From an uncultured Dehalococcoidia bacterium (lineage in GTDB: Bacteria; Chloroflexota; Dehalococcoidia; Lucifugimonadales; CAJWER01): DNA of 64,000 bases. Made by a program: the position numbers and the translations under genes. Positions within the stretch are counted from its first letter, which is position 1; each line of letters starts with the position of its first letter. The notes beneath the pieces are model-generated. The model was not told where the DNA came from. It ran no database searches and was given only the letters and a program-made list of their open reading frames with translations. The stretch spans positions 1,902,943 to 1,966,942 of the forward strand of contig OY282442.1 in assembly GCA_958296115.1 (NCBI GenBank), read 5' to 3'. Shown piece after piece: positions 1 to 64,000 of this stretch.

Positions 1-291
1 CAGGGGTTCTCCCATTCCCTGGAGCTTGACCTGACGAAGCATCGGCAACTGGCGGAGAATTGAGCTGAACCGCTCGGTGGTCAACCGGGTAGTCTTCCGC
101 GCCCAATGCGTCACCTGGCAATGGTCGCAGGCAAAGTTACACATATCTATGGGCTCGACATCGATGCTGTGGGCAGGAAAGGAGTCCTTTTCAGCCCGAG
201 ACGTCTGGCCACCCGCCCGCCGACGGCGTGATAGACCTTTCGAGGGCTGCCCACTCCTACCCGGCGCGATAGTCGCAAGAGACTTCGGAAC
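1..291 (-). CDS. radical SAM protein, N-terminal part (continues past left window edge); start unresolved, apparent frameshift
   Basis: The minus-strand frame is open from 291 to the window edge. It reads ...SFPAHSIDVEPIDMCNFACDHCQVTHW...VKLQGMGEPL, containing the CxxxCxxC radical-SAM cluster motif. The only ATG in this frame is at 144. A good GGAGG+ATG start at 302 lies in a different frame. Confidence 0.6.
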
Positions 292-341
292 CTATTGTTC
301 ATTTCCAAGCGACCTCCACTGATTCTTGCCCCCGCCGGCCG

Positions 342-2033
342 TCACGCCGCGGTTGGGTCTTGTTGCCTCTGAACGAGGAACGCCGCCGTGGCGCAGGCCA
401 GGCCGATAACGAAATTGTAGGCCCCCATGGTGAGTAGGTGGTGAAACATCAGGCCGAACAGGGCCATCACGATAACCCATCCGACGACCAGATCTCTGCC
501 CAAGGACTTCGGCGCCGTCCAAAGCAACCGCATCAGGAAGAACAGAGACAGCAAGTATAATGCCAATGGAATAATGCCCGCTTCGCCGAGCAGCATCAGG
601 TACACATTGTGGACTCCAGTCGGTATCCCTTCGTTTCCGAGAGGGGCATCCTCCATATAGTGGAGCTGATACAAGCCATGACCTACGATGGGAGATTCCA
701 GGACCTTATTGAAGCCCATCTCCCACAAGAGCATTCGTCTCGATAGTCCCCCTCTGCCGCTGCTTTCGCAAGTGATCTCGCCGGCTTCCGGGCGGTCTCG
801 GAGTCCGAGGGATTCCTTCATGCGATTGGACAGCGCGTTGGCATCCGTGGCGGTCTCGGCGGATGCCGCCATAATCGGGCCGATGGCCTGCGTCTGAGCC
901 CGGCGCGTCATGCCGTTCTTCTCGTAGGACACGTAGGCGCGCAAGAACTTGCCCACGTCTTCGTCCTCCAGAGTGTAGTTGGATAAGAGAGCGCCTTCGA
1001 TGTTGGTCCAAGTGGCGTCGTCGGGCGTATCGACGTCGCCGGGCCGGGCGTCGGCCCGCTGCCATCGCCAGGGATTTACCGGGTTGTCGTCAGCCCGGTG
1101 GGACTTGTCGCCAACCAGACAGACGAGGATAGTGTCTCCGTCTCTCACCCAATTCGCTTCGTCCGCGTCAACAACCCCGACCGCCACGGAAGCCGGCGAG
1201 GTCGCTGTGGGAGTTTCCGGTTGCGGGTATGACAAAATCCCCTGTATGTTTAGGATGAGCCAAGTCAGGGCGACGGCCAGGCACAGAACCGTTAGGCCGG
1301 TATGCCAGAGGTCTTGTCTCAGACGGCGGACGTTCACCAGCAGGAACAAAATCAGTATCACGCCCAGAACAATAACCGCTGTACGGGAAAAGGATGCGAG
1401 CGCCGCGGCGCACCCCAGGACCAGGGCCAGATACCCAAGGTGGCGTTGCCGTCCGTTGGATTGAAACGCCAACGCCAGCGCTGCCGTCATGCAGGCGATG
1501 AAGCCCGCGTCGTTGGGGTCGGTAAAAGCGCCGGTCATGCGATAGGGATGCCAGTACGCCGGCAGCGCGCCAATCTCGCGCAGCAGCGGCGATGCCAGGA
1601 TGACGGCGCAGCTTGCCGCCAGAATCACGAGCGTCCACTTCAACAGCGTCTCGACCCCGATTCGCTCCAGCAGCCAGCGGCCACCAAGTATGGCAGCCAG
1701 GGTGACGACGAAGAAAAAACCTTGACGCGCCACGTCTTTGGTCGACAATTCGGAGTCGGTGGCGAGCGGAGCGACGGAGGAAATGAATAGATAGGACGCT
1801 ATCGCGGCGAGGAGCAACAATCCAGGCGTTCCAAGAGACTTCCACCGGCGCAGGCTCACGAAACCCAGCAGGAGCATGCAGCATAGGAGCATAGTCCCAA
1901 GGACGAGCGGCTCTATCACGCCGCCTTGCAGCTTTACGTGGACCAGGACGGCCAGCGCCCAGAAGGACAAGGAGATGCAGGCGACCGACGCGAACTCGAG
2001 TCTCCTCCAAAGTAACGGAATAAGCTGCAGCAT
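342..2033 (-). CDS. O-antigen ligase / Wzy-like polymerase family membrane protein with large inserted loop domain
   Basis: 563-aa ORF with many hydrophobic helices. It has a Wzy_C-like region (GVHNVYLMLLGEAGIIPLALYLL) and sits in a GT/flippase cluster. Confidence 0.7.
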   Translation of the reverse strand: MLQLIPLLWRRLEFASVACISLSFWALAVLVHVKLQGGVIEPLVLGTMLLCCMLLLGFVSLRRWKSLGTPGLLLLAAIASYLFISSVAPLATDSELSTKDVARQGFFFVVTLAAILGGRWLLERIGVETLLKWTLVILAASCAVILASPLLREIGALPAYWHPYRMTGAFTDPNDAGFIACMTAALALAFQSNGRQRHLGYLALVLGCAAALASFSRTAVIVLGVILILFLLVNVRRLRQDLWHTGLTVLCLAVALTWLILNIQGILSYPQPETPTATSPASVAVGVVDADEANWVRDGDTILVCLVGDKSHRADDNPVNPWRWQRADARPGDVDTPDDATWTNIEGALLSNYTLEDEDVGKFLRAYVSYEKNGMTRRAQTQAIGPIMAASAETATDANALSNRMKESLGLRDRPEAGEITCESSGRGGLSRRMLLWEMGFNKVLESPIVGHGLYQLHYMEDAPLGNEGIPTGVHNVYLMLLGEAGIIPLALYLLSLFFLMRLLWTAPKSLGRDLVVGWVIVMALFGLMFHHLLTMGAYNFVIGLACATAAFLVQRQQDPTAA

Positions 2034-2049
2034 ACGTTTTACCCTTCAG

Positions 2050-3174
2050 TCATGGCCGTTTGGCCAGCCGCACGCGCGGGGTCTGTTTCCGGCACAGGCT
2101 GCGCAGCTCGGCGGCCACGCGGTCGTACCAGTCCGCGCTCCGAAAGTGGTCCCCTCGCCGTCTTGCCCCCTCGCACAGCCGCCTGTACAGATCAGGCTCG
2201 TCCAGCAGCCGCTTTATAGCGGCCTCGACCTCCGCGGCGGAACGGGGTTCCACCAGCAGCCCGCTCTCTTCGTGCTCGACCAGCTCGGAAACGCCTCCCC
2301 ACCTGGCGGCGACGACGGGCAGGCCGCACTGAAAGGCTTCGAGGATAGCGCCGGGGTAGCCCTCGCTCCTGTAGTAGCTGGGATACACCAGCAGGTCGTG
2401 TTCACTGAGGACCCGTGGTATTGCCGCCGGATCCAGGACGCCGCCGTAGGTCGCCCTGGGGTGGTCGTCGAACAGGGAGAAGTCCGTGTCGGACATGCCG
2501 GGGCCGAAGACGTTGAGATGACAATGCTCCGGCAGGCGGCGGCACGCTTCGAGGGCTTCGGCCAGCCCCTTGTCCATGTCCAAACGAGCGACGAAAATCA
2601 GCTTTTCCACCCTGCCGCGCCCGGTCCGGGCGGGCGCCTCTATGCCTCTCGTATTCGGGAACCACCTGAAGTTGTCCCGGTTGTCAAAGCTGCGGCGCAG
2701 ATACTGCGTCTCCACGTACACCCGCGAAGAGCGCATATAGGTCCGATCAGCCAGCCACCGCGCCACCGCGCCATATCCCAGGTAATCCGCCATCATGTCG
2801 CCCCCGGTGATGCGCACCACGAAGGGCTTGCGCGTCATCTTGCAGACGGCCCATAGGAACGATGCTAGGCTCAGCGCCGAATAGGGCGCGATGATGAGGA
2901 ACACGACGTCGGAGCGCCATATCTTCCTTGCGGCTCCCCAGGCTACTCTCAGGAACCTCGCCAGGCGATTGGCCCTGATTTTCCAGGCGGGCAGATTCGT
3001 CACGCCCCCCGACGTGTCTATGACGTCCACCTCGAAGTCGCGCGCCCCCAATTCCCGCACCTGCTCGTCGGCCATCACCTTGTTGCCCCCGACTACGTTG
3101 GTATCGGACGCCCCGGTCTTCTGTATCGGGGCGATGAGCAGGATGCTGGGCGCTCGGATCTCTTTACCGGTCAA
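2050..3174 (-). CDS. glycosyltransferase family 4 (GT-B fold)
   Basis: The signature EGYPGAILEAFQCGLPVVAARWGGVSELVEHEESGLLVEP matches the GT4 E-x7-E region. The ORF-track start at 3552 would overlap the flippase gene. A TTG at 3174 overlaps the flippase stop (TTGA) and precedes the ILLIAP N-terminus. Confidence 0.8.
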   Translation of the reverse strand: MTGKEIRAPSILLIAPIQKTGASDTNVVGGNKVMADEQVRELGARDFEVDVIDTSGGVTNLPAWKIRANRLARFLRVAWGAARKIWRSDVVFLIIAPYSALSLASFLWAVCKMTRKPFVVRITGGDMMADYLGYGAVARWLADRTYMRSSRVYVETQYLRRSFDNRDNFRWFPNTRGIEAPARTGRGRVEKLIFVARLDMDKGLAEALEACRRLPEHCHLNVFGPGMSDTDFSLFDDHPRATYGGVLDPAAIPRVLSEHDLLVYPSYYRSEGYPGAILEAFQCGLPVVAARWGGVSELVEHEESGLLVEPRSAAEVEAAIKRLLDEPDLYRRLCEGARRRGDHFRSADWYDRVAAELRSLCRKQTPRVRLAKRP

Positions 3175-4634
3175 CGTGATTCCCGCTCCTTCTCGAATTG
3201 AGCATGGGCGGAGGAGTTCCCCCTGGTCCAGCCTGACAGCGCGGACCGACCCGCGGCCCACAGGAAGCTTGCGTCGCCGCGCCGCGGCAGCCAGACCGCG
3301 GGCAGACCCGTTCGAGTCGTTCTGTGGAAGACTACGGATAGGAACAGACATCCGCACACCATGCCGATGGTCATGCCCCACGCCGCCGCCTCGACGCCAA
3401 GTCTCGGGTAGAGCGGGAGCAACGCGCCGAGATTGGCGCACAGTCCCAGGAAGACCGCCCACGAGCAGATATGCGGGCGGTTGACGCCCTTGAAGTGTGT
3501 CATGAAGATTGCCGAGACGGCGTAGGCGAGCATCCCCGGCGCGATAATCCACAGGAGCGGAACCGCCGGCAGGAAGGCTTCCGAAAGCAGTAGCCCCACC
3601 AGTGGGGCGCTGATCGCGAGCGAGACGAGCATGGGAATCGCGGTGCCCACGCAGACCAGGCGCAGGCAGAGCGCGACCATCTCGACGCGCTCGGCGCCCG
3701 CGACGCGGGGAAACAGCGCGTTGCCCACCGCGTTGGAGATCAGCATGAACCCAAGCATGAGCGCGCTCGCGGCTGCGAACAGCCCAATTTCTCCCTGGCT
3801 GGCGATCAATCCAAGGATGACGACGCCGAAGTGAGGTTCGACGGCGTTGCCGAGCCGCGCGGCATGGTATTTCAAGCCGTAGCCGAGAATGCGGCTGATA
3901 TTCGAGCGGTCCGGCATCTCGAAGGCCAGCCCGTAATGCCGCCGCAGGTACAGCAGGCAGGCGGCTATCATGACGCCATGCCCGGCGGCAAAGGCGATGA
4001 TGGCGCCGTCCACCCCAAGCCCCAGGCTCCGGACGAGGACCAGAAGCGTGAGCGCGTTCGCCGCGACCCGGAGTATTGAGAAGACCGCCAAGCGCCTGAA
4101 GCGCCGGAGCGCGACGAGTTGGTGGTCGAGCGCGATGGAGATGGCCGTGAGGGGGGCCAGCGCAAGCGACAGCAGGAACGTGTGGGTCTCCGCCTTTTCA
4201 AAGAAGGCGGGGCCGTTGTATATCAGCGGGACCGCCAGCGCGGCGGCCAGCCCTCCGCCGGCGAAGCAAATGATCAGGGCCGATGACACGCCTTGCGAGA
4301 CGCTCATCCGCCGCGCCGCCACGAAATACTGCGCGCCCTGTTGCGCGCCGGGCGTGAGGAGCAGACCAAGTAGGGCCCCGAACGCAATGCAGACGGCGTA
4401 GGCGCCCCTTCCTTCGGGAAGCAGCATGTAGGCGAGCAGCCCCTGTATCAGCAGGGTCAGCCCCGCCATGCCGGCCAGGGTCGCAAACATTGTGGACACA
4501 TCCTGCCCGCCGGTTGTGGCCGGCGCTTCCGGCGCATCTGTCGTTGCAGGCTTCGATTGGAGCATGACGCGGATTGGTGAACCGGACGCTGGACTTCGGG
4601 CCACGCGGCGCTTGCCAATGGGTCCAGAGTTCAT
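3171..4634 (-). CDS. polysaccharide flippase (MOP/Wzx-like polysaccharide biosynthesis protein)
   Basis: 487-aa ORF, hydrophobic throughout with about 12 or more helices, placed between two GT genes. The exact start is uncertain (alternative ATGs at 4565 and 4490). Confidence 0.7.
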   Translation of the reverse strand: MNSGPIGKRRVARSPASGSPIRVMLQSKPATTDAPEAPATTGGQDVSTMFATLAGMAGLTLLIQGLLAYMLLPEGRGAYAVCIAFGALLGLLLTPGAQQGAQYFVAARRMSVSQGVSSALIICFAGGGLAAALAVPLIYNGPAFFEKAETHTFLLSLALAPLTAISIALDHQLVALRRFRRLAVFSILRVAANALTLLVLVRSLGLGVDGAIIAFAAGHGVMIAACLLYLRRHYGLAFEMPDRSNISRILGYGLKYHAARLGNAVEPHFGVVILGLIASQGEIGLFAAASALMLGFMLISNAVGNALFPRVAGAERVEMVALCLRLVCVGTAIPMLVSLAISAPLVGLLLSEAFLPAVPLLWIIAPGMLAYAVSAIFMTHFKGVNRPHICSWAVFLGLCANLGALLPLYPRLGVEAAAWGMTIGMVCGCLFLSVVFHRTTRTGLPAVWLPRRGDASFLWAAGRSALSGWTRGNSSAHAQFEKERESR

Positions 4635-4665
4635 TTATCTCTTTTCAAGGGATGTCCTGCATACC

Positions 4666-5625
4666 CTACAAGGAGGATGAGGATGGAATGAAGAAGCCTA
4701 TCCCCCAGCTCAGGTGCATGGTCGCCAGCGCCAGCGGAAGGAGGATGGCCGCCGGGTCCCGTCGCCGAAAGCCCACGACCGCCGCCCCGACCGCCAGGGT
4801 CGAAACGTAAGCAAGCAGCAACGCCGCCAACAGCCAGGGGAATCCGGCTAGGGCCAGCGCCGCCCCGGCCGCCAGGCTCAGCGCCAACCCGGGAGCGGCA
4901 AGTTGGCGAGGGCGAACCGAGCCCGGATGCCTCATGATAACCGCCGACTTCCCTCGACCGTATCTAAAATACTGCCGCGCCAGCGCCCAGAACGTGCCGC
5001 GGGGCCGGTAATGCGCCACCAGCTCGGGATCGAACCATACGATCTTTCCCCGCTTGCGCAGCCGGTAGTTGAACTCATAGTCCTCGTTCCCGGCCAGATT
5101 GGTATATCCTCCGCCCATCTCCTCCAGCGTCTCACGAGAGAACACGCCCAGAAATGCGGTGTCGGCGACTCCCTCCTGCCCGCCCAGCCGATGGCGAGCG
5201 TCGCCTGCTCCCAATGGGGTGGTCATGGCCATCGCCACCGTTCGCTCGAAGGGGGTGGTCCCCACCGCTAGTTGTCGTCCGCCGACGTTTGCCGCCCCTG
5301 TTCGCTCCAGGGTTTCCACGGCTCGGCTCACGTAACCGGGCGGAAAGCTCGTATGGGCGTCGCACCGCACCATGACGTCTCCGGTGGCCGCCCGAAACGC
5401 TGCGTTGGCTCCGGGCACGAGGGTTCTTTCCGGATTGGGAATCAGCTTCACCGACGGATGAGACCGCCGGACAAGTTCGGACATGGCCGGGGTTTCGGAG
5501 CCGTCCGCGACGATGACCTCTATAGGCCCTTCATAGTCCTGAGCTAATATCGAATCAAGGGTGGGAATTATGGTCGCTTCGGCATTGCGCGCCGGAATTA
5601 TTACCGATACGGGTGGGGGGGTCAT
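4666..5625 (-). CDS. glycosyltransferase family 2 with C-terminal TM helices
   Basis: VSVIIPARNAEATIIPTLDSILAQDYEGPIEVIVADGSE is a GT2 N-terminal motif. The ATG at 5625 (MTPPPVSVIIP) is preferred over the longer track ORF. Confidence 0.8.
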   Translation of the reverse strand: MTPPPVSVIIPARNAEATIIPTLDSILAQDYEGPIEVIVADGSETPAMSELVRRSHPSVKLIPNPERTLVPGANAAFRAATGDVMVRCDAHTSFPPGYVSRAVETLERTGAANVGGRQLAVGTTPFERTVAMAMTTPLGAGDARHRLGGQEGVADTAFLGVFSRETLEEMGGGYTNLAGNEDYEFNYRLRKRGKIVWFDPELVAHYRPRGTFWALARQYFRYGRGKSAVIMRHPGSVRPRQLAAPGLALSLAAGAALALAGFPWLLAALLLAYVSTLAVGAAVVGFRRRDPAAILLPLALATMHLSWGIGFFIPSSSSL

Positions 5626-5847
5626 GCAATAACCATCGGGATTCGAGGTTTGCTGATATTGATGTTCATCGCGCCGCATCCTGCCACGGCCGCTCGCGGC
5701 ATTCGTTGAGGCGCTCGCTGCGTGCATACGTCAACGAAGTCGGGACGCTCCATACCCAGCATTTGCCTGACGTCATCATAGGCTGCCCCTATGCCAGTAT
5801 GAGCGCCATGCGAGCCGCGGCGTGAAGGTTCTCGATCCTGTCCAGTT

Positions 5848-5923
5848 TGGTGGGGGATAGAGGACTCGAACCTCTGACCTCCTGTGTGTAAGACAGGCGC
5901 TCTAACCATCTGAGCTAACCCCC
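5848..5923 (-). tRNA. tRNA-Val (anticodon TAC), CCA encoded
   Basis: The reverse complement is GGGGGTTAGCTCAGATGGTTAGAGCGCCTGTCTTACACACAGGAGGTCAGAGGTTCGAGTCCTCTATCCCCCACCA. It folds as a cloverleaf with anticodon loop CTTACAC and T-loop GGTTCGAGTCC. Confidence 0.9.
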
Positions 5924-5959
5924 CGCGCGGCGCGGGCCGCGGTGTTGGTGAGAGGGACG

Positions 5960-6036
5960 TGGCGCGCTTGGCGGGACTCGAACCCACGGCCTCAGCCTCC
6001 GCAGGGCTGCGCTCTATCCAACTGAGCTACAAGCGC
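5960..6036 (-). tRNA. tRNA-Arg (anticodon GCG), CCA encoded
   Basis: The reverse complement is GCGCTTGTAGCTCAGTTGGATAGAGCGCAGCCCTGCGGAGGCTGAGGCCGTGGGTTCGAGTCCCGCCAAGCGCGCCA. The 7-bp acceptor stem, D stem GCTC/GAGC, anticodon stem CAGCC/GGCTG with loop CTGCGGA, and T arm GTGGG/CCCGC all pair. Confidence 0.85.
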
Positions 6037-6230
6037 GCTTGTGTTGTGAGGATACACCCACGGCGTTTATCTCACGGGCAAGGGTCATGCGCCAACTCCT
6101 GGCGCCAGTTCTCCACAACCCGATGCGTGGAGCCTTGCAGCATCAATCGTAGGCGAACGCATCACCGGTGTCAACGCGCGTGCGCCACCCAAACCCACCG
6201 CCTCCGGCGCGTCGGCCCTTGGGGAGCGAG

Positions 6231-6767
6231 TTAGCCTCGCGCCAGCAGGATTCTCAGGACTTCTGGAGCGGCCTGGGCTGCCCTGCCGCGCAACTCGCGG
6301 GCGGGCAGGCTGCCCAGCGGGTGGGGCAATATGACGTATGGGAAGCCTGGGATTCCTCCGAGCTTGGCCATGGCGTCGGCGCTGGATATGAAGGGCTCGG
6401 TACAGATGACGGCCGTGGGCACGCCCATCTTCTCGAGGTTGATCCCGTCGTGCATACTGCACGACGAACAGGAGCCTCAGTCGCCGGATGCGGTTATGAC
6501 GACATCGCACTTGTGAGCGAGCTCCTCGAGTATGTGCGGCGGGCATGGCCTGGAGGCGTTGCCCTTGTCGACCGATACGACGTCGGCGAACTCGTAGCTG
6601 TCGGCGAGGACCTCATGGACCATGTCCAGCAATTCGGGGGCGTTCTCCTTGCCGTTGGCGAGCAGGCCGAGGGTGACGCGGTCGAGTGTGGCCGGACGCG
6701 GGCTGACGACCGCGTGGTCGGGCAGGGTCTCTACGGTCGGGTCCAGTACCTCTATCGCGCTGGTCAT
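6231..6767 (-). CDS. UGSC-motif (seleno)protein; in-frame TGA (6479..6477) read as selenocysteine
   Basis: Track ORFs 6477..6767 and 6231..6455 are in the same frame, separated only by TGA plus 7 codons. The junction reads ...VVITASGD-U-GSCSSCSMHDGINLEKMGVPTAVICTEPF. A stable hairpin starts 10 nt after the TGA. Confidence 0.7.
6446..6466 (-). promoter_or_regulatory. candidate bacterial SECIS hairpin
   Basis: The mRNA reads UGA-GGCUCCUGUU-CGUCGUGCA-GUA-UGCACGACG. This is a 9-bp perfect stem (or 8 bp with a 5-nt AGUAU loop), with G-U in the apical loop about 20 nt downstream of the UGA. Confidence 0.55.
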
Positions 6768-6801
6768 TCTATCGCCTCCTTCGGTGTTGCCGGCAGTGGC
6801 A

Positions 6802-7776
6802 TCAGACCGGCCGGGTGACGGACTTGGAGCTCGAGCCTGCGCCCCACAAGGGTATCACGGACGCAAAGCCGCCTGCCGCGCCGCCGGCGACGAGCACGCG
6901 GACGGCTTCGGGGCTGGACACCGATTGCTCCAGCTCTCCGTCGCGCTCTCGCTGGCACACTGCGAACAGGGACTCCTGTACTTGGCGCTTCGACCATCCC
7001 GCTCCCCTGAAGTGGCCTATCAGCTCCGGGCTGAGTGCCACTACCACCTCGTCTTGGTTGGTTCCCGCTGCAAACATGGCGTCCTCGAAGGCCGCGAGAA
7101 TGGCTTCTGGGTCCCCGTCCTCGCTGGAGACGGGTATGGGTGAGAGGCCGGGAAATACCGTTACGGCGCTGCGGTCCCGCTCGATGCCGCGCTCGACGTG
7201 CAGCGGGGGCCAAGGGCTGGTGGCCTCGTCCTCGGCCATGCACCAGGTGTACTTGCCCGGATGCCCAATGGTTGCCTTGTCCAGCTCGCCGGGGCGGGCG
7301 CCGGTGACGTTCATGACGACGAGCCTGATAGCGCGGCCGATGGTTGCGTTGGCGCGGTTGCCGGGCCCGAAGACGCTGACCCCGGAGTTCAAGCCTATGC
7401 GCCGGGTTATCGGGCCGTTGACAACGGTCAGGACGGCAGCGCCCATCGTGGAGACGGTGACGGCGTGGAGATTGAACTCGCGCTGGCACATGGCCTCCAG
7501 CGCGGCGACGACGATAGGGAAGTAGCCCGGCAGGCACCCGGCCATGACCGCGTTGGCCGCGGCTTTCTCGGCGGTGATCACGTGACCCTTCACGGTTTCC
7601 ACGCCCAGGATGTCCGAGGGTGACCGTCGGCCGCCCTTGAGCATGGCCCGCACACGCTCCACGGTCGGCGGGACGATGGGCAGCCCATCTGTCCAGCCCC
7701 TTTCCAGGAAGGCTTCCATCAGGGCGTCCTCATCGTCGAAGGCAAGGCGCTTGGAGGTCAGGACGGTAGAGGTCAA
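6802..7776 (-). CDS. conserved hypothetical protein, co-directional with and upstream of the UGSC selenoprotein gene
   Basis: 324-aa ORF with protein-like composition (GWTDGLPIVPPT..., AANAVMAGCLPGYFPIV...). There is a 35-nt gap to the downstream gene. I recognise no family. Confidence 0.6.
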   Translation of the reverse strand: MTSTVLTSKRLAFDDEDALMEAFLERGWTDGLPIVPPTVERVRAMLKGGRRSPSDILGVETVKGHVITAEKAAANAVMAGCLPGYFPIVVAALEAMCQREFNLHAVTVSTMGAAVLTVVNGPITRRIGLNSGVSVFGPGNRANATIGRAIRLVVMNVTGARPGELDKATIGHPGKYTWCMAEDEATSPWPPLHVERGIERDRSAVTVFPGLSPIPVSSEDGDPEAILAAFEDAMFAAGTNQDEVVVALSPELIGHFRGAGWSKRQVQESLFAVCQRERDGELEQSVSSPEAVRVLVAGGAAGGFASVIPLWGAGSSSKSVTRPV

Positions 7777-7953
7777 GTCGGATTATCCCCGATATGCCCA
7801 GTATGGAGGTTGCCAGGTTGGGCATGATAGACGTACCTGCTCGCGCTGGTCAAGATCACCGCGCAAGGGCCGGCAGGGCGGCAGGGTCTTGACGCAGGTG
7901 TGTATAATGTGCGCCAGTTGCTGACCGTGGCTTGGCGGTGAGCGCGAAGGAGG

Positions 7954-8367
7954 ATGGCAATGCGGGTCGTACAGCGAGTTTTGGGAGCCTATGCGATGGT
8001 CGTCGCTCTGGCGGTGGGGGTGAACTTCATCCTGACCCCCTTGTTCTTCGACAATGAAACAGGCTACCCGGTATGGGATGTCCTGAACTGGTTCATGGTG
8101 GCTGCGGTACTGGTCGCGTTCATCGCGAGCTGCGTGGACATGCGGCGCGTGTGCGTGGAGGGGGACGACGCCAGCCTGAAGCGGTACCTGAGCGTCAACG
8201 CGGCCTTCTACGCATCTGGAGTTTTGGCGCTCCTGTTCTTCTCGAACTGGGCGGCCAGCCTCGCGAGCCACGCCAGCTTGGAGGACTGGACCATATGGGC
8301 GATAGTTGACGCGATACTGCCGCCGATAGTGGGGGCCGCCGGCCTCAGGCTTTGGCGGACGGCGTGA
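7954..8367 (+). CDS. small 4-TM membrane protein (paralog A)
   Basis: 137 aa and hydrophobic. It is similar to the product of 8477..8887 (PVWDVLNWFMVAAVLVA versus VVWDILNFFMAAGVLIA). Confidence 0.6.
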   Translation: MAMRVVQRVLGAYAMVVALAVGVNFILTPLFFDNETGYPVWDVLNWFMVAAVLVAFIASCVDMRRVCVEGDDASLKRYLSVNAAFYASGVLALLFFSNWAASLASHASLEDWTIWAIVDAILPPIVGAAGLRLWRTA

Positions 8368-8370
8368 TTA

Positions 8371-8460
8371 GGCATCCTTCATCACCCTAACCCTCTCCCT
8401 TGACGGGAGAGGGGATAAGGCGGGACTGCCTTGCCCATCATATCTGAACGGACGGAGTAC
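8371..8460. repeat. REP/MITE-like hairpin element (family 1), 5'-truncated copy
   Basis: The sequence is GGCATCCTTCATCACCCTAACCCTCTCCCTTGACGGGAGAGGGGATAAGGCGGGACTGCC...CTGAACGGACGGAGTAC. The same consensus occurs at 9 or more other intergenic sites. Confidence 0.85.
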
Positions 8461-8476
8461 CAGCGGGAGGAAGACA

Positions 8477-8887
8477 ATGAAAGCCGTGAAGCCTGTCCTG
8501 TCGGTGTATTTGGTAGCGATAGCGACGGTCGTGGGCGTGTACTTCACGATTTCGCCGCTGGTTGACGGCGTGATTGCGGGGCACGTGGTCTGGGACATCC
8601 TCAACTTCTTCATGGCGGCCGGCGTTCTCATCGCGCTTGGGTTCAGCTATGTGCGTAAGAGAGAGGTGGATGGGTCTGGGTCTGGCGACGTGTGGGCTCG
8701 GCTGGCGGTCAACGCGCTCTTCTACGCGGCCTTGTGGCTGACGATATGGTTCTTCTGGAACTGGTTCGTAGAGCTGATGGACCGTGATTGGAGCCACCTG
8801 TGGAAGCAAATCAATCCGCTGTTCGCAATCGTGGTGGGCGTGGCCGGCGCGCGGATGTGGCGCGAGGCGAGGGACTCCGAAAAGTGA
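8477..8887 (+). CDS. small 4-TM membrane protein (paralog B)
   Basis: 136 aa, a tandem paralog of 7954..8367. Confidence 0.6.
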   Translation: MKAVKPVLSVYLVAIATVVGVYFTISPLVDGVIAGHVVWDILNFFMAAGVLIALGFSYVRKREVDGSGSGDVWARLAVNALFYAALWLTIWFFWNWFVELMDRDWSHLWKQINPLFAIVVGVAGARMWREARDSEK

Positions 8888-8915
8888 GCCGCAGCCCCTT
8901 GGCGGCGCTGCGGGG

Positions 8916-9608
8916 ATGGTGAATCCGCAGGGGGAGCGGTGCCCGCTGTGCGGCTCGGAGGCGGAGCCGTTTCACCGGGTGAGCAACCGGGCGATGAGGC
9001 GCGACTTCGTTCACTGCGGCGTGTGCGACTTGGTATCCGCGCCGCGGCGCTTCCACGTCGGGCCGGATGCGGAGCGGCATCGTTACTTGGAACACGACAA
9101 CGACCCGGACGACGCCGATTACCGCGCGTTTCTCGGCCGGCTGTGGGAACATCTCAGGCCTCGGCTGGAACCGGGGTCTCACGGCATGGACTACGGCGCG
9201 GGGCCCGGCCCGGCGCTGGCGGCGATGATGCGCGAGGACGGGTTCGAGGTTTCGCTGTACGACAAGCTCTTCCACCTGGATCGGGCTGCGCTGGCGAGGA
9301 CATACGACTTCATCGTATGCACGGAGACGGTGGAGCATTTCGACGACCCGGCGCGGGAGTTCGACACGCTGGACAGGCTGTTGAAGCCGTCAGGCTGGCT
9401 GGGGATAATGACTGCGATGCTGGACGACTGGGCGGGTTTCCCAGAGTGGCATTACCACCGGGACCCGACTCACGTGGGCTTCTACACGGAGCGCGTCATG
9501 CGATGGATCGCCGACAGGCACGGCTGGGAGGCCGAGTTTCCGCGTGAGAACGTAACTCTGTTCCGCAAGGGCAGTAGGGACGCGGAACGACGTGAGGCGC
9601 GTATATGA
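8916..9608 (+). CDS. class I SAM-dependent methyltransferase with N-terminal Cys4 zinc-ribbon
   Basis: It contains CPLCGSEAEPF...HCGVCDL followed by the motif I region GMDYGAGPG. The ATG at 8916 was chosen. Its stop overlaps the start of the NHL gene. Confidence 0.7.
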   Translation: MVNPQGERCPLCGSEAEPFHRVSNRAMRRDFVHCGVCDLVSAPRRFHVGPDAERHRYLEHDNDPDDADYRAFLGRLWEHLRPRLEPGSHGMDYGAGPGPALAAMMREDGFEVSLYDKLFHLDRAALARTYDFIVCTETVEHFDDPAREFDTLDRLLKPSGWLGIMTAMLDDWAGFPEWHYHRDPTHVGFYTERVMRWIADRHGWEAEFPRENVTLFRKGSRDAERREARI

Positions 9609-11722
9609 GCCTCCAGGATATTTTCGCCCGGCTGGAGCCTGGCGCCATAGCGACGATCGCCGGGGTTGGCTACGTAGAGGGGGTGGCCGCGAAGGACGCG
9701 CCTGCCGGGTGGCCGCTCGGCATCGCGCGGGACCTTGCCGGGGACCTGATAGTGGTGGACTACTGGGGGCACCGGATATGGCGGATAGGCGGGGACGGGA
9801 TATTGTGCCTGTTCGCGGGCGACGGGACGCCGGGCTTCGCGGGCGACGGAGGGCCGGCGTCTGATGCGCGGTTCGACCAGCCTCACGACCTGCGTATAGA
9901 CAAGCATGGCAACATGTACGTGTCGGACCTGGGGAACCATCGCATCAGGCGGATAGACGGTCAGACGGGCATCATCACCACGATAGCGGGCAACGGGAAG
10001 GTCGGGCGCGGCGGCGACGGAGGGCCTGCGGTGGATGCGGAGCTGGACACGCATTGCGGCATCGCGGTGGACGACGACGGCAACGTGTATATATCGAGCG
10101 AGTGGGCGAACAACATACGTCGCATAGACGCCAAGACGGGCGTCATCACCAGGTTCGCGGGCTGGGACGCGCGTCATCATCCGTCGGAGCGCGGGAGCAG
10201 CTGGCCGGCGTCGGGTCCTGGTCATAGCATGGGCGGGTATCACGGCGACGGCGGCCCTGCGCGGGACGCGGGGTTCCATCACCCTGAGCACCTGGCGTTC
10301 GACTCGCGGGGCGACCTGTACGTGTGCGACAACTCGAATCACCGCATACGCAAAATCGACATGGAATCGGGAATCGTGTCGACAGTGTTCGGAAATGGGC
10401 AGGCGGCGTCGAACGGGGACGGAGGGCCTGCGGTGGAGGCGAGCGTGTTCATGCCCGACGCGATATATGTTGACGGCTCGGACAACCTGTACGTTGGCGA
10501 GAAGTACGGCTTCAGGATACGCAGGGTTGACGGCGCGACGGGGATTGTGGAGACGCTGGTCGGAACTGGGTCGCCTGGGTTTGGAGAGGAGGGGCTGCCG
10601 GGGCCGGAGACGCGCTGCAATTCCTGCGAGGTTGGGGTGTGGGCCGATGCTGACGGGACGACGCTCTGGTCGGACTGCTCAGGGCGGGTCAGGCGGCGCG
10701 ACGGGGAGACTGGCGTCGTAACAACCGTCCTCGGGGGTACGAGCGTACACGACGGGGAGGAGGCCGGGTCTGCGTTCCTGCGCGGTCCGGGCGGCATATC
10801 GGTCGGGCCGGACGGCGGCTTGTACTTCGCGGACGTGTGGAACCAGCGTATTCGGGCGATAGACCCGGCTACGGGGGTGATACGGACGGTCGCCGGCAAC
10901 GGCGCGAGAGCGCACGGCGAGGACAACGGCCCGGCAGTGGAGGCGTATCTCGGCAATCCGAACGACGTGTCGGTGGATTCGCGCGGGCGCGTGGTGATCG
11001 CGGATACGAGGCATGGACACGTTCGCCGGGTGGATGAGGACGGCATAATCCGCGTGGTGGCGGGCACGGGGGAGAAGTGGGACATGGGTGACGGCGGGCC
11101 TGCGGTCGGGGCGCGCCTGATGCAGGTGATGTCGGTCGAGCGCGGTCCTGGAGAGGACATATACGTCGGCGACGTCGGGGCGGGCCGCATCAGGCGGATC
11201 GACGCGGATACGGGCATAATAGAGAGTGTGGCGGGCACAGGCGCGCCCGGCTATTCTGGGGACGGGGGGCCGGCGGTCGAAGCGCAGGTCGGGGCTCCAA
11301 CGGCTATCAGGTTCGACGGCGCGGGGAATCTATACTTCAGCGACGGCGACCACCACGTGGTGCGGAAGATAGACTCAGAGGGGATGATAACCACCATCGC
11401 GGGGACTGGCGGCAGGGGGTTTTCGGAGGACGGGACGCCGGCGGACAGCGCCAGACTGAGCGGGCCTCAGGGGCTGGAGGTATCGCGCGAGGGCGAGGTC
11501 TACGTGTCGGACACGGGGAACAACCGTGTGCGGCGGATTGCGTCGGACGGCAGTATCAGGACGGTGGCGGGCTGCGCGGAGGCGGGAGACTTCGGGGACG
11601 GCGGGCCGGCGTGCGAGGCGGGGCTGAACGCCCCGGACGGCCTGCGGCTCTATGGCGAGGATATACTGGTGGTCTCGGACAGGCTGAACAACCGTATCAA
11701 GGCGGTGAGGCTGCGCGAATGA
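9605..11722 (+). CDS. NHL-repeat beta-propeller protein (about 12 blades), no signal peptide
   Basis: Blades of the form GDGGPA..A.l..P..v..D..GnlYv.D..NhRIRrid..tGii.TvAG recur throughout the 705 aa. It is a paralog of 43411..45555. Confidence 0.8.
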   Translation: MSLQDIFARLEPGAIATIAGVGYVEGVAAKDAPAGWPLGIARDLAGDLIVVDYWGHRIWRIGGDGILCLFAGDGTPGFAGDGGPASDARFDQPHDLRIDKHGNMYVSDLGNHRIRRIDGQTGIITTIAGNGKVGRGGDGGPAVDAELDTHCGIAVDDDGNVYISSEWANNIRRIDAKTGVITRFAGWDARHHPSERGSSWPASGPGHSMGGYHGDGGPARDAGFHHPEHLAFDSRGDLYVCDNSNHRIRKIDMESGIVSTVFGNGQAASNGDGGPAVEASVFMPDAIYVDGSDNLYVGEKYGFRIRRVDGATGIVETLVGTGSPGFGEEGLPGPETRCNSCEVGVWADADGTTLWSDCSGRVRRRDGETGVVTTVLGGTSVHDGEEAGSAFLRGPGGISVGPDGGLYFADVWNQRIRAIDPATGVIRTVAGNGARAHGEDNGPAVEAYLGNPNDVSVDSRGRVVIADTRHGHVRRVDEDGIIRVVAGTGEKWDMGDGGPAVGARLMQVMSVERGPGEDIYVGDVGAGRIRRIDADTGIIESVAGTGAPGYSGDGGPAVEAQVGAPTAIRFDGAGNLYFSDGDHHVVRKIDSEGMITTIAGTGGRGFSEDGTPADSARLSGPQGLEVSREGEVYVSDTGNNRVRRIASDGSIRTVAGCAEAGDFGDGGPACEAGLNAPDGLRLYGEDILVVSDRLNNRIKAVRLRE

Positions 11723-12300
11723 GCCCCAGATACGACAGCGAATGGATAGCGAGATTGCTGGACGGCGAGGAGAGGTTCGGAGGGGCCGACCCGCGTGAGA
11801 TGCTGGCTGCGGAGGGCATTGCCGAGGGGCATGCGGTGGTGGATTACGGCTGCGGCCCTGGATATCTCACGCTTGCGGCTGCGGAGCTGGTTGGCGCTGC
11901 GGGTATGGTGTACGCGGTGGACCTGGAGCCGAGCATGGTGGACCTGGTGAGTCGGCGCGCGGCCGATGCTGGGTTCTCGAACGTGGGGACCGCTGCGAGC
12001 AACGGCGTGAACGCGCCAGCGCCGGACGGGGCGGCGGACTTCGTGATATGCGCGCTGATAATGCACTACCAGGAGACGCGCGAGGAGCGGGTCGCGGTGG
12101 TCCGGGACGCGGCGCGGCTGCTCAGGCCCGGCGGCAAGGCGGTGTTCGTGCAGTGGAAGTCGGAGGGTGGCCGGTCGTCTGGCGTCACGTTCGACTCGCT
12201 GGCGGACATCGCGGCCGAAGCCGGGCTTGCGATAGAGGGGCCGTATCACGTGTCGGACGCGCAGTACAAGGCAATCGCGCGCAAGGAGGCTGGCAATTAA
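11719..12300 (+). CDS. class I SAM-dependent methyltransferase
   Basis: VVDYGCGPGYLTLAAAE is the motif I. The ATG at 11719 overlaps the NHL gene stop (ATGA). Confidence 0.7.
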   Translation: MSPRYDSEWIARLLDGEERFGGADPREMLAAEGIAEGHAVVDYGCGPGYLTLAAAELVGAAGMVYAVDLEPSMVDLVSRRAADAGFSNVGTAASNGVNAPAPDGAADFVICALIMHYQETREERVAVVRDAARLLRPGGKAVFVQWKSEGGRSSGVTFDSLADIAAEAGLAIEGPYHVSDAQYKAIARKEAGN

Positions 12301-12304
12301 GAGG

Positions 12305-12619
12305 GTGGGGTTCCTGCTCAAGGTGAAAGAGGAGCGGCTGGAGGAGTACAAGTCGCATCATAGGGCGGTCTCGCCGGAGATGCTGGAGGCGCTTTCGCGG
12401 AACGGATGGCGCAACTACTCGCTGTTCATGCGGGAGGACGGGCTGCTGTTTGGGTACTTCGAGGCGGACGAGAGCCTGGAGGCGTCGCTGGCCGGGATGG
12501 ATGGCGAGGAGGCGAACCGCCGCTGGCAGGAGCTGATGGCGCCGTTCTTCGAGATTCCGCCGGGGGCGCGGCCGGACCAGACGCTCGTCGAGCTTGAGGA
12601 GGTCTTTCATATCGACTGA
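12305..12619 (+). CDS. rhaM: L-rhamnose mutarotase
   Basis: 104 aa. The sequence LKVKEERLEEYKSHHRAVSPEMLEALSRNGWRNYSLFMREDGLLFGYFE is typical of the RhaM family. Confidence 0.75.
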   Translation: MGFLLKVKEERLEEYKSHHRAVSPEMLEALSRNGWRNYSLFMREDGLLFGYFEADESLEASLAGMDGEEANRRWQELMAPFFEIPPGARPDQTLVELEEVFHID

Positions 12620-12664
12620 CGGCGGCGAGTGGAATCTGAAGACGTAGAAGCGGAGGCTGGCAGA

Positions 12665-13426
12665 ATGAGACTCAAGGACAAGGTGGCTATCGTTACGGGG
12701 GGCGCGTCTGGGATTGGCCGGGCCATCTGCGAGTTGTTCGCAGAGGAGGGGGCGATGGTTACCATCGCGGACATAGACATAGAGGGCGGCCAGGAGACGC
12801 TTCGGCTGATCCAGGACGCTCACGGGGTCGCCACGTTCATCAGGGCGGACGTTTCCGTGGAATCCGAGATAGCGGGGATGGTGGACGCATCGGTCCGGGC
12901 GTTCGGCAAGATAGACGTGCTGGTCAACGACGCGGCGGCGTTCGTGTTCGGGCGCATCGAGGACGTGACGGCAGACGATTGGGAGCGCGTTCTGGGTGTG
13001 AACGTGATAGGGCCGGCGAACGCGGTCAGGCACACGCTGCCGCACATGCGGGCGGCTGGCGGCGGCTCGATAGTGAACATCGCGTCGGTGAGCAGCTTCA
13101 TCGCGCAGCCGGGGTTCGTGCCGTACAATTCGTCCAAGGGGGCGCTGCTGCAGCTCACGCGGTGCCTAGCGATGGACCTTGCGCCGGACAACATACGGGT
13201 CAACTGCGTGTGTCCGGGGGCTATTCGGACGCCGGCGTCCGAGCTGCACCGGGCGTTCATCGGCGCGTCGGAGGAGGAGTTCTACCGTGACGCGGCCGGG
13301 GCCAGCTACCTCAAGCGGGTGGGGCATCCGCGCGAGGTGGCGCAGGGCGCGCTCTTCCTGGCGTCGGACGAGGCGTCGTTCGTAACGGGGACGCCGCTGA
13401 TAATGGACGGCGGCGGCGTGGGCTGA
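12665..13426 (+). CDS. SDR family oxidoreductase
   Basis: It has the TGGASGIGRA cofactor motif, NIASVSS...YNSSKGAL (YxxxK), and a classical SDR length. Confidence 0.85.
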   Translation: MRLKDKVAIVTGGASGIGRAICELFAEEGAMVTIADIDIEGGQETLRLIQDAHGVATFIRADVSVESEIAGMVDASVRAFGKIDVLVNDAAAFVFGRIEDVTADDWERVLGVNVIGPANAVRHTLPHMRAAGGGSIVNIASVSSFIAQPGFVPYNSSKGALLQLTRCLAMDLAPDNIRVNCVCPGAIRTPASELHRAFIGASEEEFYRDAAGASYLKRVGHPREVAQGALFLASDEASFVTGTPLIMDGGGVG

Positions 13427-13486
13427 AACCTCGGCAAGGCGCCCATGCCCGGCGAGGCTGGCGGCGCTGCGAATTGGGAGGACACC

Positions 13487-13699
13487 GTGTGCAGGAGCAT
13501 CAAGACCCTCAGGAGGACGGGCGAGCCCCCAACGGCCGATGAGATAGACGCAGCCGCTCTGCAGTTCGTCAGGAAGATCAGCGGCTACCGGCGTCCATCC
13601 GCCGCCAACAAGCAAGCGTTCGACGCCGCCGTTGCGGAGGTCGCCGAGTCGTCGAGCAGGCTGCTCGCGTCATTCAGGACAGGGACCAAGTCGGCATAG
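13487..13699 (+). CDS. DUF2277-like small protein
   Basis: (M)CRSIKTLRR...PTADEIDAAALQFVRKISGY matches the MCRNIKTL... family as I recall it. The GTG at 13487 has a GGGAGG upstream. Confidence 0.55.
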   Translation: MCRSIKTLRRTGEPPTADEIDAAALQFVRKISGYRRPSAANKQAFDAAVAEVAESSSRLLASFRTGTKSA

Positions 13700-13729
13700 C
13701 CCGGCTCCAGCCAAACGGCGCGGCGCCAG

Positions 13730-14989
13730 TCAGGCGTGGGAGACCGCAGTCTGCGGGGACGCCTTCGGGAGTGTGAACGTGAAGGCGCTGCCGCGGTGGA
13801 GAGCGCTCTCGACCCATATCCGCCCGCCGTGCGCCTCCACTATCCCCTTGGCGATGCTCAGCCCCAGGCCAGCCCCGCCTGACTCGCGCGACCTAGACGC
13901 GTCGACCCTGTAGGATCGCTCGAACACCCTGTCCACGTCTCCGCCCGGTATCCCCTCCCCCGTATCCTCGACCTCCACCCGCACCTCTGCCCCGGCGTCG
14001 CGCGCGCGGATGTGGATGGAGCCGTCGGGCGGAGTGTGCCTGATAGCGTTCTGGACCAGGTTATAGATGACCCGCTGGACTCGCTGCGTGTCCATCCTCA
14101 CGGGGGGCAGCTCCTCATCGACGACGCCCTCGAGTCTCAACTTGTGGGTAATGGCCTGGGCGGACATGCTCTCTAGGGTGTCCGATATCAGGTCCTGCAG
14201 CAGCGCAGTTTCCATGTGAAGCTTCAGCGAACCCGCCGCTATCTGCGATAGCTCGAACAGGTCGTCCACGAGCCGGCTGAGACGGTCTATCTCCGACATG
14301 CTAGTCGCCAAGTAACGCCGAACCGTTTCAGGGTCCGACACCACGCCGTCGTACATGCTCTCTATCATCGCCCTGATGGACGAGAGGGGCGTCCTCAGGT
14401 CATGCGACACTGCGGATATGAGCTCGCGGCGCGCCTCCTCCATCTCCCGCTCCCTGGCCATGCCCGCCTGAAGCTTCCCCGCCATCGCGTTGAACGCCTC
14501 AGCGAGCTCCCCGACCTCGTCCCTGGACTGAACCGGCGCCCTGGTCTCGAGGTCCCCCTCGCTTATGCGCTCGGCGGCGATCGCAAGCCCTCGGATCGAC
14601 CGCGCCGTCGGCTCGGAGAGCGTGAACGCCACGAAAACCGATATGCCGACCGAGAAGCCCAGCAGCCCGGCAAGCAGCCCCAAGTCATGCGGAGACAGGA
14701 ACATCAGCGCAGCCGTCACCGCCACGTTGAACAGCGCCAGCAACGCGGTCATCGTGGAGATGAGCGCCAGCCTCACGCGCAGCGACATCGCCCAGCGCGG
14801 CAGCCCGAACCGCACCGCCACCAGGCCGAGCGCTATGGACCCGCCGCCCGAAAGGGTGAGATATGCGACGAGCGCTGCCAGGTCGGACGCGGTCGGGTTG
14901 AGGATTGCCGCCGTCAGCGCAGTCACCAGGGCGCACAGCGCCAGTAGCGCCGCCAGCCCAGCCAGCGCCATGTTTAGCGTGGACGTCAT
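13730..14989 (-). CDS. sensor histidine kinase (2 TM, HAMP, HisKA, HATPase_c)
   Basis: It shows the H-box SAVSHDLRTPLSSI, the N-box NLVQNAIRHTP, and the G-boxes DTGEGIP and GGAGLGLSIAKGIV. Confidence 0.9.
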   Translation of the reverse strand: MTSTLNMALAGLAALLALCALVTALTAAILNPTASDLAALVAYLTLSGGGSIALGLVAVRFGLPRWAMSLRVRLALISTMTALLALFNVAVTAALMFLSPHDLGLLAGLLGFSVGISVFVAFTLSEPTARSIRGLAIAAERISEGDLETRAPVQSRDEVGELAEAFNAMAGKLQAGMAREREMEEARRELISAVSHDLRTPLSSIRAMIESMYDGVVSDPETVRRYLATSMSEIDRLSRLVDDLFELSQIAAGSLKLHMETALLQDLISDTLESMSAQAITHKLRLEGVVDEELPPVRMDTQRVQRVIYNLVQNAIRHTPPDGSIHIRARDAGAEVRVEVEDTGEGIPGGDVDRVFERSYRVDASRSRESGGAGLGLSIAKGIVEAHGGRIWVESALHRGSAFTFTLPKASPQTAVSHA

Positions 14990-14996
14990 CGCAAGT

Positions 14997-15680
14997 CTAA
15001 CCTTCGAACTTATACCCCACCCCCCAGACGGTCTTGACGTAGCGAGGCTTCACGGGGTCAGCCTCTACCTTCTCGCGCAGCCGCCTGATATGCACGGTCA
15101 CCGTGCTCGTATCCCCTGCGTAGGTGTAGTCCCAGGCATGGTCCATGAGCTGCTCGCGGGTGAATACCTGGTTGGGGTTGGACGCTAGGAAGAAGAGGAG
15201 GTCGAACTCCTTGCCGGTGAGATTCACCTCCTCGCCGCCCCGGGTCACCGCGCGAGTCTGCGGGTTGATGGTCAGGTCGTCGAAGCGGAGGACACCGCCC
15301 GCGCCGATTACCGGGCCGGCGGACGCGCGCCGCAGCACGGACCGCACCCGCGCAACCAGCTCGCGCGGGCTGAACGGCTTCGACATGTAGTCGTCGGCTC
15401 CAAGCTCCAGGCCCACGATGCGCTCGGTCTCGTCCCCGCGAGCCGTCAGCATGATTATCGGGACCTCGCTGTCCCGGCGCAGCCGGCGGCACACCTCGAG
15501 CCCGTCAATCTTTGGCAGCATCAGGTCGAGCACGACCAGATCCGGAGCCCACTCCTGGGCCAAGCGAAGGGCCTCCTCGCCGTCGGACGCGAGGGACACG
15601 TCGTAGCCCTGCAAGCTCAGGTACCGCTCCACCACCTCCGTCACGACTCTCTCGTCGTCAACCACGAGCACGCGCGCCAT
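14997..15680 (-). CDS. OmpR-family response regulator
   Basis: It has the receiver region MARVLVVDDE...DLVVLDLMLP and a winged-helix C-terminus ending VKTVWGVGYKF. The ATG at 15680 was chosen. Confidence 0.9.
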   Translation of the reverse strand: MARVLVVDDERVVTEVVERYLSLQGYDVSLASDGEEALRLAQEWAPDLVVLDLMLPKIDGLEVCRRLRRDSEVPIIMLTARGDETERIVGLELGADDYMSKPFSPRELVARVRSVLRRASAGPVIGAGGVLRFDDLTINPQTRAVTRGGEEVNLTGKEFDLLFFLASNPNQVFTREQLMDHAWDYTYAGDTSTVTVHIRRLREKVEADPVKPRYVKTVWGVGYKFEG

Positions 15681-15984
15681 CTCAGCCTCCGTCAGCCCTC
15701 CGGCCAGAGCCATTCCAGGCTTCACCGCAGCCGTAGTGTACATTGTCTACCTCGCCCCTCTACTTGCCGCATAACCTATCGCCGTACACTTGCTGCACGA
15801 TTACGAATCTTAACAAACGATAACCAAGGACATGGCTGCGTGAACCCCAGCCCCTTCATGGAATCGTAATAAACGCAGGCAGACCGTAATGAACGTCTGT
15901 TATCATGATTCGACCCAGCCATTAGGGGCGGCGTTGAGGTTGAGAGGCTTTTCAAACTCGCCAACGCCCGTGGAGGTATGACTA

Positions 15985-16635
15985 ATGTTCAGGATGCTCC
16001 GCCGCGCCGCGCCGCTCATCACGATGGTCCTGGTAGCGCTCTCGGCGTCGGCCTGCGGGGCTGGGGGGCCGGCCGAAACCGCCGCAGTCCAGCCTGTCGC
16101 CGACGCCGAGCCGACCGCCGTCCAGAAGCCAGAGCCCACCCAGCTCGCCGAAGTAGATTCCAGGTGGACCAAGTATATCGAGCCTGAGGTCCGCCCGGCC
16201 CCGGAGCTCGTCAGCATCACCGGCTGGCACAACACCAACCCCTTCAGCCTCGAGAGCAAGCGCGGGCAGGTGGTCATGGTCAAGTTCTGGACCTTCGGGT
16301 GCTACAACTGCGTCAACACCATGCCCTACGTGAACGCATGGCACGACAAGTACGCCGACGAGGGCCTCCTGATAGTCGGGGTCCACTACCCGGAGTTCGA
16401 TTTCGAGCGCGACCTCGAAGCCGTCATAGCATCCTCGGCAGAGCGCGGCCTGGAATATCCCATAGCCCAGGACAACACCGGCGCAACCTGGCGGGCTTAC
16501 GAAAACCGCTACTGGCCCACAATGTACCTCATAGACAAGAACGGCAACATCCGATACACGCACATCGGCGAAGGCGCCTACGACGAGACAGAGCGCAAGA
16601 TTCAGCAGCTCCTATCCGAGCCGGGCCCAGTTTGA
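15985..16635 (+). CDS. TlpA/ResA-like thioredoxin-fold lipoprotein (redoxin)
   Basis: It has a lipobox (LVALSASAC) and the active-site context FWTFGCYNC (CxxC), followed by RYWPTMYLIDKNG. Confidence 0.8.
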   Translation: MFRMLRRAAPLITMVLVALSASACGAGGPAETAAVQPVADAEPTAVQKPEPTQLAEVDSRWTKYIEPEVRPAPELVSITGWHNTNPFSLESKRGQVVMVKFWTFGCYNCVNTMPYVNAWHDKYADEGLLIVGVHYPEFDFERDLEAVIASSAERGLEYPIAQDNTGATWRAYENRYWPTMYLIDKNGNIRYTHIGEGAYDETERKIQQLLSEPGPV

Positions 16636-16773
16636 TGCCAACCCTCTTGTCACTTCTCCTTCTGGGGGAAGGTTAGGATGGGGGAGACTCCGGGTTCTTC
16701 AAAATGTCTTGAAACTCTTTCGCTAATCTGTATGCAAATCTTCCGGTGCAACCGGATACGCAGGAGGCATTGA

Positions 16774-17211
16774 ATGAAGAAGCGATGGATATTCATCCCC
16801 GCGGCGCTGGCGGCGCTGGCCGTTGCCATCACGGCCGGCGCAATCATGGCGCAGGAAGCCACCCCCACCCCAGCGGCCACGCCGGCCGCTACCGCCACCG
16901 CAGCGCCTACCGCCACCCCCACACCGACCTTCGCCGGGCGCGTCGCCACCATACTCGGCCTCACCGAGCAGGCCGTCTCCGACGCCATGGAGCAGGCCAA
17001 GAGCGAAATGCGCGACGCCGAGTTGCAGGCCAAGTTCGACGCCCTCGTCGAGAAGGGCATGATGACGCGGGCCGACGCCGACTCATACTTGGCGTGGCTC
17101 CGCACCAAGCCCGACGTGGACTTCGGCGAGAAATCCGAATTCGGCTTCGGCAAGGGCCGAGGACACTTCGGCGGCTGGGGCAAGGGCTGGGGTAAAGCCT
17201 GGCGCAAGTAG
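16774..17211 (+). CDS. secreted small protein with Ala/Thr/Pro linker and Gly/Trp/Lys-rich C-terminal tail
   Basis: It has the signal peptide MKKRWIFIPAALAALAVAITAGA and the tail GFGKGRGHFGGWGKGWGKAWRK. I recognise no family with confidence. Confidence 0.5.
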   Translation: MKKRWIFIPAALAALAVAITAGAIMAQEATPTPAATPAATATAAPTATPTPTFAGRVATILGLTEQAVSDAMEQAKSEMRDAELQAKFDALVEKGMMTRADADSYLAWLRTKPDVDFGEKSEFGFGKGRGHFGGWGKGWGKAWRK

Positions 17212-17289
17212 CCCCGACATAGCGCAACAAGCCTGGGACCGCGCCCAAGCCGTTAACATCCACGCACCGCGGCCGGCGCGCTCCTTCCC

Positions 17290-17329
17290 GATAGGGGAGG
17301 CCCGATCCATCGGGTCTCCCCTATCTTTC
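17290..17329. terminator. long hairpin between convergent genes (bidirectional terminator candidate)
   Basis: The sequence is GATAGGGGAGGCCCGATCCATCGGGTCTCCCCTATC followed by TTTC. It lies between the ends of 16774..17211 (+) and 17328..17798 (-). Confidence 0.6.
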
Positions 17330-17798
17330 ACTCACTCCTCCGCGCCGACTCCCGGACCTGCGCCGCGTGCTCCTCGATATGCCCTATCAAGTACCGCTCT
17401 ACCACGTCCCGCCCGCTGATAGACCCGGTGGAGTCCACCGCGTCCAGGTCCGGTTCTCTCATGCGCCGCAGGATAGCGAGCGCCTCCGCGCCCGACTCCG
17501 CCAGCTGGCCGAGTATCGTATCCACGTCATCCCTGGAGCGCCGCTCTATCTCCGCCGTTCGCCGCTCGGCCTCCTCCGGCGTCCTGCCCACCTCCCGCGC
17601 GTCCGCGATGTTGGCCGCCTTCCCCGCCCACAACGGCTGCATCTCTATCACGTGAGCGCACACCTCCGCAATCGTCCACTCCCCCTCCGCCGGGGCAGTC
17701 CACGCCTCCGCGTCCGTAACTCCGTCCAGAGCGCCCGACAACTCAGCCTGCGCCGCCACAAGACGACCAGCAAGAACTCCGACACTTGCTCCTAGCAT
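17328..17798 (-). CDS. DinB-family protein
   Basis: 156 aa with a helical-bundle pattern and His residues (EVCAHVIEM...GHIEEHAAQV). Confidence 0.65.
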   Translation of the reverse strand: MLGASVGVLAGRLVAAQAELSGALDGVTDAEAWTAPAEGEWTIAEVCAHVIEMQPLWAGKAANIADAREVGRTPEEAERRTAEIERRSRDDVDTILGQLAESGAEALAILRRMREPDLDAVDSTGSISGRDVVERYLIGHIEEHAAQVRESARRSE

Positions 17799-17899
17799 GA
17801 ATCATACTCCTCCGGGCGCAGTCCGCCCAAGCTCATGAATATCCTATATACTCTACAAGGACAAAGACCCGCTAATCCACCATCGCGCCAGGAGCAGCC

Positions 17900-18949
17900 A
17901 TGAGAAGCAGGGCCGCCATCCAGACAGGCCCCGACCAGCCCCTAATGGTTGACGAGCTCGAGATCCCCGACCCGGAGCCGCGCCAGGTCATCGTCAAGAT
18001 GCTTTCCAGCGGCGTATGCCACTCCCAGCTCCACCAGATGCACAACCCCGATCAGGACCGCCCGATGGTGTTCGGGCACGAGGGCGTCGGCATCGTTACA
18101 AGCGTCGGCAGGGACGTAACGCACCTCCGTGAAGGCGACCACGCCATCGTCACCTGGGTTCCCAGGACTCCCATCCGCGGCCGCCCGACGCCCGTGCCCT
18201 GCGGCGCAACGTACCGCGAAGAGCTCGTACACGGCCTGGTCTTCACCTGGGCGGAGGACGCACTCGTCAAGGGCGACCTCGTGGTGCCCATCTCCAAGGA
18301 GCATCCCACAGACGTAACGTCCATCGTCGGATGCGCCATCCTCACCGGCGCGGGCGCGGTACTCAACACTGCCCGCGTGCGGCCCGCAGACTCCGTAGCG
18401 GTGTACGGCGTCGGCGGAGTGGGCCTTTCCGCCATCAAGATGGCTTCCATCCTCGAAGCCCACCCGATAATCGCCGTGGACATCAAGGAGGACAAGCTCG
18501 ACTTCGCCAGGGAGTTCGGCGCTACGCACACCGTCAACGCATCCCAGCAGGACCCCGTCGAAGCCATCGTCGAGATCACCAACGGCGGCGCAGATTACGC
18601 TTTCGACGCGATCGGCCTCCGCGTCACCAACGAGCAGATTCTACCCTCAACCCGCGGCGGCGGCCCAGGCGCGGACAACCACGGCGGCGTGGCTGTGCTA
18701 ATCGGTATGCCCGCCATGGAGATGACGATAGACCCCGGCCTGTTCATGTACCACCAGCGCCAGTACCGCGGCAGCCTGGGGGCGACCTACCCGGAAAAGG
18801 ACTTCCACACCTTCCTCCGATGGCACCAGGAAGGCAAGTTTCCCATCGACAAGCTCGTTACGCGCCGATACACCCTCGACGACATCAACCAAGCCTGCGA
18901 CGACCTGGAATCAGGCCAAATCCTGGGCCGCGCCATAATCGAGCTCTGA
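17900..18949 (+). CDS. zinc-dependent alcohol dehydrogenase (MDR family)
   Basis: It shows GVCHSQLH, GHEGVGIV, and the Rossmann motif VYGVGGVGLSAI. Confidence 0.85.
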   Translation: MRSRAAIQTGPDQPLMVDELEIPDPEPRQVIVKMLSSGVCHSQLHQMHNPDQDRPMVFGHEGVGIVTSVGRDVTHLREGDHAIVTWVPRTPIRGRPTPVPCGATYREELVHGLVFTWAEDALVKGDLVVPISKEHPTDVTSIVGCAILTGAGAVLNTARVRPADSVAVYGVGGVGLSAIKMASILEAHPIIAVDIKEDKLDFAREFGATHTVNASQQDPVEAIVEITNGGADYAFDAIGLRVTNEQILPSTRGGGPGADNHGGVAVLIGMPAMEMTIDPGLFMYHQRQYRGSLGATYPEKDFHTFLRWHQEGKFPIDKLVTRRYTLDDINQACDDLESGQILGRAIIEL

Positions 18950-18986
18950 CCACGGGTTGAGCGCGCCCCCCCAAGACGAGTTGGCG

Positions 18987-21900
18987 CTACATCTCGCCGA
19001 GGCGTAGGATGCGCTGGACGGATAGTCGGTGGATCAGCCAGATTATGCCGAAGGTTATGAGGGCGAAGACGGCGAGCATGAATCCGTAGGTCATCATCAG
19101 CGCGCCCCAGTTGACTTCGAGGACGAATGGTGGGAGCACCTGTCCGCCCCAATCGTCGTGGCCGAGGAAGGGCATGATGATTGCGCCGAGGCGTCCTCCC
19201 ATCCAGGTTCCGAGCGCCATGCCTGCGGCGATGACGAGGGTCTGCTCGAGCCATACCATGGTCATCAGCTGGCCCGACGACAGGCCAACGGTGCGCAGCA
19301 ACGCGAACTGGAGCTGGCGGTTCCTGAACGAGACGTAGGCGTGGACGAGGAAGCCGATGCAGCTCAGTATGAGGACCGAGCCGAAGGCGATGAAGAGCAG
19401 GGAGCGCCATCCTGCCTTGACCAAGGGATCGACTTTCGATTCGGCCAAGCGCTGATTGCGGTCCAGCACGGCGGAGCTCGTGAAGCCTCTCACGCCTCCG
19501 GCCTCCTCTGCCGTCGGGGGGCTGCCGTCCGCCGCCGCCATCCAGACCTCGTTGGCGTTGAGCGAGCGGAAGGTCGAGCCCATGTTGGCGTAGTGTCTGA
19601 GGCTGGTCAGGTCGACTACGAGGAAGCGCTCGTTGGGCGTGGTCATGGTTGGGAAGAGCTCGACCGTGTCTTGGACGCGGACCGGCACTCTGTAGCCTCC
19701 GACGCTCACATCGAACTCGTCGCCCATGGCATGGCCCGAATCGCGCATGAAGGACCTGCTGGCGAGGGCGGCGATTGGCTCTCTGCCGGAGCCGTAGAAT
19801 ATGCCGCGTGACGACAGGGCGCGCCCGGCGCCCCAAGAGAATAGGACGGACCCCGAATCGCCGCTGAACCTCACCCCCGATTCCTTCAGGATGTCGGCCA
19901 CTGCATCGGAGCTGACCTTCAGGACGCTCCATCTGGCCGGGTCGTCGAATGGCTCGACGACGACCGTTTCACCGCTGCGAGTTACTACGGATACCTGGTC
20001 GATGATGATGGAGCCTGCCTGGAGTCGCCGCTCCGGGTCCGTCTCCTCGATTCTGAGGGAGATGAGGGTCAGGGGCAGTACGGGCGATATGTAGGTCTCC
20101 GCTCCTGTTCTGAGGTCGGTCTCCATCTCCTGCCACTCGCTTGTGTCGAGGTGTCCCAGATGGTAGGTCAGGTAGCGCTCCTTGGCGTTCTTGGCGCGGA
20201 CCGTGATCCTGACGGAGGGATGGGGCCGGTCGCCCTTCAGCCTCACCGTCAAGGAGACCGCGTCGGCGGGCAGGGTGATGCCGCCGGGCGCCGCGTCTGG
20301 CTCCAGAGACCCCAGTAGGTCGGCCATTGGCCTGTCCGCGAAGTCGTCCCTGAACCAGGCGACCTCGGTGAACGAGGTGTGGTCCATGGCCAGCATCGTG
20401 AAGCTCTGGCCGAAGAACTTCGAGAGGTCGCTGCCCCTGTTCCTGAATACGGGGCTTGCCACCTCGACGCCCTCGACGCCGCCGTATGCTTCTTCGATGG
20501 TCGCCCTTGGGGTGGGGGCTATGACCGGGACGGGGGTGGGAGTGGGCGTGCGTCCGAAGCGTCGGAAGGTCCGGCGGGTGGCGATGTACTCGCGTACTCC
20601 ATCGACCCTGACGTCGCTCCCTGTCAGGTAGAGCACGCGCTCCTCGAATGAGCGCTCCAGGGTTGCGCCGAAGCTGGAGGCGAAGATGCCGAGACCTGCG
20701 GTGAGGATGAGCAGCAGGGAGAGCCTGGCGTAGTGCGCGGGATTGCGCGCCATCTGCCACACTCCCAGGACCGGGCCTGCCGGGAGCCACGCGGATAAGA
20801 GACGGCTCCCCAGCCGCATCGCCAGTGGGAAGAGCCTCAGGAGCACCATCGCAGAGGCGACCAGCATGAGGCCCGGCAGGGCTAGGAGAAGCTGGTTAAC
20901 GGCCAGGTCTCCGAATAGCTGGGTCGCGACTACCGATCCCTGCTCGGTCAACTGCCTGAACAGGAAGATGCTCACCAGGAGCAGGACCACGTCGAGGTAG
21001 TAGCGTTGGAAAGCCGGCTGTCCGGACGGCCGGGCGGCCTGCTGGCGCTGCCTCGTAACGCTGATGCGGGACGCCTGTACGGCTGGCACGAAGAGGGCGA
21101 TAAAGCTCAGAGCGCCGCCTAACGCGCTCATCCCGTAGGCCAAGGGGGATATGGACGTACCCAGCCTCGCGCCGCCGGTGAGGTCCGAGAAGGCCGGGGT
21201 GTAGCCCAGAAAGCTGATGCTGAGGGCGGCGAGCAACGGCCCAACCGCGACGGCTACCCCGGCGATGGTCGCGCCCTCGAGCACGAACACGGTGAGGATC
21301 TGGGCGGAGTTGGCCCCTCGGCTCCTCAGCAGGGCGACCTCGCCGCGCCTCTCCTCGACGGTCAGGGAGGCCAGGGTCGCCACGTAGTAGAGTATGACGA
21401 TGGCTATCAGTATCAGGACTACGAACATGGGGAGCTTGCTGAAGAAGAGGCGGCGGTCGTACTCGCGGAGCGCGCTGTCCAGCGCAGTATCTTGGCGGTA
21501 GGTCGCGAGGGTGGCGGCCATGACGCTGTGCATGGCCTCCGTGTCGAACAGGGCCTGGGCGGCGTTGTTTGCGTTGATCCGGCTGCCGTCCACCGAGAGG
21601 AGCCAGGCGTAGGTGCTGTCCATCCTGGGGAATGCCGGGCCCAGCACGTCGAAATATGCGGCCTCGGAGACGTGGAACGGGGCGGTGCGGAACGTAGGCC
21701 CTGTCGCCGCGTTCAACACGGCGTCCTCCAGGTGCCAGAACTCCGCGCCGGGGTCGTTGCGCTCGAAGACGCCGGAGACCACGACGGTGACGCTCGCGGT
21801 CGTGTCGTCCCAGTGCGGCACGGCGGCGAGCCTGTCGGCCACGCCTACACCGAATAGCTGGGCGGCGTCCTGGGGAATCACGGCCTCGATCTCCAGTGGC

Positions 21901-22385
21901 TGGCCGGGATTGTTCAGGGCGTCGTCTCTGGGTAGCCGGCCTGCCAGCAGGGTAGTGTGCTCGCCGAGCTCCGGGAGGTGGGCGAAGTATGCCCGCGCGT
22001 CGTCGTCGCCGGCCGCGGCCTCCTGACCCGGCTGGGTGAGGAAGAAGGTCGGCGACTTGCTCGCGGTGAACTCGTCGCGCACCATCCACTGGACCCGGCT
22101 CGCTATGACCGAGTTTGCGAGCCCTGCGACGCGGGCTCGCTCTCGCCTCTCGGTGGGGCCCTTCTGCCCCTGGACCAGGATGTCGATCTCACGCTGGCTC
22201 AGCTTGTCGAGGGTAACGCGCAGGGCCACCTCGCGCAGCGCGTCGAAATATACGACGGTGCCCGCCATTATCCCGGATGCGAGGAGCACGCCCAGGACCA
22301 CCGACGACAGCAGGCGCCAGCTCGCAAGGCTCCGCTTGAAGACCAGCTGCCAAGCTGACGCCAGCTTCGGTATGAATCCGTTCAT
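18987..22385 (-). CDS. large FtsX-domain ABC transporter permease (two FtsX modules plus big extracytoplasmic domains)
   Basis: 1132 aa. FtsX-like segments LRSRGANSAQILTVFVLEGATIAG... and LLRTVGLSSGQLMTMVWLEQTLVIAAG... each sit in 4-TM bundles. Confidence 0.8.
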   Translation of the reverse strand: MNGFIPKLASAWQLVFKRSLASWRLLSSVVLGVLLASGIMAGTVVYFDALREVALRVTLDKLSQREIDILVQGQKGPTERRERARVAGLANSVIASRVQWMVRDEFTASKSPTFFLTQPGQEAAAGDDDARAYFAHLPELGEHTTLLAGRLPRDDALNNPGQPLEIEAVIPQDAAQLFGVGVADRLAAVPHWDDTTASVTVVVSGVFERNDPGAEFWHLEDAVLNAATGPTFRTAPFHVSEAAYFDVLGPAFPRMDSTYAWLLSVDGSRINANNAAQALFDTEAMHSVMAATLATYRQDTALDSALREYDRRLFFSKLPMFVVLILIAIVILYYVATLASLTVEERRGEVALLRSRGANSAQILTVFVLEGATIAGVAVAVGPLLAALSISFLGYTPAFSDLTGGARLGTSISPLAYGMSALGGALSFIALFVPAVQASRISVTRQRQQAARPSGQPAFQRYYLDVVLLLVSIFLFRQLTEQGSVVATQLFGDLAVNQLLLALPGLMLVASAMVLLRLFPLAMRLGSRLLSAWLPAGPVLGVWQMARNPAHYARLSLLLILTAGLGIFASSFGATLERSFEERVLYLTGSDVRVDGVREYIATRRTFRRFGRTPTPTPVPVIAPTPRATIEEAYGGVEGVEVASPVFRNRGSDLSKFFGQSFTMLAMDHTSFTEVAWFRDDFADRPMADLLGSLEPDAAPGGITLPADAVSLTVRLKGDRPHPSVRITVRAKNAKERYLTYHLGHLDTSEWQEMETDLRTGAETYISPVLPLTLISLRIEETDPERRLQAGSIIIDQVSVVTRSGETVVVEPFDDPARWSVLKVSSDAVADILKESGVRFSGDSGSVLFSWGAGRALSSRGIFYGSGREPIAALASRSFMRDSGHAMGDEFDVSVGGYRVPVRVQDTVELFPTMTTPNERFLVVDLTSLRHYANMGSTFRSLNANEVWMAAADGSPPTAEEAGGVRGFTSSAVLDRNQRLAESKVDPLVKAGWRSLLFIAFGSVLILSCIGFLVHAYVSFRNRQLQFALLRTVGLSSGQLMTMVWLEQTLVIAAGMALGTWMGGRLGAIIMPFLGHDDWGGQVLPPFVLEVNWGALMMTYGFMLAVFALITFGIIWLIHRLSVQRILRLGEM

Positions 22386-22460
22386 ATCAGCATCCTCGTT
22401 CTCTCATACGCATGATACGACACATCCGATTCACAAGCATCAACGCCGCGTTATGCATGG

Positions 22461-25400
22461 TTACGTCTCTCCCAGCCGCGCAATCGCCTGGAGGTCCAGG
22501 TTTCCGACCGACCTAGAAAGCGCGAAGAGCAGGCCCAAGAATATCGCTGCCATGGCCGCGTACGCCGGGGCCATCAGCATCCAGTCGGTGATGAGCAGGA
22601 ACGGGGGCATCACTTCGGCTCCGTCCTCCGTCACTGCCAGGTAGCCGACCATCATTCGGCTCATGAGGAATCCGGCCCACGTCCCTATTCCCAGCCCGAT
22701 CGCCACCACTGCGAGGTGCTCGAACGCGAGCATCGCGTTGCGCTGCAGCCTCGACAGCCCCATCGACTCGAGGAAGCCGACCTCGCCCCGGCTGCGGCGG
22801 TTGAACAGGAGCAGGTACGATGCGTAGGAGAACGTCGCCGCCAGCAGCACGACCGCCAATGAGAGCAGGACCATCGCCTTCCACCCGGCGCCCGCGAGGG
22901 GGTCGGCGCGAACGTCTTCGAGCCGGTCGTCCCTGTCATAGACGCGGGCGGTGAACCGCACAAGGCCGCTGATCTCTTCGACTGGGTCCGGCCCGTCGGC
23001 CTTGCTGATGAAGAACTCGTTTGGGTTGACGGCATAGGAGGAGCCGAGCACATTCAGGTGACCGAGCACATTGTCGAGATCCACCAACATGAAGCCGCCC
23101 CGGCCCAAGGTAGGGAAGTTCGCTATCATCTCGACGACCTCGACGGGGACGAGGAGGCCGGTTACCTGGGCGTTCAGTACGTCTCCTACTTCGATGCCGA
23201 GCGCGTCGGCGAGGGGAGCGCTGACGACTGCGGGGACTGCGCCGGCGCTGGGCAGTCGGTATATTCCGCGGATGTTGTTCACGGACTCCCGCCCGAACTC
23301 GTAGCGGGCGGAGCGGGAGCCGCTACGCGATTTGTCGGAGACAGATTCGGCGATGTCCCTCAACAGAGGCTCGCCCACTATCGGCAGCCACGTCATCGGG
23401 CCCTCGAACCCCTCCAAGAGGACGGCCTCGCCGGACTCTCCTGCGGCGTGGATGTCGTCTATGTGGATCTCGCCGGCCGTGTTGAGGTTGCCCTGTCCGG
23501 GCTCCGATAGGTGAATTGCGACAAGCTCTATGGGGCCCTTCAGGCGGTCGGGAATATCCGCCGACAGGAGATGCCAGCGCTGTTCCTCGCCGACCTTGCC
23601 GAGGGAGAGGCCGGTCAGCGCGCCGGAGCCGTCCTTGATCTGCGCCCATATGGAGAGGCTTCGGAAATAGACCTCGGTCCTGACCCAGGCGCCGATGGTC
23701 TTGGCGTTATCAGGCAGGGTGATGGGCGAAAGGCGCTCAGGGCCGATCAGCTCTCCCATGACGGCGGTGAGCGGCCTGTCGGAAAAGTCGGGCCTGTACC
23801 ACGCCAGGCGCGCGAACTCGCCCGGCTCGATTCCCAGCAGCTCGAACCCCAGGGGGCCGATGCTGCCGTTAGTCCTGTATGCGCGAGTGAGCGAGCCGAC
23901 GCCCGGCAGCGCCTCTATGTCGCTCTCCAGGCCCGAGAGCCCGCCGCGCCTGCTGGCCCTGACGTCTGCGACGTGTACATCAGAGGCCAGGTCGTAGAAG
24001 ATGCGCTCGCGCTGGCTCCGCTCCAGGGTTCCGCCTACGGTGGTCGCCAGCAGCGCCAGGCCGGTGGCGAGCACGAGGAGCAGCACGACCCATGTGTATT
24101 GGGTTGGGCTGCGCGCCATGCGCCAGACGGCGACCGACATCCATACCGGCGCTGCCCTGGCTAGGCGCGCCAGGCTCACGAACAGCAGCTGAGCGGCGAC
24201 GACCACTGCCAGCGCGGCGAAGGCCGTGTACAGGAATCCGCCAGACTCGGCCGGCGCCAGCGTGAACATCCCAAGCACGGCAGCAGCCTGGACCAGGAGG
24301 GCCGCGGCCCTTACGCCCAGCCGTCTCGCCGCGTGCGTTACCACGTAGGCGAGGCCGAAGGCTAGGGCTCCCGATATCGTCACTGCGTGCTGCGCCGCAA
24401 GCTCGCCCCACCCCACCCATAGGGTTGCCCCCACTATTGCGGCTACGGATGCGCCGGACGCGAAGTGTACGAGGGCGTCGGACTCTCCCGCGAGGAACCT
24501 TACGACCATGGGAAAGAGCCGCATGAAGAGCAGGGCGACTACTACGAGGAAGGCGATAGGGGCTAGGAGCAGCGTCTCGTTGACTTCGAGGTCTCCGAAG
24601 AGTCCTCCCGATACGAGCTGGCCCCTGGACTGGAGCTCCCAGAAGATGATGCCGCCGAACACCAGCACCACCACGTCCAGGTAGTAGCGGTGAAAGAAGG
24701 ACAGCGCGGGCGGCCTTGCGGACTGCAGCCGCTCCAACACGACGCCTCCCTTCGCGCCCAGCAGGCCCGCGGCTACGAAGATGGCAAGGCACAGAAGCCC
24801 CGCGGCGGCGGCCAGGATGAGTGGGTCGAAGCTGAGGACGATCGGCAGCATCCCCCGTCCGGTAATCTCGGTGAAATAGGGCAGCCATCCCGCAAGCGAG
24901 ACCGCCCCGGCGGCTATGGCTGGCCCCGCAACGATGGCGGCAATCACCATCGCGCCGCCTTCGAGCAGGTAGAGGCGTGCGAGTCTTGGGAGGCCCGCGC
25001 CGCGCGAGCGCAGCACGGAGGCGTCCCGCTCGCGGCTCCGCGCCAAGTATCCCACGGCTGTTGCCAGGTAGAATAGGATGGTGACGCCCATGAGCGCCAG
25101 CAGGAGCAGCAGGGGCACCCTTGTGAAGAAGCTTCTGCGCTCGATGGTCTCGATGGGAGAGAGCACGGCGCGGGCCGTCACCAGGGATTCGGGGACCTTC
25201 TCGGCTATGAGGGTCTGCAACTCCTCGAACCGCCCGCGCGCCTCGGAGATTGACCATTGGGTGAGCCGCTCGCCGTCTATGAACGAGAACCAGGTTGGCC
25301 GGACGACGCTCGACGGGTACACGCTCCCAACGACGTCCACCATCGCAGACCGAGTTACCAGCAGGGCGACAGGGGGCTCCTCCTCGTCTGGATTTGCCAC

Positions 25401-26108
25401 GGCGATACCTTCGGGCGGCGCCTCGACCAGCGGGGCAGGGTCCAGCAGGACTCCGGCGAAGCCCCAGTAGTCGCTCGATGGGTCGTCCGGCTCGATGACT
25501 CCGGTTATGGTGACGCGCAGGCGCCGCTCGATCCTGAGATCCGGCGTGAGCTCCAGGCGGTCGCCGGGGCCGAGATCGAACCTCTCGGCGGTGGATGCGC
25601 TGATAACGGCCTCCAGCGCGCCGGGCTCGTCGGAGCCGGCAGGCGGAGCGCCCGCCATTCTGCCCGATAGGAAATGGGCATGCCGACCCAGGTTCGAGAA
25701 GTGATGCACGAACCCCCTTGCGACGACTTCGCCCGTGCCGCCTTCTTGCGGCAGGGGCCGGGCTGGCAGGCCCACCAGCGAATTCGCGCCCCTTATGTAG
25801 GTCTCGTAGCCCAGATAGGCTTCCCCGGCCTGCGCCCGGAATGTCTCGGCCACCGACTGCTCGGCGGCATCGACCGTTTCGGCGTCCAGCAGCATCGGAG
25901 AGGCGAACACGTTCACGCTCAGGTTGCCCTCTCCGGATATGCGCGCGATGGCGTTCTTGAAGGCAATCTGTTCGAGCGAGTCCAGGTAGAGCGGAGCGAT
26001 TGCGGCTACGGTGGTAGCGGCGATCATCCCGATCAGGGCGCCCGCGAGAAGCTGCCAGTCCTCGATAAGGCGCTTTGCTATCAGACGGGGTACAGAGAGT
26101 TCTTGCAT
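22461..26108 (-). CDS. large FtsX-domain ABC transporter permease (second copy)
   Basis: About 1215 aa counted from the ATG at 26108 (MQELSVPRLIAKRL...). It contains VLRSRGAGLPRLARLYLLEGGAMV... and FLESMGLSRLQRNAMLAFEHLAVV... Confidence 0.8.
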   Translation of the reverse strand: MQELSVPRLIAKRLIEDWQLLAGALIGMIAATTVAAIAPLYLDSLEQIAFKNAIARISGEGNLSVNVFASPMLLDAETVDAAEQSVAETFRAQAGEAYLGYETYIRGANSLVGLPARPLPQEGGTGEVVARGFVHHFSNLGRHAHFLSGRMAGAPPAGSDEPGALEAVISASTAERFDLGPGDRLELTPDLRIERRLRVTITGVIEPDDPSSDYWGFAGVLLDPAPLVEAPPEGIAVANPDEEEPPVALLVTRSAMVDVVGSVYPSSVVRPTWFSFIDGERLTQWSISEARGRFEELQTLIAEKVPESLVTARAVLSPIETIERRSFFTRVPLLLLLALMGVTILFYLATAVGYLARSRERDASVLRSRGAGLPRLARLYLLEGGAMVIAAIVAGPAIAAGAVSLAGWLPYFTEITGRGMLPIVLSFDPLILAAAAGLLCLAIFVAAGLLGAKGGVVLERLQSARPPALSFFHRYYLDVVVLVFGGIIFWELQSRGQLVSGGLFGDLEVNETLLLAPIAFLVVVALLFMRLFPMVVRFLAGESDALVHFASGASVAAIVGATLWVGWGELAAQHAVTISGALAFGLAYVVTHAARRLGVRAAALLVQAAAVLGMFTLAPAESGGFLYTAFAALAVVVAAQLLFVSLARLARAAPVWMSVAVWRMARSPTQYTWVVLLLVLATGLALLATTVGGTLERSQRERIFYDLASDVHVADVRASRRGGLSGLESDIEALPGVGSLTRAYRTNGSIGPLGFELLGIEPGEFARLAWYRPDFSDRPLTAVMGELIGPERLSPITLPDNAKTIGAWVRTEVYFRSLSIWAQIKDGSGALTGLSLGKVGEEQRWHLLSADIPDRLKGPIELVAIHLSEPGQGNLNTAGEIHIDDIHAAGESGEAVLLEGFEGPMTWLPIVGEPLLRDIAESVSDKSRSGSRSARYEFGRESVNNIRGIYRLPSAGAVPAVVSAPLADALGIEVGDVLNAQVTGLLVPVEVVEMIANFPTLGRGGFMLVDLDNVLGHLNVLGSSYAVNPNEFFISKADGPDPVEEISGLVRFTARVYDRDDRLEDVRADPLAGAGWKAMVLLSLAVVLLAATFSYASYLLLFNRRSRGEVGFLESMGLSRLQRNAMLAFEHLAVVAIGLGIGTWAGFLMSRMMVGYLAVTEDGAEVMPPFLLITDWMLMAPAYAAMAAIFLGLLFALSRSVGNLDLQAIARLGET

Positions 26109-26174
26109 AGAGTCGGGCCGGCGCGGTTGCCGGGCGCGTTGAGTGTATCCGCATACGCGGCCATAGTCAAAACC

Positions 26175-26240
26175 TAGGCATCCTGAATCACCCTCTCCCG
26201 TCAAGGGAGAGGGGATAAGGCGGGGAGGGCTGGGTATATT
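26175..26240. repeat. REP/MITE-like hairpin element (family 1)
   Basis: The sequence is TAGGCATCCTGAATCACCCTCTCCCGTCAAGGGAGAGGGGATAAGGCGGGG. Confidence 0.8.
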
Positions 26241-26243
26241 GGG

Positions 26244-26945
26244 TCAGTGGAAGTTGTAACGGGGATTGCGCCTGTCGGTCCAGCGCCTCGGACCGGCGCT
26301 GGGGTCATCGGTCTCTCTGGGCTGCTCCGGGGCAATGGGGCGCGCGCCCATCGCCAGCAGGTTCGAGTTGGCGGGGCTGTCCAGCGTCAGGAGCGGCTTG
26401 CCGGAGTCGGCGAGCTTGCGGGCTAGGGCCTCGGTCTTGCCGCTGGGCGCGGCGTGGGTTATGAAGACTCGGCTGGCGAGGGCTGCGACCATCTCGTTGC
26501 GCTGGGCCGCCAGCTCCATCGTCGGGCGTCGGCGGGATTCGGGGAAGGGTGAGAGGACGAGCAGTCGGCCTTGCGCGATGGGGGGCCGCCATTCGCGTGG
26601 GACGCGCATCTTCTCGACGCTGCGGGCTGGACAGACGACAACGGGCTGGCTGCCGCGGAGCAGCAGGCGCAGGCACTCCTTTTCCATCGGCGTCTGGAAT
26701 CCGCCTATGACGGGCTCCCCGGCGTCGCGCATGGCCCTGGCGAGGTCGTAGGTTTCCAGTATCAGGCTGCCGGGGCAGCGGATGGAGCAGAAGAGGGCGG
26801 TATGTTGGGCGTGCAGGGCTTCGGGGTCGCCGATGGCGTGGAAGCGGGCGTCCTCTTCGCTCGGCGCCATCAGTGTGTCGGAGCCAAGGGCAAGCGGTAT
26901 GGCGGAGGCCGCGAGATCGCCTGTTCGGGCGCGGTTGTGGTCCAT
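26244..26945 (-). CDS. short DprA/Smf-like (SLOG superfamily) protein
   Basis: It has the DprA Rossmann-core pattern: ALFCSIRCPG...AGEPVIGGFQTPMEKECLRLLLRGSQPVVVCPARS...GRLLVLSPFP...RNEMVAALASRVFITHAAPSGKT. It lacks the N-terminal SAM and C-terminal DML1 domains of full-length DprA. Confidence 0.65.
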   Translation of the reverse strand: MDHNRARTGDLAASAIPLALGSDTLMAPSEEDARFHAIGDPEALHAQHTALFCSIRCPGSLILETYDLARAMRDAGEPVIGGFQTPMEKECLRLLLRGSQPVVVCPARSVEKMRVPREWRPPIAQGRLLVLSPFPESRRRPTMELAAQRNEMVAALASRVFITHAAPSGKTEALARKLADSGKPLLTLDSPANSNLLAMGARPIAPEQPRETDDPSAGPRRWTDRRNPRYNFH

Positions 26946-27116
26946 GCCGAGAAATCTAGCACGGGCGTTCGCGTCGTGTCAAGGGGCTGCGCGGCCTTAT
27001 GAATGCGTCTGTTCTCCCGATGTCTCGAAATGCGGTTCCAGCTCCAACGTGAACTAGGGCCAACCCTTGGGGTTGCCCCTGCGTGTCCCCCGCCTGGATT
27101 TTCTTCACCAGGAGAG

Positions 27117-27850
27117 GGGGAGGTTGCAGGCGGGACGCCTGCGCTCCTGCGCCTATGTCGCGTTGTCTCGGCCGGCTCCTTTCTGTTGGCGCTTTGGCGG
27201 GTTCTGGCCGCTTCTGCGCCTGGCTTGGGTGACCTGAATCACCCTCGCTCTAGCCCTTTCCCCTAGGGGGAGGGGCGCAGGGCGGGGCGTTTGCCCTCAC
27301 CCTGGCCCTTTCCCCCGTGAGGGAGAGGGTACTTGGCGGGTCTTGGGACCCGCGTCCTGTCTACTCCTGGTTTCTCCCGCTCTCGCGGGAGATGAGTATG
27401 CCTTGCAAGGCAGTGACTCCGGTACTTGCTTCGAGGATGCCGACGTCGATCGCCCGCCGACACTGGGGGTGCAGCCCCTCCTCTAACTTTCCCGGACGGC
27501 TGACGGTCCCTTGCGGGACCGCCTGCGTTTCGCGCTTGGACCTTCCACCCGCCAAGGCGTCGGGCTGCGCTGGCTACGGTCCTCCCGGTCGTCCGAGAGT
27601 CCGCACCTGGAACGGGGGAGACGTATTTGGCACTACGTCCTCCTGGCGAGGCGCCGAACATAGAGGGACCTTCTCGTACCGCGGGGGCCCCGTCCCAACA
27701 ACAGCCGCGGCATGAATACCCTGAAGATTTGGTAGAGGTGGGCTCTATGCTCGTTTGGAGTACGCCCCTTCGAGCCGTCTACCAGACTAGCACGGCTGTT
27801 CTCGCGGTGTCAAGGGGCGCTATGGGGCAATTTTGGGGCAATTTTCGGGG
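27117..27850. repeat. composite ~0.7-kb repeat, copy A (REP-like modules plus 298-nt conserved core at 27361..27658)
   Basis: It aligns by eye with 57985..58695 in the same orientation. The cores differ by 1 indel and 2 substitutions. Confidence 0.85.
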
Positions 27851-27860
27851 GCAAGGCCGG

Positions 27861-27912
27861 GGAATCACCCTCACCCTAGCCCTCTCCCGTCGAGGGAGAG
27901 GGGATGGGGAGC
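27861..27912. repeat. REP-like hairpin element (family 1)
   Basis: The sequence is GGAATCACCCTCACCCTAGCCCTCTCCCGTCGAGGGAGAGGGGATGGGGAG. Confidence 0.8.
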
Positions 27913-28103
27913 GCTGTCGAGACGCCTGCGGTCCTAGGATGAGGCGCGTTCGGCGAGAGTGTGCTAGGGTTGCGGATGGCTGGGCAGGCATTCCAACGGA
28001 GGAGTTGACGAATGGCGAACGCGGGCGCGTGGAGCAAGGTCACGCCTGCCGGGTTGTTCAGGCGCGGCGAGACGCAGGAGTGGGACAGGAAGGGTGGCGC
28101 GGC

Positions 28104-30068
28104 GTGAGCGGCCTGAACATCAGCAACTTCATATGGGGCATCGCGGACGACGTGCTGCGCGACATCTACGTGCGCGGCAAGTACAGGGACGTCATCCTGC
28201 CCATGACCGTCATCCGCCGCCTCGACGCGGTCTTGGAGCCGACGAAAGACGCCGCGCTCGCCATGAAGGCCCGGCTCGACGCCGCCGGCGTAGTGAACCA
28301 GGACGCCGCGCTGCGCAGCGAGTCCGGCCACGCCTTCTACAACACGTCGCCCTTCCGCCTGCGCGACCTCACCTCACGCGCCCGGCGGCAGCAGCTCAGG
28401 GCCGACTTCGAGGCATACCTCGACGGCTTCTCGCCAAACGTCCAGGAAGTCCTGGACAAGTTCAAGTTCCGCAACCAGATACCCACGCTGGTCGAGTCCG
28501 ACGCGCTGGGCTTCCTCATCGAGAAGTTCACGGACGACTCCATCAACCTCAGCCCGAGTCCGGACGTGGGCGCGGACGGCGAGACGATGGAGGGACTCGA
28601 CAACCACTCGATGGGGACGATATTCGAGGAGCTGATCCGGCGCTTCAACGAGGAGAACAACGAGGAGGCGGGCGAGCACTTCACGCCCCGCGACGTGGTG
28701 GAGCTGATGGCCCGCTTGGTGTTCATGCCGGTAGCGGACGAGATACGCTCCGGCACGTATCTGGTCTACGACGGCGCTTGCGGCACCGGCGGCATGTTGT
28801 CGGTGGCCGAGAACACCCTATACGACCTTGCCCAAGAGCGCGGCAAGGACGTGTCCATTCACCTGTACGGGCAGGAGGTGAACGCGGAGACCTACGCCAT
28901 CAGCAAGGCCGACATGCTGCTGAAGGGCGAGGGCGAAGAGGCGGACAACATGAAGTACGGCTCCACGCTTTCGGACGACGCCTTCCCGTCCTACGAGTTC
29001 GACTTCATGCTCTCCAATCCGCCTTACGGCAAGTCTTGGAAGAGCGACATGGAGCGCATGGGCGGCAAGAAGGACCTCGACGACCAGCGCTTCCTGACAG
29101 GGCACGGCGGCGACCCCGAATACAGCCTCGCCACGCGCTCCAGCGACGGCCAGATGATGTTCTTGGCGAACATGTTGAGCAAGATGAAGCATGGCGCCCT
29201 GTTGGGCAGCCGCATCGCGGAGGTTCACAACGGAAGCTCGCTGTTCACGGGCGACGCCGGGCAGGGCGAGAGCAACATCCGGCGCTGGATAATCGAGAAC
29301 GACTGGCTGGAAGCCATCGTCGCCCTGCCGCTCAACATGTTCTACAACACCGGCATCGCCACCTACATATGGGTCTTGACCAACCGCAAGCCGAAGCATC
29401 GGCGGGGCTTCGCGCAGCTCATAGACGCATCGGGTTGGCACGAGCCGATGCGGAAGAACCTGGGGTCGAAGAACCGCGAGCTGTCCGGCGAGTGCATCCA
29501 GCGCATATGCGGCGCCTTCCTGGCGTTCGAGGAGAGCGAGCAGTCGAAGATATTCCCCAACGAGGCGTTCGGCTACCACAAGGTAACCGTCGAGCGTCCG
29601 CTGCGAATCGAGGGCGCCGAACCCGGGCGCGTGTACAAGCCGGCGGAGGCGAGGGCGCTGCGGGACCAGGGCAGGCGCTCGGAGGACGCTCCTCCGCTCA
29701 TACGCAGGCTCATCATGCGCGGCGCGAAGCCCGACCCGATGCGCGGCCTGTTCGAGGCCGTCATAGACGGCAAGCCGCGCGTCGTCGAGTATTGGCCCGA
29801 CCCGGACCTGCGCGACACCGAGCAGGCGCCGATGCTGGAAGACGACGGAGTCGAGGCGTACCTGCGGCGGGAGGTTCTGCCCTACGCCCCGGACGCCTGG
29901 CACGACCCCGCCAGCGTCAAGATAGGCTACGAGATAAGCTTCACGCGCCACTTCTACAAGCCGCAGCCAATGCGGGCGCTGGAGGAGATACAGGCTGATA
30001 TAATGGCGGCGGAGCGGGAGACGGAGGGGCTGCTGGCGGAGATAGCGGGAGCGGCCTCAGCAAGGTGA
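28104..30068 (+). CDS. hsdM: Type I restriction-modification system, DNA methyltransferase subunit M
   Basis: It has an HsdM_N-like N-terminus (NFIWGIADDVLRDIYVRGKYRDVILPMTVIRRLD), the AdoMet motif YDGACGTGGML, and the catalytic LSNPPYGKSW. The GTG at 28104 follows AGGAAGGG. The track ORF from 27627 runs through the upstream repeat. Confidence 0.9.
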   Translation: MSGLNISNFIWGIADDVLRDIYVRGKYRDVILPMTVIRRLDAVLEPTKDAALAMKARLDAAGVVNQDAALRSESGHAFYNTSPFRLRDLTSRARRQQLRADFEAYLDGFSPNVQEVLDKFKFRNQIPTLVESDALGFLIEKFTDDSINLSPSPDVGADGETMEGLDNHSMGTIFEELIRRFNEENNEEAGEHFTPRDVVELMARLVFMPVADEIRSGTYLVYDGACGTGGMLSVAENTLYDLAQERGKDVSIHLYGQEVNAETYAISKADMLLKGEGEEADNMKYGSTLSDDAFPSYEFDFMLSNPPYGKSWKSDMERMGGKKDLDDQRFLTGHGGDPEYSLATRSSDGQMMFLANMLSKMKHGALLGSRIAEVHNGSSLFTGDAGQGESNIRRWIIENDWLEAIVALPLNMFYNTGIATYIWVLTNRKPKHRRGFAQLIDASGWHEPMRKNLGSKNRELSGECIQRICGAFLAFEESEQSKIFPNEAFGYHKVTVERPLRIEGAEPGRVYKPAEARALRDQGRRSEDAPPLIRRLIMRGAKPDPMRGLFEAVIDGKPRVVEYWPDPDLRDTEQAPMLEDDGVEAYLRREVLPYAPDAWHDPASVKIGYEISFTRHFYKPQPMRALEEIQADIMAAERETEGLLAEIAGAASAR

Positions 30069-30074
30069 ACGACC

Positions 30075-30515
30075 ATGACTGCCATTTCGCAGACAACCGA
30101 GCTTACGCGGGAAGCGCTTCGCACTGCGTCCGACGGACATGCCAAGACGTTTGACCCCTTGGATGTTCCGGCGCGGCTGGACGAGTTCCGAGGCATGAAT
30201 GACGGCTGGCTCGAAGGGAGCGGTAGAGCGCCCGGCCATGCGGGGCTTGACTGGCTGTCCGCCAGCTTCCGCCGCTTCTACCCTGGCGATACCCCCTTGC
30301 CGCACACCTATCCCACTGACGAAGGCGGCGTCCGCATGGAATGGTCCTGCGGAAGCGACGTCATGGCGCTCGAGATAGACCTGGACACCCATCGCGGCGA
30401 ATGGCTCTGGTTCGACCGGGACTCCGACGACGAGCGCGAGCATACCCTGAACATGGACGCGAGCGCCGATTGGGAATGGCTTGCCCAGGAAATCAACGGC
30501 TCGCCTAGCGTATGA
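30075..30515 (+). CDS. hypothetical acidic, Trp-rich 146-aa protein (first gene of the cassette inside the R-M operon)
   Basis: The ATG is 7 nt after the hsdM stop. The composition is protein-like (GWLEGSG, LDWLSASF, GGVRMEWSCG, GEWLWFDRDSDDE). I recognise no family. Confidence 0.55.
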   Translation: MTAISQTTELTREALRTASDGHAKTFDPLDVPARLDEFRGMNDGWLEGSGRAPGHAGLDWLSASFRRFYPGDTPLPHTYPTDEGGVRMEWSCGSDVMALEIDLDTHRGEWLWFDRDSDDEREHTLNMDASADWEWLAQEINGSPSV

Positions 30516-30545
30516 TATACTGGCGCCTCGAGCGGGAGGATGACC

Positions 30546-31103
30546 ATGGCCAAGCGGCACAACGTGTTCATCAGCTACTATTACGAGCAGGATAAAGAAT
30601 GCAAAGACCGGCTCGTCAGAGCGCTTGGCGACGGCATCGTGGACATGTCGGTCAATATCGGCGACATAGTCGACGTCCAGAATCCCACGGAAGCGACCCT
30701 CCAGAGGATTCGAGAGGATCATATAGCCCAGGTATCCGTGACGATCGTTCTGATAGGCCCCTGCACCTGGCAGCGGAAATACGTGGACTGGGAAATCGGG
30801 GCCAGCCTGAGGGACACTCCCACAAACCCCAGATGCGGTCTGCTGGGCATCCTCTTGCCCACTCATCCAGCACACGGAAAGGAAAGATACGACCCTCACT
30901 TGATTCCGCCGAGATTGGCGGCTAATACAGGCGGGGACGATCCCTACGCATTGGTCTATAGGTGGGCGCTCGATAAAGAAGAGATCCTTGGTTGGATTCA
31001 CCGGGCGTTCCTGCGCAGGAAGAAGCAGCCAGACCCGGACATCAGCCTGAAGCCGTTTGGACGCAACTGGAACAGGCCTTGCTCGGAAGGCTGGCAGGGC
31101 TAA
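30546..31103 (+). CDS. TIR-like domain protein (DUF1863/ThsB-like)
   Basis: It shows NVFISYYYEQDKECKDRL..., VTIVLIGPCTWQRKYVDWEIGASL (the WxxxE region with the candidate catalytic Glu), and GLLGILLP. A GGGAGG lies 6 nt before the ATG at 30546. Confidence 0.75.
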   Translation: MAKRHNVFISYYYEQDKECKDRLVRALGDGIVDMSVNIGDIVDVQNPTEATLQRIREDHIAQVSVTIVLIGPCTWQRKYVDWEIGASLRDTPTNPRCGLLGILLPTHPAHGKERYDPHLIPPRLAANTGGDDPYALVYRWALDKEEILGWIHRAFLRRKKQPDPDISLKPFGRNWNRPCSEGWQG

Positions 31104-31114
31104 GCGAGGGCTAT

Positions 31115-31555
31115 ATGACAAGCAACACCAACCTCGGCGTGGAGTCGCCGGCTGTGCAGGCGCACCTGTCCATCATGCAGGGCGTCATACAGCGCATGGC
31201 GGAGAATAGCCGCTCGTGCAAGCTGTGGTGCATAGCGCTGGTCGCCGCCACGCTGGTCCTCGTGGCGCGGCTCGAAAGGCCGGAGTACGTCTTGTTGACG
31301 CTCCTCCCGGCCGTGATGTTCCTGGTACTGGACACGTACTATCTCGCGCTGGAGCGGGCGTTACGAGGCTCCTACGAGGGGTTCGTCGGGAAGCTTCACG
31401 CGGGCGGGCTCGCCGCGTCCGACCTGTACGAGGTGAAGCCGTCCGGCTCCGTGCCCAAGATCTTCGTGGCGTGCCTGCGGTCGTTTTCGATATTGCCGTT
31501 TTACATTACGCTCGTGGTTATGGTATCATTGGCGTGGTGGGTGGTTGGGCTATGA
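31115..31555 (+). CDS. small 3-TM membrane protein (candidate effector; SLATT-like by impression only)
   Basis: 146 aa. An N-terminal amphipathic helix is followed by KLWCIALVAATLVLVA, YVLLTLLPAVMFLVLDTYYLAL and SFSILPFYITLVVMVSLAWWVV. The ATG is 12 nt after the TIR gene stop. Confidence 0.6.
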   Translation: MTSNTNLGVESPAVQAHLSIMQGVIQRMAENSRSCKLWCIALVAATLVLVARLERPEYVLLTLLPAVMFLVLDTYYLALERALRGSYEGFVGKLHAGGLAASDLYEVKPSGSVPKIFVACLRSFSILPFYITLVVMVSLAWWVVGL

Positions 31556-31586
31556 GGGCTGGACCCCGGACGCCGGCTGAGGACAG

Positions 31587-31808
31587 ATGGAGCGAGAGAT
31601 GAACATTGGCGAGTTGACAATCTCCGATGAGGAGCGGGAGTTCACCGATCGGTTCGAGTCGTCGGAGGACCTGAGGCGGTTCTTCGAGGAGTGCGACGCC
31701 CGCGAAGGCCCAGGCGTGGAACCGGATTGGGAGGAGCATAAGCGCGTAATCGGCGAATCGCGGCTGCTCGGCCTGCCGGCCGCCGTGAAACTGGTCTGCG
31801 CCACCTAG
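31587..31808 (+). CDS. very acidic 73-aa hypothetical protein
   Basis: The sequence begins MEREMNIGELTISDEEREFTDRFESSEDLRRFFEECDAREGPGVEPDWEEH... It is co-directional and sits between the TM gene and the second TIR gene. Confidence 0.45.
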   Translation: MEREMNIGELTISDEEREFTDRFESSEDLRRFFEECDAREGPGVEPDWEEHKRVIGESRLLGLPAAVKLVCAT

Positions 31809-31837
31809 TAGAAATGCAACAGGCAGAGGAGTAAGTC

Positions 31838-32437
31838 ATGTCTGAGAATATACGGAACGTCTTTATCAGCCACATACACCAGGATGACGAAGGCCTGAAG
31901 GGTCTTAAGAGATTGGCGGAAAAACGCGGAATGGTTTGCCGTGACTCGTCAATCACTATTGGCAAATTCAATAAGGCTACCAATGAGGATTACATAAAGT
32001 ACCAAATACTAGCGCCACACATCCGATGGGCCAGTGTGCTTGTCGTGTACATCTCTCCTGACACCAAGTGCAGTCGTTGGGTGAACTGGGAGATAGAGTA
32101 TGCCTATAAACAGGGGAAGAGGATAATTGGGGTATGGGAATGGGGCGCGAGGGATTGCGACGTTCCCGAAGCCCTCTACCGTTATGGAGACACGGTAGTG
32201 GGCTGGAACGGAGAGAGCATTGTAGATGCGATAAACGGCAAGTCCACTGAATGGCGCAATAAGGTTGATTCCAAGCAGAATGATTCGATCATCACTGCCA
32301 TCATCGGTATTGGCTTGTGCGTGATAGCCTACAAGTTCATCCAGCATCGGAAACAGTCCGCCTATGAGAGATTTGGATATAGTGAGCCTGTGGTGGGCTA
32401 CAGAAGACCACGCAGTCCTCGCTTTTATCGGCGCTAA
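31838..32437 (+). CDS. TIR-domain protein with C-terminal transmembrane anchor
   Basis: It shows NVFISHIHQDDEGLKGL..., VLVVYISPDTKCSRWVNWEIEYAYKQGKRIIGVW, a TM helix IITAIIGIGLCVIAYKFI, and a basic tail. A GAGGAG RBS is present. The gene is markedly AT-richer than its neighbours. Confidence 0.75.
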   Translation: MSENIRNVFISHIHQDDEGLKGLKRLAEKRGMVCRDSSITIGKFNKATNEDYIKYQILAPHIRWASVLVVYISPDTKCSRWVNWEIEYAYKQGKRIIGVWEWGARDCDVPEALYRYGDTVVGWNGESIVDAINGKSTEWRNKVDSKQNDSIITAIIGIGLCVIAYKFIQHRKQSAYERFGYSEPVVGYRRPRSPRFYRR

Positions 32438-32501
32438 TATGCGCTGAATTGAGAGTTGAACTGCACCCAATAAGGCCGATCTTATAGGGTGGCTGGCTCG
32501 C

Positions 32502-33824
32502 ATGTTTGCTAACAATATCAAGCCCTACCCTGAGTACAAGCCTTCCGGCATTGAGTGGCTGGGAGACGCGCCGGCTCATTGGGAGAACAAGCGTGCAAAA
32601 TGGCTGTTCCGCAAAATGATTAGGCCAGTTCGGAAGAGTGATGAGATCATCACTTGTTTCCGTGATGGTACTGTGACGCTTCGGAAAAACCGTCGCGAGT
32701 CTGGGTTCACGGAGGCTTTAAAGGAGATCGGATATCAAGGCATTCGCCATGGCGACCTTGTTATACACAGTATGGATGCATTCGCTGGCGCTATTGGTGT
32801 GGCTGACTCAGATGGAAAAGGCAGTCCCATCTATGCGGTTTGCAAGGCCGGCGCTCTCGCAAATGCTCATTACTACGCACATCTTCTCCGCGAGATGGCC
32901 CACAACCAATGGATAAAAGCGCTGGCAAAAGGAATCAGAGAACGCTCGTCTGACTTCAGGTACACAGATTTTGGTTTGCAGCTACTCCCTCTCCCACCCC
33001 TCCACGAACAGGCCGCCATCGCGCGGTATCTGGACCATGTGGATGGGCGTATCCAGCGGTATGTTCGGGCGAAGGAGCGGCTGGTGGAGCTGCTGTCCGA
33101 GTATCGGCGGGCGGTCATCGAGCGCGCCGTTACGCGGGGGCTCGACCCGCACGTTCGCCTCAAGCCTTCGGGCGTCGAGTGGCTGGGGGACGTACCAGCG
33201 CATTGGGAAGTGCGGCGGCTGAAATATGTGGCAACTCTTATAATGGGACAATCTCCTCCATCCAGCGATTGCAGCGACACTCCAGTAGGGCTACCGTTCC
33301 TGCAAGGCTGTGCCGAATTCGGAACACGCCATCCAAGTCCCGTACAGTTCTGCCGTACCCCTGCTAAAGTCAGTCCAGCGGGTGCAATTCTTATGTCCGT
33401 CCGAGCGCCGGTAGGACGATTGAACATGGCAGATAGAGAATATGGTATTGGTCGGGGCCTCTGTGCCATTCTTCCCGACAATGAAATCCTGCACACAGGC
33501 ATTGCCCAATACCAACTTGAAGTGCTTGAACGCGGGTTGCTCTTGGCTTCAACCGGGTCAACCTACGATGCCGTCAGTATAGGTGATGTCGCCAGCCAAC
33601 CAGTCATACTTCCACCCATCGACGAGCAAGCCGCCATAGCCGACCACCTCGACGGGGTGACTGCCGGCATAGACGCGGCGGTTAGCCTGGCGCGTCGGCA
33701 GGCGGAGTTGATGCGGGAGTATCGGGCGCGGTTGATTGCGGACGTGGTTACTGGCAAGATAGACGTGCGCGAGGCGGCGGCGGGCTTGCCGGCTGGGGCA
33801 GACGAGCAGGCCGGTGCGCTATAA
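32502..33824 (+). CDS. hsdS: Type I restriction-modification system, specificity subunit S (two TRDs)
   Basis: The conserved central and distal helices LPPLHEQAAIARYLD and LPPIDEQAAIADHLD each follow a GVEWLG/IEWLG...PAHWE variable domain. Confidence 0.9.
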   Translation: MFANNIKPYPEYKPSGIEWLGDAPAHWENKRAKWLFRKMIRPVRKSDEIITCFRDGTVTLRKNRRESGFTEALKEIGYQGIRHGDLVIHSMDAFAGAIGVADSDGKGSPIYAVCKAGALANAHYYAHLLREMAHNQWIKALAKGIRERSSDFRYTDFGLQLLPLPPLHEQAAIARYLDHVDGRIQRYVRAKERLVELLSEYRRAVIERAVTRGLDPHVRLKPSGVEWLGDVPAHWEVRRLKYVATLIMGQSPPSSDCSDTPVGLPFLQGCAEFGTRHPSPVQFCRTPAKVSPAGAILMSVRAPVGRLNMADREYGIGRGLCAILPDNEILHTGIAQYQLEVLERGLLLASTGSTYDAVSIGDVASQPVILPPIDEQAAIADHLDGVTAGIDAAVSLARRQAELMREYRARLIADVVTGKIDVREAAAGLPAGADEQAGAL

Positions 33825-33870
33825 TGCCGCCGAGAGGCCGGCAGACGCCGCGAAGAGGTTTGGACATAGG

Positions 33871-34989
33871 ATGAGGAACAGGCTTCACTCGATAAAGCTT
33901 CGGGGGTTCAAGACGATTCACGGGCTCGACGGGTTCGAGCCTGGACCCCTGAGCGTGCTCATCGGCCCGAATGGGGCTGGCAAGTCGAACTTCATATCCT
34001 TCTTCCAGATGATGAATCAGACTTTGGATGACGAGTACGGCCTCTCGCTCTACGTGGCGCAGCAGGGCGGAGCAAGCAAGCTTCTCCACGACGGGCCCGC
34101 CACAACTACTGAAATGAGAGCAACAATAGAACTGGTGTCCCAAGACCGTACAAGTTTCCACTACTGTTTTCGGTTGGGTTACGCGGCGAGGGACACCCTG
34201 ATCTTTACTGACGAGCATCACCAACATTGGGTTTGGCCGGAGGATTACGGACAGCGCGAACGGGAAGAGGGCGAGCGCGAAAGCGGGCAGCGGTTTCCGC
34301 GGATTCTCATTCATGCAGACTATGGCACCCCCGCCAGCGTCACCTGGGCCTTTCTGATGAACATTGATGTACATCAGTTCCACAACACGTCGGCGACGGC
34401 CCGGATGCAGACCATGTGGCGGGTCAACGACAACCGCTACCTCAAGGAAGACGCGGGCAACATCGCCCCCGTGCTGCTCCGCCTGAAGAGGGAAGACGGC
34501 AGATGCTACCGGCGGATTGTGGATACTATACGTCTGATTCTGCCGTTCTTCTCGGATTTCGAGCTGGAGCCTGATAAAGGTCACCTGCTGCTCGCCTGGC
34601 GCGAGCGGGGCAGCGACCAGGTGTTCGACGTTTCGCAGGCGTCGGACGGGATGCTGCGGGTCATATCGCTGGTTACGCTCCTGCTCCAGCCGGAAGAGGG
34701 GCTGCCGGAGGTGCTGATACTGGACGAGCCGGAGCTCGGGCTGCACCCATCCGCCATCAACGTGATAGGGGGGCTGATACGCGCCGCGTCAACGAAGACG
34801 CAGGTCATCGCCGCCACGCAGTCCGCCGCGCTGGTGGACTGCTTCGAGCCGGAGGATATTGTGGTGGTCGAGCGCGAGGAGCGCAGGTCCGTGTTCAGGA
34901 GGCTGGACCCGGAGTCGCTGAGTGAATGGCTGAAGGAGTATTCGCTCTCGGAGCTGTGGGAGAAGAACGTGCTCGGAGGGCGGCCGTGA
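33871..34989 (+). CDS. ABC-type AAA ATPase (AAA_15/AAA_21, COG4637-like)
   Basis: It has Walker A GPNGAGKSN, an ABC-signature-like ASDGMLR, and Walker B VLILDEPELGLHP. The ATG at 33871 (MRNRLHSIKLRGFKTI) is preferred over the GTG at 33814, which would overlap hsdS. Confidence 0.8.
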   Translation: MRNRLHSIKLRGFKTIHGLDGFEPGPLSVLIGPNGAGKSNFISFFQMMNQTLDDEYGLSLYVAQQGGASKLLHDGPATTTEMRATIELVSQDRTSFHYCFRLGYAARDTLIFTDEHHQHWVWPEDYGQREREEGERESGQRFPRILIHADYGTPASVTWAFLMNIDVHQFHNTSATARMQTMWRVNDNRYLKEDAGNIAPVLLRLKREDGRCYRRIVDTIRLILPFFSDFELEPDKGHLLLAWRERGSDQVFDVSQASDGMLRVISLVTLLLQPEEGLPEVLILDEPELGLHPSAINVIGGLIRAASTKTQVIAATQSAALVDCFEPEDIVVVEREERRSVFRRLDPESLSEWLKEYSLSELWEKNVLGGRP

Positions 34990-35672
34990 TGGCGGCGAGG
35001 CTCAACTTCATAGTGGAAGGACAGACCGAAGAGACCTTCGTGAAAAACATCTTGGGGCCGCACCTGGAGAGCCTGTCCATAGAGACTGCGTGGCGAAGTG
35101 TAGAGACGGGCCGCAAGGGCGGCTACGTACATCGCGGAGGTCTCAGCAGATACGCGCAAGCGAAGAGGGACATAACCGCTTGGATGAATGAGGACGCGGA
35201 CGCGCGGTTCACGACCATGTTCGACCTGTATGGGCTTCCGGAGGACTTCCCGGGCAACAAGGACGAGGCGCTGACGGGCAACCCCTATCGGCGCGTCGAG
35301 GGCTTGGAGCAGGCGCTGCGCGAGGACATATCCGACCCGCGGTTCATTCCGTACATCCAGCTTCATGAGTTCGAGGCGCTGCTGCTGGCCGACCCCCAGA
35401 AGCTCGATGTTCAGTTCTACGACCGCCCCAAAGGAATACGCAGTCTCGTAACGATGGCGTCGCGCTTCGAGTCGCCCGAGCTGATAGACGAAGGGGGAGA
35501 AACCGCGCCGTCGAAGCGAATCATCAAAAAGATACCAGAGTATAAACATAGGAAGAGGTCAGCCGGCCCCATCGTGGCAAGCTACATCGGGCTGCCAACG
35601 CTGCGGTCGAGGTGCGCGCACTTCGGGGAGTGGGTCCGTGAGTTGGAGCGCGTCGGGCAGCCAACGGATTGA
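34989..35672 (+). CDS. DUF4276-like protein (Toprim-like partner of the ATPase)
   Basis: The ATG overlaps the ATPase stop (TGATG). The N-terminus LNFIVEGQTEETFVKNIL matches the DUF4276 pattern (acidic EGxxE) as I recall it. It also contains HEFEALLLADP. Confidence 0.6.
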   Translation: MAARLNFIVEGQTEETFVKNILGPHLESLSIETAWRSVETGRKGGYVHRGGLSRYAQAKRDITAWMNEDADARFTTMFDLYGLPEDFPGNKDEALTGNPYRRVEGLEQALREDISDPRFIPYIQLHEFEALLLADPQKLDVQFYDRPKGIRSLVTMASRFESPELIDEGGETAPSKRIIKKIPEYKHRKRSAGPIVASYIGLPTLRSRCAHFGEWVRELERVGQPTD

Positions 35673-35770
35673 TGGAGAGCGCAACGGCCTCTATCATAGT
35701 ATGAGCCGGGGTTGTGGATAGGAGAGATGCAAGCGGCGCTGGATTGCGATAACCGGGGGGTTCCGGGTTG

Positions 35771-38700
35771 ATGAGCAAGGCTACGGACACCAGCGAGCGG
35801 GGGCTGGAGCGGCTGATATGCGCGGCGCTGACCGGGTGGACGGGCGACGAGCCGCAGAGGGTGCGCGAGCGGCCGTCGACCTATGGGGCTGGGTGGCTTT
35901 GCGGCGACCCCCAGAGCTATGACCGCGAATACTGCGTGGACCTGGCGCAGCTTGCGGCCTTCCTGCGGGATACGCAGCCGGAGGCGGCCGCGGACCTCGG
36001 CCTCGACGCGGACGGCCCGGCGCGGCGGAGGTTCTTGGCGCGGCTGCAATCCGAGGTCGGCAAGCGCGGGGTGGTCGACGCGCTGCGCGGCGGCGTCAAG
36101 CACGGGCCGCGCGAGCTCGACCTGTTCTACGGGATGCCGTCCCCCGGCAACGCGGCGGCGGGCGAGCGCTATGGGGCCAATCGGTTCAGCGTAACCCGCC
36201 AGCTGCGGTACAGCCGGGGCAACGCTCAGCTGGCGCTCGACCTGTGCATGTTCGTCAATGGGCTGCCGATAGCCACGTTCGAGCTCAAGAACAGCCTCAC
36301 CAAGCAGACCGTCGATGACGCCGTTCGGCAGTACAAGCGAGACCGAGACCCGCGGGAGAGGCTGTTCGAGCAGGGCCGATGCATGGCGCACTTCGCGGTC
36401 GACGACCAGCAGGTCTATTTCTGCACGCATCTCAAGGGCGAGTCGTCGTGGTTCCTGCCGTTCAACCGCGGCTGGAACGACGGCGCGGGCAATCCGCCGA
36501 ATCCGAACGGGCTGAAGACCGATTACCTGTGGGAGGAGACGTTCACGCGCGACAGCCTGACGGACATCATCGAGAATTACGCGCAGGTCGTCGAGACCGG
36601 GGACAAGCGCGGCGGACGCAAGGGCAGGGCGCAGATATGGCCGCGGTTCCACCAGCTGGAGGTAGTGCGGAAGCTGCTGGCGGACGTGTCCGAGTCAGGC
36701 GCGGGACGCCGGTACCTGGTGCAGCATTCGGCGGGGAGCGGCAAGTCGAACTCGATAGCGTGGCTGGCGCACCAGCTCATCGGGGTGGAGCGTGACGGCG
36801 GGGCGCTGTTCGCCTCGGTGATAGTGGTGACGGACCGCGTGGCGCTGGACAGGCAGATTCGGGACACGGTCAAGCAGTTCGCGCAGGTGGCCTCGGTCGT
36901 GGGCCACGCGGAGCGGTCGGGCGACCTGCGGCGGTTCATCGAGCAGGGCAAGAAGATCATCATTTCGACGGTGCAGAAGTTCCCGTTCATCCTCGACGAG
37001 GTCGGGAGCGAGCATCGGGGGCGGCGGTTCGCCATCATCATAGACGAAGCGCATTCGAGCCAGGGCGGACGCGCCTCGGCGGCGATCTCGAAGGTTCTTT
37101 CCGAAGAGGGGGACGCCGAGGACGGCGATACGAAGGTTCTTTCCGAGGACGGGGCCGCCGAGGACGGCGATACGATGGAGGACGAGATCAACCGGCTCAT
37201 CGAGTCGAAGAGGCTCCTTCCGAACGCAAGCTACTTCGCGTTCACGGCCACGCCCAAGAGCAAGACGCTGGAGATATTCGGGGAGCGGGAGCGGCAGCCG
37301 GACGGAACGGGACGCCGCCGGCCATTCCATAGCTACACGATGAAGCAGGCCATTCAGGAGGGGTTCATCGTGGACGTGCTGGAGCGCTACACGCCGGTGG
37401 ACAGCTACTACAGGTTGGTCAAGACGGTGGAGGGCGACCCCGAGTTCGACACGAGGCGGGCTGGGAAGAAGCTGCGGCGCTACGTCGAGAACCACGAGCG
37501 GGCGATTCGCGTCAAGGCGGAGATAATGGTGGACCACTTCCACGAGCAGGCGCTGGCGTCGCGCAAGGTCGGCGGACAGGCTCGCGCGATGGTGGTGACG
37601 AGCGGCGTCCAAAGGGCAATCCGATACTATTACGCCATCAGCGCCTACCTGAAGGAGCGCAAGAGCCCGCACCGCGCCATAGCGGCCTTTTCCGGCGAGC
37701 ATGAGTACGAGGGATCGAAGGTTACAGAGGCGATAATCAACGGGTTCTCGTCGAGCAGGATAGCCGAGCGGATACGGAAGCACCCGTACCGGTTCTTGGT
37801 CTGCGCCGACAAGTTCCAGACAGGCTACGACGAGCCGCTGATGCACACGATGTACGTGGACAAGCCGCTGGCCGGAATCAAGGCGGTGCAGACGCTGTCG
37901 CGCCTGAACCGGGCGCACCCGGACAAGCACGACGCGTTCGCGCTCGACTTCGCAAACGACATAGACACCATTCAGTACGCCTTCTCCGACTATTACCGCA
38001 CGACCATCCTCTCGAAGGAGACCGACCCGGACAAGCTGCACGACATGAAGGCGCTGCTGGACGGCCGCCAGGTGTACACCCAGGATCAAGTCTCGGAGCT
38101 CGTCGAGCGCTGCCTCGCGGGGGAGAAGCGCGACAGGCTCGACCCGATTCTGGACGCCTGCGTCTCGGAGTACCTGGAGCAGCTCGACGAGGACGGCCAG
38201 GTGAGCTTCAAGGGGACGGCGAAGGCGTTCCTACGGGCGTATGGATTTCTGGCGTCTATCTTGCCCTATGGGTACGCCGAATGGGAGAAGCTCTCCATCT
38301 TCCTGGACTTCCTAACGCCCAGGCTGCCCGCGCCGGCGGAGGACGACCTGTCCCGGGGCGTGCTGGAATCCATAGACATGGATAGCTACCGGGCGGAGAA
38401 GCAGTCGGCGCAGGAGATCCGCCTTTCGGACGAGGACGCCGAGATCGAGCCGGCGCCAACCGACGGCGGGGGCGCCAAGCCCGACCCCGACATGGACCGG
38501 CTGTCGAACATCGTGCGGGACTTCAACGACAGGTTCGGGAACATCGACTGGAGGGACGAGGACAAGATAACGCGGGTAATCTTCGAGGACCTGCCGGCGA
38601 AGGTGGCTGAGGACAAGGCGTATCAGAATGCGATAGTGAACTCCGATCTCCAGAACGCGCGGATAGAGCACGACAAGGCCCTGAGGCAGGCCGTAACCGA

Positions 38701-38824
38701 TGGGCTTGCGGACCATGCCGAGCTGTTCAAGCAGTTCAGCGACAACGAATCGTTCCGCAAGTGGCTGATGGAGATGGTCTTCTCTATGACGTACAGGCCT
38801 GCCGAGCCCGCCAATGCGTCGTGA
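35771..38824 (+). CDS. hsdR: Type I restriction enzyme, R subunit (helicase-nuclease)
   Basis: It has an N-terminal nuclease region (LDLCMFVNGLPIATFELKN), helicase motif I HSAGSGKSNS, the DEAH box IIIDEAHSSQGG, later helicase motifs, and a long C-terminal domain. Confidence 0.9.
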   Translation: MSKATDTSERGLERLICAALTGWTGDEPQRVRERPSTYGAGWLCGDPQSYDREYCVDLAQLAAFLRDTQPEAAADLGLDADGPARRRFLARLQSEVGKRGVVDALRGGVKHGPRELDLFYGMPSPGNAAAGERYGANRFSVTRQLRYSRGNAQLALDLCMFVNGLPIATFELKNSLTKQTVDDAVRQYKRDRDPRERLFEQGRCMAHFAVDDQQVYFCTHLKGESSWFLPFNRGWNDGAGNPPNPNGLKTDYLWEETFTRDSLTDIIENYAQVVETGDKRGGRKGRAQIWPRFHQLEVVRKLLADVSESGAGRRYLVQHSAGSGKSNSIAWLAHQLIGVERDGGALFASVIVVTDRVALDRQIRDTVKQFAQVASVVGHAERSGDLRRFIEQGKKIIISTVQKFPFILDEVGSEHRGRRFAIIIDEAHSSQGGRASAAISKVLSEEGDAEDGDTKVLSEDGAAEDGDTMEDEINRLIESKRLLPNASYFAFTATPKSKTLEIFGERERQPDGTGRRRPFHSYTMKQAIQEGFIVDVLERYTPVDSYYRLVKTVEGDPEFDTRRAGKKLRRYVENHERAIRVKAEIMVDHFHEQALASRKVGGQARAMVVTSGVQRAIRYYYAISAYLKERKSPHRAIAAFSGEHEYEGSKVTEAIINGFSSSRIAERIRKHPYRFLVCADKFQTGYDEPLMHTMYVDKPLAGIKAVQTLSRLNRAHPDKHDAFALDFANDIDTIQYAFSDYYRTTILSKETDPDKLHDMKALLDGRQVYTQDQVSELVERCLAGEKRDRLDPILDACVSEYLEQLDEDGQVSFKGTAKAFLRAYGFLASILPYGYAEWEKLSIFLDFLTPRLPAPAEDDLSRGVLESIDMDSYRAEKQSAQEIRLSDEDAEIEPAPTDGGGAKPDPDMDRLSNIVRDFNDRFGNIDWRDEDKITRVIFEDLPAKVAEDKAYQNAIVNSDLQNARIEHDKALRQAVTDGLADHAELFKQFSDNESFRKWLMEMVFSMTYRPAEPANAS

Positions 38825-38846
38825 GGGGGCAGGCCGCCGCGCCGCG

Positions 38847-39191
38847 CTAGGCTAGGTCGGCGTAGAGGTCGTCCGTCTTGGCCGCCATTATGAAGTCGTT
38901 GCGGTGCAGGCCGCGAATCTTGTGCGTCCACCACGCCACGTTGACGCGCCCCCATTCGACGGTCAGCCTGGGATGGTGCCCCTCTTCCTCCGCGGCGTCG
39001 CCTACCGAGTCCGCGAACACCATCGCCTGGATGAAGTCGGCGAACTTGAAGGTCCGGTCGAGCCGCTTGACCCCGCCGTCTTCCGTCAGGCTCCAGTCCG
39101 ACACGACGGGGTGAAGCTCGGCTATCTCCTCGTCCGTCACGCGCGGCGAGTCGCGCCGGCAGGCCACGCACTTCTCTCTTGCCAGTGTCAA
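38847..39191 (-). CDS. 4a-hydroxytetrahydrobiopterin (pterin-4-alpha-carbinolamine) dehydratase
   Basis: 114 aa. EEGHHPRLTVEWGRVNVAWWTHKIRGLHRNDFIMAAKTD is the PCD/DCoH signature. Confidence 0.85.
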   Translation of the reverse strand: MTLAREKCVACRRDSPRVTDEEIAELHPVVSDWSLTEDGGVKRLDRTFKFADFIQAMVFADSVGDAAEEEGHHPRLTVEWGRVNVAWWTHKIRGLHRNDFIMAAKTDDLYADLA

Positions 39192-39293
39192 CTTCGCCCT
39201 CCGTATCCACCCGCTCAGGGTGGCGATTCAGCGCGGCTATTGTATCATAGGCCCCAATGACCGGCGCGCCAATCCGCGAGGAGGACGATACCG

Positions 39294-40037
39294 ATGATCG
39301 ACTTTGCGAACTCGTACATGACCTGGTTCGGAGCCGCAGGCGGAAGCATGTCCAGGATAGCTATTGAGGCTGCCTGCACGCTGATAGACGGTTCCGGGGC
39401 CGAGGACGCCTTCTACCTGATAGCGCCGTGCCGCGCCGAGCACACGCACTCGGACGGCCAGCTAATCGTCATGCCCAACTACGACTTCCGCGGCATCTTC
39501 GGCGAGCGGGAGTACCGGATAATACGCACCCACTGGGTGAGCGAGCCCGACTACCTCGACGATCCCGGCCTCGACACGACCGGAGGCCGCGTATTCGACG
39601 AGGCCGGGCTGCACGGCGGCAAGTGGGACGAGGTCCGGCTCGACGTGCGGCGCTTCGACCGCTTCGCCGAGCTTGGCAGCCAGGCGGAGGTCGTGGACGC
39701 CACGCTCGACAACAGGCCCCTCGTGTCCAGGACGGAGCTGCGGGACGAGCGGTCGGGGACCCGCGCCTTGCTCGAATACCCCGTCAAGACGATGAACGTC
39801 ATGAAGAACCCGGTCCGCTTCCAGATAGACACCGGCCCGATAATCGCGCCGGACTTCGCGTCCACCGCCGAGCTGGCCGTCGCGCGGTTCGACCTCGCGC
39901 ACATTGTGTATAACCTGTTCGACAGGGGGGAGCTGATTCTCCGCAAGCCCGTCGCCGTCGGAGAGGGCGGCGCTGTAACCGATTACTCGGAGCGCGTGGA
40001 GTACACAGGGCGGAACATCGCGCTCGCGGCGGAGTAG
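39294..40037 (+). CDS. hypothetical protein
   Basis: 247-aa ORF with protein-like composition. I recognise no family. Confidence 0.5.
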   Translation: MIDFANSYMTWFGAAGGSMSRIAIEAACTLIDGSGAEDAFYLIAPCRAEHTHSDGQLIVMPNYDFRGIFGEREYRIIRTHWVSEPDYLDDPGLDTTGGRVFDEAGLHGGKWDEVRLDVRRFDRFAELGSQAEVVDATLDNRPLVSRTELRDERSGTRALLEYPVKTMNVMKNPVRFQIDTGPIIAPDFASTAELAVARFDLAHIVYNLFDRGELILRKPVAVGEGGAVTDYSERVEYTGRNIALAAE

Positions 40038-40051
40038 GCCGAACCGCTTCA

Positions 40052-40861
40052 TCACGGCTTGCGGGCCTTGATGGAGAACGTATATGGCGCCGATTCGTTG
40101 TAACGGGGCAGCCGCCACCAGCCGTCCGCGCCCCGCTCCATCGCCGGCAGGGCCTGGTAGAAGCAGAATGGGAATTCGTGCAGGAACTCTATGACAAGCC
40201 CTGCCGCCGCCATTGAGGTGACCACCTCGCTCAGCGGGTGCGTCCACTCATACGACCTAACGGTGGTCTCGCCTTCGCCCGCATAGCTCGGACCCGGTCC
40301 CTCCTCCGTCGCTCCATCTCTGAAGTACGGATGCCGTATCCGGAGGTCTCCGTTCTCGTAATCGAAGATAGCGCTTGCAGGGTGTTGGTCAATGACGTGG
40401 AGGACGCCGCCGGGCTTGAGGAAGTGGGCGGCCACCCGCGCCCACTCGCGCAGGTCGGGAAGCCAGACCAGCGCCCCGTATGAGGTGTACACCACGTCGA
40501 AGCTCTCGGGCTCGTCCAGTGCGGCCGGGAGGTCGTAGATGTTGGAGAGCGTGAAGCGCGTGTCCAGACCGAGCTCGGCTGCCAACGTCCGCGCTAGCGC
40601 GATGGCGTCCTCCGAGAAGTCCACGCCCGTCGCCTTCGCGCCAAGCCGAGACCACGACATCGTGTCCAGCCCGAAATGGCATTGGAGGTGCAGCAGCGAC
40701 CTCCCTGACACGCCGCCCACCTCCTCCAGCTCGATGGGCATGAGGCTGGACCGCCCGGCCCTGAAGCCGTCCACGTCGTATTCTCTGGAAGCCGCGTGGA
40801 TAGGCACGCGCTCGTTCCAGCCAAGCCGGTTCGACTCCATCTCTCGCCTTGAAGCAGCCAT
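40052..40861 (-). CDS. class I SAM-dependent methyltransferase
   Basis: The sequence LLHLQCHFGLDTMSWSRLGAKATGVDFSEDAIALAR contains motif I and post-I. Confidence 0.75.
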   Translation of the reverse strand: MAASRREMESNRLGWNERVPIHAASREYDVDGFRAGRSSLMPIELEEVGGVSGRSLLHLQCHFGLDTMSWSRLGAKATGVDFSEDAIALARTLAAELGLDTRFTLSNIYDLPAALDEPESFDVVYTSYGALVWLPDLREWARVAAHFLKPGGVLHVIDQHPASAIFDYENGDLRIRHPYFRDGATEEGPGPSYAGEGETTVRSYEWTHPLSEVVTSMAAAGLVIEFLHEFPFCFYQALPAMERGADGWWRLPRYNESAPYTFSIKARKP

Positions 40862-40900
40862 AGGACCATCTTACCCGCTATCGAGCGGGACCCGCCACAT

Positions 40901-40965
40901 TAAATCACCCTCACCCGTCAAGGGAGAGGGGGTAAGGCGGGGCTGCCTACAGCCGCCTAGCGCTA
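40901..40965. repeat. REP/MITE-like hairpin element (family 1)
   Basis: The sequence is TAAATCACCCTCACCCGTCAAGGGAGAGGGGGTAAGGCGGGGCTGCCTACAGCCGCCTAGCGCTA. Confidence 0.8.
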
Positions 40966-41024
40966 TACTCCTCACGATGCGCGGGCTGATATTATGTCCC
41001 CTGAACATCCGACCGGAGGCCGCA

Positions 41025-41515
41025 GTGATAATCGCCGTGATAGGGGCCAGCCAGCCGTCAGAGAAGACCGCCCGCCTCGCGCGTCAGGTGGGCGCCGAGC
41101 TCGGGAGGCGCGGTGTTACGCTGGTGTGCGGCGGCCTGGGGGGAGTCATGGAGGCAGCCTGCCGCGGGGCAAAGTCCACTGGCGGCGAGACCGTGGGGAT
41201 ACTGCCGGGCAGCGATCCGTCCGACGCCAATTGCTGGGTGGACATCCGGATCTGCACGGGTATGGGGTATGCCCGGAACGCGATAGTGGTCAAGAGCGGA
41301 CGCGCCGTCATCGCGGTGGGCGGGGCCTACGGGACCCTTTCCGAGATCGGCCACGCCTTGGGCGAGGACGTCCCCGTCGTGGCGCTCGATACCTGGGAGC
41401 TTGCGCGGGGGGGCGTTGCCGACGACTCGATGATCGCGGCCTCCAACCCGACTGAGGCTGTGGAGCTCGCCATCCGCGCCGCCGAGCTCCGCGACGGCCA
41501 TGGAGAGTCATCCCC

Positions 41516-41519
<4 letters not shown>
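41025..41519 (+). CDS. TIGR00725/LOG-like (SLOG superfamily) protein
   Basis: It shows VIIAVIGAS...[33 protein letters not shown]...[19 protein letters not shown]. The GTG at 41025 follows a GGAGG. Its stop overlaps the enolase GTG (GTGA). Confidence 0.75.
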
Positions 41520-42826
<1,307 letters not shown>

Positions 42827-42872
42827 GACCCCGCAGCGCAGCCTGATAGGATCATTTAGGAGGTCCCCTGAG

Positions 42873-43391
42873 ATGAGCGGCATCGCAAGCTACCAGGTTA
42901 CGTGCTTCGACCACCGGCCGGTTGCCGAGGTCAACGCCAACATACGGGCAGCCGCGCGCGCGGTCGACATCCTCCAGATTGACGTTGACTCCATAAGGCG
43001 CGACCACTTCGAGTCGCTGCGGGACGCGCTCGCCAGCGCGCCGGACCTGAGGGTGCGAGTCCTCACCCTGGACCCCGCGAGTCCGTACATCGCCCACCGC
43101 GCCCACCAGCTCGGCGTTACGTTCGCGGAGCTGCGGCAGCAGGTGCGGCGGAACATCAGGGAGCTCGTGAGCGCCCTCAGCGGCCCCAACTTCTCGCTCA
43201 GAATCTACGACGACTACCCGACGCAGATCACCTTCACCATCGACGACGCGGTGTACGTATCGACGATGGCGCGCAACCACCGGAGCCGGGAGCTATGCGC
43301 CTTCAAGCTCGACCGCCGCGCGCCCGGCGTAGACCGATCGTTCGGCTTTCAGTTCGATGCCCTCTGGCACGACTCCAGGGAGTTCAGCTAG
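42873..43391 (+). CDS. hypothetical protein (172 aa)
   Basis: The ATG at 42873 follows TAGGAGG. The pattern DILQIDVDS...RVRVLTLDPASPY...ITFTIDDAVYVS vaguely recalls PLD-like/DUF5919-type domains, which I could not verify. Confidence 0.5.
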   Translation: MSGIASYQVTCFDHRPVAEVNANIRAAARAVDILQIDVDSIRRDHFESLRDALASAPDLRVRVLTLDPASPYIAHRAHQLGVTFAELRQQVRRNIRELVSALSGPNFSLRIYDDYPTQITFTIDDAVYVSTMARNHRSRELCAFKLDRRAPGVDRSFGFQFDALWHDSREFS

Positions 43392-43410
43392 GCCGCGGGG
43401 CCGCAACGAC

Positions 43411-45555
43411 ATGAGCCTGATTCAGCAGCTGCAGAGCCTCGGTCCGGGCCGCATCATCACCATCGCCGGCGTGGGCTATCGCGAGGGAGCGCCCGCCAGG
43501 GACGCGCCCAGCGGGTGGCCCCTCGGCGTCGTGCGGCGGCCGGACGGCGACCTAATCGTTGCGGACTACAAGGCCCACCGCCTCTGGCGCATCGACCGCG
43601 ACGGCATCCTGCACAGGTTCGCGGGCGACGGCGTGCCCGGAGACGCGGGCGACGGCGGGCCTGCCATCCACGCGCGGCTGTACGGCCCCCACGACCTCGC
43701 CCTCGACAGGCAAGGCAACCTATACCTCTCCGACCTGTGGAACAATTGCTACCGCCGGATCGACTACCGGACGGGGACGATAGACCGCGTCGCAGGATCG
43801 GGCCGTGTCGGCAGGGGAGGCGCAGGCGGGCCAGCTCTCGACGCCGAGATCGATACGACGAGCGGTATCGCCGTGGACGACGACGGCAACATCTACCTTT
43901 CCGGCGAGTGGGACAACAACATTCGCCGCATCGACGCAGAGACCGGGAGAATCGAAGTGTTCGCAGGCCAGGAAGCCCGTCACTATCCGACGGAGGACGG
44001 ACCGCGCCGGCCATACACCGGCAGGCTCGCCGGAACCACCTTCGCATGTGAGACCGGGCTGAGCCTCGGTGGCTACCACGGCGACGGCGGCCCCGCCAAA
44101 GACGCAGGCTTCCTGCACCCCGAACACGTCGCCTTCGACTCGAAGGGCAACCTCTACGTCTGCGACAACTCCAACAACCGCATACGCAAGATCGACGCGA
44201 GAACCGGCATAGTCACCACCGCGCTGGGCAACGGCCGCCCTGCGTCGAACGGCGACGGCGGCCCCGCGGAAGACGCCGCCATACTGATGCCTGATTCCCT
44301 TTGCATAGATGTCCACGACAACTTGTATGTCGGCGAGAAGTACGGTTACCGCGTCCGCAAAGTGGACGCCGCCACCGGCATCGTCTCGACCCTCGTCGGC
44401 GATGGCGTTCCAGGCTGGGGCGAGGAGGGCCTGCACGGCTCGCAAACCCGCTGCAATTCCTGTGAGTCAGGTATCTGGGCCGACCCCGACGGCACGGTCT
44501 TCTGGAGCGACTGCTCGGCGCGCCTACGCAGATACGACGGCGCAACCGGCGTCGTAACCACCGCCCTTGGGGGCCTGCGCGTCGGGGACGACGGCCCGGC
44601 CGTCGAGGCGTTCCTGCGCGGCCCTGCGGGGATATGCGTCGGACCCGATGGACACGTCTATTTCGCGGACCCCTGGAACCAGCGCATCCGCGCCATAGAC
44701 CCGCTGACTGGCGTCATCCGCACCGTGGCCGGCAGCGGCGCGCGAGCATTCGGCGGCGATAATGGGCCAGCCATCGAGGCGAGCCTGGGCAGCCCCCACG
44801 ACGTGTCGGTGGACTCCCGGGGCCGGGTCGTCATCGCGGATTCGAGGCACGGGCGCGTCAGGAGGGTCGATGAGGACGGCATCATTCGCGCCATCGCGGG
44901 GACCGCCTTCAAGGCCGACCTGGGCGACGGCGCGGCCGCGGTCTCTGCGAGCCTCTACCACGTCCAGGCCGTCGCGCACGCCCCCAACGACGACATATAC
45001 GTAGGCGACGCCATTGGCCGCATACGGCGCATCGACGCCGTGACGGGCGTGATAACCACGGTGGCCGGCGTCGGCATCCAGGGCTATTCGGGTGACGGCG
45101 GCCCGGCCATCCGCGCGCGCATAGGCGCTCCATCTGCCATCAGGCTCGACCGGGTCGGCAACATCTACTTCACCGACACGGCCTTCCACGTAGTCCGCCG
45201 AGTCGATCCCAACGGCGTCATCTCGACCATAGCAGGCGTGGGCAGGCCCGGATTCTCCCCCGACGGCACGCCCGCCGCCGAGGCCCTCATCGACCAGCCT
45301 TGGGGCCTCGCCGTGAGCCGGGGCGGCCGCGTCTATTTCTCGGACTCGCGCAACAACTTGGTGCGCTGGATAGACCCTGACGGCGCTCTCCGATCCGTCG
45401 CGGGCAGCAGCCAGGCCGGCGACGCTGGGGACGGCGGCCGCGCGGACCGGGCGCGCCTCAACGAGCCTCACGGCCTCTGCTTCTACACCGAGAGCGCGCT
45501 CCTGGTCTGCGACCACTACAACAACCGCGTTCGAGCCGTCCGTCTCGACGCGTGA
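43411..45555 (+). CDS. NHL-repeat beta-propeller protein, paralog of 9605..11722
   Basis: It is collinear with the first copy from the N-terminus (IITIAGVGYREGAPARDAPSGWPLGV versus IATIAGVGYVEGVAAKDAPAGWPLGI) to the C-terminus (NNRVRAVRL versus NNRIKAVRL). Confidence 0.8.
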   Translation: MSLIQQLQSLGPGRIITIAGVGYREGAPARDAPSGWPLGVVRRPDGDLIVADYKAHRLWRIDRDGILHRFAGDGVPGDAGDGGPAIHARLYGPHDLALDRQGNLYLSDLWNNCYRRIDYRTGTIDRVAGSGRVGRGGAGGPALDAEIDTTSGIAVDDDGNIYLSGEWDNNIRRIDAETGRIEVFAGQEARHYPTEDGPRRPYTGRLAGTTFACETGLSLGGYHGDGGPAKDAGFLHPEHVAFDSKGNLYVCDNSNNRIRKIDARTGIVTTALGNGRPASNGDGGPAEDAAILMPDSLCIDVHDNLYVGEKYGYRVRKVDAATGIVSTLVGDGVPGWGEEGLHGSQTRCNSCESGIWADPDGTVFWSDCSARLRRYDGATGVVTTALGGLRVGDDGPAVEAFLRGPAGICVGPDGHVYFADPWNQRIRAIDPLTGVIRTVAGSGARAFGGDNGPAIEASLGSPHDVSVDSRGRVVIADSRHGRVRRVDEDGIIRAIAGTAFKADLGDGAAAVSASLYHVQAVAHAPNDDIYVGDAIGRIRRIDAVTGVITTVAGVGIQGYSGDGGPAIRARIGAPSAIRLDRVGNIYFTDTAFHVVRRVDPNGVISTIAGVGRPGFSPDGTPAAEALIDQPWGLAVSRGGRVYFSDSRNNLVRWIDPDGALRSVAGSSQAGDAGDGGRADRARLNEPHGLCFYTESALLVCDHYNNRVRAVRLDA

Positions 45556-45803
45556 CGGAGACCGAGACGATACACTGGCCCCAGCCACCGACTGTGCCGA
45601 ACGACGTTGACCTGAGATAGCGCGGCGTGTATAGTCAGGGTCCGGGCTATGCCCGGGCCCATTTGGGAGTCCTGCTGGCCGGGGCTTCCATTTGGTTTAA
45701 CGCTCAGCCTCGGCCGCCATATGACAGGCCGGGAACCTCGCCCCAGGTCCCTCGCTACGCTTCAGGACGACAAGCGCATGGCTCTCCAGGCGCTCCCGCC
45801 GTT

Positions 45804-45922
45804 CTAGCGCTGCTTCAATATAGTCTTGGCGTCCTGAATCACCCTCACCCTAGCCCTCTCCCATCAAGGGAGAGGGGATAAGGCGGGACTGCCTACGTCC
45901 ATAATTAAATGGACGGAGCGCT
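45804..45922. repeat. REP/MITE-like element (family 1), full-length copy with short terminal inverted repeat
   Basis: The sequence is TAGCGCTGCTTCAATATAGTCTTGGCGTCCTGAATCACCCTCACCCTAGCCCTCTCCCATCAAGGGAGAGGGGATAAGGCGGGACTGCCTACGTCC...GGACGGAGCGCTA. The ends TAGCGCT and AGCGCTA are inverted. Confidence 0.85.
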
Positions 45923-48170
45923 AGCTCATGGCGGCGAGGACTGCGGCGGGCGACATGGGGAGACGGTTCATGCGGACGCTTGCGGCGTTGTGGATGGCGT
46001 TGGCAATGGCGGCGGGCGGCGGGACGATGTTGGCCTCGCCTACTCCCCTGACTCCGAATGGGTGGAGGGCGCTGGGGGCCTCGACCACGACCGTTTCTAT
46101 CATGGGCACGTCGTAGGAAGTGGGCATCCTGTAATCGAGGAAGGATGCGTTGAGGAGGCGGCCGTCGTCGCTCATGAAGTACTCCTCGTTGAGCGCCCAG
46201 CCGATGCCCTGGGCGGAGCCGCCCTGTATCTGGCCCTCCACGTAGCTTGGATGGATGGCCTTGCCGGCGTCCTGGAATGCGGTGAATCGGAGAATATCCA
46301 CCTTGCCCGTTTCCGGATCGATCTCGACGTCCACGATGTTGGCGGAGTATGAGCCGTGCATCCCGCCTGGGTTGATGTTGGCCCGGCCGACGACGGGACC
46401 TCCCGTTTCGGGCAGCAGGGCCGCTATCTCCGTGAAGGTCATACTCAGCTCGGGGTCGGACCTATGCCGGAGCGCTCCGTCTACGTATTCGACGTCCTCC
46501 GGGGACGTCTCCCACAGCAGGGCGGCCCGCTCGATTAGCTGGCGCTTCACGTCGTTGGCGGCGTCGTGCGCGGCCCAGCCGGACTTGTAGGCGACGCCGC
46601 TGCCCCCGGTGTTGGACGTGTAGCCGATGGTGTCGGTGTCGGCGACCTGCGGGATAACGTCTTCGACGGACAGGCCGAGCACCTCCGCGAACTGCTGGCT
46701 GACCGCCGTGCGGCTCCCCCCGACGTCCACTGAGCCCTCGACCAGGCTGACCTTGCCATCGTCGAGCACGTTTGCGACGACGCACGCCATGCCGGAGTTG
46801 TTTCGGCAGAAGCCCATGGCGACGCCGCGCCCCCGCAGCTTGCCGTCCTGCGGCGCGTCCAACGGCGCTGCGTAGTGCGGGTGCTCGCGCACGGCCTCCA
46901 TGACCTCCTCTGCGCCTATGCGGACGTTCATCACGCCGTCCGCGCGCCGGGTTCCCTCCCGCGCGGCGTTGAGCAGGCGCAGCTCGACCGGGTCGATCTC
47001 CAGGCGCTCGGCGAGCTCGTCCACGACGCTCTCGACGGCGAACACTGCGACGGTCGCGCCAGGCGCGCGGTATGCGGAGGTCTTGGGCTTGTTGTCCACC
47101 ACGTCGAGGCCGTCTATCCGCACGTTCGCGATGTCGTATGGCGCGAACACCGCGGCCGCGGCCGCGGCGAGCGGCGCTCCGGGGTACGCTCCGGCCTCGT
47201 ATGCGTAGTGCGCTTGGGCGGCAGTGATTCGTCCCTCGCGGGTCGCGCCCATCTTCACCCGGACGTACCCCCCTGCGGCTGGCCCGGTCGCTTCCAGCAC
47301 CTCGGCGCGCGTCATCCACATCTTGACAGGGCGTCCGCTCTTGCGGGAGAGCGCGGCGGCGATCGGCTCCAGGTAGACGTTGAGCTTGCCGCCGAATCCG
47401 CCGCCGATCTCCATCGGGACGACCTTGACCTGAGACTCAGGCAGGCCGAGCGCTCGGGCGGTGTTGCCGCGGATGCCGAAGTGTCCTTGGCTGCTGCACC
47501 ATATCGTCAGCCGGCCGCCGGGCTCCCACCACGCGGTGGCGTTCTGAGGCTCGATGTAGCCCTGGTGTACGGTCTGCGTGCGGAATTCGCGCTCTACCAC
47601 CACGTCGGCGGACTCGAAGCCGGCGTCGGGGTCGCCATAGGTGTGCCGTTCGCGGCCTGCGACGTTGGGGGCGTCGGCCTCGTCCGCAGCCCAGCTCTCG
47701 TGCAGCCAGGGGGCGTCCGGCTTCATCGCGTCCTCGACGTTGGTTACTGCGGGGAGGGGCTCGTACTGCACGTCTATCAGCGACAAGGCCTCCTCGGCGA
47801 CGTGCGGGCTGGCGGCTGCGACGGCTGCGACGGGGTGGCCCTTGTAGAGGACCTTTCGGCTGGCGAGGATGTTGTCGGTCTGCGTGACGCCAAGCGCGAC
47901 CTCCTTGCCCACGCCGCCCGACGTAACCAGGTCCTGCGCCGTGGCCACGGCCCGGACGTCGGGGCGCGCCTCGGCCCGGCTCGTGTCTATGGACTTGATG
48001 ACCGCGTGTGGGTGCGGGCTCCTCAGTACCTTGCCATAGAGCATCCCGGGCAGATACACGTCTGAGCCGTAGCGCGCCTCGCCAGTAACCTTGGGTATCC
48101 CGTCGTGCCTGACGGGGCGAGCGCCAATGACCTTGTACTGCCCCGTAGGGACGCCAACTCCGGATGTCAT
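45921..48170 (-). CDS. molybdopterin-dependent hydroxylase large subunit (xanthine dehydrogenase/aldehyde oxidase/CoxL family)
   Basis: About 750 aa. It begins GARPVRHDGIPKVTGEARYGSD and contains GGGFGGK and later family blocks. The ATG at 48170 was chosen. Confidence 0.85.
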   Translation of the reverse strand: MTSGVGVPTGQYKVIGARPVRHDGIPKVTGEARYGSDVYLPGMLYGKVLRSPHPHAVIKSIDTSRAEARPDVRAVATAQDLVTSGGVGKEVALGVTQTDNILASRKVLYKGHPVAAVAAASPHVAEEALSLIDVQYEPLPAVTNVEDAMKPDAPWLHESWAADEADAPNVAGRERHTYGDPDAGFESADVVVEREFRTQTVHQGYIEPQNATAWWEPGGRLTIWCSSQGHFGIRGNTARALGLPESQVKVVPMEIGGGFGGKLNVYLEPIAAALSRKSGRPVKMWMTRAEVLEATGPAAGGYVRVKMGATREGRITAAQAHYAYEAGAYPGAPLAAAAAAVFAPYDIANVRIDGLDVVDNKPKTSAYRAPGATVAVFAVESVVDELAERLEIDPVELRLLNAAREGTRRADGVMNVRIGAEEVMEAVREHPHYAAPLDAPQDGKLRGRGVAMGFCRNNSGMACVVANVLDDGKVSLVEGSVDVGGSRTAVSQQFAEVLGLSVEDVIPQVADTDTIGYTSNTGGSGVAYKSGWAAHDAANDVKRQLIERAALLWETSPEDVEYVDGALRHRSDPELSMTFTEIAALLPETGGPVVGRANINPGGMHGSYSANIVDVEIDPETGKVDILRFTAFQDAGKAIHPSYVEGQIQGGSAQGIGWALNEEYFMSDDGRLLNASFLDYRMPTSYDVPMIETVVVEAPSALHPFGVRGVGEANIVPPPAAIANAIHNAASVRMNRLPMSPAAVLAAMS

Positions 48171-48214
48171 GTTCGCTCCCTGCCTATGCCGCATAGATGT
48201 TTTTGGACTGGCGG

Positions 48215-48333
48215 CTAGGACTGCTTCAATGTAGCTCTGGCATCCTAAATCACCCTCACCCTAACCCTCTCCCGTCAAGGGAGAGGGGATAAGGCGGGGC
48301 TACCCGTCATATCTGAATAGACGGAGTACTAGG
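48215..48333. repeat. REP/MITE-like element (family 1), full-length copy
   Basis: The sequence is CTAGGACTGCTTCAATGTAGCTCTGGCATCCTAAATCACCCTCACCCTAACCCTCTCCCGTCAAGGGAGAGGGGATAAGGCGGGGCTACCCGTCATATCTGAATAGACGGAGTACTAGG. Confidence 0.85.
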
Positions 48334-48374
48334 ATAGATTGCGGAAGCGGGCTAAGGCAAGCGCCGGCCGCAGG

Positions 48375-50270
48375 TTACTCCACGTCCCGGCGCGCGTGAG
48401 TCATCGCCCCGAATGGGTCATCGCCCTTGAGCAGGCTGTGCGCGTCCTCGTCGCCCTTCAGGTACCAGTCGAACCATATCCGCGCGTACCAGTCGCGGAT
48501 GACGTGCGGCATGTACGCCTCGGTCCCGTCTCCGAGCGCGGCCCAACCCAATGGGGTGTAGCTCTCTCCGGCCGCTCCCGGCGGGCCGAACATGGAGGAG
48601 GTGAGGGATGCCTGGCCCGTAGGCTTGCGGGGCAGCTGCTGCCCTGCGCCACGGCCGGCCCCCGAGTCGTCCACCAGTGTACCGTGGTTGACGTCCCTCA
48701 CTATCGCCAAAATGCGGTCCGAGACCGCCCGCCGCCATGCGCTGAGGGCGACCGGCTGCGGGTTCTCGATGCGGTCCGGCAGGGCGCGCTCGTCCTCTAG
48801 CGGGAACGCCGCGGCCGGGTCGCCCCCGGCCTGGGACACCGCTCCCTGGAACAGGCCCGAGAACACCCCCTGCACGAAGGCGTCCTCGTCGCCGACCATT
48901 ATCAGCACAGGCTTGCCGCTGCCGATGGGCAGCCCGTCTTCGGTCTCCCCCGCGCCGTATATCTCCTCGGGCGTCCAGGTGAACGGCGGGGCGTTGTTGA
49001 ATCCCATCGCCGCGCTCACTCCCGGCAGGTGGTTGACGGCCATCTGCGCCGTCATAGAGCCGAGCGAATGCCCGCCGACTCCCACGCGCTCGCCGTCGAT
49101 CCGCCCTTCGAGCAGCCCGCACAGGCCGCGGGCCGCGCTGGTGGCCCCCATGGATTCGAGCGAGGTCCGGCAGGCGTCAGGCGCCTCGCCCAGCATTCGC
49201 ATGGTATGCGTCAGCAGCCCCACGTCCGAAACGCGCTGGCGGAACAGGTTCCGCATCATCGTGGTGGCGCGTTCGATACCGCCGGGCGCGATCTTGGCAG
49301 TTGACGGGTTGATGCTCCCCTGCGCGTCGAATCCGGGCGCGTCTATGCCGAACATCAGCCGGTAGAAGCTGGGAATCACCTTGAACTCGCCCATTATCAT
49401 GCGGTACGCCTGCCCTACCTCTTCAGGCGTCGATTGCCTGGCGAACGGAGAGTCCTCGTCGTGGAACACCAGCGCCGGCGAGCCGTCCGATATGAAGGTC
49501 GGGGCCGCCACCACGTAGCCGTTCGACGCCAGGAACTCCGCGAACGAGCCCCACATTGCGTGGTTGCCGCCAAGCCCATGGGCGAGAATGATCAGCGGGA
49601 ATTTCCCATCGGCCGGGGGCGCGTCCAGCCACGCGCCTCGCGGCGCGGCCAGGATTCTATCGGAACCGGGCTGTGCGCCGCCGCCCATAAGCGCCGACAA
49701 CACGCCGCTGTCCTGGAAGAAGGAGTCCGCGTAGCTCGCCCGCTGTCCCTCGGCGGCTGGGAACGGCGAGCGCGGCCCGTCGAGCCTCCCTGCAGAGGTA
49801 TCCGGCGTTGCCGGGTACCACATCTGGAACACCACCGTCCGGGTCTGCCCTGAGGCTTCCACCCGGCGCAGCATCTCCCTGTACCGGGGGCTGGCGTAGG
49901 CGCTATTCCAGGGGTCGAACCGCTGGCGGTTGTCCACCGCGAATCCGGTGGCCGTGCCCACGGCATAGTCGCCGTAGGCGGTCTCGGCAGGCAGCGAATC
50001 CAATGGCTCTACGGGAGGCTCAGTCATCGCTGACGTTGCGACGGCCATCGGAGCCGGCTGCCTTGCTGCGGAAGTCGGCGCTGGCATGGCCGCGGGCGTT
50101 GCCGTCGGTTCCTGTGGCTGCGCCGGCATGGCTGCGGGCGTTGCCGTCGGTTCCTGCGGCTGCGCCGGCGGGGCAGTGGCTGTCGGAGCCGATTCCTGCG
50201 TGTTCGAGCAGGCGATGGCGACAGCCGCCGCCAGTATCGCGGCGACTAGGGCGATTCTCATCTTGTTCAA
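48375..50270 (-). CDS. secreted alpha/beta-hydrolase lipoprotein (PAF-acetylhydrolase/dienelactone-hydrolase-like)
   Basis: It has a lipobox (AVAIAC), a Pro/Thr/Ala linker, and the nucleophile elbow VGGHSLGS. Confidence 0.7.
   Translation of the reverse strand: MNKMRIALVAAILAAAVAIACSNTQESAPTATAPPAQPQEPTATPAAMPAQPQEPTATPAAMPAPTSAARQPAPMAVATSAMTEPPVEPLDSLPAETAYGDYAVGTATGFAVDNRQRFDPWNSAYASPRYREMLRRVEASGQTRTVVFQMWYPATPDTSAGRLDGPRSPFPAAEGQRASYADSFFQDSGVLSALMGGGAQPGSDRILAAPRGAWLDAPPADGKFPLIILAHGLGGNHAMWGSFAEFLASNGYVVAAPTFISDGSPALVFHDEDSPFARQSTPEEVGQAYRMIMGEFKVIPSFYRLMFGIDAPGFDAQGSINPSTAKIAPGGIERATTMMRNLFRQRVSDVGLLTHTMRMLGEAPDACRTSLESMGATSAARGLCGLLEGRIDGERVGVGGHSLGSMTAQMAVNHLPGVSAAMGFNNAPPFTWTPEEIYGAGETEDGLPIGSGKPVLIMVGDEDAFVQGVFSGLFQGAVSQAGGDPAAAFPLEDERALPDRIENPQPVALSAWRRAVSDRILAIVRDVNHGTLVDDSGAGRGAGQQLPRKPTGQASLTSSMFGPPGAAGESYTPLGWAALGDGTEAYMPHVIRDWYARIWFDWYLKGDEDAHSLLKGDDPFGAMTHARRDVE
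50083..50166. repeat. perfect-frame 42-nt tandem duplication inside the hydrolase linker
   Basis: The unit GGCATGGC(C/T)GCGGGCGTTGCCGTCGGTTCCTG(T/C)GGCTGCGCC occurs twice. It encodes AQPQEPTATPAAMP twice on the minus strand. Confidence 0.8.
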
Positions 50271-50464
50271 TACGATTCTCCTCGTATGGGTCTTGTTCCG
50301 CGCGTTCCGCGCGCGCGGAACCTTTGTAGGCTAATGGAGAGGCGTCCTCCGCAAGCCAATCACTATCAGTCCTCACTTGGCGCCAATCCCTCTACACGCC
50401 TCGTTGCCGTGATGCTAGAATGGTAATGGCTCGCCGAGCGTTCCTCAATTGTTATAACGTAGGG

Positions 50465-51511
50465 ATGATGGCTGAGGATAGCAACAATATAGGTTCATCG
50501 GTCAGTGCCGAGCCGGACATCGCTCCGGATCGCGATCTGACCATCCAGGTCGAAGGCGTCACCAAGCAGTTCGGCCCCAACGTCGCCGTCAACGATGTGT
50601 CGTTCGACGTCAAGAAGGGGGAGGTGGTCGGCTTCCTGGGCCCGAACGGCTCTGGCAAGACGACCACCATGCGCCTCATCACGTCATTCTACACCCCCGA
50701 CCGGGGCCGAATCGTGATAGAGGGCCTCGACAATCAGGAGCGCGACGTCGAGACCCGCAGGATGATTGGGTACCTGCCGGAGAACAACCCCGTGTACGGC
50801 GACCTGCTCGTGTACGAGTACCTCCAGTTCGTCGCCAACCTGCGCGGGCTGACCGGGCCGTCCAAGCGCGAGAGCATCGCCGGGTCGGTCGAAGAGACGG
50901 GCATCCAGGAGGTGTACAACCGGCCGATAAACCAGTGCTCGAAGGGCTACAGGCAGCGCGTCGGACTGGCAGGCTGCATCCTTCACAGGCCGGACATCCT
51001 CATAATGGACGAGCCTACGGAGGGACTCGACCCCAACCAGCGCATCCCCATCAGGGAGCTCATCAGGACCATGGGGCAGCAGCGAACGGTGATGCTCAGC
51101 ACCCACGTCCTGCAGGAGGTCGAGGAGACCTGCGACCGCCTGCTCATCATCAGCAGGGGCCGCATCGTCGCCCAGGGCACGGTTGACGAGCTCACGACGC
51201 AGGCCCACGGCGAGCGCCGAATCGAGCTGGAGGCGCAGGGCAGCAACGTGGAACCCGCGCTGGCCGAGATACGCGAGATACGCTCCGTCCGCCGACTGGC
51301 GCCCGTTGGCGGGCGCCAGAAGTTCGTACTTTCCGTCCAGCCGGGCGAGGAGCATGACGTCCGCCCCCAGGTCTATAACCTCGCCAAGAAGCGCGGATGG
51401 GTGATATGGGAGCTGCACCAGGAGGCCGCGCGCCTCGGCGACCTATTCCACCAGCTCACTCACGAGGACCAGGGCCCGAGCGCCGAGACTGAGGGCGGCG
51501 AGACATCATGA
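50465..51511 (+). CDS. ABC transporter ATP-binding protein (ABC-2/GldA-like)
   Basis: It has Walker A GPNGSGKTT, the signature CSKGYRQR, and Walker B ILIMDEPTEGLD. Confidence 0.9.
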   Translation: MMAEDSNNIGSSVSAEPDIAPDRDLTIQVEGVTKQFGPNVAVNDVSFDVKKGEVVGFLGPNGSGKTTTMRLITSFYTPDRGRIVIEGLDNQERDVETRRMIGYLPENNPVYGDLLVYEYLQFVANLRGLTGPSKRESIAGSVEETGIQEVYNRPINQCSKGYRQRVGLAGCILHRPDILIMDEPTEGLDPNQRIPIRELIRTMGQQRTVMLSTHVLQEVEETCDRLLIISRGRIVAQGTVDELTTQAHGERRIELEAQGSNVEPALAEIREIRSVRRLAPVGGRQKFVLSVQPGEEHDVRPQVYNLAKKRGWVIWELHQEAARLGDLFHQLTHEDQGPSAETEGGETS

Positions 51512-53784
51512 GGACCTTCACCGCGCTGGTCCGCAAGGACCTCAAAGGCTACTTCGACCAGCCCACCGGGTTCATCCTGCTCGTGATATTCATGAGCGTC
51601 GCGTCGTACATGTACTTCCGGACGGCGCTCATCACCCAGGAAGCCTCGATGCGCCCGCTCTTCACGCTCCTGCCGTGGATACTCGCCGTGTTCGTGCCAG
51701 CCGCCACGATGCGGCTCGTCGCCGAGGAGCAGCGCGACGGCACCCTGGAGATACTGCTCACGCAGCCCATCAGGACGTGGACGGTCCTTCTGTCCAAGTT
51801 CCTCGCGGGGCTGCTGTTCGTCGGCGCGGGAATCGCCGCCACGATAGCCATTCCGCTGTCGCTCCAGACGGCGGGGGATTTCGACGATGGAGCCGTCGCC
51901 GCCCAATACATAGGCACGGCGTTCCTGACCGCCTCGTTCGTGTCCATCGGCCTGTTCACGTCGAGCCTGACGCGCAACCAGATAGTCGCCTTCGTGCTGG
52001 GACTTTCGATAATCGCCGCCCTCATGGTCGCCGGGATGCCGATAATCACGCTTGCCATACCTCCCGCCGCCGCGGTGCTGGTCCAGGACCTCAGCCCGCT
52101 CACCCACTTCGAGGGCATAGCCCGCGGCGTGCTCGACCTCAGGGACGTCGTGTACTTCGCCGCCCTTGTTTCCACCTTCCTGAGCGCCACCTACCTCATG
52201 ATCAGGGGCAAGAGCGTAAGCCGCCGCTCCGCGCTCTACCGCAACCTCCAGCTGGGCGTAGGCGGCCTCGTGGTCGTGAGCGTCCTGGTAGGCTGGTCCG
52301 GCAGCTCCATAGGCGGCAGGCTCGACCTGACTGAGAACAGGCTCTTCACGCTCGACGACGCCACGGTCGAGCTCCTGCGCGAGCTGGACGACATCGTCAC
52401 CGTGAAGCTCTTCGTGTCCGAAGATCCGCCCGTCCAGGTCGCGCTGACGCAGCGGGACGTCGAAGACCTGCTGGAGGACATCGTCAACGTCTCGGACGGC
52501 AACGTGAAGCTGGTCAGGTACCTGGCCGACCAGAGCGAAGAGAATGCGGAAGAGGCCCGTCGCAGCTTCGTGCCGCCTATCAACTTCAGCGAGCAGACTG
52601 GCGGCGAGTTCAAGGTCAAGGTCGGCTACCTGGGCGTGGGCATGACCTACGCGAACCGCCAGGAAAACGTCCCGTTCGTCGAGACAACCGACGGACTGGA
52701 GTACCGCCTCATGGCGAACGTGCGGCGCATGTCCCAGAAGCGCCCCAGTACCATCTCGTTCATGCACGGACACGGCGAGTGGATGCGTGACGCCGACCTC
52801 CAGTCGTTCCGGGACCAGCTGGAGCGCCATCACCTGGCGCTGGAGATAGACGCCGACCGCGAGGATGGCTTGATTCAAGGCTCGGCAGACCCGTTCACGG
52901 GTACGGACGTGCTGGTCGTGGCCGGCTCCAAGGAAGAGGTGCCGCCCTGGGTGCTCGCGTCCATAGACGAGTATCTGGCCGAGGGCGGGAAAGTCCTGAT
53001 GCTGGTCGATTCCCTGGAGGTGGACGACCGGGCGCTGCGGGCCAAGAAGGCCAACACTGGGCTGACCGGATGGCTCGCCGAATACGGCGTCCTCGTCCAG
53101 GACGACGTGGTATTCGACACGCGCTCCCACGAGACGCTGGAGTTCAACACCCGGTTCGGCAGCGTCAACCTCAACTATCCGTACTGGCCCCGCGTCCGCA
53201 CGGAGGAGCAGGGCATATCCGGCGGCGTCAGCAGCGTCGTATTTCCCTGGACCAGCTCCATCGAGATAGGCGAGGCCACAGGCGAAACCATCGAGACCGA
53301 GATAAAACCCCTCGTGGTAACGTCCGAGTACGCGGCTCTGGACACGTCCTTCAGGGACCTGACGCCCCGCTCGCCGACCCTCGAGCAGTACGCAGAGGAA
53401 GACTTGGGTCAAAGGACCCTGGCCGTAGCGGTTACTGGCACGCGCTGCTCGTTCTACAAGCCCCAGTGCCAGAAGAACCCCGAAGACACCTTCCGCATGA
53501 TAGTCGCCGCAGACTCCCTCTGGCTTACCGAGCGCATGACGGAGGGCTTCCCGGAGCACCTTGCTCTCGCCGTCAACTGGATAGACTGGCTGGGCCAGGA
53601 AGACCAGCTGGCCGCCATCCGCTCCAAGGGCACAGTCATCCGCTCGTTGGTCTTCACCTCCGATCTCCACCGCGACATAGTGCAGTACGGCAACATATTC
53701 GGGGTGTCCGCGCTCCTGATAATCTTCGGGCTGGCGCGCTTCCTCATGCGCCGCCGGACTACCAGGAAGGTGTACACGGGTTGA
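51508..53784 (+). CDS. ABC-2 permease fused to GldG-like extracytoplasmic domain
   Basis: An N-terminal 6-TM ABC-2 module is followed by about 500 aa of GldG-like domain and a C-terminal TM helix. Its start overlaps the ATPase stop. Confidence 0.75.
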   Translation: MRTFTALVRKDLKGYFDQPTGFILLVIFMSVASYMYFRTALITQEASMRPLFTLLPWILAVFVPAATMRLVAEEQRDGTLEILLTQPIRTWTVLLSKFLAGLLFVGAGIAATIAIPLSLQTAGDFDDGAVAAQYIGTAFLTASFVSIGLFTSSLTRNQIVAFVLGLSIIAALMVAGMPIITLAIPPAAAVLVQDLSPLTHFEGIARGVLDLRDVVYFAALVSTFLSATYLMIRGKSVSRRSALYRNLQLGVGGLVVVSVLVGWSGSSIGGRLDLTENRLFTLDDATVELLRELDDIVTVKLFVSEDPPVQVALTQRDVEDLLEDIVNVSDGNVKLVRYLADQSEENAEEARRSFVPPINFSEQTGGEFKVKVGYLGVGMTYANRQENVPFVETTDGLEYRLMANVRRMSQKRPSTISFMHGHGEWMRDADLQSFRDQLERHHLALEIDADREDGLIQGSADPFTGTDVLVVAGSKEEVPPWVLASIDEYLAEGGKVLMLVDSLEVDDRALRAKKANTGLTGWLAEYGVLVQDDVVFDTRSHETLEFNTRFGSVNLNYPYWPRVRTEEQGISGGVSSVVFPWTSSIEIGEATGETIETEIKPLVVTSEYAALDTSFRDLTPRSPTLEQYAEEDLGQRTLAVAVTGTRCSFYKPQCQKNPEDTFRMIVAADSLWLTERMTEGFPEHLALAVNWIDWLGQEDQLAAIRSKGTVIRSLVFTSDLHRDIVQYGNIFGVSALLIIFGLARFLMRRRTTRKVYTG

Positions 53785-54791
53785 GCGGCAAGTACGTCGG
53801 CTTCGTCCTCGCAGCCATCATCGCGCTCGGCATCGCGGGAATCGCCTTCAGGCTCCTCTCGACCGAGGGCGAGGGCATACGGCGCCTCGGCGGCGTCAGC
53901 CCCCTGGCCCCAGAGGTCATAGACCGCGTGGTAATGCGCGACGCGGAGCGGCAGACGGTGGTGACGAAGAGGGACGGCGGCTGGTGGGTGGACGCCTACC
54001 CGGCGATAGGGGTGAGGCTGGAGGCGCTATGGGAGACCGCTGGGAGAATCAACGACGCGGAGCTCGTCGCCACGAACTCTACAAACCACGACCTGATGGG
54101 CGTGCATCCCGACAACCATACGGTTCTGGAGTTCTGGAACGAGGGCGAGCTGGTCGAGCGGTTCATAGTGGGCGACAAGCAGTTTGCCCCCGTGGGCGAG
54201 CGCGTCATTACGCCTTGGACCGCCACGGTGAGGTTGTGCTACCTGAGGAGGCCGGACGAGGTCGAGGTGTATTCGATATTCTGCGAGTTCCCGGAGCCGT
54301 TCGGAACCGACGCCAACTTCTGGAAGGACCCTATCGTCGCAGCGGTGCCGCCAGACGAAATCGAATCCGTAACCTTCAACTACGCCGACGAGTCCTTCGC
54401 CATCAGGCTGATCGACTCCGCTTGGTTCATCGAAGACGACCAAGGAACCGAGCTCGCCAGCATCGAAGCCGTGACCAACCTGCTCGTCGAGCTGCGCCAG
54501 GTAGTAACGCGCGACTTCCCATCCGAAGACGAGGCCGCCGCGCTGAATTGGGACGAGCCGCACGCGGTCATGGCGGTGGGAGTCCGCGAAGGATCGAGCG
54601 CGAGCGGCGTCCTGCTCCTGTTCCTGCAGAAGGGCAGAGACCCGGAGTTCTACGTCAGGGATTCCCAGAAGCCATGGCCGTACTTCCTCGATGAAGAGGC
54701 GACCGGCTACATCCTGAAGACCCGCCAGGACTTCGTGGTAGTTCCCACCCCCGCGCCCACGCCATTCCCCACGCCAAGGCCGGGCACGTAG
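53781..54791 (+). CDS. DUF4340-like protein (N-terminal TM anchor)
   Basis: The TTG at 53781 overlaps the upstream stop (TTGA). An anchor VGFVLAAIIALGIAGIAF is present. This is the usual third gene after GldA/GldFG-like pairs. Confidence 0.6.
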   Translation: MSGKYVGFVLAAIIALGIAGIAFRLLSTEGEGIRRLGGVSPLAPEVIDRVVMRDAERQTVVTKRDGGWWVDAYPAIGVRLEALWETAGRINDAELVATNSTNHDLMGVHPDNHTVLEFWNEGELVERFIVGDKQFAPVGERVITPWTATVRLCYLRRPDEVEVYSIFCEFPEPFGTDANFWKDPIVAAVPPDEIESVTFNYADESFAIRLIDSAWFIEDDQGTELASIEAVTNLLVELRQVVTRDFPSEDEAAALNWDEPHAVMAVGVREGSSASGVLLLFLQKGRDPEFYVRDSQKPWPYFLDEEATGYILKTRQDFVVVPTPAPTPFPTPRPGT

Positions 54792-54802
54792 GAGCGCGGC
54801 CA

Positions 54803-55771
54803 GTGTCCCGCCGTTCAACGCTCGCCCTCTTCATCCTAGCCCTGTCGCTCGCTGCGTCCCTGGCCTGCGGCTCCTCCACGCCCGCCGCCGCCCCGACGCC
54901 AACCGCCGACAACTCCTCCATGTCCCGTATCGCCTTCGTCTCCAAGCGCGACGGCAACTGGGAAATCTACGTCATGAACGCCGACGGCTCCGACCAGCGC
55001 AACGTCACCAACAACCCGTCGTTCGACAGCCATCCGTCCTGGGCGGAGGACGGCTCCCGCATCGTCTTCTTCTCGGACCGAGACGGCGACCGCGAGATCT
55101 ACGCCATGGACCCCGACGGCTCCAACGTCATCCAGCTCACCGACAACGCCGGCATAGACCACATGCCAGCGCTCTCACCAGATGGCTCCAGGATAGCCTT
55201 CGTATCCGACAGGGACGACCGGTCGAACCTCTGGGTCATGAACGCCGACGGCTCCGAGCCGCGGAACCTCACCCCGAAGCAGGTCAACACCCGCTGGCCT
55301 TCATGGTCGCCGGACGGACGGCTCATAGCCTACGAGCACAACTCGGCCATCTACGCCGTAGGCGCGGAGGACGGCGTTCAGGACAGGCTGGTACGCAACC
55401 GGACGGACATAGACGGCTACTTCGTGGGCTGGCCCAGCTGGGCCCCAGACGGCCACAGGATAGCGCTCACCATACGCTATGGCCTGCGCGGCTCCCCGCC
55501 AAGCATCTACACCATGGCCTCCGACGGCGAGGACATCCAGCCCCTCCAGCGCAAGCCCGACGAACGAACCGAAGAGCGCCCCAGTTACTCGCCGGACGGC
55601 CGGTTCCTGGCCTATTCGTCTTTCGAGGCAGGCGCCGAACCCGACATCTACGTAGTGGAAATCGAGACCAACAACCGAACCCGCCTGACTGCCAACCCAG
55701 CCCTGGACGCCTTCCCGGCATGGGAACCCCGCGGCTTCGCGCCGGCGTATCCGGATCAGCCGGCGGAGTAG
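54803..55771 (+). CDS. TolB-like PD40/WD40-like beta-propeller lipoprotein
   Basis: It has a lipobox (ASLACG). Repeats of the form DGSRIVFFSDRDGDREIYAMDPDGSNVIQLT recur. Confidence 0.8.
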   Translation: MSRRSTLALFILALSLAASLACGSSTPAAAPTPTADNSSMSRIAFVSKRDGNWEIYVMNADGSDQRNVTNNPSFDSHPSWAEDGSRIVFFSDRDGDREIYAMDPDGSNVIQLTDNAGIDHMPALSPDGSRIAFVSDRDDRSNLWVMNADGSEPRNLTPKQVNTRWPSWSPDGRLIAYEHNSAIYAVGAEDGVQDRLVRNRTDIDGYFVGWPSWAPDGHRIALTIRYGLRGSPPSIYTMASDGEDIQPLQRKPDERTEERPSYSPDGRFLAYSSFEAGAEPDIYVVEIETNNRTRLTANPALDAFPAWEPRGFAPAYPDQPAE

Positions 55772-55862
55772 AGCGCTGGTTCGATGTAGTATTGGCATCC
55801 TGAATCACCCTAACCCTCTCCCTTGACGGGAGAGGGGATGATGCGGGACTGCCTATCCGTCC
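55769..55862. repeat. REP/MITE-like element (family 1)
   Basis: The sequence is TAGAGCGCTGGTTCGATGTAGTATTGGCATCCTGAATCACCCTAACCCTCTCCCTTGACGGGAGAGGGGATGATGCGGGACTGCCTATCCGTCC. Confidence 0.85.
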
Positions 55863-55991
55863 CCGGCGATGCGTCCAACCACCAGACCCACCAAATTGAA
55901 ACAGGCTCCTGGATTCGGGTGCGGTGGATAGCGAGTGTACGAGCATGTATGATAGGCGGCGCGTAGGCCCGGTTGGGCTGCTGGAGGCGCT

Positions 55992-56993
55992 ATGGCAAGT
56001 GAGCTGCAGGTTGGAGTGATCGGGTGCGGGAGTCATGCTGAGAGCCACTTTCGCGAGATTGCGGAGGAGCCTCGGCTGCGCTTGGCGGCGATCGCCGAGA
56101 TTGACACAGAGAGGCGGGAGAGGGCGGCTGCGGCTCACGGGCCTGACGCCAGCTTCGGCGATTACCAGGAGATGCTCCAGAAGGCCAATCTGGACGTCGT
56201 GTACGTGGAGACGATGCCCGGACACCTGCTGCCGATAGTTCTGGCGTGCTTGGAGGAGGGGATCAACACGTCGGTGGAGAAGTCGCCAGGGATGAATTCG
56301 GGGGAGACGGAGACGATGGCGGCTGCGGCGCGGGAGAGCCGAGGCAAGGCGATAGTGTCGTTCAACCGACGGTACTATCCGGAGGTCCTGGCGGCGCGGC
56401 GGGAGATCAGCGAGCGGGGCGGGGCCGTCCAGGTTGGGGCGACGTACAACAAGCCGCTCACGCGGCTGGGTCACGGCGCTATGGCCGACGTCGCGCCCGC
56501 CCCGGTCATCTGCGACGCTATCCACCACGTCGATCTGCTGCGGTGGCTCGCGGGGGCGTCGGAGGGCGAGGCTGCGGGAGTCGTGGAGGTCCACTCAGTC
56601 GTGCAGGACGGCCCGCGGCCGGGGGCGCACAGGCACAACGCCGCCATCAGGTTCGACACGGGCGCCATCGGCTACATGGCCTCCCACTACGGCGTCGGCT
56701 ACCGCATACAGAGGGCGGAGGCACACGCCGAGGACCTGTCGTTCTACCTAGACCTGACCACGAGGGAGCGCCGCATCGAGCGGTACGCGGCAGAGGGAGG
56801 CGACTCCGAGATCGAGTGGACCGGCAGGCCGGAGCGCCGCCCCCTGGACCTGGATGCGGTCGGCGGGCCGGGGTACAACGAGACGCGGCACTTCGTGGAC
56901 TGCATCTTGGAGGACCGGACGCCGTGGTCTAACCTGGACGACGCCATCGAGACGATGAAGCTCTGCGAAGCGATTCGGGAAGGCAGCGGGTAG
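55992..56993 (+). CDS. Gfo/Idh/MocA family oxidoreductase
   Basis: It has the N-terminal Rossmann segment LQVGVIGCGSHA and contains VSFNRRYYPEV. Confidence 0.8.
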   Translation: MASELQVGVIGCGSHAESHFREIAEEPRLRLAAIAEIDTERRERAAAAHGPDASFGDYQEMLQKANLDVVYVETMPGHLLPIVLACLEEGINTSVEKSPGMNSGETETMAAAARESRGKAIVSFNRRYYPEVLAARREISERGGAVQVGATYNKPLTRLGHGAMADVAPAPVICDAIHHVDLLRWLAGASEGEAAGVVEVHSVVQDGPRPGAHRHNAAIRFDTGAIGYMASHYGVGYRIQRAEAHAEDLSFYLDLTTRERRIERYAAEGGDSEIEWTGRPERRPLDLDAVGGPGYNETRHFVDCILEDRTPWSNLDDAIETMKLCEAIREGSG

Positions 56994-57059
56994 GGACCCC
57001 CGTCCTAACCTTCCCCTCGAAGGTCCCAGGGGGTAGGGACAACATCAAGAGGAGTAGCC

Positions 57060-57893
57060 TTGGTGAAGCTGTCGCTGTCGGTCAGGGTTGCGGAGTCGTT
57101 GTCGAACAAGCGGAATCCCGCGATGACGCTGGAGACGCTGGCGGAAGTCGCGGTGTCCGCGGGTTACAGGGCGCTGTGCATGAGAGCGTCGCAGCTTGGC
57201 ATCCAGACCCCGCTGGACGAGGTGCGGGAGAAGCGGCGCTGGCTGGAGTCTAGGGGGTTGGCGGTGTCGATGGTTACGGGCGACTTTCCGATACCGGAGA
57301 ACACGGACGACGCCCCGGACGCGCTGCGGAACATCACCCCGTACCTGGACTTGGCGGAGGCCCTGGACGCCGACCTGCTGCGGATAGGAATGAAGAGCGG
57401 CGAGGACGTCGCGTGGGCGGAGCGGGCTTGCGACGAGGCGATGGAGCGGGGGATGAGGCTTGCCCACCAGTGCCACACGGCGAGCCTGTTCGAGCAGGTC
57501 GGGCCGAGCCTTGAGGTCATACGGCGCGTGGACCGCGAGAACTTCGGGGTTATCTACGAGCCTGCGAACCTGGTGCAGTGCGGGGAGGATTACGGCGCGG
57601 ACGCGATAAGGGCGCTCGCGCCGCACGTGTTCAACGTCTATTTCCAGAACTTGCGGGAGTCGCCGGACGGGGAGAGCGCCGCGCATACGTGGAGCAGGGG
57701 GAAGGTGCGGTTCGACCAGGTTACGATGTGGGGCGGCGAGGGCATTGATTTTCCGCACATCATGTCAGCGCTGGGGGAGGTCGGATACGAGGGGTATGTT
57801 ACGCTGCACCAGTCGGCCACTCCGCCGACGCCGCCCGAGGAGTTCGTCATGCGGACCGCCGACTACCTGCGGAGCCTCACCGACTTCGAGTAG
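57060..57893 (+). CDS. sugar phosphate isomerase/epimerase (xylose isomerase-like TIM barrel)
   Basis: 277 aa with an AP_endonuc_2-like pattern (GYRALCMRASQL..., HQCHTASLFE..., VIYEPANL..., GYEGYVTLH). The start is TTG at 57060 or GTG at 57063. Confidence 0.75.
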   Translation: MVKLSLSVRVAESLSNKRNPAMTLETLAEVAVSAGYRALCMRASQLGIQTPLDEVREKRRWLESRGLAVSMVTGDFPIPENTDDAPDALRNITPYLDLAEALDADLLRIGMKSGEDVAWAERACDEAMERGMRLAHQCHTASLFEQVGPSLEVIRRVDRENFGVIYEPANLVQCGEDYGADAIRALAPHVFNVYFQNLRESPDGESAAHTWSRGKVRFDQVTMWGGEGIDFPHIMSALGEVGYEGYVTLHQSATPPTPPEEFVMRTADYLRSLTDFE

Positions 57894-57984
57894 CCGCGCA
57901 ACGCTCAATATCAGGACGAGCTGCGCTCAGGATTGGGAATGGGCGGGCGCGCTGAATTATCCTCACCCTGGCCTTCTGTCGTGA

Positions 57985-58695
57985 AGGGGGTGGGAGGTGG
58001 CAGGCGGTACGCCTGCGCTCCTGCGCCTATGTTCGCGTTGTCTCGGCCGGCTCCTTTTCTGTTGGCGCTCTGGCGGGTTCTAGCCGCTTCTGCGCCTGGC
58101 CCTTTCCCTTTGGGGGAGGGGACGCAGGGCGGGGCGTTTGCCCTCACCCTGGCCCCTTTCCCCCGTGAGGGAGAGGGTGCTTGGCGGGTCTTGCGACCCG
58201 CGCCCTATCTACTCCTGGTTCTCCCGCTCTCGCGGGAGATGAGTTTGCCTTGCAAGGCAGTGACTCCGGTACTTGCTTCGAGGATGCCGACGTCGATCGC
58301 CCGCCGACACTGGGGGTGCAGCCCCTCCTCTAACTTTCCCGGACGGCTGACGGGCCCTTGCGGGACCGCCTGCGTTTCGCGCTTGGACCTTCCACCCGCC
58401 AAGGCGTCGGGCTGCGCTGGCTACGGTCCTCCCGGTCGTCCGAGAGTCCGCACCTGGAACGGGGGAGACGCATTTGGCACTGCGTCCTCCTGGCGAGGCG
58501 CCGAAACACAGCCGGACCTTCTCATACCGCAGGTGGTCCCGTCCCAACATCAGCGGCGGCATGAATGCCCACAAGTTTTGGCAGAGGTGGTTCTGCGTTC
58601 GTTTGGTGTACGCCCCTTCGAGCCGTCTACTAGACTAGCACGGCTGTTCTCGCGGTGTCAAGGGGCAGTTTGGGGCAATTTGGGGGCAATTTGGG
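57985..58695. repeat. composite ~0.7-kb repeat, copy B (core at 58209..58505)
   Basis: It is in the same orientation as copy A (27117..27850) and about 30.8 kb away from it. Confidence 0.85.
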
Positions 58696-58940
58696 AGGAT
58701 TTTCAGGATTGGAGGAGGGATGGGGAGGTGCAGGCGAGACGCCTGCGGTCCTTTTTGGGGCGAGGGGGAGGCGCCCTCTCCCATCATGGGAGAGGGGATA
58801 AGGCAGTGGCCGTATCGAACAGGGCCCGGGTCCGCTCTATCCTCTGTGGTATAATTTGGAGTGTGCGCTTTGATTGGGGACAAGCGCCCTGGTCGCCAAA
58901 TAATCTGGCAATCCGCCAGGTGCATTTCAGGAGGAGGAAC

Positions 58941-60815
58941 ATGGTACGCGGCGCGTTGAGATGGAAGTTGTTGGCTCTTGTTACAGGGATTGCTGCGTTG
59001 CTCTTGGTCATAGGCTGCGGAAGCCAGGACACAACGCCGGCGGCTCCCACGCCCGATGTCTCGAAGATAATCGAGCAAGCGGTGGGCAGCGTGCCTCAGG
59101 GCGCGAGCGCGGGGGATATCCAGAAGCTCGTGTCCGACTCGGTTACGGCCGCGATAGCGGCGCAGCCGGGCCTGACCGCGGCAGACGTACAGCGAATCAT
59201 AGATAAGTCCGTAGCCGACGACGACCGGCAGCTGCTTTCAGCCGAGGACGTACAGCGGGTCGTCGATCAGTCCATCAGGAACCTGCCTGCGCCCGAGATC
59301 GACGTGAACCAGCTCAGCGGCATGGTCAACCGGGCTGTCGCCGACGCGGCGCCAGAGGGCGTCAGCGCAGACGAGATAGGCCAGATAGTACAGGCGCAGG
59401 TTAGCGCCGGACTGGCCGGGACGCTCACCCGCGGCGACATCGAGGACTTGGTAGCGCGGGCGGTGGAAGGCGCGGTTGGGGACCAGGTCTCCGCCGCCGA
59501 CGTGGAGAAGATAGTAACGGCGTCTCTCGCGGCCACGAACAAGGCCATAGAGGCGGCTGCGGCAGACGCTGCATCCGCGGCGCAGGCGGCAACGGCAGCC
59601 CAGACCTCGGCGCAGCAGGCGGTCATAGTCGCCAAGGATGCGCAGGCGGCCGCTGAGAGTGAGGCGCTGCCGCCGCTCGTCGTGGGGAACCTGAACGGCT
59701 TTACGGGCCCGCTCTCCGACTTCGCGACGCCGCTGCGCAACTCCGTGGAGCTTGCCGCCGCGCACGTCAACCGCGCAGGCGGCGTCCAGGGCGCTTCCAT
59801 GATCATCATCAGCCGCGACACCGCGGTCAACCCGGTGCAGGGCGTGGACTCCGCCAGGGCGCTGGTGGACGTGGAGAACACCGTGGCCATAGTCGGCGCG
59901 CTCTCCAGCGGCGTCACGATAGCCGTCGCCGAATCGGTTACCATCCCCAAGGGGAGCGTTCTGATATCCGGAGCCTCGACAGCGCCCAGCATCACTGTGC
60001 TGGACGACAACGACTTCGTGTTTCGGACCGCGCCCTCCGACGCCTCCCAGGGTGTTGTGCTTGGCAATCTTGCCAACGACGAGGGGTACGCGACCGCCGG
60101 CGTGTTGTACATCAACAACGCCTACGGGGAGGGTCTTGCCAACCAGTTCGAGCAGACCTTCACCTCGCTGGGCGGGACCGTCACGGCGAAGGTCCCCCAC
60201 GAAGACGCCCAGCCAACCTACGTCTCCGAGTTGGAAAAGGCCACCGACGGCGACCCGGACGTGCTGGTAACAATCAGCTACCCCGGCCAGGCCGAGATAT
60301 ACTTGCGCGAGGCCATCGAGGGCGGGTACGCGGACACGTTCCTGTTCGTTGACGGACTCAAGACGCCAGAGCTGATGGCCAAGCTGGACGCCGCCGCGAT
60401 CGAGGGCACGCTCGGCACCGCGCCGGGCGGCCCCGACCGTCCTGAGAAGGCCGCTTTCGAGAGCGCATACCTCGGCGAGTTCGGATACCCTGTATCCCAC
60501 CCGTTCATGGCCGAGCACTATGACGCTGCCGTGCTGATTGCGCTGGCGGCCGCCAAGGCTGGCTCCACAACAGACTCGGCAGCCATCCGAGACGCTCTCC
60601 GGGAGGTAGCCAACGGGCCCGGCGAGATAGTCGGGCCAGGGCGCGACGGCATCGCCAGGGCGTTCAGCCTCATCGCGGCGGGCAGGGACATCAACTACGA
60701 AGGCGCGTCGGGCATCGTGGACCTGGACGCGAACGGCGACGTGTTCGGCCCCATCGAGATATGGAAGGTCGAGGGCGGAGAGATAGTCTCGACAGGCAGA
60801 TTCGAGACCCCGTAG
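58941..60815 (+). CDS. branched-chain amino acid-type ABC substrate-binding lipoprotein (LivJ/Peripla_BP_6-like) with ~200-aa repeat-rich N-terminal extension
   Basis: The ATG at 58941 follows GGAGGAGG. It has a lipobox (LLVIGCG) and an SBP core running PLVVGNLNGFTGPLSDFA...IVGALSSGVTIAV...INYEGASG. The track ORF from 57933 runs through repeat copy B. Confidence 0.8.
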   Translation: MVRGALRWKLLALVTGIAALLLVIGCGSQDTTPAAPTPDVSKIIEQAVGSVPQGASAGDIQKLVSDSVTAAIAAQPGLTAADVQRIIDKSVADDDRQLLSAEDVQRVVDQSIRNLPAPEIDVNQLSGMVNRAVADAAPEGVSADEIGQIVQAQVSAGLAGTLTRGDIEDLVARAVEGAVGDQVSAADVEKIVTASLAATNKAIEAAAADAASAAQAATAAQTSAQQAVIVAKDAQAAAESEALPPLVVGNLNGFTGPLSDFATPLRNSVELAAAHVNRAGGVQGASMIIISRDTAVNPVQGVDSARALVDVENTVAIVGALSSGVTIAVAESVTIPKGSVLISGASTAPSITVLDDNDFVFRTAPSDASQGVVLGNLANDEGYATAGVLYINNAYGEGLANQFEQTFTSLGGTVTAKVPHEDAQPTYVSELEKATDGDPDVLVTISYPGQAEIYLREAIEGGYADTFLFVDGLKTPELMAKLDAAAIEGTLGTAPGGPDRPEKAAFESAYLGEFGYPVSHPFMAEHYDAAVLIALAAAKAGSTTDSAAIRDALREVANGPGEIVGPGRDGIARAFSLIAAGRDINYEGASGIVDLDANGDVFGPIEIWKVEGGEIVSTGRFETP

Positions 60816-60850
60816 CCCCACGCGCGGCTCAAGCGTAAGCCCCAAGAGCA

Positions 60851-60890
60851 AGGCGGGCGGCCTCACATTGAGGGCCGCCCGCCTCATGTT
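60851..60890. terminator. 12-bp GC-rich hairpin between convergent genes (bidirectional terminator candidate)
   Basis: The sequence is AGGCGGGCGGCC-TCACATTGA-GGCCGCCCGCCT followed by CATGTTCAT. Confidence 0.7.
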
Positions 60891-61031
60891 CATAACCCTG
60901 CAGAACCTGCGTCGGCGTTTGCGTTAGAAGCGCCGAGCGCCCGCCCTCGTTCCGTCATTGCGTTGATAGATATGGAAGTAGGGAATGGGGCAGGCGGGAC
61001 GCCTGCGCTCTCAGGGGCGTCAAGGGGACCT

Positions 61032-62006
61032 CTATACCCGCGTGACGCGACGCTCCTCACCCAGTATGCCGCCGGGCCTGATAAGGATCACCGCCACTAT
61101 GAGCGCTCCTATCATGAAGAGCCGCAGGTTGGGGTCCCTGAACACCCCCGGCAGGAACTGCGTCCCGGCCCATATTCCCCAGACCGCGAACGCGCCCAGG
61201 ACCGCGCCGCGGTTATTTCCCGATCCCCCGACCATCAGCATGGCCCATATCACGAACGTCGCAAGCAGCGGGTCGAACGTGATGGGCGAGAGCACCCGGA
61301 CGTGATGCGCGAAGAGCGCCCCCCCAATGCCCATGATGACCGCGCCGAATACGAATGCCTGCAGCTTGAAGCGAGACACGTTCTTGCCGCTGGCCGCCGC
61401 CGCCACCTCGTCCTCGCGGATAGCCCGCAGCGCCCTGCCCCACGGCGACTTGATGGCCCTCTCGACTGCAACGAATGTTACCGCAAGCGACGCGAGCGCC
61501 ACCACGAGGTAAAGGTAGTCGTACCGGTCCGGCGGGACCAAGTCGCCCAGGAACTGCGGAATAGAATAGAGTCCCTTCGACCCATTGGCCGCCCACTTCT
61601 CATTCAGGAAGAACAGCCGCGCCGTCTCGGCGATCCCCAGCGTCGCTATGGCCAGGTAATCGTCCCGCAGGCGCAGCGTTGCGTAACCAATGAGCAGGGC
61701 GACGACTCCGCACGCAGCGCCCGCCGCGCCCAGCGCGAGCAGGAACCACAGGTCTACCCCGAGGTCCAAGAATGGGATGCCCGCCCAGTTGCCTCCGAAC
61801 ACGAAGTCCTCGAACAGGGCAGGGTCCGGCGGCGGCGTAGTCAGCAGCGCGCTGGTGTACGCGCCCAGCGCGAAGAACCCCGCTATCCCAATGTTGAACA
61901 GCCCGGTGAATCCCCAATGTACGTTCAGCCCCAGGGCGAACATCGCGTAGATGCTCGCCATGACCGCGAAGCCAACCGTATAGTCGAGAGCTCCTATCAC
62001 GTCCAT
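61032..62006 (-). CDS. livM: branched-chain amino acid ABC transporter permease (LivM-type)
   Basis: 324 aa, polytopic, containing GLNVHWGFTGLFNIGIAGFFALGAY and DDYLAIATLGIAE. Confidence 0.85.
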   Translation of the reverse strand: MDVIGALDYTVGFAVMASIYAMFALGLNVHWGFTGLFNIGIAGFFALGAYTSALLTTPPPDPALFEDFVFGGNWAGIPFLDLGVDLWFLLALGAAGAACGVVALLIGYATLRLRDDYLAIATLGIAETARLFFLNEKWAANGSKGLYSIPQFLGDLVPPDRYDYLYLVVALASLAVTFVAVERAIKSPWGRALRAIREDEVAAAASGKNVSRFKLQAFVFGAVIMGIGGALFAHHVRVLSPITFDPLLATFVIWAMLMVGGSGNNRGAVLGAFAVWGIWAGTQFLPGVFRDPNLRLFMIGALIVAVILIRPGGILGEERRVTRV

Positions 62007-62021
62007 GGCATAGATATTCCC

Positions 62022-63083
62022 TTATCCAGGGCTTCCGAATATGCCGCGCGGCCTTACTAGGAGCATCACTATCAGGATGGCGAACGCCACCGCGGGCTTG
62101 TAGCTGGGGTTGATCCACTGCGTGGACACCTCCGAGGCCACGCCGATGACGAAAGCGCCGACCAGCGCTCCATACGGATTGCCCAGCCCTCCCAGTATCA
62201 CTGCGGCGAACAGCGGTATCAGGAACCGCCACCCCATGATTGGGAGCAGCTGCGCTTGGAACACGGCGAGCATCACACCCGCCGTAGCGGCCAGTCCGGC
62301 CCCCATGCCCCAGGTCCACCATATCACCCGCCGCGTGTCTATCCCGCTCACCAGCGCCAGGTCCGCGTTGTCGGCCGTCGCACGCATCGCCTTCCCCATC
62401 CTGGTGTGCGTGAGAACGAAATAGACGACAGTGACGAGGACTATGGCGGCTATCGCCACGAAGATAGCGTCGGGCGCCACTCGCACGTCCATCGGGAGGC
62501 GATAGACCAGCTTCGACTCGCGGGGAAGATGCTGCGTATCGCCGCTCCATATGATCTGCGCGAGCCCGCGCAGGGCGATGGCAACGCCCAGGGAGGCCAT
62601 TGCCAGCACGACGGCGTTCACTCCACGGTCCCTGAGCCTGCGATAGACCGCGAAGTCCAGGGCTATCGCCCCGGCAGCCACGACCGCCACAGCTACCGGC
62701 AGAGCCACCAGGACCGGATACCCGAACGTGAACGGCCCCAGCCCAGCCTCGCTCTCGATACCCAGCGCGGGGAATATCCCCCGCGCGGCCCACGTTGCCG
62801 TATCGGTCTGCGAGCTCCCCACGAGGAATAGCGTGACGTACGCGCCCAGCGTCATGTAGTCGCCGTGCGCGATGTTGGCGAAGTTCAGGATGCCGTAGAC
62901 CAGCGTCAGCCCGATGGCCCCAACCGCGATGATAGCGCCGAGGAAGACGCCGTTGACCACCAGCCCCATCTTCACGAAGGGCAGCAACCCCAGCAGCGCC
63001 GCTCCAGCGATGATTACCAGGGTGGTATGTCCCGGCGTCCACGCCAGGCCGACTCTCCGCGCAGCCTGACGCAGATTAGTCAC
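62022..63083 (-). CDS. livH: branched-chain amino acid ABC transporter permease (LivH-type)
   Basis: It contains GAIGLTLVYGILNFANIAHGD and a C-terminus ending VMLLVRPRGIFG. The GTG at 63083 is the first start downstream of the upstream gene's stop. Confidence 0.8.
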   Translation of the reverse strand: MTNLRQAARRVGLAWTPGHTTLVIIAGAALLGLLPFVKMGLVVNGVFLGAIIAVGAIGLTLVYGILNFANIAHGDYMTLGAYVTLFLVGSSQTDTATWAARGIFPALGIESEAGLGPFTFGYPVLVALPVAVAVVAAGAIALDFAVYRRLRDRGVNAVVLAMASLGVAIALRGLAQIIWSGDTQHLPRESKLVYRLPMDVRVAPDAIFVAIAAIVLVTVVYFVLTHTRMGKAMRATADNADLALVSGIDTRRVIWWTWGMGAGLAATAGVMLAVFQAQLLPIMGWRFLIPLFAAVILGGLGNPYGALVGAFVIGVASEVSTQWINPSYKPAVAFAILIVMLLVRPRGIFGSPG

Positions 63084-63103
63084 CGAACCCGTTCCCAAGT
63101 ATC

Positions 63104-63988
63104 CTATTCGAAATTGTGTTCGCCCTCCCACTTGCCATTCTGTCCAGTCACTATGCGGTCTATATCGTATCCCGGAAGCGGAATCAGCGCTACACAGGAA
63201 CCTCCAGCGCCTTTCCACAATGGGCTGAATCCAAATGTGAGGCGCTCGAAGCCAAACTGTCGATCATCCGGATCAATATCATCCGTGTTCACTGGATACA
63301 CCCGCAGGAAGAATTCAGCCGCCGCGTCCTCCTTGGAGCAAGCATCCCTCACATATGCAAGCATGTCATGCGTGAGATATACATCGTATATGGACTGAAT
63401 CACCAGTTCCTCTCTCTCATACTCATACGCCTGGCTCTCATCATCGGCGCCTCGCAGCAAGCTTTCGAGCGGGAACGACACGTCGTAAGCGGAATAGTTG
63501 CCGTGGATCGACCGTCCGAGGTTGATTAGCGTAGAGTGCAGCATCTGGTCGTATCTGAACATCTGTATGCCGCCGTCCCTTATCTCGTTCGCCGTATGCA
63601 TCAGCCTGTCTCTCAACGGCCCAACAACGCTTATGAACAACGTTGCAGCCACGAGGCCAGTGAGCGCGATGCGCCAGCCGTTTCTCGCCCCGCCTTCTAC
63701 CACTGCCTTGACGCCGTACCAGCATAGCACGGTCAACGCTGGTATGGACGCGTGCCTCATTATCTCGCTCTTGTCATATCCCCAGTGATACGTTGGCACA
63801 ATAAGCAACGCCGCCACCGCGGCAATGAAGAAGACATCCCGGCGTATCCGCGGTTGCAGCAGCCACAGCAGGACAGCCAGAGTGAGAAACTCCATAAGGT
63901 AGAACAGGGGCATCCATCTGACTATCTGCCCCCATTCGTACAATTCCCATATCCACCCTCTGCGCGCGGTGGATTCGCCGCTGCTCAT
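63104..63988 (-). CDS. hypothetical membrane protein (N-terminal TM helices plus soluble C-terminal domain); frame stays open to the window edge
   Basis: 294 aa counted from the ATG at 63988. No stop codon occurs between 63988 and 64000, so the gene may be longer. The region is AT-richer than its surroundings (30/60 G+C in line 63241-63300). Confidence 0.5.
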   Translation of the reverse strand: MSSGESTARRGWIWELYEWGQIVRWMPLFYLMEFLTLAVLLWLLQPRIRRDVFFIAAVAALLIVPTYHWGYDKSEIMRHASIPALTVLCWYGVKAVVEGGARNGWRIALTGLVAATLFISVVGPLRDRLMHTANEIRDGGIQMFRYDQMLHSTLINLGRSIHGNYSAYDVSFPLESLLRGADDESQAYEYEREELVIQSIYDVYLTHDMLAYVRDACSKEDAAAEFFLRVYPVNTDDIDPDDRQFGFERLTFGFSPLWKGAGGSCVALIPLPGYDIDRIVTGQNGKWEGEHNFE

Positions 63989-64000
63989 ATAGGACAGAAG

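Follow-up and report, generated by a model that had tools for sequence, protein, structure and literature searches.

A high-copy dispersed repeat with a conserved predicted promoter and a predicted structured RNA in an uncultured Dehalococcoidia bacterium

The analysed stretch of DNA, 64,000 nt in length and referred to as the window, contains two copies of a repeat, designated A and B. Copy A is flanked by a DprA/SLOG-like gene, encoded on the minus strand, and by HsdM, which belongs to a type I restriction-modification island. Copy B is neighboured by a xylose-isomerase-like TIM-barrel (sugar-phosphate-isomerase-like) gene and the gene of a branched-chain amino-acid periplasmic binding protein. 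A third copy, C, was found in an ENA metagenome contig (locus L003); it is 94% identical to copy A and its neighbours are SCO1/SenC and a PLP enzyme. The insertion contexts of A, B and C are thus unrelated. B and C each meet the 3' end of a gene that converges on them. The possibility that the element is the leader of a downstream gene was considered and dropped, since this arrangement applies to two of the three copies.

The core of copy A (27361-27658, 298 nt, read on the minus strand) had been described in a sequence-only reading as nearly identical to 58209-58505, which was borne out by global alignment with one indel (27371) and four substitutions (27398, 27507, 27624, 27635). A repeat search of the window resulted in 99% identity between 27372-27658 and 58219-58505. 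The looser homology noticed around the core was found as well, extending over ~27086-27935 and 57960-58760 (~0.75 kb). In 50-nt windows, copies A and B were 98-100% identical within the core; towards the promoter the identity was 82-92%, and where the REP units differ it decreased to 52-76%. The similarity of the two copies is far beyond chance. A duplication produced by the assembly was ruled out because the unique flanks differ between the copies, unique contigs of an independent metagenome run into both A and B, and the third copy is present in another assembly.

The same reading had taken the element for a two-copy feature, which proved to be wrong, as tens of copies per genome were detected. 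With the spurious minus-strand ORF as the query, four called 'proteins' were matched in a collection of 5.8 billion proteins, and a fifth pseudo-protein, P0005, was added by a cluster look-up. P0003 sits on the ENA metagenome contig and gave locus L003. The pseudo-ORFs P0001, P0002, P0004 and P0005 are located on one contig of 3,002,008 bp, which also carries the window's own binding protein, P0006; the contig is therefore the source genome of the window and contains at least six copies of the element.

The sequence was present in one SRA sample only, in four runs (X1-X4). In run X2, a 7-kb stretch of genes and spacers had an even depth of 22-36, indicating a DNA library with a single-copy depth of about 23. 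The core formed a single unitig with a depth of 1794, which is about 78-fold over single copy in X2, and the ratio was 83-135-fold in X1-X4. The word depth was 1430-2900 on the core versus 10-30 on the flanks, and one sequence dominates in the metagenome. Extrapolation from three copies in the 83.5 kb sequenced (the 64-kb window and 19.5 kb of L003) to about 100 per genome agrees with the depth ratio. As related strains in the sample may inflate this ratio, the copy number is given as tens to ~80, and the true number per genome could be as low as 30-40. At up to ~80 copies, the element takes up about 2% of the 3.0-Mb genome with 65% G+C. At copy B, a unique contig ended at 58052 (30 nt into the repeat at k=31) and the next one began at 58694, which sets the high-copy block at ~0.66 kb; at 58694 the depth fell from ~5000-7400 to ~100-200. 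With many copies at unrelated intergenic sites and no coding capacity, the element is a dispersed repeat.

The core is overlapped by 132-aa ORFs on either strand, and some copies were called by gene callers, as would be expected of a degraded protein-coding or small-protein gene. Such an origin is hardly credible. The 1-nt indels between the copies break every reading frame, with the indels of the variant D described below netting +1. The ORF translations are low-complexity and rich in Arg, Pro and Gly, and the translations of the overlapping ORFs had no Pfam match. When 1.84 billion representative proteins were searched in full with HMMER, only the element's own pseudo-ORFs (3 clusters) and one REP translation were returned. 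No ORF is conserved, and by its predicted reading frames the element is non-coding.

Known RNA families were searched with Rfam 15. At the gathering score, two tRNAs only were detected in the window and the element was unmatched; at E<=10, the region 26700-28200 gave only spurious miRNA matches on REP hairpins. The earlier failure to place the element in a family was therefore reproduced at both thresholds, the unmatched families including RNase P, tmRNA, SRP, 6S, OLE, GOLLD, ROOL, raiA, HEARO, group I and II introns and riboswitches. Nothing was found with ARAGORN. GNRA loops (GAGA, GCAA) are present on the minus strand, as had been reported. Group II domain V is about 34 nt long, with an AGC triad, a GNRA loop and a 2-nt bulge; the longest GNRA hairpin of the element has 9 bp and no bulge. 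The predicted 5' end of the RNA is ACGGCUCG, in place of the 5' GUGYG of group II introns, and there was no match to Intron_gpII or group-II-D1D4. A CsrB-like GGA sponge was also considered and dropped, the GGA count being near expectation with most GGA located in stems.

Read on the minus strand, the 5' part of the element consists of a GCAGGCG-N3-CGCCTGC hairpin, an optional REP unit, AAATTGCCCC repeats and the predicted promoter. The 3' part comprises the ~440 nt that follow, a terminal hairpin, two REP units (a third in some copies), a module of ~80 nt and a second GCAGGCG hairpin oriented as the first. The AAATTGCCCC repeats are phased with an 11-nt spacing, number two or three per copy and are kept in B and C. 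In copy A, they were read from the sequence as the direct repeats GAAAATTGCCCC/AAAATTGCCCC at 27823-27845 (minus strand), immediately before the -35; they resemble an A-tract or UP element, and they may alternatively be a regulator site. The predicted sigma-70-type promoter of copy A, TTGACA-N18-TAGTCT with TGc before the -10, is located at 27784-27813 (minus strand), and the transcription start predicted from it lies at ~27776-27778 on the same strand. The 34-nt block containing this promoter is identical in A, B and C and was absent elsewhere in the window at up to 3 mismatches (0 expected). Together with the phased upstream repeats, it is the sole perfectly conserved stretch outside the core and it points into the element. 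A related promoter, TTGACA-N14-GTGCTAGATT, directly precedes the ATG of the DprA-like gene beside copy A, which indicates that the organism uses promoters of this kind.

The predicted ncRNA of copy A spans ~440 nt (27336-27778, minus strand) and is supported by the fold z-score and covariation. Its 5' domain (~27640-27778) varies more than the remainder: the centre and the 3' part are nearly invariant, and a GC hairpin stands at the terminus. This hairpin, GCGGGUC-CCAA-GACCCGC (helix 21, minus strand), has the invariant stem and variable loop that were noticed earlier, the loop being CCAA in copy A and GCAA in copy B; its position, given previously as 27325-27342, was off by 11 nt and is corrected to 27336-27353. 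The hairpin is a possible 3' end of the RNA or a possible terminator lacking a U tract. It is followed at 27236-27335 by two REP-like units of the family CCCTCTCCC-N5-GGGAGAGGG (repeat families D3-D5, D10 and D12). The conserved 3' module, called module 8 (GCCAGGCGCAGAAGCGG...GGCGCAGGAGC; 27143-27225, minus strand), travels with the core: it accompanies the core in A and B and partly in C, and its depth was ~1400 compared with ~23 for single copy (X2). The gap between core and module 8 is variable and filled with REP units. On the 3' side of copy A lies the hairpin GCAGGCGGGACGCCTGC at 27126-27142, whose 5'-side partner at 27911-27929 is degenerate.

The layout of copy B corresponds to that of copy A. 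Phased AAA(T/C)TGCCCC repeats are located at 58663-58692 (minus strand), where the high-copy block ends, and the predicted promoter, assigned by sequence identity with that of copy A, at 58632-58661 (minus strand). The predicted transcript of ~440 nt, placed by alignment and fold, covers 58184-58625 (minus strand) including the core. REP-like units assigned by repeat families occupy 58101-58183 and module 8 58023-58100, the high-copy block starting at ~58023. The 3'-side hairpin GCAGGCGGTACGCCTGC (58000-58016) has a 5'-side partner, GCAGGCGAGACGCCTGC (58730-58746), in the same orientation. In copy B, the GCAGGCG hairpin is thus found on both sides. Copy A has an intact one at its 3' side and a degenerate one at its 5' side, and copy C has it on the 5' side only. 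As it also stands free at 60990-61006, it is regarded as a small REP-like module and not as a proven end of the element.

Linking terminal inverted repeats were absent at the ends of copies A and B, where only internal 13-16-nt matches were detected. The ends merge into REP-like modules that differ between the copies, which blurs the exact junctions; an empty site, a target-site duplication or a sharp boundary in the sequence was not seen among the copies. Joints in the metagenome that had been read as empty sites were rejected, as they were REP-to-REP matches from other loci. REP-like matches numbered 12 in the window, 4 in L003 and 0 in the loci of relatives L004-L010.

The minus-strand fold of the element had a z-score of -5.2 against shuffles and the opposite strand one of -4.5. 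For the 449-nt transcript, the MFE was -197 kcal/mol on the minus and -194 kcal/mol on the plus strand, with 15 G-U pairs on each. With equal energies and equal G-U counts, thermodynamics cannot call the strand; G-U counts were accordingly dropped as strand evidence. The structure was predicted from copy A alone and was scored on A, B, C and variant D. In the minus-strand fold, four pairs were changed on both sides with complementarity kept; such double-sided changes were 0 in six slid controls, and four were reached in 4 of 500 shuffles. The plus-strand fold contained one double-sided pair, a level that was reached in 173 of 500 shuffles. The strand supported by covariation in the predicted folds is the one along which the predicted promoter points, and we infer that the strand is best argued from these two, the perfectly conserved promoter and the covariation.

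The predicted fold contains 21 helices over ~440 nt, many of them GC-rich, and the same 5' domain was obtained when A, B, C and E were folded separately. The compensatory pair at 27624/27635 (GACGTA/TACGTC to GACGCA/TGCGTC) put forward from copies A and B is real. At 27733 and 27747, the proposed base changes are also real, and the proposed pairing of these two with each other was wrong, as shown by copy C and variant E: copy C would have a C.A mismatch in a hairpin 27733-27747. Instead, 27747 pairs with ~27660 and 27733 with ~27718, each pair covarying independently. Two pairs (alignment columns 32/119 and 46/61) were seen in all four haplotype combinations, always complementary: U-A and A-U in A, C-G and G-C in B, C-G and A-U in C, U-A and G-C in E.

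Variants D and E were reconstructed from contig-difference tables. Variant D had a depth of 148.6 of 1577, corresponding to ~10% of the copies, and variant E a depth of 302.9 (~12% of the copies), with 3-5 of its 12 substitutions deduced from depth sums and end distances. In variant D, GAGG/CCUC is replaced by GGGG/CCCC, an A.C mismatch at a hairpin base becomes U-A, the stem is longer by two complementary inserted pairs, and the changes in a 9-bp helix are confined to the loop. In variant E, a 7-nt deletion shortens a 10-nt loop to 3 nt and its stem changes from A-U to G-C, another helix has a complementary A/U insertion, and a G.U pair becomes A-U. Across the variants, two helices gained complementary insertions and the indels were absorbed by loops. 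About 16 cells were unpaired within the predicted pairs, and the stem of the GCAA hairpin has a U.C mismatch in most copies. Resting on five variants (A, B, C, D, E), two of them reconstructed, the covariation in the predicted fold is modest and specific to one strand.

The element is present many times in unrelated contexts and has no coding capacity, its promoter sequence is conserved, and its covariation preserves the fold; the earlier proposal of a structured RNA or non-autonomous element that is non-coding holds in these three points as far as testable. We consider it somewhat probable that the element is a lineage-restricted, non-autonomous dispersed repeat of ~0.66 kb which encodes a structured RNA serving the element itself and which has spread as DNA. 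Each copy would be a small minus-strand transcription unit with phased A-tract repeats, a near-consensus sigma-70 promoter and a ncRNA of ~440 nt ending in the GC hairpin, and the REP-like hairpin modules would be embedded around this unit. In this reading, the promoter would fire and the RNA would accumulate. The copies may have spread through a transposase or a REP-associated tyrosine transposase encoded elsewhere, or alternatively by recombination between REP clusters. A spread as DNA is indicated because the promoter belongs to the repeat, which reaches at least 60 nt beyond the predicted start on its upstream side; for the same reason, a SINE-like spread through an RNA intermediate was dropped. 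Selection would keep the fold, and the RNA could assist the mobilising enzyme, as a cofactor or a guide-like partner, or it could act in retention. The subfamilies D and E (~10% each), which keep the fold by compensatory changes, suggest that proliferating lineages need the structure, and this favours an RNA serving the element itself over a role towards neighbouring genes. The decrease of identity from the core to the flanks calls for selection or gene conversion besides transposition, as a recent transposition burst alone does not predict it.

It is also possible, if rather unlikely, that the element works as DNA only, as a long MITE- or REP-composite, its helices being DNA hairpins for a transposase or recombinase or irrelevant, and the promoter-like sequence being incidental or reading out into neighbouring DNA. 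The high copy number, the REP-like hairpins that surround and interrupt the unit and the equally good folding of both strands are consistent with this. To our knowledge, transposases recognise no more than short hairpins or inverted repeats at the ends, and the element has no terminal inverted repeats. The perfectly conserved, inward-pointing 34-nt block and the covariation, which supports a 21-helix, 440-nt fold on the strand of the promoter and not on the other, likewise argue against a DNA-only repeat. Genome-wide ncRNA surveys of the Breaker lab class multi-copy structured motifs as selfish 'mobile/repeat sequence candidates' (MRSC; PMC11109978), which also speaks for a DNA-only repeat. 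The element shares with these candidates a covariation-supported motif that is present dozens of times in a genome and is oriented independently of its neighbours. Most of the published ones consist of one long stem and are phylogenetically widespread, whereas the element has a large multi-domain fold in one lineage (PMC11109978).

The flanking modules, CCCTCTCCC-N5-GGGAGAGGG and GCAGGCG-N3-CGCCTGC, resemble the classic short palindromic intergenic repeats of the REP/BIME/REPIN type, and the element always lies among them. These modules alone have the form of the imperfect intergenic palindromes of 20-40 nt that define REP/BIME; the core of the element, with 440 nt, ~20 helices and a predicted promoter of its own, differs from such a palindrome or doublet. 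Short palindromes and MITEs with inverted ends make up the usual dispersed repeats of bacteria. The Correia elements of Neisseria, which are promoter-carrying MITEs, are similarly dispersed, high-copy and intergenic and bring a promoter (here predicted). In contrast to them, the element lacks terminal inverted repeats, no target-site duplication was found, it is 3-4 times longer, and its promoter faces its own interior.

The copies could otherwise be deletion derivatives, keeping both ends, of an autonomous insertion sequence with full-length copies elsewhere, the RNA being the guide or bridge-type arm of the IS200/IS605 omega-RNA or IS110 bridge-RNA kind; this is unlikely. The similar GCAGGCG-NNN-CGCCTGC hairpins near both ends, in the same orientation and without inverted terminal repeats, correspond to the IS200/IS605 layout, and the REP-filled gap between core and module 8 is a possible site of a lost ORF. 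PATEs and other IS200/IS605 derivatives are also non-coding, a few hundred bp long and free of terminal inverted repeats, have similar hairpins near both ends in direct orientation and are transcribed internally (here predicted). In the element, however, the hairpins also stand free and copy C lacks the 3' one, and a conserved flanking cleavage motif was not seen around it. ORF-less multi-copy HEARO and omega RNAs give a precedent for this origin, and the element resembles HEARO/IscB omega-RNA (RF02033) in being a large multi-helix RNA, here predicted, of a mobile element with possibly many ORF-less copies. It differs in having no Rfam match, HEARO included, even at E<=10, and no IscB, IsrB, TnpB or HNH gene was found next to A, B or C; in the whole 64-kb window and the 19.5 kb of L003, no gene of TnpA, TnpB, IscB, another transposase or a recombinase was found. 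Since the RNA 5' end is constant and the promoter with at least 60 nt upstream lies within the repeat, conserved among the copies, no flank-derived 5' guide is apparent, and it is REP units that follow the 3' end at A, B and C.

Loci of relatives were fetched via homologues of the binding protein, with L004, L009 and L010 at 82-84% identity, L005-L008 at 63% and L011 at 65%. In ~100 kb from these relatives, no core copy was found by blastn, including five loci with a binding protein at 63-84% identity that were compared at word size 7, and a search of their loci with a covariance model for the three-way-junction domain, its filters being switched off, detected no copy. L011 contained only a REP unit, upstream of the orthologous binding-protein gene. 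No matches resulted from blastn against plasmids and phages or from two viral-contig scans. An exact 20-mer scan of GTDB genomes, which diverged relatives would escape, gave only a chance match in a low-GC Lachnospiraceae MAG. A metagenome scan with the core pseudo-protein, poorly aimed at diverged relatives, gave one false locus (a polyprenyl synthase gene) among the matches listed, and a profile-based protein search brought no new copies. The family appears to be confined to one lineage.

This distribution bears on whether the copies form a family of cellular ncRNA genes, serving the host for example as regulatory or sponge RNAs, that was duplicated and kept uniform by gene conversion. The strong conserved predicted promoter in each copy, the structure-preserving changes and the higher conservation of the core than of the flanks, a pattern compatible with selection or conversion at the level of the RNA, are in accordance with such a family. 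Against this stand the absence from relatives' loci and the other public data searched, the unrelated locations among REP elements, and the share of ~2% that the tens of copies have in a 3-Mb genome; we know of no bacterial sRNA family that comes near these numbers. A host gene family is accordingly considered quite improbable.

A self-serving dispersed repeat, the preferred reading, could go further. We put forward only tentatively that the RNA of ~440 nt belongs to an undescribed class of large structured RNAs and is a working part of a selfish element, as a cofactor, guide or ribozyme for mobilisation or retention. With about 80 strong promoters, such an RNA would be among the most abundant of the cell. 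A strong inward promoter of its own, here predicted, together with a covariation-supported 440-nt fold at ~2% of a small genome is unusual for a bacterial repeat. If expressed, the element would offer a new large RNA architecture to characterise and may lead to an unfamiliar RNA-dependent mechanism of mobility or retention in an uncultured lineage; if not expressed, it would be another lineage-specific repeat family. The HEARO motif before its link to IscB nucleases is a comparable case, being a curiosity at first and later shown to be the guide RNA of these nucleases. Even a silent element is relevant to annotation and assembly, because gene callers turned several copies into hypothetical proteins. 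Among these called pseudo-proteins, P0004 represents a diverged copy.

Copies of the element were called by gene callers as "hypothetical proteins" of 170-190 aa (P0001-P0005, pseudo-ORFs from element copies at loci outside the window), and at 57933-60815 an open frame across copy B lengthened the ORF of the binding protein to a spurious 960 aa. In copy A, the core hairpin CGCCUUGGCGGGU (27547-27559) has a 13-nt complement in the 3' module (27190-27202). The complementarity is shared by copy B (58066-58078 with 58394-58406). On the RNA strand, an A-to-G change produces a U.G wobble. The match between the two stretches could be a long-range pairing or a coincidence.

A solitary GCAGGCGGGACGCCTGC hairpin was located at 60990-61006, 3' of the binding-protein gene, which shows that the hairpins at the element ends are repeat units that can stand alone. 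Between this gene and the solitary copy, at 60850-60885, is another, GC-rich hairpin that resembles a terminator. A further repeated module, CTCTCCTGGTGAAGAAAATCCAGGCGGGGGACACGCAGGGGCAACCC...GGCCCTAGTTCACGTTGGA, was detected at 27020-27120 of the window and at 10530-10615 of the independent metagenome contig L003. It follows copies A and C, is absent after copy B, and its depth was approximately 7-20x single copy.

A REP-like family of the form (GAATCACCCTCACCCTAGCC)CTCTCCC-N5-GGGAGAG(GGGATAAGGCGGG) accounts for 12 hits within the window and 4 on L003. The units are mostly immediately 3' of genes; those in the window include 8391-8433, 26191-26233, 27862-27903, 40908-40950, 45854-45896, 48265-48307, 55814-55856 and 58774-58816, among others. 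The canonical form was not found in the loci L004-L010 from relatives, and one REP-like unit was present in a further such locus, L011, 5' of the orthologous gene.

Copy A adjoins a defence island (26244-38824). Its members are a DprA/SLOG-like protein, HsdM (about 28094-30068), a minus-strand ORF without assigned identity, a ThsB-like TIR protein (31838-32437), HsdS (32502-33824), an AAA_21 ATPase (33814-34989) together with DUF4276 (34926-35672), and HsdR (35768-38824). The DprA/SLOG-like gene is preceded by the minus-strand promoter TTGACAcgacgcgaacgcccGTGCTAGATT (26953-26982). As the promoter ends 7 nt ahead of the ATG (26945), the mRNA of this gene is probably leaderless. About 26/34 positions are identical between this promoter and the promoter block of the element and, given this similarity, it is possible that the promoter module is itself repeated or mobile.

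Across the window, Rfam matched nothing but two adjacent minus-strand tRNA genes (5851-5924 and 5963-6036). The direct-repeat families D1, D6 and D17 are due to two paralogous NHL-repeat beta-propeller proteins (9605-11722 and 43357-45555). In-frame tandem duplications of 42 nt (93% identity) were observed at two separate places: 37089-37172, within HsdR, and 50078-50161, within the N-terminal portion of an ORF for a hydrolase.

Follow-up and report, generated by a model that had tools for sequence, protein, structure and literature searches.

Five small genes lie between the methyltransferase and specificity genes of a type I restriction-modification (R-M) operon in an uncultured Dehalococcoidia genome, and the question they raise is whether together they form an undescribed defence system that couples TIR proteins to membrane proteins, as an original prediction made from the sequence proposed. 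In the window, by which we mean the whole 64,000-nucleotide stretch analysed, the ORF listing confirms the five co-directional open reading frames of that prediction between the hsdM stop codon at 30068 and the hsdS start codon at 32502; we refer to them as A to E. All lie on the forward (+) strand, as do the context genes hsdM (28113..30068; Pfam HsdM_N 5.5e-22 and N6_Mtase 1.8e-51, PADLOC MTase_I 1.4e-235), hsdS (32502..33824; PADLOC Specificity_I 3.5e-87, Pfam Methylase_S 3.3e-14) and hsdR (35768..38824), an ORF of 1018 aa with homology (phmmer E about 0) to the hsdR genes that related loci carry 3' of hsdS. The gaps from hsdM through A, B, C, D and E to hsdS measure 6, 24, 11, 31, 29 and 64 nt, an SD-like motif is found at every start of A to E, and the module is predicted to be co-transcribed with the hsd genes here. 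We conclude that B, C and E probably make up a type V Thoeris-like anti-phage signaling system embedded between hsdM and hsdS, and that this module is another example of a recently described class standing beside the broken leftovers of two unrelated modules.

Genes B (30546..31103; about 190 aa) and E (31838..32437; 199 aa) encode ThsB-type TIR proteins of two clades, which we call B-type and E-type. Both exceed the curated cut-off of the Pfam family ThsB_TIR (PF08937), at 1.3e-14 and 3.8e-22 respectively, and both keep the catalytic glutamate in a W-E-I motif when aligned to BcThsB and EcThsB; in B this residue falls in YVDWEIG and aligns with that of BcThsB (6lhy/9b7d). Two candidate starts exist for B, at 30540 and 30546, and since a GGGAGG Shine-Dalgarno sequence abuts the former, 30546 is the likelier. 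E matches the PADLOC ThsB model PDLC00418 at 4.9e-64 over residues 3-149, and in its AF2 model (pLDDT 74.5) a low-confidence linker joins a beta-alpha core (residues 7-132) to a long helix (147-179). The best Foldseek match of this model is the B. cereus TIR protein 8fz9 (TMt 0.71-0.73), followed by the ThsB structures 9b7d, 8wcf and 6lhy, so that the TIR identity proposed for both proteins is borne out. B shares 41% identity with a ThsB of type VI Thoeris, and its family includes IMG 2620551309, which carries the label 'DUF2270 - Type V'. The nearest ThsBs of B are thus those of type VI, which produce 2'cADPR, and those of E are of type VIII (cADPR), which leaves the identity of the signal uncertain.

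Gene C (31115..31555) encodes a 146-aa protein whose AF2 model, built as a monomer (pLDDT 81), is all-helical, with helices at residues 12-53, 56-96 and 127-145. Three membrane-length hydrophobic spans lie within these helices, and the family alignment has conserved hydrophobic blocks, in agreement with the prediction of a 3-TM protein. Its family is large, with 1,167 close homologues and 4,352 cluster representatives (50% identity) at E<=1e-3, and C keeps the family-invariant residues R27, K36, Y76, E80 and Y130. A Foldseek comparison of the C model with the PDB gave no significant fold match; the best hits, V-ATPase c-ring subunits at E about 1, were set aside as helical-hairpin noise. Neither C nor A and D match any Pfam or NCBIfam family, and permissive Pfam scans of 20 and of 67 C-family members returned nothing but sub-threshold DUF2270, with no Macro or SLATT domain. 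DUF2270 (PF10028) is the most recurrent Pfam family in the 67 diverse members, with sub-threshold matches in nine (best E 0.0012). All four PADLOC PDC-M50A models, in turn, match C (best 2.8e-25).

Type V Thoeris consists of ThsB and a ThsF 'DUF2270' effector with three TM helices, predicted to form a heptameric channel with positive pockets between protomers (Yirmiya et al., bioRxiv 10.64898/2025.12.03.692087). C can be tied to this effector by two routes. First, a 155-aa homologue in locus L084 (L084:4531-4998), 51% identical to C (E 2e-45), is flanked by two TIR genes and is the sole non-hsd gene between them; IMG 2620551307 and 2620551309, both listed as 'DUF2270 - Type V' (Yirmiya 2025 Table S1), are exact substrings of those flanking TIRs. 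Second, on a Priestia plasmid, the 135-aa gene that directly follows a TIR gene matches the C-family profile (hhalign 99.5%, E 5.4e-23; hmmsearch 2.3e-29). This TIR shares 67% identity with the validated type V ThsB of Bacillus sp. 1NLA3E, and the small Priestia protein was chosen as a proxy for a validated ThsF by its position beside it. A tblastn search of plasmids with the B. thuringiensis DAR 81934 ThsB recovered TIRs that lack an adjacent small TM gene, and a search of plasmids with the V. cholerae ThsB gave no match. Yirmiya Table S1 also lists a '3TM' effector class, which was compared with the C family through its TIRs; these are only ~30% identical to E, and the class was not used.

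Measured against the features that define type V Thoeris, C thus falls in the authors' ThsF protein cluster through its L084 homologue and the Priestia profile match and has the three membrane-spanning helices, and it is flanked by B and E as stand-alone ThsB-class TIRs with the catalytic glutamate. It does not reach the curated threshold of PF10028. Pfam searches at E<=0.1-10 found no PF10028 match in C, in the L081, L082 and L084 proteins or in the Priestia protein, and the 'DUF2270' link therefore rests on the preprint's cluster label together with weak matches in relatives. The second existing description that covers the module is the PADLOC candidate PDC-M50 (Payne et al. 2024, guilt-by-embedding; PADLOC-DB v2). 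It was derived from genes that lie within BREX, DISARM or type I R-M systems, and we found no published functional test of it in the literature searched. M50A and M50B models match adjacent genes in the window, the M50B matches being weak (B 1.9e-10, E 7.5e-07) and both TIRs scoring better against ThsB models, whereas the canonical PDC-M50B, a 165-aa TIR upstream of the TM gene (L036, 1.4e-68), is absent. PDC-M50A and ThsB are the only PADLOC models that match C or E, apart from the weak PDC-M50B match to E. The original prediction had named capture by an existing defence model as grounds for refuting it, and with PDC-M50 and type V Thoeris such capture has occurred; the word 'undescribed' does not hold for a pair so catalogued.

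The remaining two genes have a different origin. Gene A (30075..30515; 146 aa, pI 4.4, 7 Trp) is a truncated PDC-M32A: it matches the PADLOC PDC-M32A model at 1.2e-38 over profile positions 250-369 of 376 only, and in tblastn aligns only with residues 222-377 of a full-length 383-aa homologue (L011:5341-6492). PDC-M32 comprises a full-length M32A (about 376 aa) and M32B (about 125 aa). M32B is present in L011, L026, L006 and L040, with intact M32A/M32B pairs in the first two, and tblastn finds none in the window. Gene D (31587..31808; 73 aa, pI 4.45) matches only residues 45-89 of a VapB-type antitoxin, at 78% identity, and its RHH core is gone. Full D homologues are 82-96 aa long, start with an RHH segment (MARVQLIIPDEDRDRF...AWLRAAA) and precede a PIN/VapC gene (for example L019:5667-6065, PF01850 2.1e-19); such pairs of RHH antitoxin and PIN toxin are intact in L003, L005, L019 and L037, and no VapC occurs anywhere in the window. 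Judging from these alignments, A is the C-terminal third of PDC-M32A and a leftover of another embedded candidate system, D is what remains of a VapB after an internal deletion, and neither belongs to the Thoeris module. M32A/B and VapBC occur in related loci as separate complete modules at variable positions, and A and D are debris of other modules that commonly occupy this hsdM-hsdS slot.

The fragment status of A and D weighs directly on the idea that all five genes form one new system, made of two analogous units whose TIRs are restrained by the acidic proteins or by R-M. Tight spacing, shared direction and an SD-like motif at each gene are what one system would show, and A resembles D in being very acidic (pI about 4.4). 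Against this, no related locus pairs A or D with a TIR gene, homologous modules lack both, and the GC3 of the five genes is far from uniform, ranging from 0.585 to 0.857. The Rosetta-stone argument, by which E would be a fusion of what B and C hold separately, does not stand either: the tail of E and the C protein are not homologous, and E variants with a tail still cluster with a C homologue. Comparative context largely refutes the five-gene system, which we regard as extremely unlikely. Pfam and PADLOC give no match to SLATT, Macro, SAVED or STING in A to E, and the prediction's exclusion of Thoeris types I and II was correct, with no SIR2, SLOG or Macro match in any of the five proteins (Pfam, PADLOC, NCBIfam).

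What does hold up from the prediction is that the TIR and membrane proteins act as a unit. A TIR gene adjoins the C family in 70 of the 82 copies examined (about 85%), across many phyla; 68 of these copies adjoin a ThsB-type TIR and two more a TIR-TPR protein. In more than 35 loci a B homologue is the gene immediately 3' of C. Homologues of C also travel with TIR genes outside R-M loci. Five kinds of TIR partner accompany C, namely B-type, E-type, short U-type, the 165-aa PDC-M50B type and TIR-TPR, and constancy of C beside variable TIRs is the pattern expected of a Thoeris effector with interchangeable sensors. The same pattern argues against a scheme in which the TIRs are NAD+-depleting effectors and C a membrane sensor or scaffold, with no second messenger. 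Many bacterial TIRs are indeed NADase effectors, E carries a membrane anchor of its own, and no ligand-binding domain can be recognised in C; yet B and E are short stand-alone TIRs of the ThsB class (PF08937), which make signals in types I-XI, one conserved membrane protein with up to three interchangeable TIR clades is a Thoeris effector/sensor layout, and the homologous family is filed as ThsF. We consider NAD+ depletion of this kind quite improbable.

E departs from most of its relatives at the C-terminus, which is a single TM helix followed by a basic tail. Its homologues are mostly 157-158 aa long and end without this tail, which is common to a minority (P0132, P0155, P0208, P0225 and P0236); the tailed forms are the last gene of TIR-ThsF-TIR-TIR(TM) clusters. 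By its sequence, then, E is a tail-anchored ThsB variant, of which we found no discussion in the literature searched. Together with the multi-clade TIR set, it is the minor novelty of this locus.

We propose that the module works as validated type V systems do. By that analogy, phage infection would lead one or both TIRs to turn NAD+ into a cyclic ADP-ribose-type signal, with B predicted to be an infection sensor and signal synthase and E probably a variant ThsB kept at the membrane by its C-terminal anchor. C, the predicted signal-gated membrane effector, would probably form a ring-shaped homo-oligomer that binds the signal at the conserved polar and basic cytoplasmic residues R27, N31, S32, K36, D73, Y76 and E80; binding would open or disrupt the membrane, aborting the infection and giving a defence phenotype. 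The conserved residues R27, R33, K36, R81 and R84 of C are compatible with the positive pockets of the type V effector but do not prove them. Production of 3'cADPR by the TIR upon infection, effector toxicity triggered by it and protection against phage have been reported for the B. thuringiensis DAR 81934 system only, and one type V system is not activated by 3'cADPR (bioRxiv 10.64898/2025.12.03.692087).

The likeness to type V Thoeris lies in stand-alone ThsB-class TIRs beside a three-TM effector some 135-155 aa long. Validated type V systems come from Bacillus and have two genes, whereas here two TIRs of different clades, one of them tail-anchored, share an effector that scores below the PF10028 threshold, the TIR clades are nearest to type VI and VIII ThsBs, and the system is embedded in a type I R-M operon of a high-GC genome most closely related to Dehalococcoidia/Chloroflexota MAGs. 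Types II (ThsB with Macro-TM) and VII (ThsB with SLATT) resemble the module in sending a TIR-made, ADPR-derived signal to a membrane-disrupting effector, but C has neither a Macro nor a SLATT domain. A '2TM-1TM-TIR' system of P2/P4 hotspots, reportedly from work by Rousset et al. in 2022, likewise combines a TIR protein with small TM proteins; it differs, by its description, from the 3-TM effector and ThsB-class TIRs of the window, and the literature search returned no papers under that name.

The position of the module within the operon could suggest a functional tie to R-M. PrrC in the EcoprrI hsd locus and TgvAB in the type I R-M locus of Vibrio VPI-2 (PMC11411939) are likewise defence modules placed between hsd genes and co-transcribed with them, and a Thoeris module coupled to type I R-M in the manner of PrrC would be restrained by HsdMSR and freed upon phage anti-restriction attack. 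Predicted co-transcription here, and the placement of homologous modules between hsdM and hsdS or beside hsdM in 26 of 80 species-representative loci and additionally in L082 and L084, fit such coupling. About two thirds of the homologous modules, however, have no R-M genes around them, among them every two-gene TIR-ThsF locus from distant phyla, and validated type V systems function without R-M. The hsdM-hsdS slot also hosts unrelated modules (AbiE, HNH, PDC-M32, VapBC, M78/DUF4411 and HEC-01), mixed contents in line with what Payne et al. 2024 describe as a general 'embedding hotspot'. Between hsdS and hsdR of this operon lies a second, independent embedded candidate module (33814..35672, + strand), consisting of the ABC-type ATPase HEC-01A (PADLOC 3.6e-122, Pfam AAA_21 2.1e-27) and the TOPRIM-like DUF4276 protein HEC-01B (PADLOC 5.3e-74, Pfam DUF4276 2.9e-50). 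Restraint by R-M, as by the acidic proteins, is thus not supported by the comparative record, and we judge a PrrC-like coupling highly improbable.

A traffic of modules through the slot raises the further question of whether B, C and E still function. GC3 is 0.905 in hsdM, about 0.86 in C, 0.585 in E, about 0.59 in hsdS, which is low like E, and 0.887 in hsdR, a mosaic that indicates repeated recombination; tRNA and Rfam scans around the island revealed neither an integration site nor an RNA component. Among the loci examined, B precedes C elsewhere only in L022, where the two genes alternate in a tandem C-B-C-B array, and the window lacks the short TIR that usually lies upstream; with two degraded neighbour genes as well, the module could be rearranged or decaying. 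At the extreme, the locus would be a non-functional remnant whose three TIR and membrane genes were left from a rearranged array. We think this improbable, because B, C and E are full length for their families and keep the catalytic glutamate and the family-invariant residues, start codons and SD motifs are intact, and an architecture of C plus one TIR is common in other loci.

Within the preferred type V-like reading, a bolder version can be put forward tentatively, although we doubt it as it stands: the Chloroflexota-type ThsF module as a multi-sensor Thoeris, in which up to three ThsBs of different clades feed one ThsF pore. These may be the short upstream TIR, a B-type protein related to the 2'cADPR-producing ThsBs of type VI, and an E-type protein related to the cADPR-producing ThsBs of types VII/VIII and tail-anchored in a subclade. 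In that case the signal for this ThsF clade would be a cADPR isomer other than the 3'cADPR shown for Bacillus, or more than one isomer, and the tail anchor would place signal production at the effector. In a weaker variant, the hsdM-hsdS embedding seen in about a third of loci may represent regulatory coupling to R-M.

The main value of this analysis is a correction: a supposed undescribed TIR-TM system is already covered by PDC-M50 and the type V Thoeris class, and two of its five supposed components are gene fragments from other modules. The ThsF-like family that emerges is very large, with more than 4,000 representatives at 50% identity, and since the Pfam DUF2270 model misses it, standard annotation will keep overlooking it. 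In uncultured Dehalococcoidia/Chloroflexota MAGs the family is common; there its partners are TIRs of several clades and, in some cases, a membrane-anchored ThsB. The hsdM-hsdS slot in which it sits here is a recombination hotspot that collects and erodes small defence modules.

The original prediction placed five small co-directional ORFs between hsdM and hsdS, and all five lie exactly where it put them, on the forward strand of a type I restriction-modification (R-M) operon: an acidic ORF A (30075-30515), a TIR ORF B (30540/30546-31103), a three-transmembrane (TM) ORF C (31115-31555), a second acidic ORF D (31587-31808), and a TIR ORF with a C-terminal helix, E (31838-32437). Intergenic gaps across this block are 6-64 nt, and a Shine-Dalgarno-like motif precedes every start. 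The operon runs from hsdM (about 28113-30068, + strand) through A-E to hsdS (32502-33824, + strand), an ABC-type ATPase gene with a DUF4276 gene, and hsdR (35768-38824, + strand). The ATPase-DUF4276 pair (33814-35672) matches the PADLOC candidate models HEC-01A (ABC/AAA_21 ATPase; 3.6e-122) and HEC-01B (5.3e-74) and represents a second embedded candidate module, with the HEC-01A start overlapping the hsdS stop; HEC-01 showed no defence in the assay of Payne et al. 2024. Housekeeping genes flank the island on its outer sides, and scans around it for tRNAs and Rfam families gave no match. In the listed hsdM ORF the start is a TTG at 27627, with the conserved domain only from near 28113. AT skew is unusual (-0.36 at 27000-27499) in the region upstream of that HsdM_N domain (27000-28112). 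None of the ORFs there has a family match, nor is there a tRNA or Rfam match. A 233-aa ORF (26244-26945) runs on the opposite strand just upstream of the R-M island and has no Pfam match at 1e-5.

The TIR identity of B and E is borne out: both pass the Pfam ThsB_TIR threshold (1.3e-14 and 3.8e-22, respectively), and alignment to solved ThsB structures shows that both keep the catalytic glutamate, within WEIG in B and WEIE in E. In an AlphaFold2 model of E (pLDDT 74.5), a disordered linker joins a TIR-like beta-alpha core to a long C-terminal helix; Foldseek ranks a B. cereus TIR protein and several ThsB structures as the closest matches to this model. C is all-helical with three TM helices (model pLDDT 81). 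Neither Pfam nor NCBIfam assigns it to a family, and no PDB structure matches it. It is, however, matched by all four PDC-M50A models of PADLOC (best 2.8e-25). A word-indexed search returned 1,167 homologues of C, typically 55-70% identical, and an exhaustive profile search expanded the family to 4,352 cluster representatives at E<=1e-3. Eleven positions are invariant or near-invariant in 67 diverse members (R27, N31, S32, K36, W38, D73, Y76, E80, S123, F129 and Y130), and the conserved residues are polar or aromatic.

Two lines of evidence connect C to a described defence system, and the proposal of an undescribed module does not survive them. First, the pairing of C with TIR genes is that of PADLOC PDC-M50, a TIR-plus-TM pair; PDC candidates entered PADLOC after being defined through 'guilt-by-embedding' within loci of BREX, DISARM and type I R-M systems (Payne et al. 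2024). Second, the C family falls within the effector class of type V Thoeris. Yirmiya et al. (Dec 2025, bioRxiv 10.64898/2025.12.03.692087) list 29 putative types of Thoeris and provide validation for types V-XI. In type V the effector is ThsF, a 'DUF2270' protein that has three TM helices and for which they model a heptameric channel whose pockets carry positive charge; 3'cADPR activates it in the B. thuringiensis system. Table S1 of that preprint associates the TIRs of IMG genes 2620551307 and 2620551309 with 'DUF2270 - Type V'. A protein identical to a Table S1 TIR (P0242, 100% identity) lies on a contig of GCA_001753035.1 (locus L084) with the order hsdM - AbiEi - AbiEii - TIR164 - 155-aa protein - TIR191 - hsdS - hsdR, and both Table S1 TIR domain sequences are exact substrings of its two TIRs. 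The gene for the 155-aa protein, which they flank, is 51% identical to C (E 2e-45), and this places the C family inside the preprint's ThsF class. The setting in L084 is the same hsdM-hsdS slot as in the window. After hsdR, L084 also carries another gene for a ThsB_TIR protein, of 157 aa, and one with an Nmad2 domain (L084:10071-10576), which may form a further TIR-based module. Table S1 additionally lists a separate '3TM' putative effector class with 100 TIRs, which are only about 30% identical to E.

An independent test agrees with placing the C family in the ThsF class. A Priestia megaterium plasmid encodes a TIR that shares 67% identity with the validated type V ThsB of Bacillus sp. 1NLA3E, and directly downstream lies a 135-aa protein that we used, by its position beside the TIR, as a stand-in for validated ThsF. 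The C-family profile matches it with an hhalign probability of 99.5% (E 5.4e-23; hmmsearch 2.3e-29), and the two share the motifs H-L-x3-Q-x2-I-x-R-M-A-x-N-S and L-D-x3-L-x2-E-R-x-F-R. As a caveat, the Pfam threshold for PF10028 is not reached on C or on the ThsF proxies, and PF10028 is only the most recurrent sub-threshold Pfam match in the family (9 of 67 members, best E 0.0012).

We sampled gene neighbourhoods of C homologues at 80 loci from species-representative genomes, mostly Dehalococcoidia/Chloroflexota MAGs with others from Latescibacterota, Desulfobacterales, Nitrospirota, Omnitrophota, Verrucomicrobiota, cyanobacteria, purple sulfur bacteria and two archaea, plus three loci from exact-protein look-ups. 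At least one ThsB-class TIR gene is directly adjacent on the same strand in 68 of 82 C copies. In two more, from Thiorhodococcus drewsii (L066:7384-9579) and Rhabdochromatium marinum (L072:7422-9827), a TIR_2-TPR protein of 731-801 aa follows the C homologue in place of a short ThsB, possibly representing a sensor-fused form of this system. Upstream of C the partner is a 165-aa TIR equivalent to PADLOC PDC-M50B (1.4e-68 in locus L036) or a short 'U' type of 129-146 aa; downstream it is a B-type TIR of 190 aa or an E-type TIR, the latter also found after B. The usual arrangements are TIR-C, C-B, U-C-B, U-C-E and TIR-C-B-E. A single conserved small membrane protein served by TIR genes that are interchangeable and often several in number is the hallmark of a Thoeris effector and its ThsB sensors. 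Apart from the window, a B-type TIR upstream of a C gene was seen only inside a tandemly duplicated ThsF-ThsB pair (C-B-C-B, L022:6998-10208) between hsdM and hsdS, and the absence of this order elsewhere suggests rearrangement in the window.

The membrane tail of E had been read as a Rosetta-stone fusion of the separate TIR and TM genes. Of the 1,061 E-type homologues, most are 157-158 aa long and lack a terminal TM segment, and a hydrophobic helix with a basic tail like that of E occurs in a minority (P0132, P0155, P0208, P0225 and P0236; 51-57% identity over nearly full length), marking the tail as a genuine, recurrent variant. In both contexts examined (L081 and L082), a TIR-ThsF-TIR-TIR(TM) cluster ends with the tail-bearing TIR. 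This TIR accompanies the three-TM protein rather than replacing it, and its tail is not homologous to that protein, which removes the Rosetta-stone argument. The tail still fits a picture of ThsB acting at the membrane next to ThsF.

The acidic genes A and D (pI about 4.4 for both) had been proposed as partners of the TIRs, giving two analogous units. Their alignments instead identify each as a fragment of a different module. Of the 376 positions in the PDC-M32A model, A matches only 250-369 (1.2e-38), aligning to residues 222-377 of a full-length 383-aa homologue; intact PDC-M32A+B pairs lie between hsdM and the ThsF module in loci L011 and L026, and no M32B was found within the window. D keeps only residues 45-89 of VapB-type relatives, at 78% identity; full-length relatives (82-96 aa) have an N-terminal ribbon-helix-helix segment, and a PIN-domain VapC gene (PF01850, 2.1e-19) comes after them, but no VapC was found within the window. 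Neither the acidic-partner nor the two-unit idea therefore holds. VapBC and M32 modules occupy varying positions around Thoeris genes in other loci. Short versions of the PDC-M32A C-terminal domain (164-168 aa) occur with intact M32B (L040:5532-6038, L006:5563-6057), so this domain may also be genuinely stand-alone and A may not be pure debris.

Restraint of the cassette by the R-M complex, as for PrrC, had also been suggested. Of the 80 representative loci, 26 carry R-M genes within 7 kb, with the module usually between hsdM and hsdS; the remaining loci have none within that distance, among them two-gene TIR-ThsF loci bordered by housekeeping genes (uvrB and dnaG, for example). C homologues do travel with TIR genes outside R-M loci. 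Elsewhere the hsdM-hsdS slot holds AbiE, HNH, M78/DUF4411, PDC-M32, VapBC or HEC-01; sharing it is a known embedding phenomenon and is no evidence for coupling of the PrrC type. Within the operon (28113-38824), GC3 is strongly mosaic: 0.905 in hsdM, 0.887 in hsdR, 0.857 in C, 0.824 in D, about 0.76 in HEC-01, 0.748 in A, 0.718 in B, about 0.59 in hsdS and 0.585 in E. The operon was evidently assembled piecemeal, by separate acquisition events, and E was possibly imported together with the current hsdS.

Taken together, the observed domain identities, the family membership and the conserved adjacency best support a reading of B and E as sensors and of C as the effector. We propose that B and E would act as ThsB sensor/synthases and C as a ThsF-like, signal-gated membrane effector, probably an oligomeric pore, whose activation would lead to abortive infection and hence a defence phenotype. 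The signal is uncertain because the nearest relatives differ: B shares 41% identity with a ThsB of type VI, which produces 2'cADPR, and E shares 34% with a ThsB of type VIII, which produces cADPR. What remains new is a tail-anchored ThsB subclade, a multi-clade TIR complement, and the abundance of the C family in uncultured Chloroflexota despite its poor Pfam coverage.
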